A stretch of DNA of 64,000 nucleotides from an uncultured Actinomycetales bacterium (GCA_964242885.1 CAXTBU010000001.1:22454-86453); one strand, 5' to 3'; shown: positions 1-64,000, counted from the first letter of the stretch. Made by a program: numbers and translations. The notes: generated by a model from the sequence alone, not told the origin.

Positions 1-664
1 GGATCGACACGTCGAGTGCCGACACCGGCTCGTCGGCGATGATCAGCTTGGGCCGCAACGACAGCGCGCGGGCGATCCCGATCCGCTGACGCTGACCGCC
101 GGAGAACTCGTGCGGGTACCGGTTGTAGTGCTCCGGGTTCAGCCCGACGATCTCCAGCAGCTCCTGGACGCGCGCCTTGATCCCGCGCTCGGGGTTGATC
201 CCGTTCATCTGCATCGGCATCGCGACGATCGACCCGACGGTGTGCCGCGGGTTCAGCGCGCTGAACGGGTCCTGGAAGATGATCTGCAGGTCCTTGCGCA
301 GCGGGCGCATCTGCGCCGTCTTCAGGTGCGTGATGTCCCGGCCGTCGAAGACGATCTTGCCGTCGGTCGGCTCGAGCAGGCGCACGAGCATCCGGCCCAG
401 CGTCGACTTGCCGCAACCGGACTCCCCCACCAGGCCGAGGGACTCCCCGCTGCCGACGGTGAAGTCGATGCCGTCCACGGCCCGCACCTGGCCGACCGTG
501 CGCTGGACGACGATGCCCTGCTTGACCGGGAACAGCTTGCGCAGGCCGGTGACCTGCAGCAGCTCCTCGCCGGCCTTGTCGGTCGTGAGCTTGGGCAGTG
601 TGGTCGGCGCGAGCCCGGCCGAGTGGGCGCCCGCACCGGAGGTGATCGTCGTCTGGTCGCTCAT
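1..664 (-). CDS. Peptide ABC transporter ATP-binding protein (OppF/DppF-like); N-terminus at 664, 3' end runs off window
   Basis: Minus-strand translation from ATG at 662-664: [12 protein letters not shown]...[16 protein letters not shown] (Walker A). ATGA overlap with the stop of the upstream ATPase gene. Not in ORF track because it is truncated by the window edge. Confidence 0.8.
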
Positions 665-1725
665 CGCGCACCCACCGCCTCTCGCTCGCCCGCCATTCGG
701 TCGCTGGAGTCCAGGTGGCAGGCCATGACGTGCTTGCCGCCGTCGACTGCCGGCCGCAGCTGCGGCGCTTCGGTCACGCACCGGTTGCCCTCGACCAGGT
801 GGCGCGCCGCGCAGCGGGTGTGGAAGGCGCAGCCGGACGGCTTGTTGATGAGAGACGGCGGCGCCCCGGCGATCGTCCGCAGCTGCTGGCTGACGTCGCC
901 GTCCATCCGCGGCATGGACTGCAGCAGACCCCAGGTGTAGGGGTGGTTCGGGTGCGTCAGGATGTCGCGCACCGACCCGTACTCCACACAGCTGCCGGCG
1001 TACATCACGAGGATGTCGTCACTGATCTCGGCCACCACGCCGAGGTCGTGGGTGATGACGATGATCGCCGAGCCGAACTCCTTCTGCAGGTCCCGCATCA
1101 GGTCGAGGATCTGCGCCTGCACCGTCACGTCGAGCGCGGTGGTCGGTTCGTCGGCGATCAGCAGCGACGGGTTGCAGACCAGTGCCATCGCGATGACGAC
1201 GCGCTGGCGCATGCCCCCGGAGAACTGGTGCGGGTGGTCCTTCACGCGCCGGTCCGGGTTGGGGATGCCGACCAGTTCCAGCATCTCGACGGCGCGGCGG
1301 AGCGCGGCCTTCTTCTCGCGGGGGTGGTGGACCGTGTACGCGTCGGCGATCTGCTTGCCGATGGTCTGGTAGGGGTTCAGCGCCGACAGCGGGTCCTGGA
1401 AGATCATGGCCATCTCCTGGCCCCGCAGCCGGCGGACCGTCTCCTCGCTGGCGCCGACCGTCTCGGTGCCGCCGACGGTCACCGTCCCGGTGAGCTCTGC
1501 GCGGCCGCCCTTGTGCAGCCCCATGATCGCCAGGCTGGTGACGCTCTTGCCCGAGCCCGACTCGCCGACGATGCCCAGGGTGCGTCCCTTGGCGAGGCTG
1601 AACGACAGGTGGTCCACGGCGTTGACGACGCCGTCCTCGGTGCGGAACCGCACCGAGAGGTCGTCGACCTGCAGGAACGGGTCCCCGGTGACGGTGGGGC
1701 GGGCGACCGGTGCGCTGACTGTCAC
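661..1725 (-). CDS. Peptide ABC transporter ATP-binding protein (OppD/DppD-like)
   Basis: ORF 661..2208 contains [15 protein letters not shown] (Walker A) and [15 protein letters not shown] (ABC signature). The first ~160 codons of the track ORF overlap the permease gene out of frame and are rejected. GTG start at 1723-1725 ([10 protein letters not shown]...) preceded by GGAGAG. Confidence 0.85.
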
Positions 1726-1814
1726 GGGCTCTCCTAGTCGAAGCCGACGGAACGGGCTGACGGACCCCGTGACCGACCGCGTGGTGCCGGGTCGGCGGGG
1801 AGCGGGCCGATCCG

Positions 1815-2810
1815 TCAGGACAGGCGGACGCGGGGGTCGATGACCGCGTAGAACACGTCGACGATGACGTTGGCCACCACGATGAAGAAGGCGGCGAGCA
1901 GGACGGTACCCATGATCAGCGGCAGGTCGGTGTCGGCGATCGACTGGATCGCCAGCCGGCCGATCCCCTGGATGTTGAACACCGACTCGGTGATGACGGC
2001 ACCGCCGAGGAGGCCGGCGAGGTCCAGGCCGAACAGCGTGACGATCGGCGTGACGGCACCGCGCAGTCCCTGGCGCAGAGTGACGGTCGACTTGGGCAGG
2101 CCCTTGGCGCGCGCCGTCCGGATGAAGTCCTCCTGCAACGTCTCGAGCATCGAGGCGCGCATGAAGCGCGAGTAGCCGGCGGCGTAGAGCAGCGTCAGGG
2201 CGATCCACGGCAGGATCAGTCCCTGGAACCAGGCCCCCAGCCCGGCGGTCCCGAGCGGGTTGTACTGCGCCGCCGGGAAGATCTGCAGCTTGTAGACGAA
2301 GAGCAGCTGGAGCGCGAGGCCGAGGACGTACAGCGGCACCGAGTAGAAGAACAGCGAGACGCTCATCAACCCCTTGTCCACCGCACTGCCCCGCCGAAGG
2401 GCGGCCACCACCCCGATCCCGACCCCGACGACCAGGAACAGCACCGCCGACCCGATGGCGATCGAGATGGTGGCGGGCAGGGCCTCACCAAGGATTTTCC
2501 GTACCGGTTCGTATCGCTTGAAGGAGACGCCTAGACACGGCGCCGGACAAGCGGTGGTCTGACCGGATCCCGTAGCGACCTCATCGCCGGTGACCAGGTT
2601 CTTCATGTAGTCCGCGTACTGGACCGCGACCGGCCGGTTCAGGCCGAGCGCGGCGTTGATGGACGCGATCCGGTCGGGCGTGCAGGTCTTGCCGCACGCC
2701 AGGTCACCCGGGCTGGTCGGGAGCGCAAAGAAGACCGCGAAGGTGATCGCGCTGATGACGGCGAGCAGGACGACGGCCCCGAGGAGGCGCCGGATGATGT
2801 AGCGGACCAC
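1815..2810 (-). CDS. ABC transporter permease (OppB/DppB-like)
   Basis: 331 aa, begins MVRYIIRRLLGAVVLLAVIS, multiple TM segments, typical binding-protein-dependent transport inner-membrane component. Confidence 0.85.
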   Translation of the reverse strand: MVRYIIRRLLGAVVLLAVISAITFAVFFALPTSPGDLACGKTCTPDRIASINAALGLNRPVAVQYADYMKNLVTGDEVATGSGQTTACPAPCLGVSFKRYEPVRKILGEALPATISIAIGSAVLFLVVGVGIGVVAALRRGSAVDKGLMSVSLFFYSVPLYVLGLALQLLFVYKLQIFPAAQYNPLGTAGLGAWFQGLILPWIALTLLYAAGYSRFMRASMLETLQEDFIRTARAKGLPKSTVTLRQGLRGAVTPIVTLFGLDLAGLLGGAVITESVFNIQGIGRLAIQSIADTDLPLIMGTVLLAAFFIVVANVIVDVFYAVIDPRVRLS

Positions 2811-2937
2811 TCAGACCCCCGGTGTGGACGAGCACGGGACGACAGCAGCGGTGGGGCGACACCGGCTGGTCCGGTGCCGGCGGGTCGCCGCCGGCACCGG
2901 ACGCACGAACCGGTCGGGTCGTGCTGCGCAGGACCGG

Positions 2938-4632
2938 TCAGGCCTTGCTGATGTACGCGTTCGTCACGTCGACGGTGCCGAGCACCGGGGAGACGTAGGC
3001 ACCCTTCACCTTCGAGCCGATGATCGGCGCGACCTTGTAGACGAAGCGCGGTATGACCAGCGACTGCTCGACGATGTACTTGTTGATCTGCTGCCAGATC
3101 GGTAACGCCTCCGCCGAGGTCGGCTTGGCCAGAGCCTGCTCGATGAGCTTGTTGACCTGCGGGTCGTCGAGCTTTGCCTGGTTGGACGTCCCGTCGTACA
3201 GGTTTGCCCCGCCCTGGAAGAGCGGCGGGAAGATCGTCGACGCGTCGGGGATGTCGTAGCCCCAGGTACCGCTGACGAAATCGTACTTGTTCGCCAGGGT
3301 CGAAACGGTCTTGTAGTAGGCGCTGGAATCGATCGGCTTGATGACAACCGTGATCCCGATGCGCGCGAGCGCACTGACGATCGTCTGCGCCACCTGGATG
3401 TTCGTCGGCAGATTGCTGACCGCGTAGGTGACGGTGAGCGAAGTGACTCCGGCTTCCTGCAGCAGCTGCTTGGCCTTCTCCGGATTGCCCTCGTCACCGA
3501 TGTCGAATGTGTCCGGCACGTCCTCGAAGCCCTTGAGCGTGGTGGGAGCGAAGCTCTGGATCGGCTCGCGCAGCAGCGGGCCGCCGATCGCCTGGATCGA
3601 CGCCTTGGGGTTGAGGCCGTAGGCGATGGCGTTGCGGACCTTCACGTTCTTCAGCGCGGCCTGGTTCTGCTGGATGGCCAGGTAGTTCACGAAGATCGTC
3701 GTCGCGGTGAGGGTCCGGCTCTTCAGCGGCTCCTGGGTGACCTTGTTGATGTCGGCCGGCGTCGGGTCGTCGGAGAACATGACGTTCGTCCCGCCGTTGG
3801 TGTCCGAGATCAGGTCGTTGTCCAGGCGCGCCTCGTCCAGGCCCATGGTCATGACGATCTGCTGGAAGTTCTGGCTGCGCAGGGGGTCGGTGTCCTTGGA
3901 CCAGTTCGTGTCCTTGACCAGGACGATGCGGCTCTGCTTGTTGTAGCTCTGGAACTTGTACGGGCCCATCGTGACCGGGTTGAGGTCGTAGGACGCGCCC
4001 GTGTCCTTGGCCCGCGGGACCGGCACGAAGGTGTAAAGGGTCGCCAGCTGGTCCCAGTACCCGACGACCTGCTTGAGGTTGAAGGTGATCGTGGTGTCGT
4101 CCGGGACGACGATCGACGCCAGCGACCCCTTGGCCGGGCCGGCATAGGTGTCGGCACCGGCCAGGTAGAGCTTCGCGTACTGCGGGCCGTGGCTGATCGC
4201 CGGGTCCATGGACCGCTCGACGCCGTACTTGATGTCCCCGGCGGTGATCGGCGTACCGTCGGTGTACTTCAGGCCCGGCTTGATCTTGAACGTCCAGGTC
4301 TTGCCGCCGTTGCTGCTGACCGGTGCCTCGGCCGCGAGGTCCGGGACCAGCTCGTACGTGCCCTTCGCCGGGTCCTCCTTGTACGCCATCAGGGTGCGGT
4401 AGATCAGCCGGCCGAAGGAGGCGGAGTTCGTGATGTAGACCTGCTGCGGATCGAGGTACTCGAACGCCGTTGTCTGTTCGAGGTTGACGATGCCGCCCGG
4501 GTTGATGTCGTCGGCCGAGCCGCTGGCGGACGCACCGGGCGTGGCCGCGTCGCCGCCACCGCAGGCGGACACGACCGCCGACGTGGCCACGAGGGCGCCG
4601 GTCGACGCTATGAGACGCCTTCTGGAGATCAT
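2938..4632 (-). CDS. ABC transporter substrate-binding lipoprotein (family 5, peptide/nickel type)
   Basis: 564 aa; N-terminal MISRRRLIASTGALVATSAVVSACGGG (signal peptide + lipobox Cys); size and composition typical of OppA/DppA SBPs. Confidence 0.8.
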   Translation of the reverse strand: MISRRRLIASTGALVATSAVVSACGGGDAATPGASASGSADDINPGGIVNLEQTTAFEYLDPQQVYITNSASFGRLIYRTLMAYKEDPAKGTYELVPDLAAEAPVSSNGGKTWTFKIKPGLKYTDGTPITAGDIKYGVERSMDPAISHGPQYAKLYLAGADTYAGPAKGSLASIVVPDDTTITFNLKQVVGYWDQLATLYTFVPVPRAKDTGASYDLNPVTMGPYKFQSYNKQSRIVLVKDTNWSKDTDPLRSQNFQQIVMTMGLDEARLDNDLISDTNGGTNVMFSDDPTPADINKVTQEPLKSRTLTATTIFVNYLAIQQNQAALKNVKVRNAIAYGLNPKASIQAIGGPLLREPIQSFAPTTLKGFEDVPDTFDIGDEGNPEKAKQLLQEAGVTSLTVTYAVSNLPTNIQVAQTIVSALARIGITVVIKPIDSSAYYKTVSTLANKYDFVSGTWGYDIPDASTIFPPLFQGGANLYDGTSNQAKLDDPQVNKLIEQALAKPTSAEALPIWQQINKYIVEQSLVIPRFVYKVAPIIGSKVKGAYVSPVLGTVDVTNAYISKA

Positions 4633-4729
4633 GCGTAGAGCCCTTCTGTCATCGGCAGGAAGATGCCGTCGGGCGGACGGGAGCGCTGACGCCCTCGTCC
4701 GCGGGTGGGAGACCCGGCGGTTGACCGGA

Positions 4730-5761
4730 TCAGCGGGACGACTTGGGGTCCAGGGCGTCCCGGATGCTGTCGCCCAGGAGGTTGAAGGCGAGCACGAGGA
4801 CGACGATGACCACGCCGGGGAACACGAAGTACATCGGGTCCGCGCTGATCCACTGGACCGAGCGCTGCAGCGTGCGGCCGAGGTCGGGGATGGGCTCCTG
4901 GATGCCGACGCCGAGGAAGCTCAGCGCGGCGGTCGTGGTGACAAGTGCTGGGACGTTCAGCGACACCGAGATCAGGATCGGCGCCCACAGGTTCGGCAGC
5001 AGCTGCTTGAAGATGATGTGGCCGTTGCCCGCGCCCATCGCCCGCGCCGCCTCGATGAACTCTCGGTCGCGGAGCACCACTGTCTGGCCCCTCATCAGCC
5101 GGGACAGTCCCGCCCAGCCGAACAGCGTCAGCAAGATGAGCAGCAGGATGAGCCGAACTCCGTTGCCAGATTTGTTCGGGTCCGGTTCGAACTTGATGAC
5201 CAGCACCGGGATGATCGCGATGAGGAACAGCAGTGTCGGGAACGCCAGGAACAGGTCCATCACCCGGGAGATCGCGCCGTCGGCCCAGCCGCGGGCGTAG
5301 CCGGCGGTGATGCCGGCGATGACGCCGATGATCGTCGCGGCGACGGTGACGGCGACCGCGATGCCCAGTGATGTCCGCATCCCGATGAGCACCTGGCCCA
5401 ACAGGTCCCGCCCGAGCTGCGGCTCCACCCCGAACGGGTGGTCGGCGGAGATGCCGCCGAGGCGCCCGAGGGGTGACCCCGACTCGTCCAGCAAGTTGTT
5501 GTTCTGGGCATTGCGGTCGATGCCCAGCAGGCGCAGCCACAGCGGACCGGTGAGTGCCAGGAAGACGTAGAGCGCCAGGACGATCGCCGACACCATCGCG
5601 AGCCGGTCGCGCCGCAGGCGCCGCCAGGCCAGTTGGCCCGGTGACCTTCCGCGGATCGGCGCGGTGCCGACCGCCTCACCCATCACCTCACCCGAACCGG
5701 TGCCGGTGGCCAGGTCGGTCCGGCCGGCCGCCGCCGGTTCGGTCGCCGGGGTGATCGTCAC
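4730..5761 (-). CDS. ABC transporter permease (OppC/DppC-like)
   Basis: 343 aa; LAWRRLRRDRLAMVSAIVLALYVFLAL... typical OppC N-terminal region, multiple TM helices, conserved EAA-like loop region (EFIEAARAMGAG). Confidence 0.8.
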   Translation of the reverse strand: MTITPATEPAAAGRTDLATGTGSGEVMGEAVGTAPIRGRSPGQLAWRRLRRDRLAMVSAIVLALYVFLALTGPLWLRLLGIDRNAQNNNLLDESGSPLGRLGGISADHPFGVEPQLGRDLLGQVLIGMRTSLGIAVAVTVAATIIGVIAGITAGYARGWADGAISRVMDLFLAFPTLLFLIAIIPVLVIKFEPDPNKSGNGVRLILLLILLTLFGWAGLSRLMRGQTVVLRDREFIEAARAMGAGNGHIIFKQLLPNLWAPILISVSLNVPALVTTTAALSFLGVGIQEPIPDLGRTLQRSVQWISADPMYFVFPGVVIVVLVLAFNLLGDSIRDALDPKSSR

Positions 5762-6056
5762 AGATCGGTCTCCTCGGGTCGGCGAGTGAGGCGCAGCGGA
5801 TGACGCGGACGAAACGGTGCGAGTGGTGCTGCCCGCCGACCCTCACCGGGACGGCCGGACGGACACCCGGCGTCTGCCAGGCGTCCAGGAGGCGAACTCG
5901 CTCAACGTACGTCAGCCGCTGGAGGCTCTGACTCACCCGGTAGGCGATGCGATGCAATCGTGACCGAAACAGCGCGATCGGGCACTCACGTGCTAACGCG
6001 GTTGTCGTGGTTCGCACGGGGCGTGGCACCGGGGTGGCGATGTCCTGCCGGCGGGC

Positions 6057-6551
6057 TCAGCTGGCGCCTCCGGCCGGACGCGTCGGCCCCGTGCCCGCCC
6101 GGCCGATCACTGACGAGCCGGCGAGCAGGTCGGCCAGCGGTGCGAGCAACGGCCGGTCGGGGGCGAGCCACCCGAGAGCCGTCAGTTCTCCGGCGGACAC
6201 CCACCGCAACTCGTCGTGGGACCCGGTCACCGCGGGCTCGCCGCAGGTGAGAGCCGCGGTGAACACCCGCAGGACCAGCCCGGGCCGGATCACCACCTCG
6301 CCCAGCCAGCCGGTCAGCACGACCTCGACACCCAGTTCTTCCCGGGCCTCGCGCACGGCGGCCACCTCCGGTGTCTCACCGGGCTCGACCGAGCCGCCCG
6401 GGAACTCCCACCCGCCGCGGACGGCCGGCGGGCCGACCCGGCGACCGGCGAGGACCCGGCCGTCGCGCACGATGGCGACCGCGGCGACGATCCGGTCGGT
6501 CGAACACGGGGTGGCGCTCACGGCGCGGGACGTTACCGGCGGTGTCGCCAT
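6057..6551 (-). CDS. NUDIX hydrolase (MutT-like)
   Basis: NUDIX box [29 protein letters not shown]. Start chosen at ATG 6549-6551 (MATPPVTS...); the track ORF begins 30 nt further upstream. Confidence 0.75.
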
Positions 6552-6603
6552 CGCGGGCGGGACGGCAGGGCGCCCGCTCATCCGGTCTCACCGCAGTGGC
6601 CAC

Positions 6604-6634
6604 TTGCCAGACCCGCCCCGAGTGCTGGTATCCT
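6604..6634 (+). promoter_or_regulatory. Putative sigma-A-type promoter for the cold-shock gene (-35 TTGCCA 6604-6609, -10 TATCCT 6629-6634; 19-nt spacing, suboptimal)
   Basis: Hexamers read directly in sequence; located ~190 nt upstream of csp start, consistent with the long 5'UTR typical of cspA-family genes. Confidence 0.3.
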
Positions 6635-6821
6635 GCAAGTGGTTTGCAGGTGTTCCTCCCTCGTTCGTTGTGATCGAAGCGCCCGCGGATGTCCAGCAGG
6701 GCGCTTTTGTGCTGTCTGGGGCAACCCGGGTCGCGGGGCCCAGTCGGGCGGGGTCAGCGCCTGGAACCGCGGACCCGGCACAGTGCCGGGACTGCAGCAC
6801 CGGAACGACGAAGGAGAACAC

Positions 6822-7025
6822 ATGCCTCAGGGCACCGTTAAGTGGTTCAACCCCGAGAAGGGCTTCGGGTTCATCGCGCAGGACGGCGGCGGCGCCGACG
6901 TCTTCGTGCACTACTCCGCCATCATCGGCGAGGGTTACCGCGAGCTCTCGGAGAACCAGCGGGTGGAGTTCGACATCACCCAGGGCCAGAAGGGCCCGCA
7001 GGCCGACCAGGTCCGCGCGGTCTGA
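6822..7025 (+). CDS. cspA: Cold-shock protein (CspA family)
   Basis: [67 protein letters not shown]; RBS AAGGAGAA at 6811-6818; ATG 6822; TGA 7023-7025. Lies at the 3' end of an artefactual longer track ORF. Confidence 0.95.
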
Positions 7026-7043
7026 GACCCACTCAGACGTCCC

Positions 7044-7081
7044 GACGGGGCGACCGGTGCGCAAGCACCGGTCGCCCCGTC
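7044..7081 (+). terminator. Intrinsic terminator-like hairpin after csp (17-bp perfect stem, GCAA tetraloop, no T-tract)
   Basis: gacggggcgaccggtgc-gcaa-gcaccggtcgccccgtc, read directly. Confidence 0.6.
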
Positions 7082-7193
7082 TGGTGTCTGGAGCAGCTCG
7101 CCGCGTTGTCCTCGGCCGAGTGGATGGCGCGGCCGCAGAGGTGACCGCGTCCTGTGTCGCCGTCGGTAGGCCTCGTCGGCACCGGCAGTGGCC

Positions 7194-7559
7194 TCAGTAG
7201 CTGAAGGTGTTGGCTGCTTCGTCGCCGATCCACTCCCACATCGGTACAGTTCCGCCGAGCGCGGCGTCGGGGACGAGGTCGTCCTTCGAGAGATGCCTGC
7301 TGTCGAAGCAGATCGGGCAGACCAGGTACCGGCCGCCGGCCGCGGCGTACCTGCTCACCAAGCCCTCCAGCGGTGGACACCCCTCGCAGGCTGTGCCGCG
7401 GGCGGTGGCTCCGGTGACGAGACGGACCGCCTCCTTGGTCAGGAACATCAGGGTTGGCCGTCCGCCCTCTGCGGAAGCCACGGCCACCAGGAAGGCGACG
7501 GTCACTCTTTCGGCGTCCTCCAGCCCAGTGCTCAGGCTGATCACTGTCTTCGTGCTCAT
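7194..7559 (-). CDS. DsrE/DsrF-like family protein
   Basis: 121 aa MSTKTVISLSTGLEDAERVTVAFLVAVASAEGG... size and pattern match DsrE/YchN-like proteins. Confidence 0.55.
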   Translation of the reverse strand: MSTKTVISLSTGLEDAERVTVAFLVAVASAEGGRPTLMFLTKEAVRLVTGATARGTACEGCPPLEGLVSRYAAAGGRYLVCPICFDSRHLSKDDLVPDAALGGTVPMWEWIGDEAANTFSY

Positions 7560-7619
7560 CCGGCTCCCTCGCTGCGGGTTTGTTCGGTCAGCGATGGTTG
7601 CGCGCAGGGCAGCCCCGGG

Positions 7620-9203
7620 TCATGGGGCAGCTGCCCCATCTCGAGAGCTGCCGACCAGCCCGTGCTCCACGGCGAACAGTGCGATGCCGGCCCGGTTGTT
7701 GACGCCGGCCTTGAGGTAGATGTGCTCGAGGTGGTTGCGGACGGTCTTCGAGCTGATCGACAGCCGACGGGCGACCTCCGTGCTGCTGCACCCACCCGCG
7801 ACCAACCCGAGCACCTGCACCTCGCGCGCCGTCAGGCCGCCGGGCCCGGAGACGCGGGCCGTCGTGGAGCGCCCGGCAACGGCGAGCACGGCGTCCACGG
7901 CCGCGGGGTCCAGCCGACCGACGCTCGCCTCGGCGCGTAGCCGGACGGACGCCTGCGCGGCCACCATCGCGGGACGATGAGGTCGGGCCTCGAGCGATCC
8001 GCGGTAGCTGTCGGCGGCCCCGAGGACTCGGTGCGTCATCGGCAGGGCTGATCCGCCGAGACCGCGGGGATAACCCGACCCGTCGATGCGTTCGCGATGG
8101 GTCTCGGCGATGGACGCCTCGACCTCGAGGCCGCGGACGCGGCTGAGGATGCGTCCCGTGAGGTAGGGGTAGAGCCGGATGCGCTCCTGGTCGGACTCGG
8201 TGAGTGGTCCGGACTTCTCCCACACCGAGTTGGGGACGCCCATACGTCCGAGGTCGTGCACCAGCCCGGCTCGTCGTACCCGGTCGACCTCGGCTCGCGG
8301 CAGCCCGAGTCGAGCCGCGGCAGCCGCGGCGAGGTCGGCGACCGCGCGGGCGTGCCCGATGGTGAACGGGCACTTGAGGTCGGCGAAGTCACCGATTGCG
8401 CTGAGCAACGAGTCGAGCTCCGCACCACGGAGCACGAGGCCGCGGTCGGGCGCGAGATCGATCGCGCGTGACCACACGTCCTGCTCGGGGAGCGCGTCGA
8501 TCAGGCTCCGGGACCGGTGCAACGCCTCCACGAGGCGTGGGTCGAACTGCTTGCCGCTGCGCTGTCGGGCCATGGCGAGTGCGCCCGACGTGCCGTGGAG
8601 TCGTTGATGCACCTCGCAGGTCTCGGCCAGCTGCACCACACGAGTCGCCAAGGGGATCTCCTCACCGCGTCGGCCTCTGGGGAGTCCGCTTCCGTCCCAT
8701 CGCTCGAAGGCGCACTCGACGGCCTCCCGCACTCGGGCGTGCAGGCCGATTCGCTCGGCCATCAGGCCCGCGGACAGGCAGTGCGAGTGGATCAGCGCCG
8801 ACATGCGGGTCCGCGTGGTGAGAAGCAGGGTGAGCACCATCCGGGTCCGCTCGCGCGCGGGTGTGCCTGACCCGGCGTGCGTGAGGAGATGACGCAGGTA
8901 CGGGAGCCCAGCCCAGTCGAGCGCGTAGCTCCCACGGCGCATCGCCAGGTCGTCACCGAACCACCGGCTGAACTCGTGGGAGTCCGTGTGACACCCGATC
9001 CACAGCACGAGGTCGGTGTAGTAGACGGTCGCTCGTTGTTCCTCGTCCAGACCGAGCTGATCGGCGAGCATCGAGGACATCAGGCACGAACGCAGCATGT
9101 GCTCCATCGGCAACCCGAGTCCGAGGTCGATGGAGATCGAGAGGGCCGCCAGGACTTCGGCGCGACGTGCTCCAGGGTCGTGGTCCGCCGTCTGCGCCGG
9201 CAT
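7620..9203 (-). CDS. Transcriptional regulator with two HD/HD-GYP-like domains and a C-terminal LuxR-type HTH
   Basis: HDLGRMGVP...HHERIDGSGYP (HD-GYP), a degenerate upstream copy (HSHCLSAG...ERWDGSGLP), and a C-terminal LTAREVQVLGLVAGGCSSTEVARRLSISSKTVRNHLEHIY (LuxR HTH). Start moved to ATG 9201-9203 (MPAQTADH); the upstream part of the track ORF overlaps ychF. Confidence 0.7.
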   Translation of the reverse strand: MPAQTADHDPGARRAEVLAALSISIDLGLGLPMEHMLRSCLMSSMLADQLGLDEEQRATVYYTDLVLWIGCHTDSHEFSRWFGDDLAMRRGSYALDWAGLPYLRHLLTHAGSGTPARERTRMVLTLLLTTRTRMSALIHSHCLSAGLMAERIGLHARVREAVECAFERWDGSGLPRGRRGEEIPLATRVVQLAETCEVHQRLHGTSGALAMARQRSGKQFDPRLVEALHRSRSLIDALPEQDVWSRAIDLAPDRGLVLRGAELDSLLSAIGDFADLKCPFTIGHARAVADLAAAAAARLGLPRAEVDRVRRAGLVHDLGRMGVPNSVWEKSGPLTESDQERIRLYPYLTGRILSRVRGLEVEASIAETHRERIDGSGYPRGLGGSALPMTHRVLGAADSYRGSLEARPHRPAMVAAQASVRLRAEASVGRLDPAAVDAVLAVAGRSTTARVSGPGGLTAREVQVLGLVAGGCSSTEVARRLSISSKTVRNHLEHIYLKAGVNNRAGIALFAVEHGLVGSSRDGAAAP

Positions 9204-9430
9204 GACGGGAAGTCTGGCACGCCAGGGGCCCGTTGGACGGCGTCGGCGTTGGGCGCATCGGACAGGCAGAAGACCGCGGCGAGGACCTGTGCCAGGAGCA
9301 GAACGCCCCGGGGTCCGGACTCTCATGGGACAACTCTGGAGACGACAGCCCCACTCGACGCCACGACGGCTGTCACCCACCGGTGCCCGACAAGGTGACG
9401 CAGGCAGCCGACCCGCGGTGACGGGGTGTC

Positions 9431-10506
9431 TCAGACGTTGAAGCGGAACTCCACGACGTCGCCGTCGGCCATCACGTACTGCTTGCCCTCGATCCGCACC
9501 TGGCCACGGGCCCGGGCCTCGAGCATCGAACCCGCGGCGACCAGGTCGCCGTAGGAGACGACCTCGGCCTTGATGAACCCCCGCTGGAAGTCGGTGTGGA
9601 TCACCCCGGCCGCCTCGGGTGCCGTCGAGCCGGCGCGGATCGTCCACGCGCGGGACTCCTTCGGCCCCGCCGTGAGGAACGTCGCCAGCCCGAGGGTCTG
9701 GAACCCCACCGCGGCCAGCCGGTCCAGGCTCGGCTCGGCCATGCCGAGGTCGGCGAGCATGTCCGCCACGTCGGCCGGGTCCAGCTCCGACAGCTCGGAC
9801 TCGATCTTCGCGTCGAGGAACACCGCCGGCGCGGGCGCCACCAGGTCGGTGAGCGCCGTGCGACGCGCCTGGTCGGCCAGCGTCGCCTCGTCGCCGTTGA
9901 ACACGTGGATGAACGGCTTCGCGGTCAGCAACGAGAGTTCGCGCAGCGCGGCGGTGTCCAGGCCGGAGCCGAAGATGGTCGCGCCGTCGGCGAGCACCCG
10001 CTGTGCCTCCCGGAGCGCGTCCAGGAAGGCGGCGCGCTCCTTGTGCTGGCGGGCCTCCTTCTCCACCCGCGGCAGTGCCCGCTCGACCGTCTGCAGGTCG
10101 GCGAGGACCAGCTCGATGGTGATCGTCTCGATGTCGCGCTCGGCGCTGACGACCCCGTCGACGTGCGTGACGTCCGGGTCGTCGAAGATCCGGGTGACCT
10201 GGCAGATCGCGTCGGTCTCGCGGATGTTGGCCAGGAACGCGTTGCCCAGGCCCTCACCGGCGCTGGCACCGCGGACGATGCCGGCGATGTCCACGAAGGT
10301 CACGGTGGCCGGCACGGTCTTCACCGAGTCGAACAGCTCGGCCAGGACGGGCAGCCGCGCGTCCGGGACGTCGACGACGCCGACGTTGGGGTCGATCGTC
10401 GCGAACGGGTAGTTGGCGGCGAGGACACCCGCCCGGGTCAGCGCGTTGAACAACGTCGACTTGCCCGCGTTCGGCAGTCCGGTGATCCCGATCGACAACG
10501 CCACGT
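9431..10506 (-). CDS. ychF: Ribosome-binding ATPase YchF
   Basis: VALSIGITGLPNAGKSTLFNALT...TGC-like C-terminus; start GTG at 10504-10506; the upstream 180 codons of the track ORF are rejected (Arg/Pro-rich). Confidence 0.9.
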
Positions 10507-10521
10507 GGCAGAAGGTTACCG

Positions 10522-11880
10522 GTGCTGTCGGACCCGGCCCGCACGATGCGGTGCATGACCGTCGCCGCTCCCGTCCTCGTGCTGCTGGTGCTGCTGGCCG
10601 CCGCGCTGGGCGCTGCCGTGGGGTGGCTGCTGGCAGCCCGTGCCGGGTCGGCGCGGACCGCGACGGCCGCGGCGGAGCTCGCCACGGCCCGGGCCTCGGT
10701 GGCCCACCTGGACGCCGGCGCGCGCTCCGCCGACGAACGGATGCGGGAGGCCTTCGCCGCGCTGTCCGAGCGGGCGCTGCAGGCCAACGCGGAGACGGTG
10801 ATCCGGCTGGCGCGCGAGCAACTCGGCGCCGCGGGTGCGAGCGCCGGCGGTGAGCTGGCCCGCCGGGAGGAGGCGATCGCCGGGCTGGTCGGCCCGCTGC
10901 GGGACTCCCTGGCCCGCCTGGAGTCCCAGAACCGGACGATGGAGACCGCCAGGACCGACGCCTACGCGGCGCTGCGGGAACAGGTCGGCGCCGTCCGGGT
11001 CGCCGGCGACGGGCTCCGCGCCGAGACCTCCCGGCTGGTGGCGGCACTGCGGGCGACCGGGGTCCGCGGCCGGTGGGGCGAGGTCCAGCTGCGGCGGGTG
11101 GTCGAGCTCGCCGGGATGACCGAGCACTGCGACTTCACCGTGCAGCAGAGCGTCCGGACCGAGGACGGCGCGCAGCGGCCGGACCTGGTCGTCCACCTGT
11201 CCGGCGGCCGCGACGTGGTCGTCGACGCCAAGGTCCCGTTCGAGGCCTACGTTGCCGCGGACGGTGCGGACGGCCCGCCCGAGCAGCGCTACGCCGCCCA
11301 TGCGCGTGCCGTCCGCGACCACGTCCGGCGGCTGTCGGACAAGGCCTACCACCGGGCCTTCGAGCCGAGCCCGCAGTTCGTGGTGCTGTTCCTGCCCGGT
11401 GAGGGCTTCCTGGCCGCCGCCGCGTCGGCCGACCCCGACCTCGTCGAGTGGGCGCTGAGCCGGGAGGTGGTGCTGGCCACCCCGACGACCCTGGTGGCGC
11501 TGCTACGGACGGTTGCGCACACCTGGCGCCAGGACGCGCTGGCGGCGAACGCGGCCCAGGTGCAGAAGCTCGCCCGTGAGCTCTACGCCCGGCTGTCGAC
11601 GATGGGTTCCCACCTGGCCCGGGTGGGCGCCGGACTGGGGTCGTCGGTCGAGGCCTACAACGCCGCCGTCGGGTCGCTGGAGGGCCGGGTGCTGGTCACC
11701 GCCCGGCGGATGGCGGCCCTGCACGACCCGGAGGTGTCGTTGCCGGCGCCGGAACTCGCCGAGCTGCGCCCCCGGCCGCTGACCGCCGCGGAGCTGACCG
11801 ACCCGGCCGACGAGCACCCCGACGAGCACCCCGTCGAGGGCCGGGCAGCGGACTCAGTCGGGATCGACCGGACCGCCTGA
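10522..11880 (+). CDS. rmuC: DNA recombination protein RmuC
   Basis: N-terminal TM helix, coiled-coil region, then C-terminal RmuC-type domain ([17 protein letters not shown]...[11 protein letters not shown]). Start uncertain (alternative ATG 10555). Confidence 0.8.
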
Positions 11881-12975
11881 CCGGGCCTGCTCGGTGAGGT
11901 CGGCGCCGGCCGCAGCCGCCGGGTCGGTCGCGCGTGCGGCCTTGAGCTTGCGGCGCAGCTCCGGCGGCAGGGCGAAGGTCAGGGTCTCCGAGGCGGTCCG
12001 GACCTCCTCGGTGTCGCCGTACCCGCGCTCGGCCAGCCACGCGCGCACCTGGTCGACCAGCACCTCCGGCACCGACGCCCCGCTGGTCAGCCCGACCGTG
12101 CCCACCCCGGCCAGCCACGCCTCGTCCAGCTCGGCGGCGGTGTCGACCCGGTGCGCCGCGGTGGCGCCCGCGTCCAGAGCGACCTCGACCAGGCGCACGG
12201 AGTTCGAGGAGTTCGCCGACCCGACGACGATCACCAGGTCCGCCGCCGGCGCGATCTGCTTGACCGCGGCCTGGCGGTTGGTGGTGGCGTAGCAGATGTC
12301 GTCACTGGGCGGGTCCAGCAGGTTCGGGAAGCGTTCGCGCAGCGCGGCCACGCTGGCCATCGCCTCGTCGACCGACAGGGTCGTCTGGGACAGCCAGGCG
12401 ACCTTCGCGGGGTCGCGCACCTGGACGGCGGCGATCGAGTCCGCGCCGTCGACCAGCTGGGTGCGCTCGGGTGCCTCGCCGGCGGTCCCCTCGACCTCCT
12501 CGTGGCCGTCGTGGCCGATCAGCAGGATGTCGAGGTCGTCGGCGGCGAACCGCTTGGCCTCCTGGTGCACCTTGGTCACCAGCGGGCAGGTCGCGTCGAC
12601 CGTCACGAGGTTCTTCGCGACCGCCGCGTCGCGGACGGCGGGGCTGACGCCGTGCGCGGAGAAGACGACGACGGCCCCGTCGGGGACCTGGTCGAGCTCG
12701 TCGACGAACACCGCGCCGGCCCGGGTCAGTTCCGCGACCACGTGGGTGTTGTGCACGATCTGCTTGCGCACGTAGACCGGCGCGCCGTGCACCTCGAGCA
12801 CCTTCTCCACGGCCACCACGGCCCGGTCCACGCCGGCGCAGTACCCGCGGGGGGCGGCCAGCAGCACCCGCCGGTCCCCCGGCGTGCCGGATGCCGACGG
12901 GCGGGGCGCCGGGGTGTCCGGTGCCTGCGCCGGGGTCCTCGCGGCCGGTCGTGCGGTGTGTGTCGCTGCTCCGGT
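11854..12975 (-). CDS. ispH: 4-hydroxy-3-methylbut-2-enyl diphosphate reductase (IspH/LytB)
   Basis: [18 protein letters not shown]...VFSAHGVSP...TCPLVTKVH...ICYATTNRQ; the N-terminal 107 codons of the track ORF are rejected (Cys/Gly/Arg-rich); GTG start at 12975 tentative. Confidence 0.85.
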
Positions 12976-12995
12976 CACCCGTCCACTGTAGGAAT

Positions 12996-13090
12996 GCCCG
13001 CAGCAGGAAGGCCCGCAGCAGCGACGCCTGCGGCCGCGACCCCCGCACCGGCAGCGACCCCCGCACCACCAGCGACCCCCGCACCACCCG
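12996..13090. repeat. Tandem direct repeats in ispH/xseA divergent intergenic region: gcccgcagcag x2, then cgacccccgcaccNNcag x3
   Basis: Read directly; followed by GAGGAG RBS (13097-13102) and xseA GTG at 13109. Confidence 0.8.
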
Positions 13091-13108
13091 GACCCCCCGA
13101 GGAGACAC

Positions 13109-14341
13109 GTGCCGCTGGACACCTCCGTCGAGCACCCGACGCCGGTCCGGACGGTCGCGAACATGCTCGGCCAGTGGATCGGCCGCCTCGGCTGGGTCTG
13201 GGTCGAGGGCCAGATCGCGCAGGTCACCCGCCGGCCGGGGACCTCGACGGTCTTCCTCACGCTGCGCGACCCCGTCGCCGACGTCTCGCTGAACCTCACC
13301 TGCCCCCGATCGGTCTACGACGGCATCGACCCGCCGGTCACCGAGGGCGCGCTGGTGGTGGCGCACGCGCGCCCGCAGCTGTACCCGTCCCGCGGCACCC
13401 TGCAGCTGGCCGCCGACGACATCCGCCCCGTGGGTCTCGGCGCGCTGCTCGCCCAGCTGGAGCGTCGCCGCCGGCTGCTGGCCGCCGAGGGCCTGTTCGA
13501 CCCGTCGCGGCGCCGGGCACTGCCGTTCCTGCCTGCTGTGGTGGGCCTGGTCTGCGGGCGGGACTCCGCCGCCGAGCACGACGTGGTGGAGAACGCGACG
13601 CGGCGCTGGCCGGCTGTCCGCTTCCGGATCGAGAACGTCCCGGTCCAGGGCCCCAACGCCGCGGACGAGGTCGCCGCGGCCGTGCGCCGCCTCGACACCG
13701 ATCCGAGCGTGGACGTGATCGTGCTGGCCCGCGGCGGTGGGTCCGTGGAGGACCTGCTGGCCTTCTCTACCGAGCTGGTCGTCCGGGCGGTGGCGGCCGC
13801 CCGGACGCCGGTCGTCAGCGCGATCGGGCACGAGACCGACACCCCCCTGGTCGACCTGGCCGCGGACCTGCGCGCGTCCACCCCGACCGATGCGGCCCGG
13901 CGGGTGGTCCCGGACGTCGGCGAGGAGCTCGACAGGCTGACCGCCGCCCGGACCAGGATCGACCGGCTGGTGACCGACCGGATCGACCGGGAGTCCACCC
14001 GGCTGGCCGAGATCAGCGCCCGCCCGGTGCTCGCCGACCCGGTTGGCGCGCTGGTGACCCGTCCCGCGGAGCAGCTGCGGGAGGCCGGGCGGCGGTGTCG
14101 CGCGGCGTTCGACACCCGGCTGGGCCGCGCCGGTGACGACGTGGGGCACGTCCGGGCGCGGATCCGGGCGCTGTCCCCGCAGTCGACCCTGGACCGCGGG
14201 TACGCGGTGCTGACCAGGCCCGACGGTGAGCTGGTCACCGACCCGGGCGTGCTGCGCGCCGGCGACCCGCTGGTCGCGCGGCTGGCCGGCGGGCGGGCCG
14301 ACGTCACGGTTCGCGACGGTGCGGTCGACCGCTCCCGGTGA
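13109..14341 (+). CDS. xseA: Exodeoxyribonuclease VII large subunit
   Basis: 410 aa; OB-fold N-terminus ([27 protein letters not shown]), catalytic core GGGS...GHETD motif ([13 protein letters not shown]...[13 protein letters not shown]). Confidence 0.9.
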
Positions 14342-14362
14342 GCGGACCGATACGGTCGAGCG

Positions 14363-14656
14363 GTGGCGACGGCGAAGGTCCCCGGCAACCCCGCTCCCGA
14401 GCCAACCGGCAGCCCCGCTCCCGAGCCAGCCGGCGCGCCCGGGAACGGCGGCGCCCCGGGAAACGGCGGCGCCCCGGGCTACGAGCAGGCGCGGGACGAA
14501 CTCGGTGAGGTCGTGCGCCGCCTGGAGTCCGGTGGAGTCGGCCTGGAGGAGTCGCTGCGGCTGTGGGAGCGCGGCGAGTACCTCGTCGGGGTGTGCCAGC
14601 AGTGGCTCGACGGCGCCCGGACGCGACTCGAGTCGGCGCGCACCGGGCGGTCCTGA
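14363..14656 (+). CDS. xseB: Exodeoxyribonuclease VII small subunit
   Basis: C-terminal [46 protein letters not shown]; immediately downstream of xseA; N-terminal Pro/Ala/Gly repeats encoded by short tandem DNA repeats (14388-14478). Confidence 0.85.
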
Positions 14657-14698
14657 CCGACCGGCGCAGGGCCCCGACCCGGCCCCCGCAGCTGCCGA

Positions 14699-15211
14699 TC
14701 AGTCGACGTCGGCCAGCGTGCCCGCCAGGGTCCGCAGGGCGGCGCCGTCGGCCGTGCCGGACACGACCACCGTCGTGGCGCCCCGCTGCTGGACCAGGCC
14801 GGAGCGCGCGACGCCCTCCGGGGTGGCCGCGGCGCCGAACTGCTGCCAGCGGCCCGACGCCAGCTGCACCGCACCCGACGACCGCCGGCCGGGCAGCGCC
14901 CGGTCGACCAGCTGCGCGGCCGGCCCGGCGACCTGGTCGACCGCCGCGAACCCGCCGTCCGGCGTCAGGAACTCCAGGTGCCAGACCTCCCCGGCCCGGA
15001 TGGCGGCCTGCCGGCCACGCCAGCCGTCCGGAACGGCCGTCGGTGCCACCAGCTGGAACGGCGCGGTCCGAGCCCGGGCCGAGGCGGCGGCGACCACGTC
15101 CACGGCGGGGCTGACCGGTGTCCCGCGACCGACCTCCACGTTCTGCCACAGGCCACTGACGAGGAAGAACCCGATCAGGACGGCGGCCAGCACACCGAGG
15201 GAGGTCACCAT
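14699..15211 (-). CDS. DUF4245 domain membrane protein (Rv1109c-like)
   Basis: MVTSLGVLAAVLIGFFLVSGLW (TM) followed by conserved domain; position downstream of xseB conserved in actinobacteria. Start may lie further upstream (track ORF runs to 15490). Confidence 0.6.
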   Translation of the reverse strand: MVTSLGVLAAVLIGFFLVSGLWQNVEVGRGTPVSPAVDVVAAASARARTAPFQLVAPTAVPDGWRGRQAAIRAGEVWHLEFLTPDGGFAAVDQVAGPAAQLVDRALPGRRSSGAVQLASGRWQQFGAAATPEGVARSGLVQQRGATTVVVSGTADGAALRTLAGTLADVD

Positions 15212-15646
15212 GTCGCGGACGGTCCCGCTGCCGCGCCGCCTGGGCGGCGTGCCGGCTGCCCGGACCACCGGGGATCCGGGTCGATCTCCTCCTGCCGCCA
15301 CCCGGCCATCGTCGCCGGTCGGCCCGACGCTCGTACCGCGGGTGGGCGCGGACAGGAGCGTGCCGTCCCGACGTGCGTTCTCGGGCGCTTCGTGACTGAA
15401 TGGGCGCAGCAGGACGGCTCGCCTGGCGCCGTGATCTATCCGTGACCCCGTAGATCCCCGCCGGCCACCTTGGCGCCACCGCCGGTTCAACGGGCCAGGC
15501 CAGTCGCCCCCCGTTGACGGACGGCGCGCTTCCCAATTAGGTTCCGCGAGAAACCAAACGCGATCCGGCCTCTCCGGTCGGCCTCAGCCGCCTGGTGTGG
15601 GTCGTGTCCGCAGTCGACCAGGAACGCCCGGCCGCATGGCGCCGGA

Positions 15647-17137
15647 GTGTCAGACCCTCAAGGGGAGGTGCGTGGCGTGGCCCGTTCGGTACCGGCAGTC
15701 GTGAGAGCTCTGGACGTCCTCGAACTCTTCCTCGACGGACGGACCAACCTGTCCGCTCCCGAGGTCGCCAACGCACTCGGCCTCCCGCGGACCACGGTCC
15801 ACGAGTTGCTCGCCACCCTCGTCGAACGTGAGTACGTCGAGCGGCTGCCGGACAACGCCCACCGGTTCCGTCTCGGGCTGCGGGTGTTCGAGCTCGGCAA
15901 CACCTACGCCGAGGCACTCGACGTCGTCCGCGACGGGCAGTCCGTCGTCGACGAGGTCGCCGCCCGGTGTGGCGAGACCTGCCAGCTCGCCGTGCTCGAC
16001 GGCCGGGACGTCGTGTACGTCGCCAAGGCCGACGGCAGCCACGACCTCCGGGTGCAGGCGCCCGTCGGTCGACGCTCGACGGCCCTGCGCACTGCGGCCG
16101 GCCGTGTCCTGCTGGCCCACCTGCCGTGGAGCGAGATGGACCGGCGGTTCCCGGTCCGTCCGGCCGGTGCCGTCCGCCGGCCGCTGGGACCGGACGCCGC
16201 CCGGGTCGGTCCGCCGCGGCTGCGCCCGGTGACCGCCCTGCGCGGGAACCCCGCCGAGTCCCCGCGTCCCGGCGACGGCGCTGCGGCCGGCGACGGCGTC
16301 GAGGCCGGGGTGGCCGAGGCCGTCGCCGCCGAGAACGCGCGCCTGCGTCGCGAGCTCGCCGGGATCAGCCAGCGTGGCGTGGGCGCGGACCCGGGCGGTT
16401 CCGACGCGGTCGTCCGCAGCGTCGCCGCTGCCATCCGCGACCACCTCGGTCACGTCGTGGCCGCGGTCGAGATCTCCGTGCCGGTCGCCCGGTGGGACCC
16501 GCAGCGTTTCGCGACCCTCGAGGGCCTGGTCCGCCGGGCGGCGGCCCGTGCGTCGTCGCGGCTCGGCTTCCGCCCGCCCCGGGTCACCGAGGCGGCTCCG
16601 GCGGTCGCCGCGGCGGGTCGGTCCCGGCGTCCGGTCACCACCTCCCGGCTGGACCCCCGCGCACTCGCCGGGGACGACGCCGCCCGCAGCCGGGTTGCCC
16701 GGCCGGGCCTGATGTCCTCAGGCCCCGCACGGCCGGACGACGGACGCCGCAACGGTGGCCCGTTCGGCAACGGCTTCCGGGGCACGGGCCAGCGACTGGC
16801 CGACCCCCGGGGCCCGGTCGCCCGCGGGGCCGACCCCCGGGCCGACGACCCGCGTCTGCCCGAGCCGCGGACCGCGACAGGACAGCTCGGCGCGGACGGG
16901 TCGGGCGCCGGCGCCGCCCGGCAGTTCCGACCCGACACAACGGACGCATGGACCGACCCGGCTGCGGCAGTCCGGTCCCCGGAGCACACCGGGGGCAACG
17001 CCGACGGGGACGCGGGCCACGCCGACCACGTTCGGCTCGGCCGCGGCCGCGCGGCTCCCGGACCCCGTTCCCCCGCCCTGGGTACCGCGCCCCGCCTGCG
17101 CCAGCTGCCGACCCTGCCCAACCCCAACCCCAGCTGA
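15647..17137 (+). CDS. IclR-family transcriptional regulator with long low-complexity C-terminal extension (core ~15647-16570)
   Basis: N-terminal HTH (VVRALDVLELFLDGRTNLSAPEVANALGLPRTTVHELLATL); effector domain (CGETCQLAVLDGRDVVYVAK...HLGHVVAAVEISVP). Probable GTG start near 15667 after AAGGGGAGG. Tail after ~16570 is Arg/Pro/Gly-rich and may not all be translated. Confidence 0.65.
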   Translation: MSDPQGEVRGVARSVPAVVRALDVLELFLDGRTNLSAPEVANALGLPRTTVHELLATLVEREYVERLPDNAHRFRLGLRVFELGNTYAEALDVVRDGQSVVDEVAARCGETCQLAVLDGRDVVYVAKADGSHDLRVQAPVGRRSTALRTAAGRVLLAHLPWSEMDRRFPVRPAGAVRRPLGPDAARVGPPRLRPVTALRGNPAESPRPGDGAAAGDGVEAGVAEAVAAENARLRRELAGISQRGVGADPGGSDAVVRSVAAAIRDHLGHVVAAVEISVPVARWDPQRFATLEGLVRRAAARASSRLGFRPPRVTEAAPAVAAAGRSRRPVTTSRLDPRALAGDDAARSRVARPGLMSSGPARPDDGRRNGGPFGNGFRGTGQRLADPRGPVARGADPRADDPRLPEPRTATGQLGADGSGAGAARQFRPDTTDAWTDPAAAVRSPEHTGGNADGDAGHADHVRLGRGRAAPGPRSPALGTAPRLRQLPTLPNPNPS

Positions 17138-17176
17138 CGCTCTCACCCCCAGTTGCGCTCCCGGAGCGCGGCGGCG

Positions 17177-17895
17177 TCATCGTCGGCGCCGCCGCCACGC
17201 CGAGGCCCGGTCGGCGACGATGGTCACCTTCCCGCCGACCACGGACCCCGTCACCCGGACAACGCCGGCCCCGGCATGCGCAGAGGCGGCGACCGGCGCC
17301 CTGTTGTCCCAGGTGCCGAAGACGGTGAGTCCCTCGTCAACCACCACCGGCACGCCTGCCGGAACCGTGATGGCAACGGTGCCGCCGGTGACGGCCAGGT
17401 CGAGCACGATCTCCGGGGTCCGGACCGTCGCCCGCGTCAGGTCGATCACCGCGCTGCCGAGGGTCACCACGACCCGCAGCCGGGGCGGCACCTCCCACTC
17501 ACCGGTGCGCCGCTGGTCGCGGAAGAAGGCCGTGACCTCCTCCTCGACCGGCGACGACCCGGGGAGCGCGTCCCCGGCGGCGATCGGGAGGTCGGCCACC
17601 AGCGGCGCCAGCTCGTCGGCGGTCCGGGCCGCCCAGGCGCGTTCGAGCCGGTCGGTCACCTCGACGCCGGTCAGTCGCCCCTCGGCGGCCGCGGTGTGCA
17701 GCAGCTCCGCCACCCGGTCCCGGTCGGCGTCCCCGATCCGCACGGCCCGCGCGCCGGGCTGACTCCGGTCGGCACCCTCAGGCGGCCGCCCGCGCCCGCC
17801 GAGGCGCTCGAGGTGGCTGGTCAGCACCCCCTGCAGCCCGGCGACCCAGTCCTCGCCGCCGCGGCGTACCGGTCCCTCGTCGTGGCGGTCGCTCA
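17177..17895 (-). CDS. DUF1707 domain protein with LiaF-C-like (DUF2154/DUF4097-type) C-terminal domain
   Basis: DADRDRVAELLHTAAAEGRLTGVEVTDRLERA (DUF1707 signature) then beta-rich C-terminus; GTG start 17893-17895 overlapping the upstream paralog stop (GTGA). The 713-aa track ORF is an artefact. Confidence 0.65.
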
Positions 17896-18666
17896 CGCAC
17901 CCGGCCCGGGCCCGTCCGTCGTGCCGCGGCGCTCGGCCTCCGGGGTCTCGTCCGGGCCGGTCCCGCCGCGCACCCCCCGTCGGCGCCGGGGTCGTCTCCC
18001 GGGCTCGCGCTTCACCCCGATGCCGCCGAACATCGCGGACCCCCGGATGGTGAGGACCGGCGCGGCGGGGTCGGCCTCGTGCGCCCCGTTGGAGTCGAAC
18101 CCGCCGAACATGCCGATACCGTCCGTGCGGACCGTCACCCCCGCCGGCACGGTGATCTCCACGCCGCCGAACAGGGCGAACGCGCTGATGACCACCTCGC
18201 GGGCGGCGAAGTCGGCGTCGCGCAGGTCCAGCGCGACCCTCCCCATCACCGCGACGGCGGAGAAGCGCTCGGGCACGACCCAGCGCCCCTTCCGGCTCGC
18301 GGCGGAGAACACCGCGACCGCCGCGCCACGGGCCGGACCCGAGACCACCGCCGGCACCCCGGCCGGACGTCCGCCCGCCGACCCGACCGCCCCCGGGCGT
18401 GGACCGGTGGGGACCTGCAGCTCGCCGGCGTCGGGCAGGTCCGCGGTGACCTGGGCCAGCTGGCCGTAGGTCCGGGACGCGGACACGGCACCGAGCCGCT
18501 CGTCGAGCTCGGGCAGGCCCAGTCGGCCGTCCCCCGCGGCAGCCCGCAGCACCTCGGCGACCCGCTCCCGGTCGGCGTCGGACGCCAGCAGGGACTGAGG
18601 GTCTGGTCGGGGGCCAGCGGGGTCCGGGCTGCTCGCACGGTCGGGGCTGCTCGCGGGGTCGGACAT
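17893..18666 (-). CDS. DUF1707 domain protein (paralog), LiaF-C-like C-terminus
   Basis: SDADRERVAEVLRAAAGDGRLGLPELDERLGAV...; tandem with previous gene. Confidence 0.65.
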   Translation of the reverse strand: MSDPASSPDRASSPDPAGPRPDPQSLLASDADRERVAEVLRAAAGDGRLGLPELDERLGAVSASRTYGQLAQVTADLPDAGELQVPTGPRPGAVGSAGGRPAGVPAVVSGPARGAAVAVFSAASRKGRWVVPERFSAVAVMGRVALDLRDADFAAREVVISAFALFGGVEITVPAGVTVRTDGIGMFGGFDSNGAHEADPAAPVLTIRGSAMFGGIGVKREPGRRPRRRRGVRGGTGPDETPEAERRGTTDGPGPGA

Positions 18667-18734
18667 GACGGCAACGGTATCGGCCCTGGCGACCGAGGGG
18701 CCTCGCGAGCCGACCGGCTCGGCACAATGACCGG

Positions 18735-20144
18735 ATGGGAGCAGCAGGCGCAGCCGGCGAACAGCGGTACCGGGTCGAGCACGACACGATGGGCGCGGTC
18801 CGGGTGCCCGCCGACGCGCTGTGGCGGGCCCAGACGCAGCGGGCGGTGGAGAACTTCCCGATCTCCGGCCAGCCGATGGACCTCGGCGTGGTGCACGCGC
18901 TCGCGCGGGTGAAGTCCGCCGCGGCCGCCGTCAACGCCAACCTGGGCGTGGTCCCCGCCGACGTCGCGGCAGCGGTCGCCGACGCCGCGGCCCGGGTGGC
19001 CGCCGGTGAGTTCGACGACCACTTCCCGATCGACGTCTTCCAGACCGGCTCCGGGACGTCCACGAACATGAACGTCAACGAGGTCGTCGCCTCGGTGGCC
19101 ACCGCGGCGCTCGGCCGCCCGGTGCACCCCAACGACGACGTCAACGCCAGCCAGTCGTCCAACGACACGTTCCCCACCGCGATCCACGTCGCCGCCGCCG
19201 ACGCGACGACCACGGCGCTGCTGCCGGCGCTGGACCACCTGGCCGCGGCGCTGCGGGACAAGGCGGCCGACCTGGCGGGCGTGGTGAAGTCCGGCCGCAC
19301 CCACCTGATGGACGCCACGCCGGTGACGCTCGGCCAGGAGTTCGGCGGCTACGCCGCGCAGGTCGAGCGCTCGGCCGAGCGGCTGCGCGACACCCTGCCC
19401 CGGCTGTCCGAGCTGCCGTTGGGCGGCACGGCCGTCGGCACCGGCATCAACACCCCGCCCGGGTTCGCCGCCGCCGTGATCGCCCGGCTGGCGGCCGACA
19501 CCGGGCTGCCGCTGACCGAGGCCCGCGACCACTTCGAGGCCCAGGGCGCCCGGGACGGGCTGGTCGAGCTGTCCGGCCAGCTGCGCGCCGCCGCGGTGGC
19601 GCTGTACAAGGTCGCGAACGACATCCGGTGGATGGGGTCCGGCCCGAGAGCAGGGCTCGCCGAGCTCCGACTGCCCGACCTGCAGCCGGGCAGCTCGATC
19701 ATGCCGGGCAAGGTCAACCCGGTGCTGTGCGAGGCCGTCCGGATGGTGTGCGCCCAGGTGGTCGGCAACGACGCGACGGTCGGGTTCGCCGGCTCCCAGG
19801 GCGACTTCGAGCTCAACGTCATGCTGCCGGTGCTGGCCCGCAACGTGCTGGAGTCCGTGCGCCTGCTGGCGAACGTGTCCCGGTTGTTCGCCGACCGCTG
19901 TGTCGTCGGCATCGTCGCCGACGCCGAGCGCGCCGCCTTCTTCGCCGCCTCCTCCCCCGCGATCGTCACCCCGCTGAACCGGTACCTCGGGTACGAGAAC
20001 GCCGCGACCGTCGCCAAGACGGCGCTCGCGCAGGGGCGGACGATCCGGGACGTGGTCGTCGGCGCCGGGTACGTCGAGCGCGGCGTGCTGACCGAGGCCC
20101 AGCTCGACGCAGCGCTGGACCTGCTGTCGATGACGCATCCCTGA
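18735..20144 (+). CDS. fumC: Fumarate hydratase class II
   Basis: [30 protein letters not shown]...[11 protein letters not shown] (lyase-1 signature). 469 aa. Confidence 0.95.
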
Positions 20145-20231
20145 CGCATCCCTGACACGGCAGGTTGCGTGCCCTCGACGCATCGCTGACCCAGCGGATG
20201 CGCAACCGCGGCGCGCTGCCGACGATGACTC

Positions 20232-21695
20232 GTGAGCTCCGACGTCGCCGACACCTACCGCGCCTGCCTGCCCCCGGGGGACCTCGGGGAGCTGCGGGTG
20301 GACGCCCTGGACCGCACCGGCGTCGCGGTGGTGGCCGCGGACTGGTCCGGCCCCGGCCAGCCGCCGTTCTCCTCGTTCGGTTACGGGACCACCGCCGCTC
20401 AGGCGACGGTCGGCGCCCTGGGTGAGCTCGCCGAGTCGGTCCACCTCACCGCCGCCCTGACCGCCCGCGAACGCCGCCAGGCGTCCTGCGCCCAGCTGCG
20501 CAACGAGCTCGGGACCGACCTGGTCGCGGACCCGCTGACGCTGACGCTCCCCGCGGGCAGCGGCTACCACGCCGACCGGCCGCTGCAGTGGCTGCCCGCG
20601 ACCCGGTGGCGGACCGGCGAGCAGGTGCTCGTGCCCGCGGAGTTCGTCGCCTGCCGCCCGGCGGACCTGCCCGGCGACGCCCCACCCGGCGGCTGGCTGA
20701 CCACACCGGTCACCAACGGCCTCGGCGCCGGGGACACCGTCGAGCGCGCGCTGTCCCACGCGCTGCTGGAGCTGGTGCAGCGCGACGGCAACACGGTGTC
20801 GCTGCGGGCGCTGGAGCAGGGAACGCTGATCGACTGCTCGACGCTGCGCGACCCGGCGGTCCGCGCCGTGCTGGACGGCCTGGCCGCGGTGGGGCTGGAA
20901 CCGCAGGTGCGGCTGGCCTCGACCGAGTTCGCGGTCGTCGTCCACGTCACCGCCCGCGACGACGACCCCGACGCGCCGCCGCTTGCGGTCACCGGCTGCG
21001 GGGAGGCTGCGCACCCGGACCGCGAGGTCGCGATCGGCCACGCCGCGCTGGAGTACGCCGCGTCCCGGGTCCGCAAGGTCTTCGCCCACGGCAGCCTGCA
21101 CGCCGTCCACCGGCTCGACCCGGCGTACCTCGACCGCGAGCTCGCCCGGCCGCTGCCGCCGCCGGAGCAGCGCTCACTGGACGCGATGACCGCGTGGTCG
21201 CGGATGACGGCGCCTGAGCTGACAGACCTGCTCACCCCGACGGTGCTCAGCCGGCGCCGAACCGTCGCCCTGGAGGACCTGCCCACGGTGCCGACCGGGT
21301 CCGCCGACGACCCGCGAGCACTGCTCACGCTGATGCTGGACCGGCTGGCGGCGTTCGACGTGCTCGTCCTCCCGGTGACCGCGACCGCGCCCGACGGCCG
21401 GGAGGTCACCGTCGTCAAGGCGATCGTGCCCGGACTGGAGGTGGAGACCCTGTCCTACCTGCGGATCGGCGAGCGGGTGCTGCGCCGGCTGCTGGACCGG
21501 GCCAGCCCGCTGGTCGGGCTGGGCACGGCCGGCGGGACCCGGCTGCCCGTTCGGCTGACCGAGGACGCCACCGCGCGGGTCGGCGGTCCGGCGTGGTTGG
21601 ACGCCGCGGCGGTCGACGCGACCGTCGGGCCGCTGTACCCGCTCTACCGCGAGCCCACCCGGCACGCCGTGCCCCGGCTGGCCGCGGCAATCTGA
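20232..21695 (+). CDS. YcaO-domain protein (standalone; no partner genes recognisable nearby)
   Basis: TNGLGAGDTVERALSHALLELVQRDGNTVS matches the YcaO ATP-binding/ELVERD-like motif; 487 aa; GTG start at 20232. Confidence 0.75.
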   Translation: MSSDVADTYRACLPPGDLGELRVDALDRTGVAVVAADWSGPGQPPFSSFGYGTTAAQATVGALGELAESVHLTAALTARERRQASCAQLRNELGTDLVADPLTLTLPAGSGYHADRPLQWLPATRWRTGEQVLVPAEFVACRPADLPGDAPPGGWLTTPVTNGLGAGDTVERALSHALLELVQRDGNTVSLRALEQGTLIDCSTLRDPAVRAVLDGLAAVGLEPQVRLASTEFAVVVHVTARDDDPDAPPLAVTGCGEAAHPDREVAIGHAALEYAASRVRKVFAHGSLHAVHRLDPAYLDRELARPLPPPEQRSLDAMTAWSRMTAPELTDLLTPTVLSRRRTVALEDLPTVPTGSADDPRALLTLMLDRLAAFDVLVLPVTATAPDGREVTVVKAIVPGLEVETLSYLRIGERVLRRLLDRASPLVGLGTAGGTRLPVRLTEDATARVGGPAWLDAAAVDATVGPLYPLYREPTRHAVPRLAAAI

Positions 21696-21722
21696 CCAGG
21701 TCTGACCGGGTGGGCCGCGCGG

Positions 21723-23108
21723 TCAGACCTCGAGGTCCTCGAGCATCTCGGTGACGAGAGCAGCGATCGCGGACCGCTCGGAGCGGGTGAGCGTGACGTG
21801 GGCGAACAGCGGGTGGCCCTTGAGCTTCTCCACCACCGCGACCACCCCGTCGTGCCGTCCCACGCGGAGGTTGTCGCGCTGCGCCACGTCGTGGGTCAGC
21901 ACGACGCGGGAGTTCTGCCCGATCCGGGACAGCACCGTCAGCAGCACGTTGCGTTCCAGGGACTGCGCCTCGTCGACGATGACGAACGAGTCGTGCAGCG
22001 ACCGGCCGCGGATGTGGGTCAGCGGCAGGACCTCCAGCAGGCCGCGGTCGACGACCTCCTCGACCACCGCCGGGGAGACGACGGCGTTGAGGGTGTCGAA
22101 CACCGCCTCCGCCCAGGGGTTCATCTTCTCGCCCTCGTTGCCCGGCAGGTAGCCGAGGTCCTGCCCACCGACGGCGTACAGCGGCCGGAACACGACGACC
22201 TTGCGGTGCTGGCCGTGCTCCATCACCGCCTCCAGCCCGGCGCACAGTGCGAGCGCGGACTTCCCGGTCCCGGCGCGCCCGCCGAGGGAGACGATGCCGA
22301 TGTCGGGGTCCAGCAGCAGGTCCAGGGCCACCCGCTGCTCGGCCGAGCGGCCCTGCAGGCCGAAGGCGTCCCGCCCGCCCGCCACCCGGCGGACCCGCTT
22401 GTCGACGGTCACCCGGCCGAGCGCGGAGCTGCCGTCCGCGGCGATCAGCTGGACCCCGGTGTGGCACGGCAGGTCTGCGGCCGCGGCCACCTCGGCGGTC
22501 CCGAGGCGGCGCAGCTCCTCGACGTCGGCCGCCTCGGCGCTCACCTCGGCCATCCCGGTCCACCCGGACTCCACCGCCAGCTCCGCGCGGTACTCCTCGG
22601 CGGCCATGCCGACGGCGGCGGCCTTGACCCGCATCGGCAGGTCCTTGCTCACCAGGGTGACGTCGTGCCCGTCGGCGGCGAGGTTGCGGGCGACGGCCAG
22701 GATCCGGCTGTCGTTGTCACCCAGCCGGAACCCGGCGGGCAGCACCGCCGCGTCGCTGTGGTTCAGCTCGACGCGGACCGTCCCGCCGGCGTCGCCGACC
22801 GGGATCGGCGCGTCGAGGCGGCCGTAGGAGATCCGCAGGTCGTCCAGCAGCCGCAGGGCCGACCGGGCGAAGTAGCCGAGCTCCGGATGGGCGCGCTTGG
22901 CCTCCAGCTCGGTGATCACCACCAGCGGCAGGACGACCTCGTGCTCGTGGAACCGGCGGATCGCCTGCGGGTCGGCCAGCAGCACGCTGGTGTCGAGCAC
23001 GTACGTGCGGCGCCCGTCCCCCGTCCGGTGGCTGTCCGTCCGGTGGCTGTCCGTGCGGTGGCTGTCCGTGCGGGGATCGGCGGTGCGGTGGGAGTCCGGG
23101 TGTGCCAC
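21723..23108 (-). CDS. phoH2: PhoH-like ATPase with N-terminal PIN domain (PhoH2)
   Basis: [12 protein letters not shown] (PIN) ...[18 protein letters not shown] (Walker A). GTG start 23108 after GAGGAG; N-terminal (RTDSH)x3 His-rich repeat. Confidence 0.85.
23025..23069. repeat. 15-bp tandem repeat x3 (ccggtggctgtccgt) encoding DSHRT repeats at the phoH2 N-terminus
   Basis: Read directly in sequence. Confidence 0.85.
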
Positions 23109-23360
23109 GTCAGCTCCTCGTCCGGTCCGCCGCGCCTGCGCCGGCGGGAACCGGTGCTCAGCGGGTGGACCGGGAGGGTCCCGGGTCGTGCACGAACGCC
23201 TGCCGGCGGCCGGGTGGCCAGGCCACCCGGCCAGCTGGCGCAGACATCTGCACGAAGCGGCCTCCCGGAACGGCCGGTGCCCCCGGCCGTCTGCCGCCGA
23301 CGCTAACCGACCGACCTGTCCTGTCGGCGTCGGCCCGCCGTGGCGCGTCGGAGTGCTGTG

Positions 23361-24154
23361 TCAGGCGCCGAACCGGCGGTGCCGCTGGGCATAGGACCGC
23401 AGGGCCCGCAGGAAGTCGACCTTGCGGAAGGCGGGCCAGTAGGCCTCGCAGAAGTACAGCTCCGAGTGTGCGGACTGCCACAGCAGGAACCCGCTCATCC
23501 GCTGCTCACCCGAGGTCCGGATGATCAGGTCCGGGTCCGGCTGCCCACGCGTGTACAGGTGTTCCGCGATGTGCTCGACGTCGAGGATGTCGGCGAGCTC
23601 CTCGATGGTGGTCCCGGCGCGGGCGTGCTCCTGCAGCAGCGACCGGACGGCGTCGGCGATCTCCCGGCGGCCGCCGTACCCGATCGCGACGTTGACCAGC
23701 ATCCCCGGCCGGTCCCCGGTCGAGTCGGCCGCGGCCTTGAGCGACACCGCGGTCTCGGCCGGCAGCAGGTCCAGGGCGCCCATCGGGTGGATCCGCCAGT
23801 GCCCGGTGGCGGCGAGCTCCTGGACCGTGGTGTCGATGATCTCGACCAGCGCCGCCACCTCGGCCGGGGACCGCGACAGGTTCTCCGTCGACAGCAGCCA
23901 GATGGTGACGACCTCGACGCCGACGTCGTCGCACCACTCGAGCAGGTCCCGGATCCGTCCCGCCCCGGTCCGGTGGCCGTCGATGTCGGATCCGCCGACC
24001 GACCGCGCCCAGCGCCGGTTGCCGTCGAGCATGACGGCCACGTGCCGCGGGACCCGGTCCCGGTCGACGGCGGCGGCCAGGCGGCGTCCGTACAGCCGGT
24101 AGGCCAGCTCCCGCAGGGACTCCCGGGACACGGGCCCGGACGGGTTGCTGGCCA
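23361..24154 (-). CDS. Isoprenyl transferase (cis-prenyl diphosphate synthase, UppS family; Rv1086-like short-chain Z-prenyl diphosphate synthase)
   Basis: PRHVAVMLDGNRRWA...RTSGEQRMSGFLLWQSAHSELYF. Start tentatively GTG 24154; the upstream 106 codons of the track ORF are doubtful. Confidence 0.8.
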
Positions 24155-24279
24155 CGTCGTCCTCCGTCTCGGCGCTGAACCGGGCGGACGGCCCGCCGAC
24201 GCCGACGGTAGCCCTCGGCGCGGCCGCGCACCGGCCGCCCCGACTAGCCTGAGCGCCGCGCCCGCCGGGACCGGTCCGG

Positions 24280-24987
24280 GTGCGGAGGGGGCCGGGACAG
24301 GCGATGACCGAGGCGTCGGCTGGTCCGCTCGCGTCGCGAGCCGCAGCTGCGGTGAAGCCGAGGCTGCGCGGGTGGCTGCACGCCGGGATCTTCCCGGTGG
24401 CCGTGGTGGCCGGGATCCTGCTCGTCGCGCTGGCGCCGACCCGGGGCGCCCGGCTGTCCATCGCCGTGTTCACCGTGACCGCCGGCCTGCTGTTCGGGGT
24501 CAGCGCGCTCTACCACCGGGGCCGGTGGTCACCCGGCACCCAGGCCGCGCTGCGGCGGCTGGACCACTCGAACATCTTCCTGCTCATCGCCGGCACCTAC
24601 ACCCCACTCGCCGCGATCCTGCTCGACCGCCCGGCGGCGGGGTTGCTGCTGGTCCTGGTCTGGACCGGCGCGGCGCTGGGCGTCGCGTTCCGGGTGCTGT
24701 GGATCGGTGCGCCCCGGTGGCTGTACGTCCCGGTGTACGTCGCGATGGGCTTCTCGGCGGTGTTCTGGCTGCCCGCCTTCGACCGCGCCGGCGGCGCCGC
24801 CGTGGCGACGTTGGTGGTGACCGGCGGCGTGTTCTACGTGCTCGGCGCGCTCGCCTACGGCGTGCGCCGGCCGAACCCGGCGCCGGCGTGGTTCGGGTTC
24901 CACGAGGTGTTCCACAGCTGCACCGTGCTCGGCTTCGGCGCCCACTTCACCGCGATCGCCCTGGCCGCCTGGGCCGGGCGGGCCTGA
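24280..24987 (+). CDS. Hemolysin III family membrane protein (PAQR/YqfA-like)
   Basis: KPRLRGWLHAGIFPV...LDHSNIFLLIAGTYTP...FHEVFH; 7-TM pattern; alternative start ATG 24304. Confidence 0.8.
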   Translation: MRRGPGQAMTEASAGPLASRAAAAVKPRLRGWLHAGIFPVAVVAGILLVALAPTRGARLSIAVFTVTAGLLFGVSALYHRGRWSPGTQAALRRLDHSNIFLLIAGTYTPLAAILLDRPAAGLLLVLVWTGAALGVAFRVLWIGAPRWLYVPVYVAMGFSAVFWLPAFDRAGGAAVATLVVTGGVFYVLGALAYGVRRPNPAPAWFGFHEVFHSCTVLGFGAHFTAIALAAWAGRA

Positions 24988-25039
24988 CCCGAGCGGACGC
25001 CGGCCGGCGGGTCAGCCGGCCGGGGGTCGGCCGGCCGGG

Positions 25040-27109
<2,070 letters not shown>

Positions 27110-27217
27110 GGCTCCACCGTCCCACGGAGCACCCTGCGCCCCGGCGGACCGTCCAGTGGCGAGTTCGTCCCGCTCAGCGGGCAGAACTCGCCACTCGACG
27201 CGACTCGGGCCGCAGGT

Positions 27218-27569
27218 TCAGCGACGGCGGCGGGACCGGGTCGACCCGTGCGGTGCCCGGGGGGGCTCATCGGGCCCCGGTTCCGGCGCCGGACCGGCCA
27301 CCGCACCGGGGCGGCCGGCGTCGACGGGCTCGGCGGAGTCGTCGCCGGAGCCGTCGTCGAAGTCGACCTTGCGCATCTGTTTGCCCATCGAGCGCACGAG
27401 GAAGAACAGACCGACCCCCAGCAGCACCACGGTCCAGAACGCGATGGGGCCCGGGCCGATGTTCTGCGGGTTGTCCCCCGGGTTCCCGACCGGCGTCGGG
27501 GTCGGCGATCCGGCGGCCAGGACCGCCGGCAGCGACCCCAGGAACCCCACCGACGCCAGCGGGGTCATC
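27218..27569 (-). CDS. Small membrane protein (Rv1083-like position), one TM helix
   Basis: [20 protein letters not shown]...[26 protein letters not shown]; ATG start overlaps mca stop (ATGA at 27565-27569). Only the last 117 codons of the 494-aa track ORF are accepted. Confidence 0.55.
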
Positions 27570-28560
27570 GTCGGAGCCCCGCGAACAGGTCGTCCTCGGG
27601 CGCGGCGGTCGGCGCCAGGCTCTCGACCAGCTGGAAGTCCTCGGTCGGCCAGGTCCGCCGCTGGACGTCGAGCGGCACGCTGAACCAGCCGCTGTCCGGG
27701 TCGATCTGGGTGGCGTGCGCGATCAGCGCCTCGTCCCGGACCTGGAAGAACTCCCCGCACGGCACCCGGGTGGTGACCAGCGTGTCCGGGTCCGGGGTCA
27801 GGTCGGCGCCCTCGCTCTCTGCCTCCTCGACCCACTGCTTCACCCGGTCGGCGTAGGGCGACTCGACCCCGAGCTCGACCAGCGCGTCGTGCAGCGCGAC
27901 CAGTCGCGCCCGGCTGAACGAGCGGTGGTAGTAGAGCTTGCTCGGCTGCCAGGCCGGCCCGGCGTCGGGGAACCGGTCCGGGTCCCCCACCGCCTCCCAC
28001 GCGGCGGCCGTCACCTCGTGGGTGCGGATGTGGTCCGGGTGCGGGTAGCCGCCGGTCTCGTCGTAGGTGGTCACGACGTGCGGCCGCAGCCGGCGCAGCT
28101 CCCGGACGAGGGCCTCGGTGGACTCCGCCAACGGCACGAGCGCGAAGCAGCCCGGCGGCAGGGGCGGCTTCGGGTCGCCCTCCGGCAGCCCCGAGTCCAC
28201 GAACCCCAGCCAGGTCTGGGACACGCCCAGGATCTGCGCCGCCCGGGCCATCTCCGCCCGCCGGATCTCGCTGAGGTTCGCGACCACCTCCGGCCGGTCC
28301 ATCTTCGGGTTGAGGATCGACCCGGCCTCGCCGCCGGTGCACGTCACGACGGTCACCTCGACGCCCTCCGCGGCGTAGCGCGCGGAGCTGGCCGCGCCCT
28401 TGCTGGACTCGTCGTCGGGGTGCGCGTGCACGTGCACCAGGCGCAGCGGGCCGTCGCCGACCGGGCCGGGGACGCGCCGGCGCCCGGCCGTGCTCGTCGG
28501 GTCGGTCGCCTGGTCGGGCCCGGCGCCCGGCGTGTCCGTCGATTCGATGGTGGTGGTCAC
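27565..28560 (-). CDS. mca: Mycothiol S-conjugate amidase (Mca; LmbE-like deacetylase family, could also be MshB)
   Basis: [31 protein letters not shown]...[23 protein letters not shown] start 28558-28560 after GGGAGA is tentative. The upstream part of the 896-aa track ORF is rejected. Confidence 0.8.
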
Positions 28561-28710
28561 CGCGGTCGTTCTCCCAGCCTCGCCGTGCGTCGGCGTCCGT
28601 CGCGTGCTTGCCGTGGATGGCCCGCCCCGGGGTGCGCGGGCGGACTGCAGCACCATGGTGACGTGCCGCAGCCGCCTCCCCCCACCGCGGGGCCCGGGGC
28701 ACGAGTCGAC

Positions 28711-28776
28711 CGGGACCCAGCCGGGCGCGACCCAGCCGGGCGGGACCCAGCCGGGCGCGACCCGGCCGACCGGGAC
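28711..28776. repeat. 15-bp tandem repeat x4 (gacccagccgggcg[c/g]) in frame with downstream DUF4307 gene (would encode DPAGR repeats)
   Basis: Read directly. Confidence 0.8.
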
Positions 28777-28782
28777 CTGCTG

Positions 28783-29235
28783 GTGCGCCGGTACGGCCCC
28801 CGACGGGCCGACGAGCTGCTGGCGCTGGTCGACGGCCGGCCGGCGGCCCGGCAGCGGGTGCGCCCGGTCGCGGTGCTCGCGCTGGTCACGCTGGCGGTGC
28901 TGGCGACCTGGGTGGTCTGGGCGTGGCGGTCGGCGAACACCGGGGCGGTGACCGCCGACCTGCTGCGGTTCGCGGACCCCACCTCCGACACCTCCCTGGT
29001 CGTCACCTGGAGCGTCAGCCGCGACCCGGGCACCACCGTGGAGTGCCAGGTGACGGCGACGGACCGGACCAGCGCGACGGTCGGCGTGCGCAGCGTCACG
29101 GTGGCGCCCCGGGGCGACCGGACCACGCAGGTGGTGACCGACGTACGCACCACCTCCCGCGCCGCGAACGCGTCGGTCGGCGGCTGCCGGACGGTCCCGG
29201 CCGCGGGCGCCGCCAGCCCCCCGACACCCGGCTGA
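28783..29235 (+). CDS. DUF4307 domain protein (Rv1081c-like)
   Basis: [20 protein letters not shown]...[20 protein letters not shown] (TM) then conserved domain. Alternative in-frame GTG at 28663 would add a Pro/Asp/Arg-rich repeat extension. Confidence 0.6.
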
Positions 29236-29439
29236 GCCGGCCCGTCCCCACGCCCGGGAAGCCGCCGACCATGGCCGAGGGGAGTGTCGGATTGCTAACG
29301 TCGCCCGGATCGGCTGCCGCGCACCGGCGCAGCAGACCCCGCCTCCGGGCGGTTCCGAACCCACCTGACGCCCCGACGACGTCGTCGGCAGATCACCGGA
29401 GCCCGGTACGACGAGGCCCCGGCCCCTGAGGAGTCCGCC

Positions 29440-29973
29440 ATGACCCAGACACACCAGAACGCCCAGACCCCCGCGACCGGGGGTGACGTGGTGTGGCTGA
29501 CCCAGGAGGCCCACGACCGGCTGCAGGCCGAGCTGACCCAGCTGTCGGGCCCGGGCCGGGTCGAGATCGCCCGGATCATCGAGGAGGCCCGCGCCGAGGG
29601 CGACCTGCGGGAGAACGGCGGGTACACCGCGGCGCGCGAGGAACAGAGCAAGCGCGAGGGCCGGATCCGCCAGCTGGACCAGATGCTGCAGCGGGCCAAG
29701 GTCGGCGCACCGCCCGCCGAGGCCGGCGTGGTCGCCCCCGGGTCCAAGGTCACGGCCCGCTTCGTCGGTGACGACGAGGTGGTCACGTTCGTGCTGGGGT
29801 CCCGCGAGGTCGTCGGCCTCGACGACTCGGTGGACCTGGACGTCTACTCCCCGCAGTCCCCGCTGGGCACCGCGGTGAACGGCCACGTCGCCGGGGACCG
29901 GGTGTCGTTCAAGACGCCGACCGGGGTGTCGATGGAGGTCGACATCCTCGACGCGGCGCCGTTCACCGTCTGA
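29440..29973 (+). CDS. greA: Transcription elongation factor GreA
   Basis: [20 protein letters not shown]...[22 protein letters not shown]...; 177 aa. Confidence 0.95.
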
Positions 29974-30004
29974 GCTGGGGCTCGGCACCCGGCAGGATGC
30001 GGGC

Positions 30005-30580
30005 GTGCTGCTCTCCGACCGCGACATCCGCACCGCCCTCGCCGAGCGCCGGGTCACCCTGGACCCGCACGACCCGGCGATGGTCCAGCCGTCCAGCGTC
30101 GACGTGCGGCTGGACCGGTGGTTCCGGCTGTTCGACAACCACCGGTACGGGGTCATCGACCCGGCCGTGGACCAGCCTGACCTGACGCGCCTGGTCGAGG
30201 TCGAGCCCGACGAGTCGTTCGTCCTGCACCCCGGCGAGTTCGTCCTCGGGTCCACCTACGAGCGGGTCGGGTTGGGCGACGACATCGCGGCGCGGCTGGA
30301 GGGCAAGTCCAGCCTCGGCCGGCTCGGGCTGCTCACCCACTCCACGGCCGGGTTCATCGACCCCGGGTTCACCGGGCACGTGACCCTCGAGCTGAGCAAC
30401 GTCGCCACCCTGCCGATCCAGTTGTGGCCGGGGATGAAGATCGGCCAGCTGTGCTTCTTCACCCTCTCCAGCCCCGCCCAGGACCCGTACGGCAGTGGCC
30501 GGCACGGCTCCCGCTACCAGGACCAGCGGGGGCCGACCGCCAGCCGGTCGTCGGTGAACTTCCACCGCACCCGCGTCTGA
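30005..30580 (+). CDS. dcd: dCTP deaminase
   Basis: [20 protein letters not shown]...VDVRLD...[21 protein letters not shown]; 191 aa. Confidence 0.9.
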
Positions 30581-30830
30581 TCCAGCCCGGCCGATCGCGC
30601 CACCGATCTCTGCTGCCAAAGGATCATTGACGCCGTGGAGTGGCGCATCACGCATTGCGTCGAGTCGGCAACTGATCGTCCATTGATCGCTGTGGAATTG
30701 GCCTTGTCGTCACTCGTCCGGACTTGTTCGTGACCCAGATGACCCTGGAGCCGGGATAGCAATTCGCGTACGCTCTCGTCAGGCCTTGCGCTCCAATGCT
30801 CATTCCGGCACGGGTGGACACCGACGACGA

Positions 30831-31550
30831 ATGGTCACCCACATGATCACCAGAGCACCTCGCGCGACTCCCGCCTCCACAGGTCCGGACGGAAGTGCGT
30901 CCCGCCCGGACCTGCTGGCGTGCGCCGTCGACGTCGCGCGTCGCTTCGGCTCGCGCAGGGTCGGTCTCGAGCACCTGCTGCTCGTGCTCTGTGGTGGCAC
31001 GGAGCCGGTGGCCGCGCCGTACCGGGCGCAGGCCGAGCGGCTCGGCGTGCCGTGCGACCACCTGCGCGTGGTGCTGGAGGGCCAGCTGGGCGGTTCCCGC
31101 CGGGCGGGTCGGGTGCGCGGGCGCCGCTTCCCGCCCGTCGAGGTCTCACCGTCGGTCGGGCTCGCGCTCCGGGCCGCCCAGCGGCGCGGCCACGGGCTCG
31201 ACGTGGGGCTGCTGCTGTCGGTGGTGCTCGCGGAGTTCGACGAGCCCGCTGGGACGGCCCTGCGTGAGGTGGGGTTCGACGACGAGCAGCTGGACGGGCG
31301 TGCTGCCCGACCGCCGGCACGGTCGGGCCCGGCGGCGGCACCGCAACGTCCCACCCCGGCCGACCCCGAGCGGACGGGCCTGTCGGGGCGACCGGGCGCG
31401 CCTGGCGTGCCCGGCGTGCCTGACGTCGTCGGCGTCCCCTCGGCGGTCGTCCCGCCGTGGGCAACCGGCGCGCTCGGCCGGGTCGGCCGCGACGGGTCCG
31501 CGCGCCGGGCGCAGGTGGGGTCGGTGGGAACTCGTCGCGCACGACACTGA
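30831..31550 (+). CDS. Clp N-terminal (Clp_N/ClpR repeat) domain-containing protein
   Basis: Two Clp_N-like repeats (GLEHLLLVLCGG...LGVPCDHLRVVLE and VSPSVGLALRAAQRRGHGLDVGLLLSVVLAEFDEPAGTALREVGF), Pro-rich tail. ATG 30831. Confidence 0.5.
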   Translation: MVTHMITRAPRATPASTGPDGSASRPDLLACAVDVARRFGSRRVGLEHLLLVLCGGTEPVAAPYRAQAERLGVPCDHLRVVLEGQLGGSRRAGRVRGRRFPPVEVSPSVGLALRAAQRRGHGLDVGLLLSVVLAEFDEPAGTALREVGFDDEQLDGRAARPPARSGPAAAPQRPTPADPERTGLSGRPGAPGVPGVPDVVGVPSAVVPPWATGALGRVGRDGSARRAQVGSVGTRRARH

Positions 31551-31604
31551 AGCCCCGACGACACGGCTGCCCCGACGACGGCCGCGTCGCGGGCTGCGCG
31601 GCGG

Positions 31605-32894
31605 TCAGCCGAGGACGGTGACCGTGAGACCGGTCCGGCGCAGGCCGTCGACCACCCGGACCGCGTGCTCCGGGCCGCGGGTCTCCACCGCGACGTCGAT
31701 GGACACCTCGTCCAGGGCCAGCTCAGCGGCCACCCGCTGGTGTACGACCTCGAGGACGTTCGCGTCTGCGACGGCGAGCTCGGTCAGCACCCGCGCCAGG
31801 CCACCGGGCCGGTCGGGCACCACGACCCGCAGCGACAGGTAGCGGCCGGCGGCGACCAGCCCGGACCGGATGATCCGCAGCAGCAGCAGCGGGTCGACGT
31901 TCCCGCCGGACACCACGACCACGACCGGCGCCCGCAGGTCGGACACCGCGCCGTCGAGCACGGCCGCCACCCCGGCGGCACCAGCCGGCTCCACGACGAG
32001 CTTGGCGCGTTCCAGCATCAGCAGCACCGCGCGTGCCAGGGACGCCTCCGACACCGTGACGATGTCGTCGACGAGGTCGCGGACCAGGTCGAACGGGACG
32101 TCACCGGGCCGGCCGACCGCGATGCCGTCGGCCATCGTCGCCATCGACGGCAGCGCGACCGGCTCGCCGGCGGCCAGCGACAGCGGATAGGCCGCGGCGC
32201 CGGCGGCCTGCGCGCCCACCACCCGGACTCCCGGCCGGATCGCCTTCACCGCGGCCGCGATCCCGGCGAGCAGCCCGCCGCCACCGGTGCACACCACGAC
32301 GGTCGCGACGTCCGGGCACCGGGCGAGGATCTCCAGCCCGACCGTTCCCTGGCCGGCGACGATGTCGGGGTGGTCGAAGGGGTGCACCAGCACCGCGCCG
32401 GTCCGATCGGCGAACGCGCGTGCCGCGACGAGGGCCTCGTCGATCGTCGTCCCGGCCGTCACCACCGCGGCGCCGTAGTCCCGCGTCGCGTTCTCCTTGG
32501 CGATGGAGGCGCCCGCCGGCATGAACACCGTGGCCGGGGTGCCGAGCAGGCTGGCGGCCAGCGCCACTCCCTGGGCGTGGTTGCCGGCGCTGGCGGCGAC
32601 GACCCCGCGCGCCCGCTCCGCCGCCGGCATCCGCGCGATCCGGGTGTAGGCCCCGCGGATCTTGAACGACCCCGCGCGCTGCAGGTTCTCGCACTTGAGC
32701 AGCACCGGCCCGCCGACGGTCTCGGTGAGCAGCCGGGACCCCTGGGTCGGGGTGTCCCGGATGACCGGGGCGAGCGCGGCGGCCGCGGCCTGGATGTCGG
32801 CGAGCACTGCGGGCAGGTCCGCCCACCCACCGGCCCACCCACCGGCCCACCCACCGGCCAACCCACCGGCGTGAGGCGGCAGCGGCTCGGTCAC
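31605..32894 (-). CDS. ilvA: Threonine ammonia-lyase (threonine dehydratase) with C-terminal ACT-like domain
   Basis: LLKCENLQRAGSFKIRGAYTRIA...AASAGNHAQGVALAA (PLP fold-type II). N-terminal (GGWA)x3 repeat. Confidence 0.9.
   Translation of the reverse strand: MTEPLPPHAGGLAGGWAGGWAGGWADLPAVLADIQAAAAALAPVIRDTPTQGSRLLTETVGGPVLLKCENLQRAGSFKIRGAYTRIARMPAAERARGVVAASAGNHAQGVALAASLLGTPATVFMPAGASIAKENATRDYGAAVVTAGTTIDEALVAARAFADRTGAVLVHPFDHPDIVAGQGTVGLEILARCPDVATVVVCTGGGGLLAGIAAAVKAIRPGVRVVGAQAAGAAAYPLSLAAGEPVALPSMATMADGIAVGRPGDVPFDLVRDLVDDIVTVSEASLARAVLLMLERAKLVVEPAGAAGVAAVLDGAVSDLRAPVVVVVSGGNVDPLLLLRIIRSGLVAAGRYLSLRVVVPDRPGGLARVLTELAVADANVLEVVHQRVAAELALDEVSIDVAVETRGPEHAVRVVDGLRRTGLTVTVLG
32822..32869. 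repeat. 12-bp tandem repeat x4 (cccacccaccgg) encoding (GGWA)n at ilvA 5' end
   Basis: Read directly. Confidence 0.85.
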
Positions 32895-32961
32895 CTGCGC
32901 ACGGTAACCACCAGGCGACCCCGAGCCGCCGACGCGGGCGGGTCCGACCTACCTTCGCCCT

Positions 32962-34509
32962 GTGACCGATGCCTCCCGTCCGGATCCCGCCGCGACGCCC
33001 GCCTCCACGACGCCCGCCTCCACGACGCCCACCCCCGCGACGCCCGCCTCTGCGACGTCCGCTCCCGCGACTCCCCCAGCCGCGGTCGTCCTCCCCGCCG
33101 CCGGGGTGCTCCTACCGCCGCCGAGCGACCTGCCGGCCACCGTCGGGCAGCTCCGTGCCGCCGGCCACGTGAACCGCAGTGTCGCCGCGGAGATCCGGGG
33201 CAACCTGGTGGCCCGGATGCGCAGCGGCCAGCCGCGGTTCCCGGGCATCGTCGGCTTCGACGACACCGTGCTGCCGGAGGTCGAACGCGCGCTGCTGGCC
33301 GGCCACGACATGGTGCTGCTGGGCGAGCGCGGGCAGGGCAAGACCCGGCTGATCCGCACCCTGTCCGGGCTGCTGGACGAGTGGAGTCCGGCCATCGCCG
33401 GCTCGGAGGTCAACGAGCACCCGTACGCCCCGTTCACCGCCGCCTCGGTCCGCCGGGCCGCCGAGCTGGGCGAGGAGCTGCCCGTCGTCTGGCGCCACCG
33501 CTCCGAGCGGTACGCGGAGAAGCTGGCCACCCCGGACACGTCGGTCGGGGACCTCGTCGGCGACGTGGACCCGATCCGGGTCGCCGAGGGCCGGTCGCTG
33601 GGCGACCCGGAGACGGTCCACTACGGCCTGGTGCCGCGGACCAACCGCGGGATCTTCGCGGTCAACGAGCTGCCTGACCTGGCCGAGCGGATCCAGGTCG
33701 CGCTGCTGAACGTGCTGGAGGAGCGCGACATCCAGGTCCGCGGCTACTCGCTGCGGCTGCCGCTGGACGTGCTGGTCGTGGCCAGCGCCAACCCGGAGGA
33801 CTACACCAACCGGGGCCGCATCATCTCCCCGCTCAAGGACCGGTTCGGCGCGGAGATCCGCACCCACTACCCGATCGAGCTGTCCGACGAGGTGGACCTG
33901 GTCCGCCAGGAGGCTGCCCCGGTCGCCGCGGTGCCGGACCACCTGCTGGAGGTGCTGGCCCGGTTCACCCGCGCGGTCCGCGACTCCCCGTCGGTGGACT
34001 CCCGCTCCGGGGTGTCGGCCCGGTTCGCGATCGCCGCCGCCGAGACGGTCGGGGCCGGGGCGCTGCGGCGCGCGGCGCTGACCGGCGAGGACGGGGCGGT
34101 GGCCCGGGTCGGTGACCTGCCGCCGGTCGTCTCCACGCTGCGCGGCAAGGTCGAGTTCGAGATGGGCGAGGAGGGCCGCGAGGAGGAGCTGCTCGCGCAC
34201 CTGCTCCGGCTGGCCGTCGTCGAGGTGTACCGCGACCGGCTCGCCGGCATCGACGTCGCCGGGTTCACCACCGCGTTCGCGGACGGCCGGGTCGTCGAGG
34301 CCGGTGAGCTCACCAGCTCAGCGGACCTGCTCTCGGCCGTGGGGACGCTGCCGGGCCTGGCCAAGGTGCTCACCGCGCTGGGCTTCGACGACGCCGCCGG
34401 CCCCGCCGAGGCCGCGTCCGCCGTCGAGTTCGTGCTGGAGGCGCTGCACCTGACCCGGCGGCTGTCCAAGGAGACGTCCGCGGACGGGCGGACGCTGTAC
34501 GGGAGCTGA
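32962..34509 (+). CDS. AAA+ ATPase, Mg-chelatase ChlI-like (Rv0958-like)
   Basis: VLLGERGQGKTRL (Walker A) ...LVPRTNRGIFAVNELPDLAERIQVALLNVLEE (Walker B / sensor region typical of ChlI/BchI-like ATPases); Pro/Thr/Ala-rich N-terminus. Confidence 0.7.
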   Translation: MTDASRPDPAATPASTTPASTTPTPATPASATSAPATPPAAVVLPAAGVLLPPPSDLPATVGQLRAAGHVNRSVAAEIRGNLVARMRSGQPRFPGIVGFDDTVLPEVERALLAGHDMVLLGERGQGKTRLIRTLSGLLDEWSPAIAGSEVNEHPYAPFTAASVRRAAELGEELPVVWRHRSERYAEKLATPDTSVGDLVGDVDPIRVAEGRSLGDPETVHYGLVPRTNRGIFAVNELPDLAERIQVALLNVLEERDIQVRGYSLRLPLDVLVVASANPEDYTNRGRIISPLKDRFGAEIRTHYPIELSDEVDLVRQEAAPVAAVPDHLLEVLARFTRAVRDSPSVDSRSGVSARFAIAAAETVGAGALRRAALTGEDGAVARVGDLPPVVSTLRGKVEFEMGEEGREEELLAHLLRLAVVEVYRDRLAGIDVAGFTTAFADGRVVEAGELTSSADLLSAVGTLPGLAKVLTALGFDDAAGPAEAASAVEFVLEALHLTRRLSKETSADGRTLYGS

Positions 34510-34543
34510 CCCTCCGGCAGCCGCCCCGGGCCGCGGGAGCGGG

Positions 34544-35118
34544 TCAGGACTCCGGACGCGAGCTGGGCACCACGCCCGACGTCTGCGGTGCCACCGCGGG
34601 GGCCTGTTGGGCGACGCCCGGGGGGTCCTTGGGGTGACGCGGGCTCGGCCCGCCGTTCCCACGGGCGGTCCGAGGGGGTGCGGACCGCTCGTCGGAGGCG
34701 GACGGACCGGCCAGCAGCGCACACCGTGCGGCGATCCGGAAGGCGACGGCCGGGTCCCGACAGACGATCCGGGCTGTCCGGTCGTCCCCGTGGGTGATCA
34801 CCGCGACGGTGTACCGGCCGGCGCGTTCGGTCCGAGCCGACCCGATGGAGCGCAGCGGCAGGTCGATCGGGGCGCCGTCGATCAGGTTCACGGGTTCGAC
34901 GACGAGCGCGCCGCGCCGCGCGATGGACACCGTCCAGCGGCTTCTCCGGGCGCCCCGGAACTGCTCGACGTAATCCGGCCCGAGATCGACCACGACTCGG
35001 GACCACCGCAACGATGACAGCAGCACGGGCGCTCCCCGGGACGGGTCCGGTGAACGCTGACCAACGCGTCGGCACCGGACGTGAATGCACGGTCCCGAGC
35101 GTGCCCGAACGGCGGGCA
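34544..35118 (-). CDS. Hypothetical protein (unknown family) between the ATPase and VWA genes on the opposite strand
   Basis: Plausible 191-aa part of track ORF starting at ATG 35116-35118 (MPAVRARSG...VVVDLGPDYVEQFRGARRSRWTVSIARRGALVVEPV). No recognised motif; could be artefact. Confidence 0.3.
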
Positions 35119-35336
35119 TTGTGGTCGGAATGTTCGGCGGGCCACTTCCGAGTTCTGTACGTGGATTGGCCGTGACCGTCGCCGGGAATGAGCGCTGCGA
35201 ACAATGATCAAGCGGTGTTGTCGCGGACCAAGAGGTCGGGCCACCGGCCGCACCGGGCGATCGGCCCAGTCCGGACCAGCGAGTCGACGTCCGACCCCAC
35301 GGGCGGCGCCGGCGCACCGGGCCTAGCGTCGGGTCC

Positions 35337-37346
35337 GTGCCTCGCTCTCCGCGCCGGTTCCGCTACGCAGCCTGGGCCGACGGCCCCGACCCGCTGGCCC
35401 CACCGTTCGATCTCCGCGCCGCCGTCGACGAGATCGGGCAGCGGGTGCTCGCCGGCGACAGCCTGCGCGACGCCATCCGCGACCTGCTGCGCCGGGGCCC
35501 GGACGGCCGGCAGCGCGGCGGGCTGGACGACCTGGCGCGCAAGGTGCGCAAGCGCCGCGAGCAGCTGCGCAGGTCGGGCCGGTTCGGCGGCACCCTGGAC
35601 CAGGTCCGCGAGCTGCTGGACCGGGCGCTGGAGGCCGAACGCGCCGAGCTGATGGCCGACGACAGCGACGACGCCCGGTTCGCCGAGGCCGAGCTGGACG
35701 CGGTGCCCACCGACACCGCCCGCGCGGTGTCCGCCCTGGCCGAGCGGCAGTGGCGGTCCCCGCAGGCGGCACAGGCCTACGAGCAGATCAAGCAGCTGCT
35801 GCAGCGCGACGTGCTCGACGCCCGGTTCCGTGGGATGGCGCAGGCCCTGGCCAACCCGGACCCGGCGGCGATGGCCGCGGTCAAGGACATGCTGTCGGAC
35901 CTCAACCAGCTGCTGGATGCGCACGCCCGCGGTCAGGACACCGGCGAGCAGTTCGCCGAGTTCATGAGCAAGCACGGCGAGTTCTTCCCCGACGACCCGG
36001 CCGACGTCGACGAGCTGCTGGACTCCCTGGCCCGCCGGCAGCAGGCCGCCGCGAAGATGTTCGCCTCGATGACGCCGGAACAGCGCCAGCAGCTCGGCGA
36101 GCTGATGGACGGCGCCATGCAGGACATGGACCTGGCGGCGCAGCTGGCGGCGCTGGACGACGCGGTCAAGGCGCTGCGCCCGGGCTCCGGCCGGGTGCGG
36201 GGTGAGCAGATGGGCAGCGGCCCGGGCATGGGCACCGGGCAGTCCCTGGACCTGCTGGAGGAGATGGGCGACCTCGACGCGCTCGCCGAGCAGCTCGCGC
36301 AGGACCACCCGGGCGCGACGCTGGACGACGTCGACGTGGACACCGTCGAGCGGCAGTTCGGCGCGCGGACGGCCGCGGAGGTGCAGCGGCTGCGCGACCT
36401 GGAGCGGGAGCTGCAGCGGCAGGGCTTCCTCACCCGCGGCCGGGGCGAGGAGCTGGCGCTCACCCCCAAGGCGCTGCGACGCCTGGGCCAGACCGCGCTC
36501 AAGGCGGCGTTCGACCAGGTGCGTGTCGGCAAGCGCGGAACCCACGACACCCGGTCCGCGGGGGCGGCCGGGGACCCGACGGGCAGCCACCGGCAGTGGG
36601 AGTTCGGCGACGAGCAGCCGCTGGACGTGGTGCGGACGGTCTCCAACGCGGTGCTGCGCTCGGCCTCGGACCGGACGCCGCCGCCCGTCAACGCCCGGAC
36701 CGGCCGGCGGACCGTCCGGCTGGAGCCGGACGACTTCGCGGTGACCGAGACCGAGCAGCGGTCCTCGGCCGCGGTGGCGTTGTGCGTCGACCTGTCCTAC
36801 TCGATGGTCGCCGAGGACCGCTGGGGGCCGATGAAGCAGACCGCGCTGGCGGTCGCGCACCTGATGGCGACCCGGTTCCCGCAGGACTCGCTGCAGATCA
36901 TCGGGTTCAACCGGGTCGCGGCGCCGATGACGACCGCAGAGCTCGCCGCGGTCGATCCCGAGTACCTGCAGGGCACGAACCTGCAGCACGCCCTGATCCA
37001 CGCCGGGCGGCACCTGCGCCGGCACCCCCAGGCCGAGCCGGTCGTGCTCGTGGTCACCGACGGCGAGCCGACCGCGCACCTGGAAGCCGACGGCGAGGCG
37101 TTCTTCGACTGGCCGCCGCGCCCGGAGACCATCCGGGCCACCGTGGAGGAGGTCGACGCGCTCACCCGCGCCGGAGCGACGATCAACCTGTTCATGCTGG
37201 GCGAGGACCGGGGCCTGCAGCGGTTCGTCGAGGCGATCGCCAGGCGCAACGGCGGGCGGGTGTTCTCCCCCGACCCGGCTCGGCTCGGCGCGTTCGTGGT
37301 CGCCGACTACCTGCGCGCCCGCACCGGACGCCGCGCCGCGGCCTGA
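35337..37346 (+). CDS. von Willebrand factor A (VWA) domain protein (Rv0959-like partner of the ChlI-like ATPase)
   Basis: C-terminal VWA with MIDAS motif (VALCVDLSYSMVAED...VVLVVTDGEPTAH); long alpha-helical acidic N-terminal region. Confidence 0.75.
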   Translation: MPRSPRRFRYAAWADGPDPLAPPFDLRAAVDEIGQRVLAGDSLRDAIRDLLRRGPDGRQRGGLDDLARKVRKRREQLRRSGRFGGTLDQVRELLDRALEAERAELMADDSDDARFAEAELDAVPTDTARAVSALAERQWRSPQAAQAYEQIKQLLQRDVLDARFRGMAQALANPDPAAMAAVKDMLSDLNQLLDAHARGQDTGEQFAEFMSKHGEFFPDDPADVDELLDSLARRQQAAAKMFASMTPEQRQQLGELMDGAMQDMDLAAQLAALDDAVKALRPGSGRVRGEQMGSGPGMGTGQSLDLLEEMGDLDALAEQLAQDHPGATLDDVDVDTVERQFGARTAAEVQRLRDLERELQRQGFLTRGRGEELALTPKALRRLGQTALKAAFDQVRVGKRGTHDTRSAGAAGDPTGSHRQWEFGDEQPLDVVRTVSNAVLRSASDRTPPPVNARTGRRTVRLEPDDFAVTETEQRSSAAVALCVDLSYSMVAEDRWGPMKQTALAVAHLMATRFPQDSLQIIGFNRVAAPMTTAELAAVDPEYLQGTNLQHALIHAGRHLRRHPQAEPVVLVVTDGEPTAHLEADGEAFFDWPPRPETIRATVEEVDALTRAGATINLFMLGEDRGLQRFVEAIARRNGGRVFSPDPARLGAFVVADYLRARTGRRAAA

Positions 37347-37378
37347 CGACCCGTCGGGGGGCAGCGGTCGCGATCGGG

Positions 37379-38884
37379 CTACCGCGTCCACAGCTCGAGC
37401 GCGGTCCGCCCGAACGAGGTCGACCGGGCCCGGGCGAAGCCGGCGTTCTCCAGCGCCGCCCGCTCGTCGCGCTGGGTGACCGGATTGGTGACCGGGAACG
37501 TGACCATCCAGACGCGCCGGTACTGGCTGACCCGCTGCGCGAACACCGCCCTGTCCACGCCGTAGCCGTACAGGTTCCGGCCGGTGATCCGGTCGACGCC
37601 GAGGCTGACGTCGGACAGTCCGCGGACCGACTCGGGGTAGGCGACCGTCGCGCCCCGCGGGTAGCTGTCCGGGAAGCTGACCGCGTCGCCCGCCCGCCTC
37701 TCGGCGCCGATGGCCGCGAGCGCGGCGCGCGGGTCGTCGCGGTACCCGTCACCGCGCCCGGCGCTCTGGCGCTGCAGGACCTGCGGCTGGAGTCCGGCGA
37801 GGACGACCACGGAGACGAGCAGCGGCGCGGTGAGGCGCTGCCGCGGCAGGACTGCGACGAGGTGGCCCGCGAACAGCGCCAGCGGGATCGTGGCCGTCCC
37901 GAGGTACCGGTCGTCCAGCAGCGGGTCGACCTGCGAGACCACCCACAGCACAGCGGTCGGCGCGACGAGCAGGGTGACCAGCGCAGCCGTGCCGGCCGGC
38001 CGGGTCCCGGAGCGGCGTGTGAGCGCCATCACCATCCCGCCGACGGCCAGCAGCCCGACCACCACCGCCAGCACGATGTCGTCGCTGAACCAGGCCTGCG
38101 CGGCGAGTTCCGGCAGCCCGCCGAGGGTCGGGCGACGGATCCAGCCGACCTGGCCGGACTGGCGGTTCGCGGGGACCGCGACGACCAGCGCGGCCAGTGT
38201 CGGCAGGACGAACAGGGCCAGCCGGCGCAGCAGCCGCCGCGGTGACCGCCAGGCGCCGCCCGCCAGCCCCACGTGGAGCGCGTGGGCGAGCATGGCGAGC
38301 GCGCCGAACAGGAAGACGGCGCTCGCCGCGGCCATCGTCAGCGTGTACGCGACCGCCCACCGGCGGCGGCCGGACGCGGTGGCCCGGAGCAGGAAGAACG
38401 TCGCGCCCGCGACCAGCGCAACCGACAACGCCGGTGAGCGCGCGTTGGCCCCGTCGTAGCTGGTCAGCGGCAGCGTCGCGAAGAGCAGTCCGCCGAGGAC
38501 CGCGGTGCGGCGGCCGAAGACCTGCCACCCGATCCCGGCGACGGCCGCTGCGGCGCCGGCCGCAGCGAACGCTGACGGCAGCCGTAGCCAGCTCTCGGCG
38601 GTGCTGACCTGGGCCCAGGGCCAGAGCAGTGTGTAGTAGGCGCCGTGGACAGCGTCCACGTTGCGCAGCAGCCGCAGCAGGTCCGGGAACGGACGGTCGA
38701 CCGCCGACACGGTGGCCGTCTCGTCCAGCCAGTAGCTGGGCCGGCCGGCGAGCAGCAGGCTGAGCACGAGGGCGAGGAGGGCCGGTCCCGCGACTGCGAC
38801 AGCAGCTGAGCGCCCGCCGTCCGCCGGACGAGGCACAGCCTCGGCCGCAGAAGGCGGCTCCGCCAGGACCTCGAGCTGTCTCAT
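37379..38884 (-). CDS. GT-C fold membrane glycosyltransferase (family 39 / PMT_2-like mannosyltransferase)
   Basis: ~12 predicted TM helices, N-terminal loop motif SYWLDETATVSAVDRPFPDLLRLLRNVDAVHGAYYTLLWPW resembling GT39/ArnT-type loop 1. Confidence 0.5.
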   Translation of the reverse strand: MRQLEVLAEPPSAAEAVPRPADGGRSAAVAVAGPALLALVLSLLLAGRPSYWLDETATVSAVDRPFPDLLRLLRNVDAVHGAYYTLLWPWAQVSTAESWLRLPSAFAAAGAAAAVAGIGWQVFGRRTAVLGGLLFATLPLTSYDGANARSPALSVALVAGATFFLLRATASGRRRWAVAYTLTMAAASAVFLFGALAMLAHALHVGLAGGAWRSPRRLLRRLALFVLPTLAALVVAVPANRQSGQVGWIRRPTLGGLPELAAQAWFSDDIVLAVVVGLLAVGGMVMALTRRSGTRPAGTAALVTLLVAPTAVLWVVSQVDPLLDDRYLGTATIPLALFAGHLVAVLPRQRLTAPLLVSVVVLAGLQPQVLQRQSAGRGDGYRDDPRAALAAIGAERRAGDAVSFPDSYPRGATVAYPESVRGLSDVSLGVDRITGRNLYGYGVDRAVFAQRVSQYRRVWMVTFPVTNPVTQRDERAALENAGFARARSTSFGRTALELWTR

Positions 38885-38915
38885 GAACCCCCGGGATCGC
38901 GACTGTGACGGCTGG

Positions 38916-40034
38916 TCACCCGGCGACCGTCACCGGGGCGCCGTGCTTGCTGCGGCCGCGCAGCCAGCGCTCAGCCGGGCGCTCGACGCGCGTGTGCAGC
39001 AACCAGGCGGCGCCGACCGACAGGACGAAGGCCAGAACGCCGAACGGCAGGCCAGCACCCGGCAGCTGAGGGAGGTGGGACACCCCGACGGCGATCGTCT
39101 TGATGACCAACTGGTGCGTCAGGTAGAAGCAGTAGCTCAGGCTCGCGGCGACAACCATCACGCGGTTGGCGAACACGCTCCCTCGGCCGCTCAGGTCGCG
39201 TCGAGCGGCAGCAGAGATCAGTAAGAGGAACGGGAGGACCGGGAGGGCAGTCGCACCGAAGGTCGCCACCGGTACAACGTTGATAAGGATCAGAACGAGC
39301 GCCGTGATCACCAGGGCGGTACGCAGGCCGACACCGGAGGCCACCACCTCACCTCGCGCAACGTCCACTGCCAGCGTGCACCCCAGCAGAAAGCCGAGCA
39401 GGCCGGTGACCGGGAACTGGTGCGCCAGCCACTCGAGAGGAATGACCGCGGCGGCTGTGGCCAGCACAACGACCCCCGCCAGCAGGCACACCTGCAGGAG
39501 CCGCCGGCCGCGGCGCGCAAGCCGAAGCATCGGCCCGATGAGCAACGGGAACACCAGGTAGAAGAATGCCTCACAGCTCAGGGCCCAGGCGACGCCGTTC
39601 GAGGAGAAGTAGTACCTCGCCGTCGGGAACCACGACTGGACGAGGACGAGACTCGCGAGCGCAGGGCCTTCTGCGAAGGTGTGCTGCTGAACAAAGGTGC
39701 TGACGAGCAGTCCGAAGACCAAGGTGACCAGGTAGACCGGGTAGATCCGGGCGAACCGCCGACGCCAGAACCCGGTGGCGGTGTCGTCAGGTCGGGCGGT
39801 CCACACGAGCACGAAACCGGAGAGCACGAAGAAGAAGGTGACCGTGTAGTACCCGCCGGCTCCGATGCTCTGCCCCACGAGCTCGTGCAGACGGCCGCCG
39901 AACAGCGTGTTGACGTGCACGGAGAAGACCATGAACGACGCTACCGGTCGGATCCCGGACAGGCTGTCCAGCCGCGGTGGCCGACCGGACCGCCGCAGAG
40001 CCCCGGACCGTTGTTGTGCTCCGAGCTGCGACAT
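38916..40034 (-). CDS. Acyltransferase family 3 (OafA/YrhL-like) membrane protein
   Basis: LDSLSGIRPVASFMVFSVH...SGFVLVW...RRFARIYPVY...WALSCEAFFYLVFP (acyl_transf_3 hallmarks). Confidence 0.75.
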   Translation of the reverse strand: MSQLGAQQRSGALRRSGRPPRLDSLSGIRPVASFMVFSVHVNTLFGGRLHELVGQSIGAGGYYTVTFFFVLSGFVLVWTARPDDTATGFWRRRFARIYPVYLVTLVFGLLVSTFVQQHTFAEGPALASLVLVQSWFPTARYYFSSNGVAWALSCEAFFYLVFPLLIGPMLRLARRGRRLLQVCLLAGVVVLATAAAVIPLEWLAHQFPVTGLLGFLLGCTLAVDVARGEVVASGVGLRTALVITALVLILINVVPVATFGATALPVLPFLLLISAAARRDLSGRGSVFANRVMVVAASLSYCFYLTHQLVIKTIAVGVSHLPQLPGAGLPFGVLAFVLSVGAAWLLHTRVERPAERWLRGRSKHGAPVTVAG

Positions 40035-40144
40035 CGTTCTCCTCCGGCAGCGAAAGCCGACGGCGCAGCTCCGCGCCGCCCGAAGTGGACCACCCGTGCC
40101 GCGGGTTCGTCAACCTGGAGCAGAGCAGCGACAGGTCGGGGGGC

Positions 40145-41347
40145 TCACTCCCGCAGCGTGACCGGGGGGCGGCGGCGCGAGCGGCCGCGGAGCAGCGCGT
40201 TGCCGGGGATCTCGACGGAGCGGTGCAGGGCCGAGGCTGTGGGTACCGCCAGGGCGAAACACAGGGCCGCCCACACGACGCCTCCGCCGGGCACGCCGAG
40301 ATCGCCGATCGGCAGGCTCGCCACGACCTTCAGAACGAGTTGGTGCACGAGGTAGAAGCAGAAGCTGATCTCGCCGAACCACACGAACGGACGCCAGGTC
40401 ATGACCGACTTCCGCCCCGCGAGATCCGCGAGCGCGCCGGCGTTGAGCAGGAGCAGCAGGGCGATCGTCAGCAGAGGCAGCACGTCGAGGAGGGGGATCG
40501 GCAGGACTGAGACGACCCAGACTCCAGCTGAGATGAGAAGAGCTCGACCGAGCCCGACCCGTCGGGCCAGTACCTCGCCGCGGGCGATGTCGATCGCGAG
40601 CGTGCAACCCAGGACGAACTCTGGGAGCCGCGCGAGCGGGAACTGGTTGGTCAACCACCCGACTCCGGTGACCCTCGCGGTCACTGCGAAGACGATCAGC
40701 ACCAGCAGCAGTAGCACCTGGAGTCGTCGACGACCACGACGCCCGAGGGAAGCGAGGGGTCGGATGAACAGCGGGAAGACCAGGTAGAAGAACACCTCAC
40801 ACGCGATCGTCCAGTCGACACCGTTGTAGGAGAAGTACCAACGGGAGTCGGGAAACCATGCCTGCACGGCGAACAGAGTTGCGACGAAGGGGCCGGCGGG
40901 CAGCGGGTGGCGCTGCACCAGACCTGTCACGACGACAGCAGCCAACAAGGTCACGACATACGCGGGGTAGATGCGCGCGAACCGCCGCTGCCAGAATCCC
41001 CGAGCGGTGTCGCCGGGCCGGGTCGCCCAGGTCAGGACGAACCCGGAGAGGGCGAAGAAGAAGCCCAGCGCGCGGCTGCCGGGCAGTCCGATGGTCTCGG
41101 CGATGCGCTCCGGTCGGCCCGACAGCACCAAGCCGGCGTGTGGGATGAAGACGATCGCCGCGGCCAGGCCGCGCAGACCTGTCAGGGCGTCCAGCCGGGG
41201 CCGGGTCGCTGCTTGCGTCGAGCGCGGGTTGCGCGGCGGCACCATCGTCTGCGGGAGGACGGCGCCGTACGACGAGACGTCACCGGTGATCGTCGGGGCC
41301 GACGCGCTTCCGCCGACCGGCGGGCCGCTCCCGTTCGTGTCCGGCAT
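40145..41347 (-). CDS. Acyltransferase family 3 membrane protein (tandem paralog)
   Basis: LDALTGLRGLAAAIVFIPH...SGFVLTW...RRFARIYPAYVV...WTIACEVFFYLVFP; ~45% identical by eye to the neighbour. Confidence 0.75.
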   Translation of the reverse strand: MPDTNGSGPPVGGSASAPTITGDVSSYGAVLPQTMVPPRNPRSTQAATRPRLDALTGLRGLAAAIVFIPHAGLVLSGRPERIAETIGLPGSRALGFFFALSGFVLTWATRPGDTARGFWQRRFARIYPAYVVTLLAAVVVTGLVQRHPLPAGPFVATLFAVQAWFPDSRWYFSYNGVDWTIACEVFFYLVFPLFIRPLASLGRRGRRRLQVLLLLVLIVFAVTARVTGVGWLTNQFPLARLPEFVLGCTLAIDIARGEVLARRVGLGRALLISAGVWVVSVLPIPLLDVLPLLTIALLLLLNAGALADLAGRKSVMTWRPFVWFGEISFCFYLVHQLVLKVVASLPIGDLGVPGGGVVWAALCFALAVPTASALHRSVEIPGNALLRGRSRRRPPVTLRE

Positions 41348-41501
41348 TGGTCAGCTCTCACTCGTCGGACGCTCGACGGGTCGAGACTAACGACCAGACT
41401 CGCTCGACCGTGCCGCTCGCACACAGCCGCGGCCCGAGGTGGACTCCCAACGCCGCGACGCGCGCCGGCCCGCGTTCGCTGACCGCGCGGTCACCTGACC
41501 G

Positions 41502-42419
41502 TCAGACGGGACTCGGCGGTCCCGGCCGCCCCCGCCGGAGCGCCGCCCGCACCTCGGACTCCCGCTGGTCGCCCCAGTCCTTGACCGAGTGCACCACCAT
41601 CGCGTTCGACGCCAGCAGTTCCTCCGGCGGGGCCGGTAGACCACGCCACGAGACGGCCAGCGGATCACCGGGCCGCCCGAAGTCGGCGGTTCGAAAACCT
41701 GCCGCGCGAACCATCAGACCGAGCAGGTGGTCTTCCCCCAGCACGCTGACCTGCCCGCCGGGCGGCCCACCCTTCGCTGAGATCCAGCCGCGCTCGGCCC
41801 AGGACAACAGCAGCGGCCGAGCGAACATGTGGGCTGCACCGAGCGCGTGCTCTCCCCGCTCGTAGCCCTGGCGTTCAGCTGCGCGCAGCATCGTGCGTAG
41901 CGTCAGGAACCACCGCGGGTGCCGCAGTCCACGCCGGCCGAGATCGCGCTCGATCAACTGAACGGCGGGACCGAAGTCACGAGGGGCACCCGTCGGCCCG
42001 GTCCGAAAGGATCCGAGCGCACCGATACCTGCGTCGGTGCTGAAGGCGTGTCGGGCCGCGCCTTCCAGGCCCGGGCGGATCATCACCGCGTCCGAGTCCA
42101 TCCGGAACACCTGGTCGGCACCCATCGGTCCGACGGCGTGGACAAGTCCCCGGCACACAAGCGCGGCGAAGGCGCCGTACAGCCCCGACCGGCCGGGGCC
42201 GTCCAGCGTCTCGACGCGCGGCTCGAACCTGGTCAGCGACTTCTTCAGGTCAGCGTCACGGGTGTCGTCGAGCACCAGGACGCGGGTGGCCGGCTCCGCG
42301 AACAGGGCGATGCTCTCTAGCGTGTCGCGGTAGGCATCCGGGTCCTCACCCGGTCCGACAGGCATCACGATGACCGTTGGGCCACTCGGGCCGGGACGCT
42401 GTGCAGTGGACTCGGTCAC
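41502..42419 (-). CDS. Hypothetical protein, possible GT-A-fold glycosyltransferase
   Basis: GTG start overlapping the pyruvyl-transferase stop (GTGA 42416-42419). VIVMPVGPGEDPDAYRDTLESI...VLVLDDTRD...FRMDSDAVM (DxD-like). The upstream 194 codons of the track ORF are rejected. Confidence 0.4.
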   Translation of the reverse strand: MTESTAQRPGPSGPTVIVMPVGPGEDPDAYRDTLESIALFAEPATRVLVLDDTRDADLKKSLTRFEPRVETLDGPGRSGLYGAFAALVCRGLVHAVGPMGADQVFRMDSDAVMIRPGLEGAARHAFSTDAGIGALGSFRTGPTGAPRDFGPAVQLIERDLGRRGLRHPRWFLTLRTMLRAAERQGYERGEHALGAAHMFARPLLLSWAERGWISAKGGPPGGQVSVLGEDHLLGLMVRAAGFRTADFGRPGDPLAVSWRGLPAPPEELLASNAMVVHSVKDWGDQRESEVRAALRRGRPGPPSPV

Positions 42420-43690
42420 ACGGGTACCGCTGGGCGGAGGGGGCGACCGGCGACGACATCGGCGATGAGATCCGACGCCGACAGGGCCGCGTCCCGTTGG
42501 GCGGGAAGGACCGCCACGAGCGTGGCCCGGATGCTCGCGCGTTCCTTCAGGAGCGCGTCCAGCTTGTCCGTCAGCATGTCTGGTCGAAGGTCCCCGATGT
42601 CCAGCGCCCACTCCGACAGGCCCAGTTGAGCCCACACCTCCTGGGTCTTGTACTCGTAGGCGACCGCCAGGGTGGGCACGCCCGCGCACGCCGCCAGGAT
42701 CCCACCGTGCAGTCGGGTGGAGACCATGGCGTCGAAGCCGGCGAGGAACTCGATGAGCTGCACCGCTGTCCGCGGCGCTCGGTCGACGTGAACCCGTGCC
42801 GCGACCGTGGGGTCCAGCCCGGCGACCGCGTCCATCGCGACGAGGGAGTCGTCCGTCCAGTACTCCGGACGGCCCTGGCAGGTGGAGACGAAGACGACCT
42901 CGGCATCGTGGTCCTGGACGAGGTGCGCGACTGCGGAGCGGATGGACCCCAGGTAGCGCTCCATCCCCTGCTCGGCCGTCAGACCGGGGAACTTCCACCA
43001 CGCCCGGACGCTGATCGCCACGCGGAGGCGGGTCCCGCTGGGCACGGCGGGGAGGTGGTCGGGCACCAGGGCGAAGACCGTGTCGGGCAGGACGCGCGTC
43101 CGCGCGGGCTCAGCGCCGACGGCCAGGACGTGGGCTCGAGAACGTTCGTCCCGCAGCAGGACGAGGTCGACCGACGGAAAGATCCGGCCCAGCTCAGACC
43201 GGTTGGCTGGTTTGGCGAACGGTCCGGCCGACTGCTGCATGAACACCAGGGGGCGCCCGAGTCGCCGCGCCAGGTCCAGGTCGAACAGCTTCTCGTAGAT
43301 GTCGTAGTTCTCCGTGAGGGTCGTGCCCCCGGTGTAGGCCAGGACGTCCGCGCTGCGCAGACGCTCGAGCGCTCGCATCTCGGTCGTCCCGAGCAGCAGG
43401 TGCCCCGGTGCACCGCGGCCGATGAGGTCCGCTGCCAGCTGGAGCCGTCGTCGACGGAGGGAATGGCGACGACCGGTGAGCACCGCTCCGTGCCGGTCGT
43501 TCATCAACTCCGTGAACAGGTAAGGGGTGAACGCCACGTTCGGCATGTACTTCCCGGCCGCACCAGCGTCGCGGTCGCTCGCCGTCACGATCAGCTCCGG
43601 CCACCTCTTGGCCAAGATCGCCACCTGGGCATCGAAGATCGCGGCGTCTCCACCGTTCAACGTGACGGCGCCGAGGACGTGGACACGCAC
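42416..43690 (-). CDS. Polysaccharide pyruvyl transferase family protein (CsaB/WcaK-like)
   Basis: 424 aa; MRVHVLGAVTLNGGDAAIFDAQ...LVFMQQSAGPF...VSTRLHGGILAACAGVPTLAVAYEYKT (PS_pyruv_trans family pattern). Confidence 0.7.
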   Translation of the reverse strand: MRVHVLGAVTLNGGDAAIFDAQVAILAKRWPELIVTASDRDAGAAGKYMPNVAFTPYLFTELMNDRHGAVLTGRRHSLRRRRLQLAADLIGRGAPGHLLLGTTEMRALERLRSADVLAYTGGTTLTENYDIYEKLFDLDLARRLGRPLVFMQQSAGPFAKPANRSELGRIFPSVDLVLLRDERSRAHVLAVGAEPARTRVLPDTVFALVPDHLPAVPSGTRLRVAISVRAWWKFPGLTAEQGMERYLGSIRSAVAHLVQDHDAEVVFVSTCQGRPEYWTDDSLVAMDAVAGLDPTVAARVHVDRAPRTAVQLIEFLAGFDAMVSTRLHGGILAACAGVPTLAVAYEYKTQEVWAQLGLSEWALDIGDLRPDMLTDKLDALLKERASIRATLVAVLPAQRDAALSASDLIADVVAGRPLRPAVPV

Positions 43691-43768
43691 GGGCGCACTC
43701 CCGAGGTCGTTGAGCTGGACAGGTCGACGGCCAGGCGGGCTGAGGTTCCCACATGGCGTCGACCGGTG

Positions 43769-44968
43769 TCACGCCGCCCGAGCTCGCCCCGTGGTCACCC
43801 GGTCGTACACGTCGGCGACCCGATCGAGCAGGACGCGACGCTCGAAGTTCCGGCGCACGTGCTCGCGGCCCGCCAGCCCGTAGCGCAGCGCACGGTCGGG
43901 GTCGCCGCGCAGAGCAGTGATCGCTGCGGCCAGACCGGCGACGTCGCCCTCTGGGACCAGGTCCCCGGTGACACCGTCGAGCACGGCCTCCGGCAGGCCG
44001 GCATGGGCGTAGGCGACAACGGGTCGCCCCGCTGCGGCGGCCTCGAGGGAGACCACCGGAAGACCCTCACAGTCCCCGCTCGGAGCCCGCTTGGACGGGA
44101 TGACGACCATCGAGGAACTGCGGATCGCCGCCGCGACTTCACTGGACGAGCGAGCCCCCTGGAAGTCGACCTGAACGTTGAGTTCGGCGGCCAGCGCCAC
44201 CGTGCTCTCGTGACCCGGACCACTGCCGACGACGACCAGCTCGGGCCGGTCGGACATCGATGCCACGGCGCGGAGCAGGTCGGCGACGCCCTTCTTCTGG
44301 GTGAGGCGTCCCACGAACACGACGGGCCCGTCCGGGACCGGGGGGGTCCACTCGATCTGCGACGTGTCGACGCCGCACGCGATGACGTCGATCTTCGCTG
44401 GGTCCACGCCGCGGGCCAGCAGGACACCGCGCAAGAACTGACTGACGGTGATGATTGCCGCCAGCTTGTCGAACAGGGCATCGCCCATCTGCAGGTACAC
44501 GTCGTAGGAGAGCCGCTGGCCGCGCAGTGCCGCGTCGTTCTTGGTCAGGTCGAACCCGTGGAAGGTCGCCACCAACGGGATGCCGCGTCGTGTCGTCGCG
44601 GCGGCCACGAGCGCGGCGTCGGGCCCGAAGTGGGCGTGCACGAGGTCCGGCCGCAGAGCCACGAGGGTCCGGGACGTCGCGTGCTCGACCATCCGCGCAC
44701 GTGCGACGCCGGCCCGGTACCCGGCGAACTGGGTGGCTCGCTCGACCACACTGCGACCGCGGGTGAGGTGGACGGGTACTCCCGGTACGTCGAGTCGCGG
44801 TTCGGTCAACTCGTTGGTGAGAGCCGCCACGCTGTACCGGGGCAGGTCGAGCAGGTGGTCGCGGACGAAGGTCTCCGACCGCGGGAGGAACTCCTCGCGG
44901 TACACGGCGACCTTCCCGGCGGACGGACCGACAGCAGGAGGTCGGTACGCGGTGCTCGCAGCGGGCAT
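43769..44968 (-). CDS. Glycosyltransferase family 4 (GT-B, RfaG-like)
   Basis: LVHAHFGPDAAL...VVFVGRLTQKKGVADLLRA...PSGDCEGLPVVSLEAAAAGRPVVAYAHAGLPEAV (EX7E region). Confidence 0.8.
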   Translation of the reverse strand: MPAASTAYRPPAVGPSAGKVAVYREEFLPRSETFVRDHLLDLPRYSVAALTNELTEPRLDVPGVPVHLTRGRSVVERATQFAGYRAGVARARMVEHATSRTLVALRPDLVHAHFGPDAALVAAATTRRGIPLVATFHGFDLTKNDAALRGQRLSYDVYLQMGDALFDKLAAIITVSQFLRGVLLARGVDPAKIDVIACGVDTSQIEWTPPVPDGPVVFVGRLTQKKGVADLLRAVASMSDRPELVVVGSGPGHESTVALAAELNVQVDFQGARSSSEVAAAIRSSSMVVIPSKRAPSGDCEGLPVVSLEAAAAGRPVVAYAHAGLPEAVLDGVTGDLVPEGDVAGLAAAITALRGDPDRALRYGLAGREHVRRNFERRVLLDRVADVYDRVTTGRARAA

Positions 44969-45146
44969 GACATCCCTTCCGGCGTCTGTGGGCCGGCGAC
45001 AGCGCGGACCCCTCAGCGACCCACAGATTACAGTCCGCGACGCATCCCTCGCGCTCAGCTGAACTTGGCCGTCCTCCGTCGGGCCGGCACCATGGAGTCA
45101 GGTCGCGGGTCCGTCGCCCTCACCGATCGACCCCAGGAGGACGACC

Positions 45147-46205
45147 GTGCTCGGAGCAGAGACCGGCAGCGACCTGCCGGCCGCCGGATCGCTCCCCGGT
45201 CGGCCCCCGGTGAAGGTGACGGTCGCCGTGGCGGCTCACAACGCGGGCCGCTGGTTGGCGGAGACGCTGGAGTCGGTCCTCGCCCAGACGGAGACGGACT
45301 GGACGTGTCACATCGTCGACGACGGCTCCACCGACCAGACGGCGGAGATCGCGGACGGGTTCGCACGGCGGGACCACCGGTTCCACGTCGTGCGCCAACA
45401 GAACACCGGTGTCTCGGCTGCCCGGAACCGGCTGCTGGAGCTGACCCGGGACGACGGCCCCTACGTGGCGGTCCTCGACGCCGACGACACCTGGCTCCCG
45501 GATGCGCTCCAGGTGATGTGCGGGGTGTTGGATGCGGATCCCGGAGCGGTCGGAGTCCAGTCGCTGGCCGAGTACATGGACGAGGACTCGGTGCCGATCC
45601 GCCCGGGCGAACACCCGTTCGTCCAACGCCGCAAGTCCAGCGTCCGTGGTGACCGCGTCGTACCGGCGCACTTCGGGGACGGGATGGGCTTCGCCGAGCT
45701 CGTCGTCGGCAGTGGGCTGTACCCGCCCGCCTCGATGCTGTTCCGTCGCTCCGCGATCGAGGCCGCCGGCCGGTACGACCCCGGCTACCGGGCGCAGGGC
45801 GACTGGGAGATGTACATCCGGATGAGCCGCTTCGGGCACTTCGCGGAGCTGGACCGACAGACGGCCTGGTACCGACTCCGCGAGGCCAACCTGACCGGTG
45901 ACCGGTCGAAGGTCCACCTGTTCCAGGCCCGGCTCCTACGGAAGACGTGGGAGCAGTCGGCTCCCGGCAGCGAGCAGCGCCGCGTGACCGAGGTCGCCTA
46001 CCGCCACCGGCAGCGCCAGTTCGCCCGGCGCTTCTCCGGACCGGCGCAGTCGGCCCTGGTCGGCCGGCACCCTCGCCTGTTCGCCGCCAACGCTGTGCTC
46101 GCTGTCTGGTACGGCGCTCATTCGCTCCTGCGAAGGCCTCCCGTCCCGGTCGTCCGAGCGACCCGTGCGCTGTCCAGGGTCCAGTCGAGCCGCTGGGCGA
46201 ACTGA
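45147..46205 (+). CDS. Glycosyltransferase family 2
   Basis: VKVTVAVAAHNAGRWLAETLESVLAQTETDWTCHIVDDGSTDQT...VAVLDADDTW; AGGAGG RBS 45135-45140, GTG 45147. The only biosynthetic gene on the plus strand; 3' end overlaps the convergent GT4. Confidence 0.75.
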   Translation: MLGAETGSDLPAAGSLPGRPPVKVTVAVAAHNAGRWLAETLESVLAQTETDWTCHIVDDGSTDQTAEIADGFARRDHRFHVVRQQNTGVSAARNRLLELTRDDGPYVAVLDADDTWLPDALQVMCGVLDADPGAVGVQSLAEYMDEDSVPIRPGEHPFVQRRKSSVRGDRVVPAHFGDGMGFAELVVGSGLYPPASMLFRRSAIEAAGRYDPGYRAQGDWEMYIRMSRFGHFAELDRQTAWYRLREANLTGDRSKVHLFQARLLRKTWEQSAPGSEQRRVTEVAYRHRQRQFARRFSGPAQSALVGRHPRLFAANAVLAVWYGAHSLLRRPPVPVVRATRALSRVQSSRWAN

Positions 46206-47432
46206 CCGTGGGCGCTCGGCCCGGGCCGGCGATCCGGGGTCACCGGGCGTCGTTCGCCTGACCCGGTCGTAGATGTCCGCCACGCGGGCGAGCAGGTCAG
46301 CCCGCTCGAACCGCGACTCGACGTGCGCCCTCGCGGCACGCGACATCCTCAGCAGGCCTTCGGGATCGTCCAGGGCCGCCCCGAGGGCGCGTCCGAGGGC
46401 GGCGACGTCACCCTCGGGCACGAGGACACCCGTCGAGCCGTCCAGCACCGCCTCGGGCAGGCCCGCGTGCCGGTAGCCGATCACCGGCCGGCCGGCAGCA
46501 GACGCTTCCAGCGAGACCACCGGCAGGCCCTCCGTGTCGCCGCTCGAGGCCGTCCGGGACGGCATCGCCACCACCGAGGCCGACCGGATGGTCTGGACCA
46601 CCTGGGGCGTCGGCAGGCTGCCCAGGAAGCGTGCGTCGACCCCGAGGCGGCGAGCCTGCTCCTCCAGCTGCGGGCGGAGTCGGCCGTCGCCGACCACGTC
46701 GACCCTCGGCCGGCGGTCCAGGCCGGAGACAGCGTCCAGCAGGTCCGCCAGACCCTTCTTCTCCACCAGCCGCCCGACGAAGACCACCGGCCCACCGGGC
46801 ACGGGCGCCGACCACGGGATGGCCGAGGTGTCGACCCCGCAGGCGATGACCGAGATCTTCTCCGCCGGGACACCTCGTGCGACGAGCCGGTCACGCAGGA
46901 ACGAGCTGACCGTGATCACCGCCGCCAGTCGCCGGACGACCTCGGCCCAGTGGTCCACCAGCAGGGTGTTGGCGGTGCGTCCGCCACGCAGCGACTCGGG
47001 GTCCTGCGTCACGTCGTACCCGTGGAACGTCGCCACCAGGGGGACGTCCCCTCCCGCAGCCGCTGCCGACACGAGCGCGGCGTCCGGGCCGAAGTGGGCG
47101 TGCAGGACGTCGGGGCGCAGGGACCGCAGGACGTCCCGAGCTGCCGCGGTGACCATCCGGGCCGGGGGGACGCGGAGCCGGTACCCGGCGAACTGGCGGG
47201 CGCGACCCAGCACGGAGCCGGATCGCAGCAGGTGGACGGGGACACCCGGAACCGCCAGCGTGGGTTCGCTGATCGAGGAGGCGAGCGCCGCCACCCGGTA
47301 GCGGGGCATCTCCACCAGGTGGTCGCGGATGAACGTCTCCGAGAGCGCGAGGAAGTCCTCCCGGAACACCAGCGCGCGCGGGGCGTTGGGCGCCCCCCCG
47401 AGCGCAGGCCGGTACGCGTCCTCGGCCCTCAC
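45936..47432 (-). CDS. Glycosyltransferase family 4 (paralog of 43769-44968), long C-terminal tail of uncertain reality
   Basis: VLHAHFGPDAALVSAAA...VVFVGRLVEKKGLADLLDA...SGDTEGLPVVSLEASAAGRPVIGYRHAGLPEAV; GTG start 47430-47432 overlapping upstream GT2 stop. Confidence 0.75.
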   Translation of the reverse strand: MRAEDAYRPALGGAPNAPRALVFREDFLALSETFIRDHLVEMPRYRVAALASSISEPTLAVPGVPVHLLRSGSVLGRARQFAGYRLRVPPARMVTAAARDVLRSLRPDVLHAHFGPDAALVSAAAAGGDVPLVATFHGYDVTQDPESLRGGRTANTLLVDHWAEVVRRLAAVITVSSFLRDRLVARGVPAEKISVIACGVDTSAIPWSAPVPGGPVVFVGRLVEKKGLADLLDAVSGLDRRPRVDVVGDGRLRPQLEEQARRLGVDARFLGSLPTPQVVQTIRSASVVAMPSRTASSGDTEGLPVVSLEASAAGRPVIGYRHAGLPEAVLDGSTGVLVPEGDVAALGRALGAALDDPEGLLRMSRAARAHVESRFERADLLARVADIYDRVRRTTPGDPGSPARAERPRSVRPAARLDPGQRTGRSDDRDGRPSQERMSAVPDSEHSVGGEQARVPADQGRLRRSGEAPGELALPVAVGDLGHAALLAAGSRLLPRLP

Positions 47433-48325
47433 GCGCGGGACCTCAGCCCGGAGCGCTGCTCCCGGATGTAGCCGACGGAGTAGAGCACGTCCCACAGGGT
47501 GCGCAGGTTGCGCGACGCCTGCTCGTGGTCACCGCGCCTGTCGCGGACAGCCACGGCCAGGCCGGCTCGCACGCCGCGGGGCACCAGCGCGACCAGCGAT
47601 TCGACGCGGAGCGGAGTGGCCCCGTCGTCCTCGTAGCGCCGCACCAGCGCCGCGTTGCTCCGTCCGTACCGCAGCTGCTGCTCACAGGAGGACACCAGGC
47701 CCGTCCTGGCCCGCCACCGCATCAGCGGTCGGCGGTCGACGGCCAGGGATCCGTGCCCGCCGAGCTGGATCCGGAAGCACAGGTCCGCGTCGCCGCCGCT
47801 ACGGCCGACGTCGAAGCCGTCGACCGCGACGAGGACGTCGCGCCGGACCGTGAGGTTGCAGGTCGCGTAGTAGGGGAGGAACCACGGGGTGTCGACGTAG
47901 CTGGCGACGTCGAATATCTGCAGGCCGACCGCTGCCAGCTCGGCGGTGGAGCCGCCGCCGACCACGACGGTCCCCGTCGTGGCCATGGCGACCGACGGCC
48001 CGTCGAACAGTCCGCGCACCGCGTCGGCCCAGCCCGGCTCGGGACGACTCCGCACGTCGACGAAGCCCACCAGGTCTGTCCTCAGCTCGGCCCACCCGGC
48101 GTTCCGCCCGGCGTAGGGCCCCCGCCCCGGATTGGCGACGACCACCGCGCCCAGCCGGGTGGCGACAGCGGCCGTGTCGTCGGTCGAACCGTCGTCGACG
48201 ACGAGGATCTCGTCCACGGCGGTGGTCTGGGCCCGAAGGAGCTCGAGGAGTCCCGGCAGCTCCCCGGCGGCGTCCCGCACCGGGACGACCACGCCGAGCG
48301 TCCGTGGCGCAGGCGCGTCGCTCAT
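47429..48325 (-). CDS. Glycosyltransferase family 2
   Basis: MSDAPAPRTLGVVVPVRDAAGELPGLLELLRAQTTAVDEILVVDDGSTDDT; ATG 48323-48325 overlapping wzx stop (ATGA). The upstream part of the 594-aa track ORF is rejected. Confidence 0.75.
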   Translation of the reverse strand: MSDAPAPRTLGVVVPVRDAAGELPGLLELLRAQTTAVDEILVVDDGSTDDTAAVATRLGAVVVANPGRGPYAGRNAGWAELRTDLVGFVDVRSRPEPGWADAVRGLFDGPSVAMATTGTVVVGGGSTAELAAVGLQIFDVASYVDTPWFLPYYATCNLTVRRDVLVAVDGFDVGRSGGDADLCFRIQLGGHGSLAVDRRPLMRWRARTGLVSSCEQQLRYGRSNAALVRRYEDDGATPLRVESLVALVPRGVRAGLAVAVRDRRGDHEQASRNLRTLWDVLYSVGYIREQRSGLRSRA

Positions 48326-49941
48326 GCAGCCGACCGGCGACGGCGCAGCACCGTGCGGAGTTCGTTGATCTCCGTGCGCATGAACCCCAGGGCCAGGGCG
48401 CCGTAGACGATGACGCCGACCGCCACCTGGACCAGGGTCACACCGGGACCTGTGCGGTCGGCGTCCAGCAGCGTCGGGGTGAACCAGGCTGCCGCGAACA
48501 TGGGGACGCACAGCACGGCGACCCTTGCGTTGTCGGCAAGCACGCTCCGTGCCCTCAGTCCGACCAGACGGCAGGCGAAGTGCAGGGTCGGCGTCATGAA
48601 CGTCCACGCCCGGATCAGCACCGCCACCGCCACACCGGTCGCGCCGCCCACCAGCACGCCCGCCACCATCAGGGCGATGCCCACGAAGAACGACACGAGC
48701 CCGATGCGGAACATCAGGCCGGTCCGGTTCTGGGACTGGAACAGCCAACCCACACTCGTGGAGATGCACTGTGGGATCCCCGCGAAGCACAGGATCATCA
48801 GCAGGGGAACGGTGTCGGTCCACTGGTCGCCCCACAGGAGCGGGACGGCACCCGGCGCGACAGCCGCCAGACCCACGAGGACCGGCACCGTGGCCAGGTT
48901 GATCAGTCGCACAGCTCGGCGGTAGCCCCGCGCGACCCGCTCGCGGTCGTCTCCCATGGCCGCCAGGGCGGGGAACATCACACCGCCGAGCACCTGCCCG
49001 ACCTGCTGCACCGGCAGGAGCATCAGTTGGTAGGCCTTGTTGTACAGGCCCAGGGAGGCCTGTCCGACGAAGCGCGCGATGAGGAAGTTGTCGCCGTTGC
49101 GGCCCCAGTAGTTGACGACGTTGAACCCCAGCTGCCCCCCGGAGAACAGCCAGATCTTGGGCAGCGACTCCCTCGAGATGAAGTGGTGCGGACGCCACGG
49201 AACCATCGCCCACGACAGCGCAGACGAGACGATGCTGGCGACAGCCGGCCCGAGCACCAGCGCGTACACACCGAGGTCGCCGGCAGCTCCCGCGATCGTC
49301 ACGCCGAAGCTGACGGCCGTCGAGACGACGCCGATCACGGCCATCTTCTTGAGTTTGAGCTGCCTCTGGAGCAGTGCGCTGTGCACGCCGCCGATGCCGA
49401 ACAGGAAGCTGAGCCCGGCCAGCGGAGTGAGGAGTGTCAGCCGGGGATCCCGGAACAACAACGCGACCAGGGGGCCGGACACCGCGAGGAGGAGCGTGAA
49501 GACCACGCCGCCGAGAGCATTGATCCAGAAGACCGTCGAGAGGTCACGCTCGGTCGGGTCCCGTAGAGCGATGAGCGCCGACCCCAGGCCGAGTTCGAAG
49601 AAGAGGACCGCGAACCCGGTGATGACGTAGACGCTCGCCATGGTCCCGTAGTCGGCTGGGGCCAGCAGACGTGCCAGGACCAGACCGGCAGCGAACTGGA
49701 TGCCCTGGCCACCCAGCTTGCCGACCAGGGACCACTTCGCCCCGTTGGCGACAGCACCCGTCAGTCCAGCGTCCGCGCGCAGGCCCCCCGACAGGACGGC
49801 CGGCGTCCCGGAACTGCCGGGGCCCGGGTCGGGGTGGTCGACGACGCCCCGGTCCTGGGCGCCCTCGACCGCCGCCACCGTCAGGGTCGTGACGTCACCA
49901 GACTCGGGGGCCGATCTGTCGGCCGGGTCGCGGTCAGGCAT
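48322..49941 (-). CDS. wzx: Wzx-type polysaccharide flippase (MOP superfamily, polysaccharide biosynthesis protein)
   Basis: ~12-14 TM helices; KWSLVGKLGGQGIQFAAGLVLARLLAPADYG...; ATG start 49939-49941. The upstream part of the 644-aa track ORF is rejected. Confidence 0.75.
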   Translation of the reverse strand: MPDRDPADRSAPESGDVTTLTVAAVEGAQDRGVVDHPDPGPGSSGTPAVLSGGLRADAGLTGAVANGAKWSLVGKLGGQGIQFAAGLVLARLLAPADYGTMASVYVITGFAVLFFELGLGSALIALRDPTERDLSTVFWINALGGVVFTLLLAVSGPLVALLFRDPRLTLLTPLAGLSFLFGIGGVHSALLQRQLKLKKMAVIGVVSTAVSFGVTIAGAAGDLGVYALVLGPAVASIVSSALSWAMVPWRPHHFISRESLPKIWLFSGGQLGFNVVNYWGRNGDNFLIARFVGQASLGLYNKAYQLMLLPVQQVGQVLGGVMFPALAAMGDDRERVARGYRRAVRLINLATVPVLVGLAAVAPGAVPLLWGDQWTDTVPLLMILCFAGIPQCISTSVGWLFQSQNRTGLMFRIGLVSFFVGIALMVAGVLVGGATGVAVAVLIRAWTFMTPTLHFACRLVGLRARSVLADNARVAVLCVPMFAAAWFTPTLLDADRTGPGVTLVQVAVGVIVYGALALGFMRTEINELRTVLRRRRSAA

Positions 49942-50939
49942 CGACGGAGGCGCCGGCCCGGATGACCGTCGAGGCGTCGATCCCGTCGAGCAGCGCCACG
50001 TCCGCGGGATCGACCTTGCGGGCGAAGGGCGCGTTCGCGGCGCGCGCCTCCCGGATGGTCCTGGCGTCGACCGGGCGCGGGTGGGACTCACCGTTCTCGA
50101 ACCGGCTCCAGGTCGTGCGCCCGGAGCGCACAGGTAGCCCTGTGAGGTGGGCCAACGTCTGCAGGTAGGCCTCGTCCGGGATGTAGGTGCGCCTGAAGTG
50201 CGCCGACAGTTCGGGTCGGTCGTGGTGCAACCCGAGGATGCCCTCGAGCACCGCACGCGAGACGCCGAGCCACTGGGCGCCCTTCCAGCAGCCGATCTCG
50301 TCGATCACCGCCGACCGGTGCCGGATCCCGATCCCGTACCCGAGTCCGCGCGGCAGGTGCGCGAGCCAGATGGTGTGCTGCCACTTGTCGAATCCGTACC
50401 ACCACGCAGCCTTCGCGACCCGACGCAGGCCGCCGCGCACGACACGGTCGAACGCGGCAGAACGTGCCGGCGAGACGAAGGTGAACCGGTAGCGGTACCT
50501 CGAGGTGTCAGTCATCCGGTCGGCCTCGATGATGCCGGCGGTGCCCTCGGCGACGACGTCGTCTTCCCACGCGGCCAGGTCCAGCACCGGATAGCACTGA
50601 CCGGAGATCGCGACGAACCAGTCCCCGTCGGTCTTCGCGGCGGCCTCGAACGCCTCGATCATCCCCTCGGTCATCTCCCAGGACCCCCACCGCATCGCGA
50701 TGTGGCTACGGAACAGCTGCCCCCCGGCCGCCTGGACCTCGTCCGCGGAGAGGAAGCCGTCCGGCTCGGCGTGCCGGACGAGGACGATCGACCCCGGCGA
50801 CAGCGTCCTGATCCGCCGAACGAGGCGGAGCACCAGCTCGGGCTGGTGGTGCGCCAGAACGATGTAGCAGAAGGTCGGCCGGTACGCCGCCCCGGAACGG
50901 GCGTGTGGCGTACCGGCCTGGTCGCTGTGCTGGCTCATC
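49934..50939 (-). CDS. Glycosyltransferase family 14 (core-2/I-branching enzyme, Branch domain)
   Basis: RPTFCYIVLAHHQPELVLRLVRRI...MRWGSWEMTEGMIEAFEAA...FVSPARSAAFDRVV; GGAGGA RBS then ATG 50937-50939. Confidence 0.65.
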
Positions 50940-51097
50940 GGGGGTGGTCCTCCAGGGTCGCCCGGTGGCGCGGCGTCCATCGTCGGTTTCCCAGCCCCGG
51001 CGCTGGTCGGTCCGGAGATCTCGCTGCGGGTTCCGGAGACTGAGACAGTACGCGGCCGTCCGACCCGCTCGGCGGGTCGACCGGACTCCGCCTGTCC

Positions 51098-51967
51098 TCA
51101 TCGCAACTTGACCGCCAGCCGCCATCGCAGCGCCTGGGCCAACGCGACAGCGGATCTGGGCCGCTGGAGGAGTCCCCGCATCCCGGTGCGCAGGGCGACG
51201 ACGGCGCTGCGACGGTCCGGGGCCTGCCGCAGCACGTCCCAGGCGGCGACGGCGGCGATGTCCGCCACCAGTTCCTCGTCGAACCACTGTGAGCCCTCGA
51301 ACATGCGGACCACCGCGCTGCGACCGTCCCGCATCAGCTCGGCGTCCCCGGACACCTGACCGCCGTGTTCCAGGTAGGTACAGGTGACCTCCGGGACGAC
51401 CAGCCCGGTGCCCCGCTGGAGGAGCCGGACCCAGAACTCCAGGTCCGCTCCCCGTTCGAGGTCGGCGAAGCCGCCGGCGGCCAGTGCGGCAGCGCGGTCG
51501 ACGACCACCCCGCTGGGCAACACTGGGCTGTCCGGCCAGATGACCGCCCGCGGGGTGAGCTCGAACGGTCGGCGCCCCGGGTAGCCGACGAGCTTGCCGC
51601 TCGGCACCGCACGTCCGACGGACCCGACGAGGACACGTCCGGGCAGGTGCGGAACCACCGTCGCGAGGTGGTGCGGCAGCCAGGTGTCGTCCGAGTCGAG
51701 AAACGCGACAGCAGCCGTCGAGGACTCCCGCAGCCCCGTGTTGCGCGCCGCCCCCTCCCCCGCGTTCAGCTGTCGGATGACTCGAGCGCCCAGTCGCTCA
51801 GCCAGCTCACCGGTCCCGTCGGTGGAGCCGTCGTCGACGACGACCACCTCCGCTGCACAGACAGGGGACTGGTTGAGCGCCGACAGCACAGCCCGTCCCA
51901 CCAGGTCGACCCGCTGGTAGGCCGGGATCACCGCGGTGACATCGGCGACGGTCACTGCTGCGCTCAC
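51098..51967 (-). CDS. Glycosyltransferase family 2 (module A)
   Basis: VTAVIPAYQRVDLVGRAVLSALNQSPVCAAEVVVVDDGSTDGTGELAERLGARVIRQLNAGEGAARNTGL...FLDSDDTWLPHHL; GTG start overlapping LbH stop. Confidence 0.8.
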   Translation of the reverse strand: MSAAVTVADVTAVIPAYQRVDLVGRAVLSALNQSPVCAAEVVVVDDGSTDGTGELAERLGARVIRQLNAGEGAARNTGLRESSTAAVAFLDSDDTWLPHHLATVVPHLPGRVLVGSVGRAVPSGKLVGYPGRRPFELTPRAVIWPDSPVLPSGVVVDRAAALAAGGFADLERGADLEFWVRLLQRGTGLVVPEVTCTYLEHGGQVSGDAELMRDGRSAVVRMFEGSQWFDEELVADIAAVAAWDVLRQAPDRRSAVVALRTGMRGLLQRPRSAVALAQALRWRLAVKLR

Positions 51968-52590
51968 CGTGCGTCCTGGACGCCGCTGTCCCGCTTCACG
52001 GAGCGCCGATCGGCGGTGCGGACGACTCGGGCCGGGACGCCCACTGCCAGGGCGCCCGGCGGCACGTCGCCGCGCACGACTGCCCCGGCGGCGACGACGG
52101 CCCCGTCCCCGATCGACACGCCCCGCAGCACGACAGCGTTGGCACCGAGCCAGACGTCGTCGCCGATGCGCACCGGGCTGACCCGGTAACCGTCGCCCGC
52201 GCCCGCCAGGTGGTCCTCGTCGTGGATCGAGACCCGCTCGCCGAACCGACAGCGGTCCCCGATCACCAGGCCCGCCAAGACCGCGATGGTGCAGTCGCGG
52301 TTCACGTAGACGTCGTCGCCGATCGTCAGCGGGCCGTCGACGAACGCGCTGAACCCGTCGGCCAGGACGAGCCCTCGGCCGCGCGTGAACGATCCCCTCG
52401 TTCCGAACCGGATACGCGACCCGCGCCCGAGTGCGATCGGCGGTCCGGCCAACTGCGGGGTCAACGCCACGGCTGCCAGGAACCGCAGACGACCCAGGAC
52501 CCGGTCCAGATCCGCCGCCCGGCCCGCGGGTACCGGGCCTTCACGGACAGGTGGCGACGACGCCGCACCCGTTTCGCCTGTGCGGGGCAT
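51964..52590 (-). CDS. Sugar O-acetyltransferase, left-handed beta-helix (hexapeptide repeat) family (module A)
   Basis: IGDDVYVNRDCTIAVLAGLVIGDRCRFGERVSIHD...IGDDVWLGANAVVLRGVSIGDGAVVAAGAVV (hexapeptide repeats). Confidence 0.75.
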   Translation of the reverse strand: MPRTGETGAASSPPVREGPVPAGRAADLDRVLGRLRFLAAVALTPQLAGPPIALGRGSRIRFGTRGSFTRGRGLVLADGFSAFVDGPLTIGDDVYVNRDCTIAVLAGLVIGDRCRFGERVSIHDEDHLAGAGDGYRVSPVRIGDDVWLGANAVVLRGVSIGDGAVVAAGAVVRGDVPPGALAVGVPARVVRTADRRSVKRDSGVQDAR

Positions 52591-52902
52591 GCGGCGGTTC
52601 CTCCCTGGACGCTTGGCCGGCGGTCGACCGCCGTGAGATCGAGCGCCGTCAGATCGAACGCCGGCTCTGGTGGACCCGCCCCGACTGCCAGCCGGCGCGA
52701 GGACTCGGACAGTACCCGACCACGTACTCCTCGCGGTTGATGCAGCACGGCCGCCGGGGACGCCCGATCCGGGCGGTCACCTGTCAGCACGGCCGCCGCC
52801 CGCGACCGCCGTACCCTCGAGCCGGTCCCGCGGCGCCGCGGCCGTCACCTGACCACCGCCCGCGCCGGCAGTCGTTGCTGCCGCCACGACCCGGGAGTCA
52901 CC

Positions 52903-54105
52903 ATGACCACCGATCGCCGCCCAGCAACGCGTCGCCTGCTCGCAACAACCGTCGTGGCAGGCGTTGCCCTCGCGCTGGGTGCCTGCTCCGACGCGGGCAC
53001 CGCCCCGTCCAGCTCGACTGCCGCGTCGCCTCCCGCCACGACGCCCGCTGCACGGGCGACCCGGACCCCGCCCAAGCTCCCCAGCGACCTCGAGCGGGGC
53101 GCGGGCGGTCGGGTCGGAGTCGAGGCGATGACCCTGGCCGCCGGCCCGCTGGCACCGGCCGGATCGTTCTGGCGGCAGCAGGTCGGCGCTGCGCCGATCG
53201 CCGACGACAGCGCCGAACAAGTCGCCGACCTGAGCAAGCAGGTCGCCGACCACTGGGGCGGGATCGCCGCGTTCAACGCCTGGGACTACAACACGACCGT
53301 GGTCACGGTGCCGGCCGACCAGCCGCGCGTGGACGTGGTCTGGGACGACTGCCAGCACAAGGGGTACACACCCGGCGGGCTGTACGGCAAGAACGGCCAG
53401 TTCGTCGACGTGCCGATCCCGGACAACGTGCGCACCGCAGGCGGAACCGACAAGGAGATCACCGTCTGGTCGCCTTCGACCGACCAGCTCTGGGAGTTCT
53501 GGATCGCCAACAAGAAGGACGACGGCTGGCACGCGTGCTGGGGAGGCCGGATGGACGAGGTGTCGACCGGCCGCGGCTATTTCCGCCACAGCTTCGGTGC
53601 GACCGCGACCGGCCTGCCCAACGCGTTCGGCATGGTCAGCTTCGCCGACGTCCGCGGCGGCAGCATCGACCACGCACTGTCTCTCCAGGTCATCGGGGCG
53701 GCGGACTGGTGGAAGATCTCGTGGCCCGCGCAGCGCGGTGACGGGGACGGCACAGGGCGGATCGAAGAGGGCACCAGGTTCCGACTCGACCCCTCCGTCG
53801 ACGTCGCCCAGCTCGACATCCACCCCCTGGCGGAGCTGATCGCCCGGGCCGCGCAGCGTTACGGGTTCGTCGTCACCGACCGGTCCGGAGCCGTGGCGGT
53901 GCTCGGCGAGGGCGGGAACTCGCTGTCGGCCAACGGTGTCGGGAACCCCTGGGAGGACCTGCTCGGCGACACCAAGAACTACGACGTGCTCAGGAACTTC
54001 CCGTGGGACCGGCTGCAGGCGCTCCCGCACGACTTCGGCAAGCCGGCAGCCCCCGCGTCGCCCTCGTCCTCGGCTTCGCCGGCAGCCTCTCAGACGGCGG
54101 ACTGA
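52903..54105 (+). CDS. Secreted lipoprotein of unknown function with Pro/Ser/Thr/Ala-rich linkers
   Basis: Signal peptide + lipobox (VVAGVALALGAC), linker SSSTAASPPATTPAARATRTPP, C-terminal tail KPAAPASPSSSASPAASQTAD. Globular domain with no motif I recognise. Confidence 0.6.
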   Translation: MTTDRRPATRRLLATTVVAGVALALGACSDAGTAPSSSTAASPPATTPAARATRTPPKLPSDLERGAGGRVGVEAMTLAAGPLAPAGSFWRQQVGAAPIADDSAEQVADLSKQVADHWGGIAAFNAWDYNTTVVTVPADQPRVDVVWDDCQHKGYTPGGLYGKNGQFVDVPIPDNVRTAGGTDKEITVWSPSTDQLWEFWIANKKDDGWHACWGGRMDEVSTGRGYFRHSFGATATGLPNAFGMVSFADVRGGSIDHALSLQVIGAADWWKISWPAQRGDGDGTGRIEEGTRFRLDPSVDVAQLDIHPLAELIARAAQRYGFVVTDRSGAVAVLGEGGNSLSANGVGNPWEDLLGDTKNYDVLRNFPWDRLQALPHDFGKPAAPASPSSSASPAASQTAD

Positions 54106-54178
54106 GTTCCGGGGCCCGTCACTCGCTGGTCAATCGTGCTTCCCTGCAGTGACTACTGGGCCGGACGAGGGAGTGCAC

Positions 54179-56239
54179 GTGACGATGTCCCAACGCATGC
54201 GAGGGTTGGCGGCCGCGACGGCCGTCACGACCCTGGCGCTGGCTGGCTCGGTGGGAGACCCAGCGGGCGCTGCCCCGTCCGCGTCCGTTGGACCTCGCTC
54301 CTCGACCCGGTTCGTCTACTCGATCAACCCGACCCTCCCCGTGCCGGACGCGGGGGCGGTGGCTGTCGACAGCACGACGGGCACCGCCTACGTGAGCTCC
54401 ACAGCCGCCGGGCTGCCAGCCGCAGCAGTCGTCGACCTCGCGCAGCGCAGGGTCGTCACGACGATCGCCGGGGCCGCCGGGCTGAGCATCGTCGTGGACC
54501 CCGCACGCCAACGCCTGCTCGCCACCACCAACTCGGGTTTCTCGGTCTACTCGACCACCACGCGGCGCCGGGTGTTGACGGGCCCACGCGTGCCCGGCAA
54601 CCAGGACCTGCGGGGCCAGGCCGCACTCGATGCGGTGACCGGGACGGGGTACCTCACCGTGACGACCATCCCGAACCCGGACTTCACCGGCGTGACGCCG
54701 ATCGACGCGCGGACCGGCTCCAGCGACTTCACCGGGTTCGGGGCCCGGGGTTGTGGCGGGGGCCTCGGCATCGATGCGGTCCGGCGCCACGCCTTCCTGG
54801 CCACCGACCTGGCGCTCACCCGCTTCGACCTCGGCGGAGAAGGCGCCGGGGACCGACCGTCGGTCACGCTCGGAACCCCCGGCGATCGATTCCCCTGCGT
54901 GGACACCGAAGTCCCGCTGGTCGTCGATCCTGCGACCGGGGTCGTCTGGTTGTCCGGCGGCGGGCGACTGTTCGCTGTCGACGGCTCGACGATGCGGGTG
55001 CTCACGACGCTCGATGTCGAAGCGGATCAGCTGGCGGTCGACGTGAGCAACCACAGCGTCTATGCGCTGCGCGGCGCCACGCTGACGGTGGTCGACGCGG
55101 CCACCGGGAAGGTCGACACCCGCTTGACGCTCCCCCGTCCGGCCGTCCACGTGGCCGTTGATCCGGTTCGCCACGAAGCCGTGGTGAGCGACCCGGTCGG
55201 CGTCACCACCGTCGACCAGCGCGCTCCCGCCACAGCGGTCTCCGGGGGCGGGCAGGTCGCCCACCCCGGCGACCGGTTCCTCGCGCCACTGAGCGTGTCG
55301 GCGACCCGTGCCGACGGTGGACCCGCCGCCGGCGTACCCGTTCAGTTCCAGGTGGTCGGCGGTCCGGCGACCTTCGAGGGCGGCTCGCCGGTGACGAACG
55401 TCGCCACCGGCGCCGACGGCCGGGCGTCGTCGCGCCCACTCCTCGCCGGGGCGACGTCGGGCGCCGTGACCGTGCGGGCGGTGGTGACCGGTGCCCCGGC
55501 CGTCTCGTTCAGCTTGGCGGTGACTCCTCGGCCGGCGCCGCCACCGGCCTATGCGGACACGACAACGGGGGCCACCGGCCAGCTCCAGGTGCCCGGACCG
55601 GACCCCTACGCCTACGGCTCCCTGACCGGCTCGGTCCGCACCTCGTCGGGTCAGCCGGTCGCCTACCGCCGCCTCGTCGTGGACGTGGTCGAGCACGCGA
55701 CCTTCGACTCACGCGATCCGGTACGTCCCGACCAGGTCTTCACCGACGCGGCGGGGTCCTTCACCACCCCGCGCGTCGTCGCACCCGGGAACTTCGGACC
55801 GGTCCTGGTGACAGTTGGAGGCGATTCCGTCCAGGCGGCCGGGTGGCTGCTCGCCAACCCGGACCCCGACCGTCTGGCAACGGACCTGGCGGTGAACGTG
55901 GCTGGTCCTTCCTCACTCGCGCTCGGACGGTCCGGTTCGGTGACCGTGACGATCACCAACCGCGGGACGGTTCCCCTCGCCACGGGGGACGTCCTCGCTG
56001 GCATCTCGGCCACGCCCGGCCTGCGGTTCGGCACCGGTCCGGCGGACGCCCTGTTCGCACGCGGGCAGGTGGTCGTGGTCGACCCGGGCGCTCTGCCGGC
56101 CGGCGGACGTCGCTCGTTCTCGGTGCCCGTCGTGGCGAGCGCGCGGGGGAACGCTCGCCTGACGGCGGGTGTGGTCGCCGGCGTCCGCGACTCCCGGGCG
56201 GCCGACAACGCGGCGGCCGCTGCCGTGTCGGTGCGCTGA
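54179..56239 (+). CDS. Secreted YVTN-family beta-propeller repeat protein with C-terminal DUF11/Ig-like conserved repeat domain
   Basis: Signal peptide MSQRMRGLAAATAVTTLALAGSVGDPAGA; repeated ...VAVD/VVVD/AVDGST... blades (YVTN-like); C-terminal LAVNVAGPSSLALGRSGSVTVTITNRGTVP (DUF11-type). GGGAG RBS before GTG 54179 / ATG 54185. The upstream part of the track ORF is rejected. Confidence 0.6.
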   Translation: MTMSQRMRGLAAATAVTTLALAGSVGDPAGAAPSASVGPRSSTRFVYSINPTLPVPDAGAVAVDSTTGTAYVSSTAAGLPAAAVVDLAQRRVVTTIAGAAGLSIVVDPARQRLLATTNSGFSVYSTTTRRRVLTGPRVPGNQDLRGQAALDAVTGTGYLTVTTIPNPDFTGVTPIDARTGSSDFTGFGARGCGGGLGIDAVRRHAFLATDLALTRFDLGGEGAGDRPSVTLGTPGDRFPCVDTEVPLVVDPATGVVWLSGGGRLFAVDGSTMRVLTTLDVEADQLAVDVSNHSVYALRGATLTVVDAATGKVDTRLTLPRPAVHVAVDPVRHEAVVSDPVGVTTVDQRAPATAVSGGGQVAHPGDRFLAPLSVSATRADGGPAAGVPVQFQVVGGPATFEGGSPVTNVATGADGRASSRPLLAGATSGAVTVRAVVTGAPAVSFSLAVTPRPAPPPAYADTTTGATGQLQVPGPDPYAYGSLTGSVRTSSGQPVAYRRLVVDVVEHATFDSRDPVRPDQVFTDAAGSFTTPRVVAPGNFGPVLVTVGGDSVQAAGWLLANPDPDRLATDLAVNVAGPSSLALGRSGSVTVTITNRGTVPLATGDVLAGISATPGLRFGTGPADALFARGQVVVVDPGALPAGGRRSFSVPVVASARGNARLTAGVVAGVRDSRAADNAAAAAVSVR

Positions 56240-56284
56240 CCCGAGTGGGGAGCGGCGGGCTCGGGCCCCCACTCCCCTCCCGGG

Positions 56285-57304
56285 TCAGGCCTGTCTGTGA
56301 CCGGGTGACCCCAGGCGTTCCGCGGCCGCGGCGGCGTCCAGCCGGTCCAGCACGGCGGGCGCGGACAGTTCGACCTTCCGGACGAACGGCCGCCCGGCGA
56401 CCCGCGCGGTCTCCACGTCGTCCACGGTGACCTCCCGGGGGTGCGGGTCGGAACCGGTGAAGTGCTTCCACGACAGCGAGCGGTCCGCCACGGTCAGGGC
56501 CGGGTCAGAACACACGATCGTCTGGAAGTAGCCCTCGTCCGGGATCAGCGACCGCTCGAAACGCTGCCGAACGGCAGGGTCAGCTGCGTCGGCTGTGAGG
56601 ACGGCTGACGCCGCCGCGCGGTCGAGGGCCATCCACTGCTCGCCGTACCAGGGCGCCCAGGCAGATCGGACCGGCGCGGGGAGTCGGCGACCGACCATCC
56701 ACGGCAGTCCGCGCGGCATCTCGTTGACGGCCCACCCGACCTGCAGGCGGCTCCCCCAGCGATACCAGGCCGCGCGTGCCGCCCGACGCAGGAACGGATG
56801 CGCCCAGCGCTCAGGGTGGGTGCTCGGCAACGCCGTCCAGCGGTAGGTGTAGCGGCGGGTCAACCAGTCCTCGCGCTCCATGGTCCGGGTCTCCCGGCGG
56901 GTCGGATCCAGCGGCCTGGCCGCCACCCACGCGTTCACCCCGCTGGCCACGAGCTCGTCCTCCCACGCGCCGAGGTCCCGGACGGGGTAGTCCTGGCCCG
57001 AGACGAGCACGGTCCACTGCGGGTCGACGTGCTCACGAACCCACTCGAGCGCTTCCAACTGGGCGGCCACCATCGCCCACGAGCCCCACGTGATGGCCGT
57101 CGTGCTCACCAACTCCCGCGTGCGCGACGGGAGGTCGACTCCGTCGAACAATCCTGGGCGATCGTGGCGCAGGACGACCTCCGCCGACGACGAGGACTCC
57201 GTCACCGCGCGTGCCAGTCGCGCGACCAGCTCCGGCTGCCGGTGGCAGAAGACGAGGTAGCAGAACCGGGGACGACTCTGAGCCCGGAACACCGGCGCGC
57301 TCAC
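56285..57304 (-). CDS. Glycosyltransferase family 14 (core-2/I-branching enzyme) (module B)
   Basis: RPRFCYLVFCHRQPELVARLARAV...ITWGSWAMVAAQLEALEWV; GTG start 57302-57304 overlapping GT2 stop (GTGA). Confidence 0.65.
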   Translation of the reverse strand: MSAPVFRAQSRPRFCYLVFCHRQPELVARLARAVTESSSSAEVVLRHDRPGLFDGVDLPSRTRELVSTTAITWGSWAMVAAQLEALEWVREHVDPQWTVLVSGQDYPVRDLGAWEDELVASGVNAWVAARPLDPTRRETRTMEREDWLTRRYTYRWTALPSTHPERWAHPFLRRAARAAWYRWGSRLQVGWAVNEMPRGLPWMVGRRLPAPVRSAWAPWYGEQWMALDRAAASAVLTADAADPAVRQRFERSLIPDEGYFQTIVCSDPALTVADRSLSWKHFTGSDPHPREVTVDDVETARVAGRPFVRKVELSAPAVLDRLDAAAAAERLGSPGHRQA

Positions 57305-58218
57305 CGCAGACGCCCGGCGACCCGCCACCGGATGGTCTCGGCGATGGCGGACATCCCGGCGGGGTTGCGCCGAACCGTCGCGACCAGGCCCCGCACAGCC
57401 GAGCCCCGGGACTCGCGTCCGGACTGGCGGAACTCGTCCCAGGCATCGACGGCGGCCATCTTCGCCGGTAGGTCGGGGTCGAACCAGGCGGCACCGCGAT
57501 GGCGCGCTACCACGTCCCGGCGGTTGATCCTCATCTCCGTCCGGTCGCCGGAGACCTGCCCGGGGTGCTCGGTGTAGACGGAGGTGACGTCCGGGAGGAC
57601 GACCCCCGGCCCGACCTCGAGCAGGCGTAGCCACAGGTCCAGGTCCGCACCGAGCCGCAGCGTCGGGAAGCCGCCCACCGCCAGGGCAGCCTCGCGGTCC
57701 AGCACGACGGCGCCCGGGGTGAACGGACTCTGTGGCCAGATGACCTCCCGTGGGCCGATGCGCTGCACCGACCGCCACGGCGAGCCGACCCGTCGTCCAC
57801 TCGGCACGCCGCGGGCCGTGCTGGCGACGAGAACTGCCCCGGGTGTGTGGGGCATGACGACGTCCAGGTGGTTGGGCAGCCACTCGTCGTCGGAATCCAG
57901 CAGCGCGACCCAGCCGGTCCGGGCGGCGCGCAGGCCGGCGTTGCGGGCCGCTCCCTCCCCGCCGTTGGGCTGGCGGACGACCGTCGCGCCGAGACTCTTT
58001 GCGACGTCACCCGTGCCGTCGGTGGAGCCGTCGTCGACCACGATCACCTCGGCCGGACGTCGTGGCCGCTGGGACAGCGCCGACAGCACTGCCCGCCCGA
58101 TGAAGTCGACCCGCTGGTAGGCCGGGATGACGACGGTCACGTCGCTCAGCTCCCCCGACGCCTGGACCAGGCCCTGGACTCGGGAGTCCTCCTGGTCGCC
58201 GGCCGCGTGGCCGGTCAC
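57301..58218 (-). CDS. Glycosyltransferase family 2 (module B)
   Basis: VTVVIPAYQRVDFIGRAVLSALSQRPRRPAEVIVVDDGSTDGTGDVAKSLGATVVRQPNGGEGAARNAGL...LLDSDDEWLPNHL; GTG start overlapping LbH stop. Confidence 0.8.
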   Translation of the reverse strand: MTGHAAGDQEDSRVQGLVQASGELSDVTVVIPAYQRVDFIGRAVLSALSQRPRRPAEVIVVDDGSTDGTGDVAKSLGATVVRQPNGGEGAARNAGLRAARTGWVALLDSDDEWLPNHLDVVMPHTPGAVLVASTARGVPSGRRVGSPWRSVQRIGPREVIWPQSPFTPGAVVLDREAALAVGGFPTLRLGADLDLWLRLLEVGPGVVLPDVTSVYTEHPGQVSGDRTEMRINRRDVVARHRGAAWFDPDLPAKMAAVDAWDEFRQSGRESRGSAVRGLVATVRRNPAGMSAIAETIRWRVAGRLR

Positions 58219-58802
58219 GACGCGACGGCCGGGTTGTCGGTGACATCCCGGCGGCGCCTGACCAGGCGGGCCGGGTTGCCCGCGACGATCGACCAGGGTT
58301 CGACGCTCGACGTCACCACCGAGGCTGCCCCCACGATGCTGCCTCGGCCGATCGTGCACCCGGGCAGGATGGTCGTTCCCGCGCCGATCCAGACGTCGTC
58401 CTCGATCACGATCGGCCAGTCGTCGCGAAAGCCCTGCGCGTTCATCGGCACGTCGGTCGACCCGAATTCGTGACTGCTGGACAGGAGCACGCACCGCGGT
58501 CCCATCATCACGTCGCGCCCGATCGTGACGGGGCCGATGACCAACGCGTCCAGGCCGATCGCCGACCTGTCGCCGACCGAGACCCCACGGCCGGACCCGA
58601 ACCACGCGCCGTGCTCGATGTTCACGTCGACGCCGCAGGAGTCGAGCATCCGGGAGGCGAGCTGGCCCCGGACGGCCTTCGCCACCCCTCCGCCGGGCCG
58701 TGGCGACCAGGGGAGATGACGAGCGAGGAGAAGGTATGCGCCGGCTGCCACGTCCCGACGTACCGAAGACGCCCGCCCGTTCCCCACCGCCGACCTGGTC
58801 AC
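58215..58802 (-). CDS. Sugar O-acetyltransferase, hexapeptide-repeat (LbH) family (module B)
   Basis: VGDRSAIGLDALVIGPVTIGRDVMMGPRCVLLSSSHEF...IEDDVWIGAGTTILPGCTIGRGSIVGAASVV. Confidence 0.75.
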   Translation of the reverse strand: MTRSAVGNGRASSVRRDVAAGAYLLLARHLPWSPRPGGGVAKAVRGQLASRMLDSCGVDVNIEHGAWFGSGRGVSVGDRSAIGLDALVIGPVTIGRDVMMGPRCVLLSSSHEFGSTDVPMNAQGFRDDWPIVIEDDVWIGAGTTILPGCTIGRGSIVGAASVVTSSVEPWSIVAGNPARLVRRRRDVTDNPAVAS

Positions 58803-60274
58803 CCCGCGGAGTCTGCCGCACCACCGCGCCCGCTCCGTGCATCCCCGGCGACCCGGTGGCCGGGCGGCTCACGTCGCCCGACCGTCGCCGGCGCCAGCAC
58901 CACACCGGCCAGCAACCACAGGAGGAAGTTGGGCAGCGGTGTACCGAACGGGCTCAACATCGCGCCGGCGAGCCAGGCAACCGACGCGCCGAGCAGGACG
59001 ACCCGCCACCCCTGGTGCTCTGCGTCGCGGGTGCGGGTCACCACCCCGCGCAGCGGGCCGAGCGCCAGGGCGGTGACGAACAACAGCAACCCGGGCACAC
59101 CGAGCTCCGCGCCACGGGACAGCAGGACGTTGTGGACCTCGAGATGCGTCGCGGTGATCGGGTAGTCGCGGGCCTGCCGGACGAAGTCGACACCGTGGTC
59201 GACGAACTGCTGCCAGCCGATCCCGGTCAGCGGGCGTTCTTCCATGATGCGCAGCGCGGCGTTGTTCGAGTTCTGGCGGTCCCAGATCGGTCGCTGGTCG
59301 TTCACCCTGGCGTTCACACCGTTGCTCAGGGCCGGCACGAACGTGAGCAGTGCGCCGACAGCGATGGTGAGGCCGACGACGACCGTCGGGAGGTACCTGC
59401 GCAGCCGAGGGACGATCACTCCGACCAGCAGGACACTGGCGGCCGCCCCGACCCACACGGACCTGGTCAGCGTGAGGAGGACTCCGAGCGCACACAGCAG
59501 CACCGCGAGCACGGAGACGTATCGCCACCAGGTGCGGAAGCGGACGGCCGCGAAGCCGGCGGCGAAGCCGACCTGGACCATCACCACGCCGTTGGCGACC
59601 GACTCCAGGAACGGCCCGCGGGCCCGGCCGAAGTGGATCCCGACGGAGCTGTCGGCGATGTACCGGGGAAAGATCAGTGCGCGCGGCCCAGCGAGCTCGA
59701 ACAGGGCGGTCAGGCCGAGGTACAACGCCATCAGGACCGCGAACTTGAGGAAGAGGTCCCGCCGCGCCGGGTTGGACAGCACCAGCGGGGCGAGCACGAA
59801 CAGGACGAACGGGATGACCAACCGGTCCAGGAGCGCGAACGCGCCGACACCACTGGTGAGGCTTCCGGCACGCTGTGCCGAGTCGAGGGCGATCACGACG
59901 AGCGCGAGCATCGCCAGGTGGACGAACCCGACCTTCACCTTCCGCTGCTGCCACGTTCGCCTGTCGAGCACCAGCAGGACGACGAAACCCGCGAAGAACA
60001 GGCGGTCGGGTCCGATCGGGAGTCCGACCAGTCCCGAGTAGCCGGACAGCATGTTCAAGCCGAGGAACGCCAGGAAGAGCCAGACGTAGACCGGGAAACC
60101 GCGAGCGGCCAGAGCCGGCGACGGCCCGCCCCCGGCTGCCGGCAGCTGTCCCGGGCCACCCACCACACCGCCCGTCACCGACTCCCGCACGTCGTCCGAG
60201 CGGCCGGCGCGCCCGACCGGATGGGCCCCCGCCGTCGACCCGACCCGAGCAGCGGCCGAGGCCCCAACGCTCAC
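58799..60274 (-). CDS. O-antigen ligase (Wzy_C) family membrane protein: polymerase, ligase, or O-oligosaccharyltransferase candidate
   Basis: ~10-12 TM helices with a large periplasmic loop (VPRLRRYLPT...RVNDQRPIWDRQNSNNAALRIMEERPLTGIGWQQF...HNVLLSRGAELGVPG) typical of Wzy_C/WaaL family. Confidence 0.65.
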   Translation of the reverse strand: MSVGASAAARVGSTAGAHPVGRAGRSDDVRESVTGGVVGGPGQLPAAGGGPSPALAARGFPVYVWLFLAFLGLNMLSGYSGLVGLPIGPDRLFFAGFVVLLVLDRRTWQQRKVKVGFVHLAMLALVVIALDSAQRAGSLTSGVGAFALLDRLVIPFVLFVLAPLVLSNPARRDLFLKFAVLMALYLGLTALFELAGPRALIFPRYIADSSVGIHFGRARGPFLESVANGVVMVQVGFAAGFAAVRFRTWWRYVSVLAVLLCALGVLLTLTRSVWVGAAASVLLVGVIVPRLRRYLPTVVVGLTIAVGALLTFVPALSNGVNARVNDQRPIWDRQNSNNAALRIMEERPLTGIGWQQFVDHGVDFVRQARDYPITATHLEVHNVLLSRGAELGVPGLLLFVTALALGPLRGVVTRTRDAEHQGWRVVLLGASVAWLAGAMLSPFGTPLPNFLLWLLAGVVLAPATVGRREPPGHRVAGDARSGRGGAADSAG

Positions 60275-61161
60275 TGCCGACCGCTTGCCTCGACGTCCCG
60301 CCGGCGCCCCGTCCTGCGGTCGAGCGCGACAGCCGCCACGACCGCGAGCAGGAAACCGGCCACGAGGCCGCCCAACCCGTACCGGCCGTAGGTGCTGTTC
60401 CGGTTGTTGCCGAGGACAGTCGCCCCCTGGACGTCCTTCAGGCCGGCAGCGAGGGGCTGGTTCGTGATGGCCTCGGTGTACTGGGACCGCAGCGTCGCCT
60501 GTTGGAGCTGCACGGCGGACACCTGGACCGCGCGGTTCTGGATCGCCGACCGCAGACCCGGTGCTCGCGGTGCCTGCGACCGCAGCGTCTCCGCCCGGGT
60601 CAGCGCGAGCCGGTCCGCGTCCTGGGCCGTCTGTAGCTGAGCGAGCTGGGCCGAGACCTTGTTGTAGGCCGCGAAGTAGTTGTCGGCGGTCGCGTTCGTC
60701 CGGGTCGGCGCGTTCGCCTGGGCCTTCAGCTGGTTCGCCGCCAGCCCGGCGGCGGCCAGGGCGGTCTGCCGGGTCGTGGCCTGGACCTGGACCGACACCA
60801 GGCCGGTCTCCGGCACCGGTGACCCGGTCATCGACACGACCTCACCGGCACGACCGCCGAGGCTGGCGTTCAGTGCCGTCCGCGCCTGCGGCAGCCCGAC
60901 GAAGTGGGCGTAGGTCCCGGCCAACTGGTTCGCCGCGTAGGCGTACCCGGGGACCTGGTAGTCCTTCAGGTCCTGACTTCCGACGATCAGCCGGGTCTCG
61001 GCGGTGGTGATCTCGGGCCGGGTCGACGCGAAGGCGAGCCCGGCGACGAGGCCGAGCAGGGTCAGCAGTGCGGCAACCACCCAGTGGCGGCCGACCGATC
61101 GAAGCGGCGTTGGTGCCTCTTCCAGGACTTCCGATCGCGTCGGTTCGGTCAAGGTCGACAA
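60271..61161 (-). CDS. Wzz-like chain-length determinant (polysaccharide co-polymerase, no kinase domain)
   Basis: TM (HWVVAALLTLLGLVAGLAF), periplasmic coiled-coil-like region, C-terminal TM (GLGGLVAGFLLAVVAAVALD) then RRTGRRR; proposed TTG start 61161 after GGGGAG. The upstream part of the 725-aa track ORF is rejected. Confidence 0.55.
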   Translation of the reverse strand: MSTLTEPTRSEVLEEAPTPLRSVGRHWVVAALLTLLGLVAGLAFASTRPEITTAETRLIVGSQDLKDYQVPGYAYAANQLAGTYAHFVGLPQARTALNASLGGRAGEVVSMTGSPVPETGLVSVQVQATTRQTALAAAGLAANQLKAQANAPTRTNATADNYFAAYNKVSAQLAQLQTAQDADRLALTRAETLRSQAPRAPGLRSAIQNRAVQVSAVQLQQATLRSQYTEAITNQPLAAGLKDVQGATVLGNNRNSTYGRYGLGGLVAGFLLAVVAAVALDRRTGRRRDVEASGRQ

Positions 61162-61307
61162 GGTTCGCTCCCCGTGCAGTGGATCCGGACGCGCGCACGT
61201 TCGCGCGGAGGACGTGGCGTCCCCTCCGTCGGGGCGTCGCCATGTTAAGCGCTGACGCGTCCAGATCGCCGTGGGTGGAGTCCACGACAGCCGTCGACGA
61301 GGCTCGG

Positions 61308-62589
61308 TCAGCTCGCCGCGGACCGGAGCGAGGTCTTCTCGAACAGGCTGAGCAGCACCTGGGCGTTGGGTCCGGCGGTGAAGCTCCGTTGGACCGTCCG
61401 CCGCCCGGCGCGGCCGAGGGCCGCACGGCGGTCGGCGTCCCCGGCGAGCTCCCGCAGGACCGCGGCCAGCCCGTCGGGGTCTCCCGGATCGACGAAACGC
61501 CCGGACGTCCGGTCGGTGACCAACTCGGGGATCCCGGCGACCGCGGTCGTGACGACCGGCAGCTCGCTGGCCATCGCCTCCATCAGCACCACGGGTACCC
61601 CCTCGCGCGAGCTCGGCAGGCAGAAGACATCCGCCCACCGGTACAGGTCCGGCAGCTCGTCCTGTCCGCGACCGCCCAGCAGCTCGACCTGCGCGGACAG
61701 CCCTCGGCCGCGGACGAGGGCCGCCAGGTCGCCGGCCAGCGGGCCGGCACCGACGACCTTGGCGACGAACGGGAGCCCCAGGCGGGCCAGGGCTTCGAGC
61801 AGGACGTCCGGGCCCTTCTCCTCCACCAGCCGGCCGACGAACAGGACCCGGAGCGGACCGGCCGGCCTCGCCCGGCGCTCGTCCGCCGCCGCGGGGAAGC
61901 GGTCGACGTCGACACCCATGTGGACGATCGCCAACCGGGGCCGCTGCTGCGGCGGCAGGTACCCGGCCAATCGGTCCCGCGCGTACTCGCTGATGCATGC
62001 GACGAAGGCGGCGTCGCGCGTCTTGCCGGACAGGTCGTGGGCCTCGGGCGACTCGAACTCGGTCGGACCGTGCATGGAGAAGCTCCACGTCCACGGCTCC
62101 GGGTCGTGCTCGGTGCGCAGGCCGTTGCCCAGCACGCACGCCAACCGCGCCACGTCCGCACCGTTGTTCGCGAAGTGCACGTGGACGTGTCGCAGACCGG
62201 CGGCCCGCATCGCCGCCACCAGGCGGACCGCCTCGACGAGGTAGAACGCCTGCCAGATCCGGGCCCGCGGTCCACCCCGGCCGGCACTGACCGCAGCACC
62301 GACCGCGGCCACCAGCGACGCCGGTCCGGCCGAACGCCCGTACCAGGCCAGGCCCCGCAGGTAGGACGCCCGGGACTCGCCGAGCAGCGCGGTGGTCCGA
62401 ACGGCCTCCCGCCGCATCTCGGCGGACAGCAGTTCCGCCGGCGGACACCGGCGGACGGTGAACGTCCTCACCTCCGCGCCGGCCTCCCGGAGAGCAAGCA
62501 CCTCACGCTCGATGAACGCGTGCGAGAGAGCCGGGTACTGACTGACCAGGTACGCGACGCGGACGCCCCCGGGTCGGCCCATCGGCATC
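61308..62589 (-). CDS. Glycosyltransferase family 4
   Basis: MPMGRPGGVRVAYLVSQYPALSHAFIEREV...RVLFVGRLVEEKGPDVLLEA...SSREGVPVVLMEAMASELPVVTTAVAGIPELV (EX7E). Start ATG ~62587-62589. Confidence 0.8.
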
Positions 62590-63388
62590 AGGCCGGACGC
62601 GCGGACCACCGACGGCGGGCGGCGCGGGCGAACATCGTCGCCGCGTAAGGGAGGTCGTGCACGAGGTAGCGCTCGGCGAGCCGCGTCGGCTCCGACACCA
62701 GGCGGTGGAGCCACTCGAGGCCAACGCGCTGCAGCCACACCGGTGCCCGGTCCACGACGCCGGCGACCATGGCCAGCGAACCCCCACAGCCCACGAACCA
62801 CGTTCGCGGGAACTGTTCGAGCAGGTCGAGGATCAGCAGTTCCTGTCGGGGGAAGCCGAGACCCACGAACACCAGCTGGGGATCGTCCCGGCGGATCGCC
62901 GCCGCGATCGCTGCGCTGGCGTCTGCGTCGGTCTCGTAACCGAACGGCGGGAAGTGCCAGGTGACCGGAGGCAGGCCGGCGATCTCGGACGACAGGCGGG
63001 CTGCTGCCTTCTCCGCGATGCCCTCTGCACCGCCCAGCAGCATGACCCGGCGGCCGCGGGCACCGGCCGCTGCCGACAGCGACCAGATCAGCGAGGAGCC
63101 GGTGACCCGCTCGGGCAGCGGCTGCGCGGCGATCCGGCTGGCCCAGATGACCGGCATGCCGTCCGCCACCACCAGGTCCGCCTGGTCGACGACCGGGCGC
63201 AACTCCGGTCGTTGCAACTGCCGGAGGATGTCGACGTTGGGGGTGACGACGTAACCGCCACGGGTCCCGTCCAGGGCGCGGCCGACGTGGTCGACGACCT
63301 GTGGCTCGGTGACGGCGTGGAACGGGACGCCGTCGACGTGCACGGTCGAAGGACGCCCGGAGGCGGGCCGGTCGGCGAGGGTTGTCAC
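62588..63388 (-). CDS. WecB/TagA/CpsF family glycosyltransferase (GT26; ManNAc/ManNAcA-type transferase)
   Basis: VDGVPFHAVTEPQVVDHV...GYVVTPNVDILRQ...LVVADGMPVIWASRI...VFVGLGFPRQELLI (family pattern). GTG start 63386-63388. Confidence 0.7.
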   Translation of the reverse strand: MTTLADRPASGRPSTVHVDGVPFHAVTEPQVVDHVGRALDGTRGGYVVTPNVDILRQLQRPELRPVVDQADLVVADGMPVIWASRIAAQPLPERVTGSSLIWSLSAAAGARGRRVMLLGGAEGIAEKAAARLSSEIAGLPPVTWHFPPFGYETDADASAAIAAAIRRDDPQLVFVGLGFPRQELLILDLLEQFPRTWFVGCGGSLAMVAGVVDRAPVWLQRVGLEWLHRLVSEPTRLAERYLVHDLPYAATMFARAARRRWSARPA

Positions 63389-63511
63389 AAGGGGCCAATC
63401 TCCGGGTCGAACGCTGATGAAGCGTTGCGACCGCGCCGGGGACGGGCCCGCCGGGGCCCGACCTTCCCGCGGTCGCCGCCGACGTTGGCTCGCTCACCAT
63501 AGCCCAGCAGG

Positions 63512-63994
63512 TCAGCCCGGTCGACGCGTGGTCTGGTCCCGGAGCCAGCCCGTCGGCCGCCCACCGGTGCGTCGAGCACGAACCCGCGCCGCAGCGGTCA
63601 CCCCCGCGTACACCAGCACGAGCGGACCGGTCCGTGGTGACGACCGCGCCAGCTGGACGAGCGCCGCTGCCGTGGAGGTGGTGGTCGGGGCCGCGGCGCC
63701 ACTCGTCGAGTGGACGGCGAGCTCACGGTTTCCCGCGGCGACCCGAGTCCGTACCCGGACGAGTGAGGACAGTGATCGAGGCACCTGCACCGTGAACGAC
63801 CCGTCGACCACGACCCGCTCGTCGGGCTCGAACAGACGCTGGACGAAGAGGTCGTCGGCGGTCAGTTCCGGGAACCTGTCGAACCGCTCGCGGCCGGCAC
63901 GGGACAGCCCGTAGACGCCGGTTCCCGTCATCGCATCGGCCGCGTAGGGCAGCTGGCGGAACACCCGGTAGAAGGCGCGGACCGACCACGCCGC
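63512..63994 (-). CDS. Partial CDS (C-terminal fragment; reading frame open to window edge), probably another glycan-biosynthesis enzyme
   Basis: Frame ...DGAAWSVRAFYRVFRQLPYAADAMTGTGVYGLSRAGRERFDRFPELTADDLFVQRLFEP... has no stop back to the sequence end. Family not recognised. Confidence 0.35.
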   Translation of the reverse strand, partial: AAWSVRAFYRVFRQLPYAADAMTGTGVYGLSRAGRERFDRFPELTADDLFVQRLFEPDERVVVDGSFTVQVPRSLSSLVRVRTRVAAGNRELAVHSTSGAAAPTTTSTAAALVQLARSSPRTGPLVLVYAGVTAAARVRARRTGGRPTGWLRDQTTRRPG

Positions 63995-64000
63995 CCCGTC

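Follow-up and report, generated by a model that had tools for sequence, protein, structure and literature searches.

Two acetyltransferase–GT2–GT14 modules in a putative actinobacterial Wzx/Wzy locus: a GT2 duplication with probably separate recruitment of neighbouring genes

Overview

The window studied here, the whole stretch of 64,000 nucleotides from an uncultured Actinomycetales bacterium (GCA_964242885.1, CAXTBU010000001.1:22454-86453), contains two gene triplets, denoted modules A and B. Each encodes a left-handed beta-helix (LbH) acetyltransferase (AcT), a family-2 glycosyltransferase (GT2) and a Branch-domain glycosyltransferase (GT14). A first-pass annotation attributed the pair to an old duplication of a three-gene module. 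This was borne out for the GT2 genes, which appear to be true paralogs, but not for the acetyltransferases or the GT14 genes. We consider it probable, from the sequences, that an ancient AcT–GT2 or GT2-only duplication took place in a mosaic Wzx/Wzy locus, and that AcT_B and both GT14 genes were recruited separately. Such shuffling is ordinary for polysaccharide loci.

Layout of the two modules

Gene calls and Pfam matches confirmed two minus-strand triplets in the same order, running from 52590 to 49934 in module A and from 58802 to 56285 in module B. All six genes score above the Pfam gathering cut-offs (27 for Hexapep, PF00132; 23.3 for PF00535; 23.4 for Branch, PF02485).

51964-52590, minus strand: AcT_A, LbH acetyltransferase, 208 aa (Hexapep, 58 bits)
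51098-51967, minus strand: GT2_A, family-2 glycosyltransferase, 289 aa (PF00535, 87.5 bits)
50939-51097, minus strand: spacer of 159 nt separating GT2_A from GT14_A
49934-50938, minus strand: GT14_A, Branch-domain (GT14) glycosyltransferase, 334 aa (Branch, 36.5 bits)
58215-58802, minus strand: AcT_B, hexapeptide-repeat (LbH) acetyltransferase, 195 aa (Hexapep, 53.4 bits)
57301-58218, minus strand: GT2_B, family-2 glycosyltransferase, 305 aa (PF00535, 99.3 bits)
56285-57304, minus strand: GT14_B, Branch-domain (GT14) glycosyltransferase, 339 aa (Branch, 59 bits)

The GTGA overlaps reported previously, between AcT and GT2 in both modules and between GT2 and GT14 in module B, were all recovered, and the spacer in module A, given before as ~158 nt, measured 159 nt. 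The overlap is not module-specific, as it occurs at six of the 11 same-strand junctions of the island; the AcT_B start overlaps the Wzy stop in this way, and the junction of Wzx with the following GT2 gene (GT2_47k) is an ATGA overlap. GT14_A was assigned the ATG at 50938, which lies 9 nt downstream of a GGAGGA Shine-Dalgarno sequence and is also the start in the source's 334-aa gene call (P0403); with the alternative ATG at 50980 the gap to GT2_A would be 117 nt.

Relationships of the three gene pairs

Trees were built by neighbour-joining on Kimura distances. In the GT2 tree the A clade is monophyletic in 200/200 bootstraps and the B clade in 189/200, and the two are exclusive sisters in 174/200. 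Sensitive blastn aligns 51221-51944 with 57421-58144 at 68% over 731 nt. All 31 positions that are invariant in the subfamily are kept in both copies, including the DD and DSDD motifs (D45, D46, D91, D93, D94 and D175). Fixed differences specific to the A or B clade number 14 in residues 111-200, against seven in each of the other two thirds. Orthologs of GT2_A were recovered at 75-88% identity. By tree and nucleotide match, GT2_A and GT2_B appear to be true paralogs, and the only true duplicates among the three pairs.

The acetyltransferases give a different picture. AcT_A and AcT_B match each other at only 47-48 phmmer bits, or ~60 bits by BLASTP, whereas more than 120 clusters match AcT_A at 90 bits or above. 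Each has higher scores, ~70 bits, with solved maltose/galactoside O-acetyltransferases of Firmicutes. By identity to AcT_A, AcT_B ranks 55th of 56, and the two are sisters in none of 200 bootstraps, in a sample collected by searching with the A copy. They have no nucleotide match by sensitive blastn. On this evidence they look like unrelated family members and not duplicates. A burst of very fast AcT_B divergence right after a duplication is formally conceivable; at present AcT_B evolves more slowly than the other five genes.

The GT14 copies are likewise sisters in 0/200 bootstraps, again in a sample from searches seeded with the A copy, and GT14_A instead groups with the unrelated protein P0250 in 188/200. 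In that same sample the closest non-ortholog of GT14_B is P0253 (45%). Beyond GT2, the modules match in nucleotide sequence only over two GT14 motif patches, 59 and 27 nt long. The motifs quoted for the pair in the first-pass annotation (FCY...H...WGSW) are subfamily-wide, with Y25, H30, W84, G85 and W87 invariant or nearly so. GT14_A and GT14_B thus seem to stem from different GT14 lineages and not from a duplication.

The similarity of the pairs had been put at 40-60% by eye, which fits GT2 (56%, E 2e-105) but is too high for GT14 (35%, 2e-47) and for AcT (34% over 157 aa, 6e-16). The comparison proposed at the same time, of each pair with random family members, sets GT2 apart as genuinely closer, while the GT14 pair and, more clearly, the AcT pair do not stand out from their families. 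Paralog identity is 56-64% for GT2 and only 37-41% for AcT and GT14, although orthologs in the relatives match the window's six genes at similar levels (68-89% overall; AcT_A 70-75%, AcT_B 80-89%, GT2_A 75-79%, GT2_B 71-88%, GT14_A 87%, GT14_B 68-88%). Similar ortholog rates combined with unequal paralog identities argue against co-duplication, since under a block duplication paralog divergence should be proportional to each gene's own rate, and it is not.

A probable recombination boundary within module A

The genes around the modules are as follows.

47429-48325, minus strand: GT2_47k, ortholog (60-62% identity) of GT2x, the GT2 gene lying directly after GT2_A in L001 and L082
48322-49941, minus strand: Wzx flippase (Pfam Polysacc_synt_3, 264 bits)
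52903-54105, plus strand: g52903, conserved putative lipoprotein in divergent orientation to module A (signal peptide, LGAC lipobox)
54173-56239, plus strand: g54173, 688 aa, between the modules (weak YncE beta-propeller match)
58799-60274, minus strand: Wzy-type polymerase, directly upstream of module B (Pfam Wzy_C, 63 bits)

Identity to the related locus L084 rises from 66% (66/100 over 51115-51018) to 89% (78/88 over 51018-50931) inside the GT2_A/GT14_A spacer, and 300-nt sliding identity climbs there from 72-78% to 82-88%. The position of this step places GT14_A with Wzx in a variable block, and the spacer appears to hold the boundary between this block and a conserved AcT_A–GT2_A segment. 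Folded as RNA, the spacer gains no stability over shuffled sequence (z = -0.01). The 3' end of GT14_A overlaps the start of Wzx by 8 nt, and the two genes travel together: Wzx is 84% identical to the Wzx of L084 and L088, but only 50% to that of L001 and L082. The third gene of module A follows the same division: the window shares a GT14 there with L084 and L088, while L001, L082/83 and L091/94/102 have a GT2 orthologous to GT2_47k. GT14_A is missing from L001 and L082/L083, where this GT2 stands in its place.

GT14_B was found in every relative examined, and both GT2_A and GT2_B are present in every clade member. Mosaicism also shows in module B, which is 84-90% identical to that of L082, against 72-83% for its flanks. 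The position of Wzy is kept in all relatives and in the outgroup L086. Between the modules, g52903 has no Pfam or PDB match, and its counterparts are 70-75% identical throughout the relatives and 51% identical in L086; g54173 has no Pfam match, occurs among the relatives in L001 only (54%) and is variable content of the locus.

Origin of the modules

In both outgroup loci, L086 and L167, the order is A-type AcT–GT2–NTP_transf_5, with no GT14. The acetyltransferases beside the outgroup GT2 genes (P0142 in L086; P0146; P0170 in L167) are 57-67% identical to the A type, which suggests that AcT_A represents the kind of acetyltransferase with which this GT2 subfamily was originally paired. From these two outgroup loci, the ancestral unit would have been a translationally coupled A-type acetyltransferase and GT2 directly after Wzy. 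The GT2 would then have been duplicated, alone or with the acetyltransferase, in the last ancestor shared by the clade to which the window belongs, giving the GT2_A and GT2_B lineages. AcT_B, of the maltose/galactoside O-acetyltransferase class, may have been recruited separately or have replaced its predecessor by non-orthologous displacement, and GT14_B would have been recruited downstream of GT2_B, after which AcT_B–GT2_B–GT14_B behaved as one stable unit. In module A, a variable block of serotype-like character, made up of the spacer and its Shine-Dalgarno sequence, GT14_A, Wzx, GT2, GT4 and GT2, would abut GT2_A at the recombination breakpoint. With GT2 alone duplicated and the other pairs unrelated family members, the modules point to ordinary cassette shuffling instead of a copied three-gene block. 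Their shared family order remains a coincidence under this account.

Three other histories were weighed against it. Family order, strand and 4-nt overlaps are alike in the two modules, the GT2 pair is truly sister, and GT14_B is among the ten best clusters for GT14_A (its cluster representative, P0257, ranks 9th of 1,434), all of which would be expected if the whole block had been duplicated as a unit and AcT and GT14 had merely diverged faster in place. We nevertheless regard this as very improbable. It is contradicted by the trees, AcT and GT14 orthologs diverge no faster than those of GT2, nucleotide similarity outside GT2 comes down to the two motif patches, and GTGA overlaps are a general feature of the locus; moreover, the outgroups are without GT14, and GT14_A lies past the breakpoint, with a GT2 in its place in two relatives. 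A duplication of the whole triplet followed by recombination, in which AcT in module B and GT14 in A or B were swapped family-for-family, would need at least two such replacements, and it sits poorly with NTP_transf_5 as the third gene in both outgroup loci and with the failure to find any genome carrying an A-type acetyltransferase in module B or sister GT14 genes. It has the merit of explaining the identical order without coincidence, in a visibly mosaic locus whose third gene in module A is demonstrably exchangeable, and polysaccharide loci do exchange cassettes freely, but on balance it seems unlikely.

The triplet could also be a widespread mobile unit, of which two ready-made cassettes came from different donors. 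The three families are indeed seen together elsewhere in different configurations, as GT14(+)–LbH(−)–GT2(+) in L089, L090, L092 and L169 and as GT2–GT14–LbH in L096, and fusion proteins joining GT2 to LbH (P0040) or to GT14 (P0266, P0267) exist. Among 79 GT14 loci, however, the same-strand triplet is confined to close relatives of the window, and of 18 unrelated GT14 loci flanked on each side by 2.5 kb or more, only one has both LbH and GT2 nearby. In the present limited sample no triplet with congruent trees occurs outside the clade. As GT2_A and GT2_B are moreover sisters present together in every clade member, we give this origin hardly any credence, less even than duplication of the intact block.

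Proposed function

Each GT2 would add a beta-linked sugar to a lipid-linked repeat unit. Conservation of the nucleotide-binding half points to a donor that is identical or similar for both, and divergence of the middle third to different acceptors. Each acetyltransferase may O-acetylate a sugar of the lipid-linked intermediate, and each GT14 may add a further beta-linked residue by a metal-independent GT14 mechanism, after which Wzx would flip the repeat unit and Wzy polymerise it. That an acetylated sugar may be added twice, in different linkage contexts, as suggested earlier, would agree with these data; in its favour are the invariant residues in both GT2 copies and the concentration of their differences in residues 111-200.

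The catalytic apparatus of C2GnT-L is metal-independent, with a catalytic Glu and an Arg/Lys pair that binds the diphosphate. In our sequence alignment D255-E256 and R307-K308 are invariant in 32 GT14 family members, both copies included. The AlphaFold model of GT14_A (pLDDT 83.2, pTM 0.82) best matches 2gam (C2GnT-L; E 1.4e-10, TM 0.60) and 6ejb (XylT1; TM 0.59), with other GT-A folds at TM 0.44 or below. GT14_A is thus predicted to adopt a GT-A fold that most resembles those of the solved GT14 enzymes.

Comparison with known systems

CAZy family GT14 includes the mammalian core-2/I-branching beta-1,6-GlcNAc transferases and xylosyltransferase 1, and the GT14 profile matches both XylT1 and C2GnT. 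GT14_A and GT14_B share only 11-13% identity with the solved enzymes and, unlike mammalian GT14, are cytoplasmic bacterial proteins without a stem or transmembrane region. According to a 2019 survey, no GT14 from bacteria had been characterised (PMC6843789). The subfamily profile of GT2_A and GT2_B has its best PDB match in residues 375-595 of the K4CP chondroitin synthase (131 bits) and also matches PglI (81 bits), but in contrast to these beta-glycosyltransferases both are single-domain proteins of ~290 aa with a distinctive C-terminal region; neither reaches an NCBIfam equivalog model. Both acetyltransferases are best matched by the class of E. coli LacA and Maa and S. aureus SACOL2570, which has WbbJ and WcaF as polysaccharide relatives. 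The best PDB matches of each are maltose/galactoside O-acetyltransferases (~70 bits, over the C-terminal LbH core), yet the two are mutually distant. Their best NCBIfam models, WbbJ for AcT_A (78.6 against a cut-off of 243) and the WcaF family for AcT_B (74.3 against 192), fall far below threshold.

The region is probably part of a Wzx/Wzy-dependent heteropolysaccharide locus on a GC-rich (~72%) actinobacterial chromosome. A search from 37 to 64 kb revealed no priming phosphoglycosyl transferase, and the locus continues past the window end; in L086 a Bac_transf gene adjoins WecG. Wzx and Wzy are both present, and the locus resembles O-antigen, capsule and exopolysaccharide clusters of this type in Wzx, Wzy_C, a Wzz-like two-TM protein and a WecG/TagA-family transferase, as well as in its several GT2 and GT4 genes, pyruvyl transferase, and AT3 and LbH acyltransferases. 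It differs in its unusually many glycosyltransferases, 10 with Pfam support and an 11th if the truncated ORF g63512, recognised only by resemblance to GT2 genes of L084 and L086, is counted. Like those clusters, with their conserved flanks and variable serotype-like centre, it is mosaic, with sharp identity steps at gene boundaries.

Organisation of the locus and its two modules

The polysaccharide locus runs from about 37 kb to the end of the window, with most of its genes on the minus strand. Ordinary chromosomal genes (an opp ABC transporter, ychF, rmuC, ispH and xseA) lie upstream of it, and no tRNA genes were found within the window. The G+C content of about 72% fills raw ORF lists with spurious frames; genes were called with a codon-usage model trained on the clearest ORFs of the window, and the calls were checked with Pfam.

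Genes of the polysaccharide locus, with positions in the window
62588-63388, minus strand: WecG/TagA-family transferase, first in transcription order
61308-62609, minus strand: GT4, between the WecG/TagA-family transferase and the Wzz-like protein
60271-61080, minus strand: Wzz-like protein, two transmembrane segments and a coiled coil
58799-60274, minus strand: Wzy, followed by module B
58215-58802, minus strand: AcT_B, LbH acetyltransferase of module B
57301-58218, minus strand: GT2_B, GT2 of module B
56285-57304, minus strand: GT14_B, GT14 of module B
54173-56239, plus strand: gene without assigned function, between modules B and A
52903-54105, plus strand: gene without assigned function, between modules B and A
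51964-52590, minus strand: AcT_A, LbH acetyltransferase of module A
51098-51967, minus strand: GT2_A, GT2 of module A
49934-50938, minus strand: GT14_A, GT14 of module A
48322-49941, minus strand: Wzx, after module A
47429-48325, minus strand: GT2_47k, a GT2 after Wzx
45936-47432, minus strand: GT4_b, a GT4 after GT2_47k
45147-46205, plus strand: GT2
43769-44968: GT4_a, second GT4
42416-43690: pyruvyl transferase
41502-42368: unassigned gene
40145-41347: AT3 acyltransferase
38916-40034: AT3 acyltransferase

Gene calls and Pfam agree with the first-pass annotation on the six module genes, their order, strand and families. The acetyltransferase and GT2 genes are joined by a GTGA overlap in both modules, and the same overlap joins GT2 to GT14 in module B, while in module A a spacer of 159 nt (50939-51097; about 158 had been reported) separates GT2_A from the ATG of GT14_A at 50938. 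A GGAGGA sequence precedes this ATG, which is also where the 334-aa product called in the source (P0403) starts. GTGA overlaps occur at 6 of the 11 same-strand junctions of the locus, with ATGA at a seventh, so that this is the standard junction here and sharing it is uninformative on common descent. The spacer has no sign of RNA structure (fold z-score -0.01), and scans of 49.8-58.95 kb for sigma-70 promoters and intrinsic terminators found nothing.

The Wzz-like protein has a transmembrane helix at each end and a long Q/A-rich helical middle, resembling a Wzz-type polysaccharide co-polymerase, without a Pfam match. Its start is possibly further upstream; the protein is called at 296 aa in relatives.

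The GT2 genes are a true paralog pair

The two modules had been read as an old duplication of the whole three-gene block, with identities of 40-60% estimated by eye. For the GT2 genes both the duplication and the estimate held. GT2_A and GT2_B are 56% identical (pairwise BLASTP, E 2e-105), and in a database search the GT2_A orthologs (75-88%) are followed by a further set of proteins at 55-59%, GT2_B (P0017) among them. Neighbour-joining recovers the A clade in 200/200 bootstraps, the B clade in 189/200, and the two as exclusive sisters in 174/200. When the modules are compared as DNA, the sole long match falls within GT2 (68% over 731 nt). As judged from these trees and alignments, the GT2 duplication is genuine. 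It predates the split of at least five related genomes, since both copies are present in all of them.

The GT2 subfamily comprises about 30 clusters at 45% identity or more. The best match of its profile is the second GT2 domain of the chondroitin synthase K4CP, followed by PglI. All invariant residues are kept in both GT2_A and GT2_B. Fixed differences between the A and B forms number 14 in residues 111-200 and 7 in each other third, a pattern that would fit enzymes sharing a donor and differing in acceptor. For annotation, a similar donor for the two may be a reasonable assumption.

The acetyltransferases and GT14 enzymes are not sisters

Neither of the other pairs shows this relationship. 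AcT_A and AcT_B are 34% identical over 157 aa (pairwise BLASTP, E 6e-16), below the range estimated by eye, and in a tree of 57 sequences they were sisters in none of 200 bootstraps. In identity to AcT_A, AcT_B ranks 55th of 56. A search with AcT_A returned 2,106 proteins at E <= 1e-8, the best 120 of which all score at least 90 bits; AcT_B (about 60 bits to AcT_A by BLASTP) is absent from these 120. The nearest named homologs of AcT_A among the matches listed are Kineococcus and Pseudokineococcus proteins (51-58% identity). By best match both acetyltransferases belong to the maltose/galactoside O-acetyltransferase class (LbH), and both score far under the cut-offs of the WbbJ and WcaF models. 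Within one program they score 47-48 bits against each other, and each about 70 bits against solved Firmicute maltose/galactoside O-acetyltransferases.

The GT14 pair is likewise distant (35% identity, E 2e-47 by pairwise BLASTP), and the GT14 motifs quoted in the first-pass annotation are fixed or almost fixed throughout the subfamily. An exhaustive HMMER search with GT14_A against 1.84 billion representatives gave 1,434 clusters at E <= 0.001, among which the GT14_B representative (P0257) came ninth, behind P0250 (47%) and others. A tree of 53 sequences never placed GT14_A and GT14_B as sisters (0/200 bootstraps) and joined GT14_A to P0250 in 188/200; orthologs aside, the sequence in it closest to GT14_B is P0253 (45%). 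No AcT–GT2–GT14 module was found around these closest non-orthologous relatives (P0250 in locus L087, P0253 in L169), and the LbH protein of L169 is not AcT_B-like.

The AlphaFold model of GT14_A (pLDDT 83, pTM 0.82) best matches C2GnT-L and XylT1 (TM 0.59-0.60), and other GT-A folds follow at a clear distance. One DE pair and one RK pair are invariant in the subfamily. The N-terminal tail of GT14_A is variable, with residues 1-16 of the model at pLDDT below 50, and the orthologs in L084 (14970-15060), L088 (around 5880-5960) and P0122 have a tandem VTQSP repeat at the N-terminus that the window copy lacks. A 2019 survey noted that no bacterial GT14 had been characterised by then (PMC6843789). 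With their defined gene context, GT14_A and GT14_B offer a diverged pair from an uncharacterised bacterial GT14 subfamily, and may aid the first biochemical study of any bacterial GT14. Neither the two GT14 enzymes nor the two acetyltransferases should be presumed functional repeats of each other in annotation.

Related loci and mosaic structure

A common frame is found in the related loci L001, L082/83, L084/85, L088, L091/94/102 and L168: WecG–GT4–Wzz-like–Wzy–[AcT_B–GT2_B–GT14_B]–variable divergent genes–[AcT_A–GT2_A]–X. Compared with their orthologs in these relatives, the six module genes of the window show similar identities (68-89%, AcT_B being the most conserved), whereas the paralogs are 56-64% identical in the GT2 pair and only 37-41% in the AcT and GT14 pairs, which points in the same direction as the trees, against joint duplication.

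The third gene of module A (X) differs among relatives. The window, L084 and L088 have a GT14 here, with the same spacer of about 160 nt ahead of it; L001, L082/83 and L091/94/102 have a GT2 that overlaps GT2_A. That GT2 is the ortholog (60-62%) of GT2_47k, which in the window is located directly after Wzx; the window and L084 thus have spacer, GT14_A and Wzx between GT2_A and this GT2. Sliding nucleotide identity to L084 is 72-78% from WecG to GT2_A and 82-88% from GT14_A to the plus-strand GT2, with the step falling within the spacer (identity 66/100 up to about 51,018, then 78/88). Module A, as read from this profile, crosses a recombination boundary. Against L082, module B stands at 84-90% identity above flanks of 72-83%, and so acts as a single unit. 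The window Wzx shares 84% identity with its L084 counterpart and only 50% with the L001 and L082 proteins; going by these identities, the flippase exists as two deeply diverged forms. GT14_A is best handled together with Wzx, as part of a variable, serotype-defining block. The idea that the spacer is a relic of the displaced GT2 was rejected, as comparison with the 5' end of that gene gave only chance matches of 7-11 nt.

The GT2 genes of two outgroup loci, L086 and L167, diverge immediately outside the A+B clade. Each locus has an A-type acetyltransferase, a GT2 and an NTP_transf_5 gene, the first two joined by the same 4-nt overlap, and lacks a GT14; in L086 this unit directly follows Wzy.

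The gap between the modules is a second variable spot, given its differing content among relatives. The product of 52903-54105, a 400-aa putative lipoprotein with an LGAC lipobox, is the divergent neighbour of module A in every relative (70-75%) and also occurs in L086 (51%). It has no Pfam, NCBIfam or PDB sequence match, and is probably a conserved uncharacterised component of such loci. The 688-aa product of 54173-56239 has a faint YncE-type beta-propeller match alone and is found among relatives only in L001 (54%); a PDB sequence search with it gave nothing usable. Its slot is taken in L082 by genes for an NAD-binding, epimerase-like protein and an HTH regulator, and L084 has nothing extra there.

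Other paralog pairs occur in these loci. GT4_a and GT4_b share 57% protein identity (67% over 996 nt). GT4_b is nearest the single GT4 of L084 (83%) and GT4_a those of L082 (67%) and L001 (63%); as each copy is nearest a different relative's single gene, the pair looks like two allelic forms that recombination has united in one locus, and not like a tandem duplication in place. The adjacent AT3 membrane acyltransferases form a third pair (49% protein, 67% over 504 nt), with about the same nucleotide divergence as the GT2 and GT4 pairs. Outgroup L167 (3226-7124) has an independent duplication of this GT2 subfamily with its NTP_transf_5 partner, the copies being divergently oriented and adjoining DDE transposase fragments.

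Distribution of the three-gene order

A metagenome scan with the GT14 alignment gave 79 loci, which were screened by HMMs built from our own alignments. Outside close relatives of the window, none of them had same-strand LbH–GT2–GT14. Of the unrelated GT14 loci, 18 had 2.5 kb or more of sequence on either side; a GT2 was nearby in 8 of these, an LbH gene in 2 and both in 1, and the triplet was therefore rejected as a widespread cassette. The three families do occur together in other arrangements (L089/90/92/169 and L096). There are also fusion proteins: P0040 joins an LbH acetyltransferase to a GT2 that is 48% identical to GT2_A, P0266 and P0267 are GT2+GT14 (P0267 confirmed by Pfam), and P0256 and P0261 are tandem GT14+GT14, the latter by alignment of its two halves. 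Such natural fusions are a hint that the three families may be functionally coupled. Together with the other arrangements they indicate some recurrent association, yet no mobile triplet.

Origin of the modules

The two triplets are confirmed as described, their duplication as a block is not. The best-supported history is a GT2 duplication followed by separate assembly of the other module genes. An old duplication of GT2, possibly with its A-type acetyltransferase, would have come at the start; the module B acetyltransferase would then have been displaced or separately recruited and GT14_B recruited, and GT14_A may have come in separately, together with Wzx, in the variable block. Duplication of the full triplet with two members swapped later requires more events and has no support from the two outgroup loci, and we consider it unlikely.

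A more speculative reading, to which we give a rather low probability, is that non-sister genes were recruited convergently around each of the duplicated GT2s to give the AcT–GT2–GT14 order, the enzymes acting as a unit, physically or kinetically, in the synthesis of an O-acetylated, beta-branched disaccharide motif. If so, gene order would be under selection, the GT2+LbH and GT2+GT14 fusions would represent this coupling at its most extreme, and the actinobacterial GT14 subfamily (1,434 clusters at the 50% identity level, all uncharacterised) would be the partner of a specific GT2 subfamily.

The main value of the analysis is a correction of method, in that shared Pfam architecture and family-wide motifs had mimicked a block duplication. 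Gene-by-gene phylogeny, together with the relatives, reveals one true paralog pair within a recombining cassette locus, and a mosaic of this kind is usual for Wzx/Wzy polysaccharide loci.
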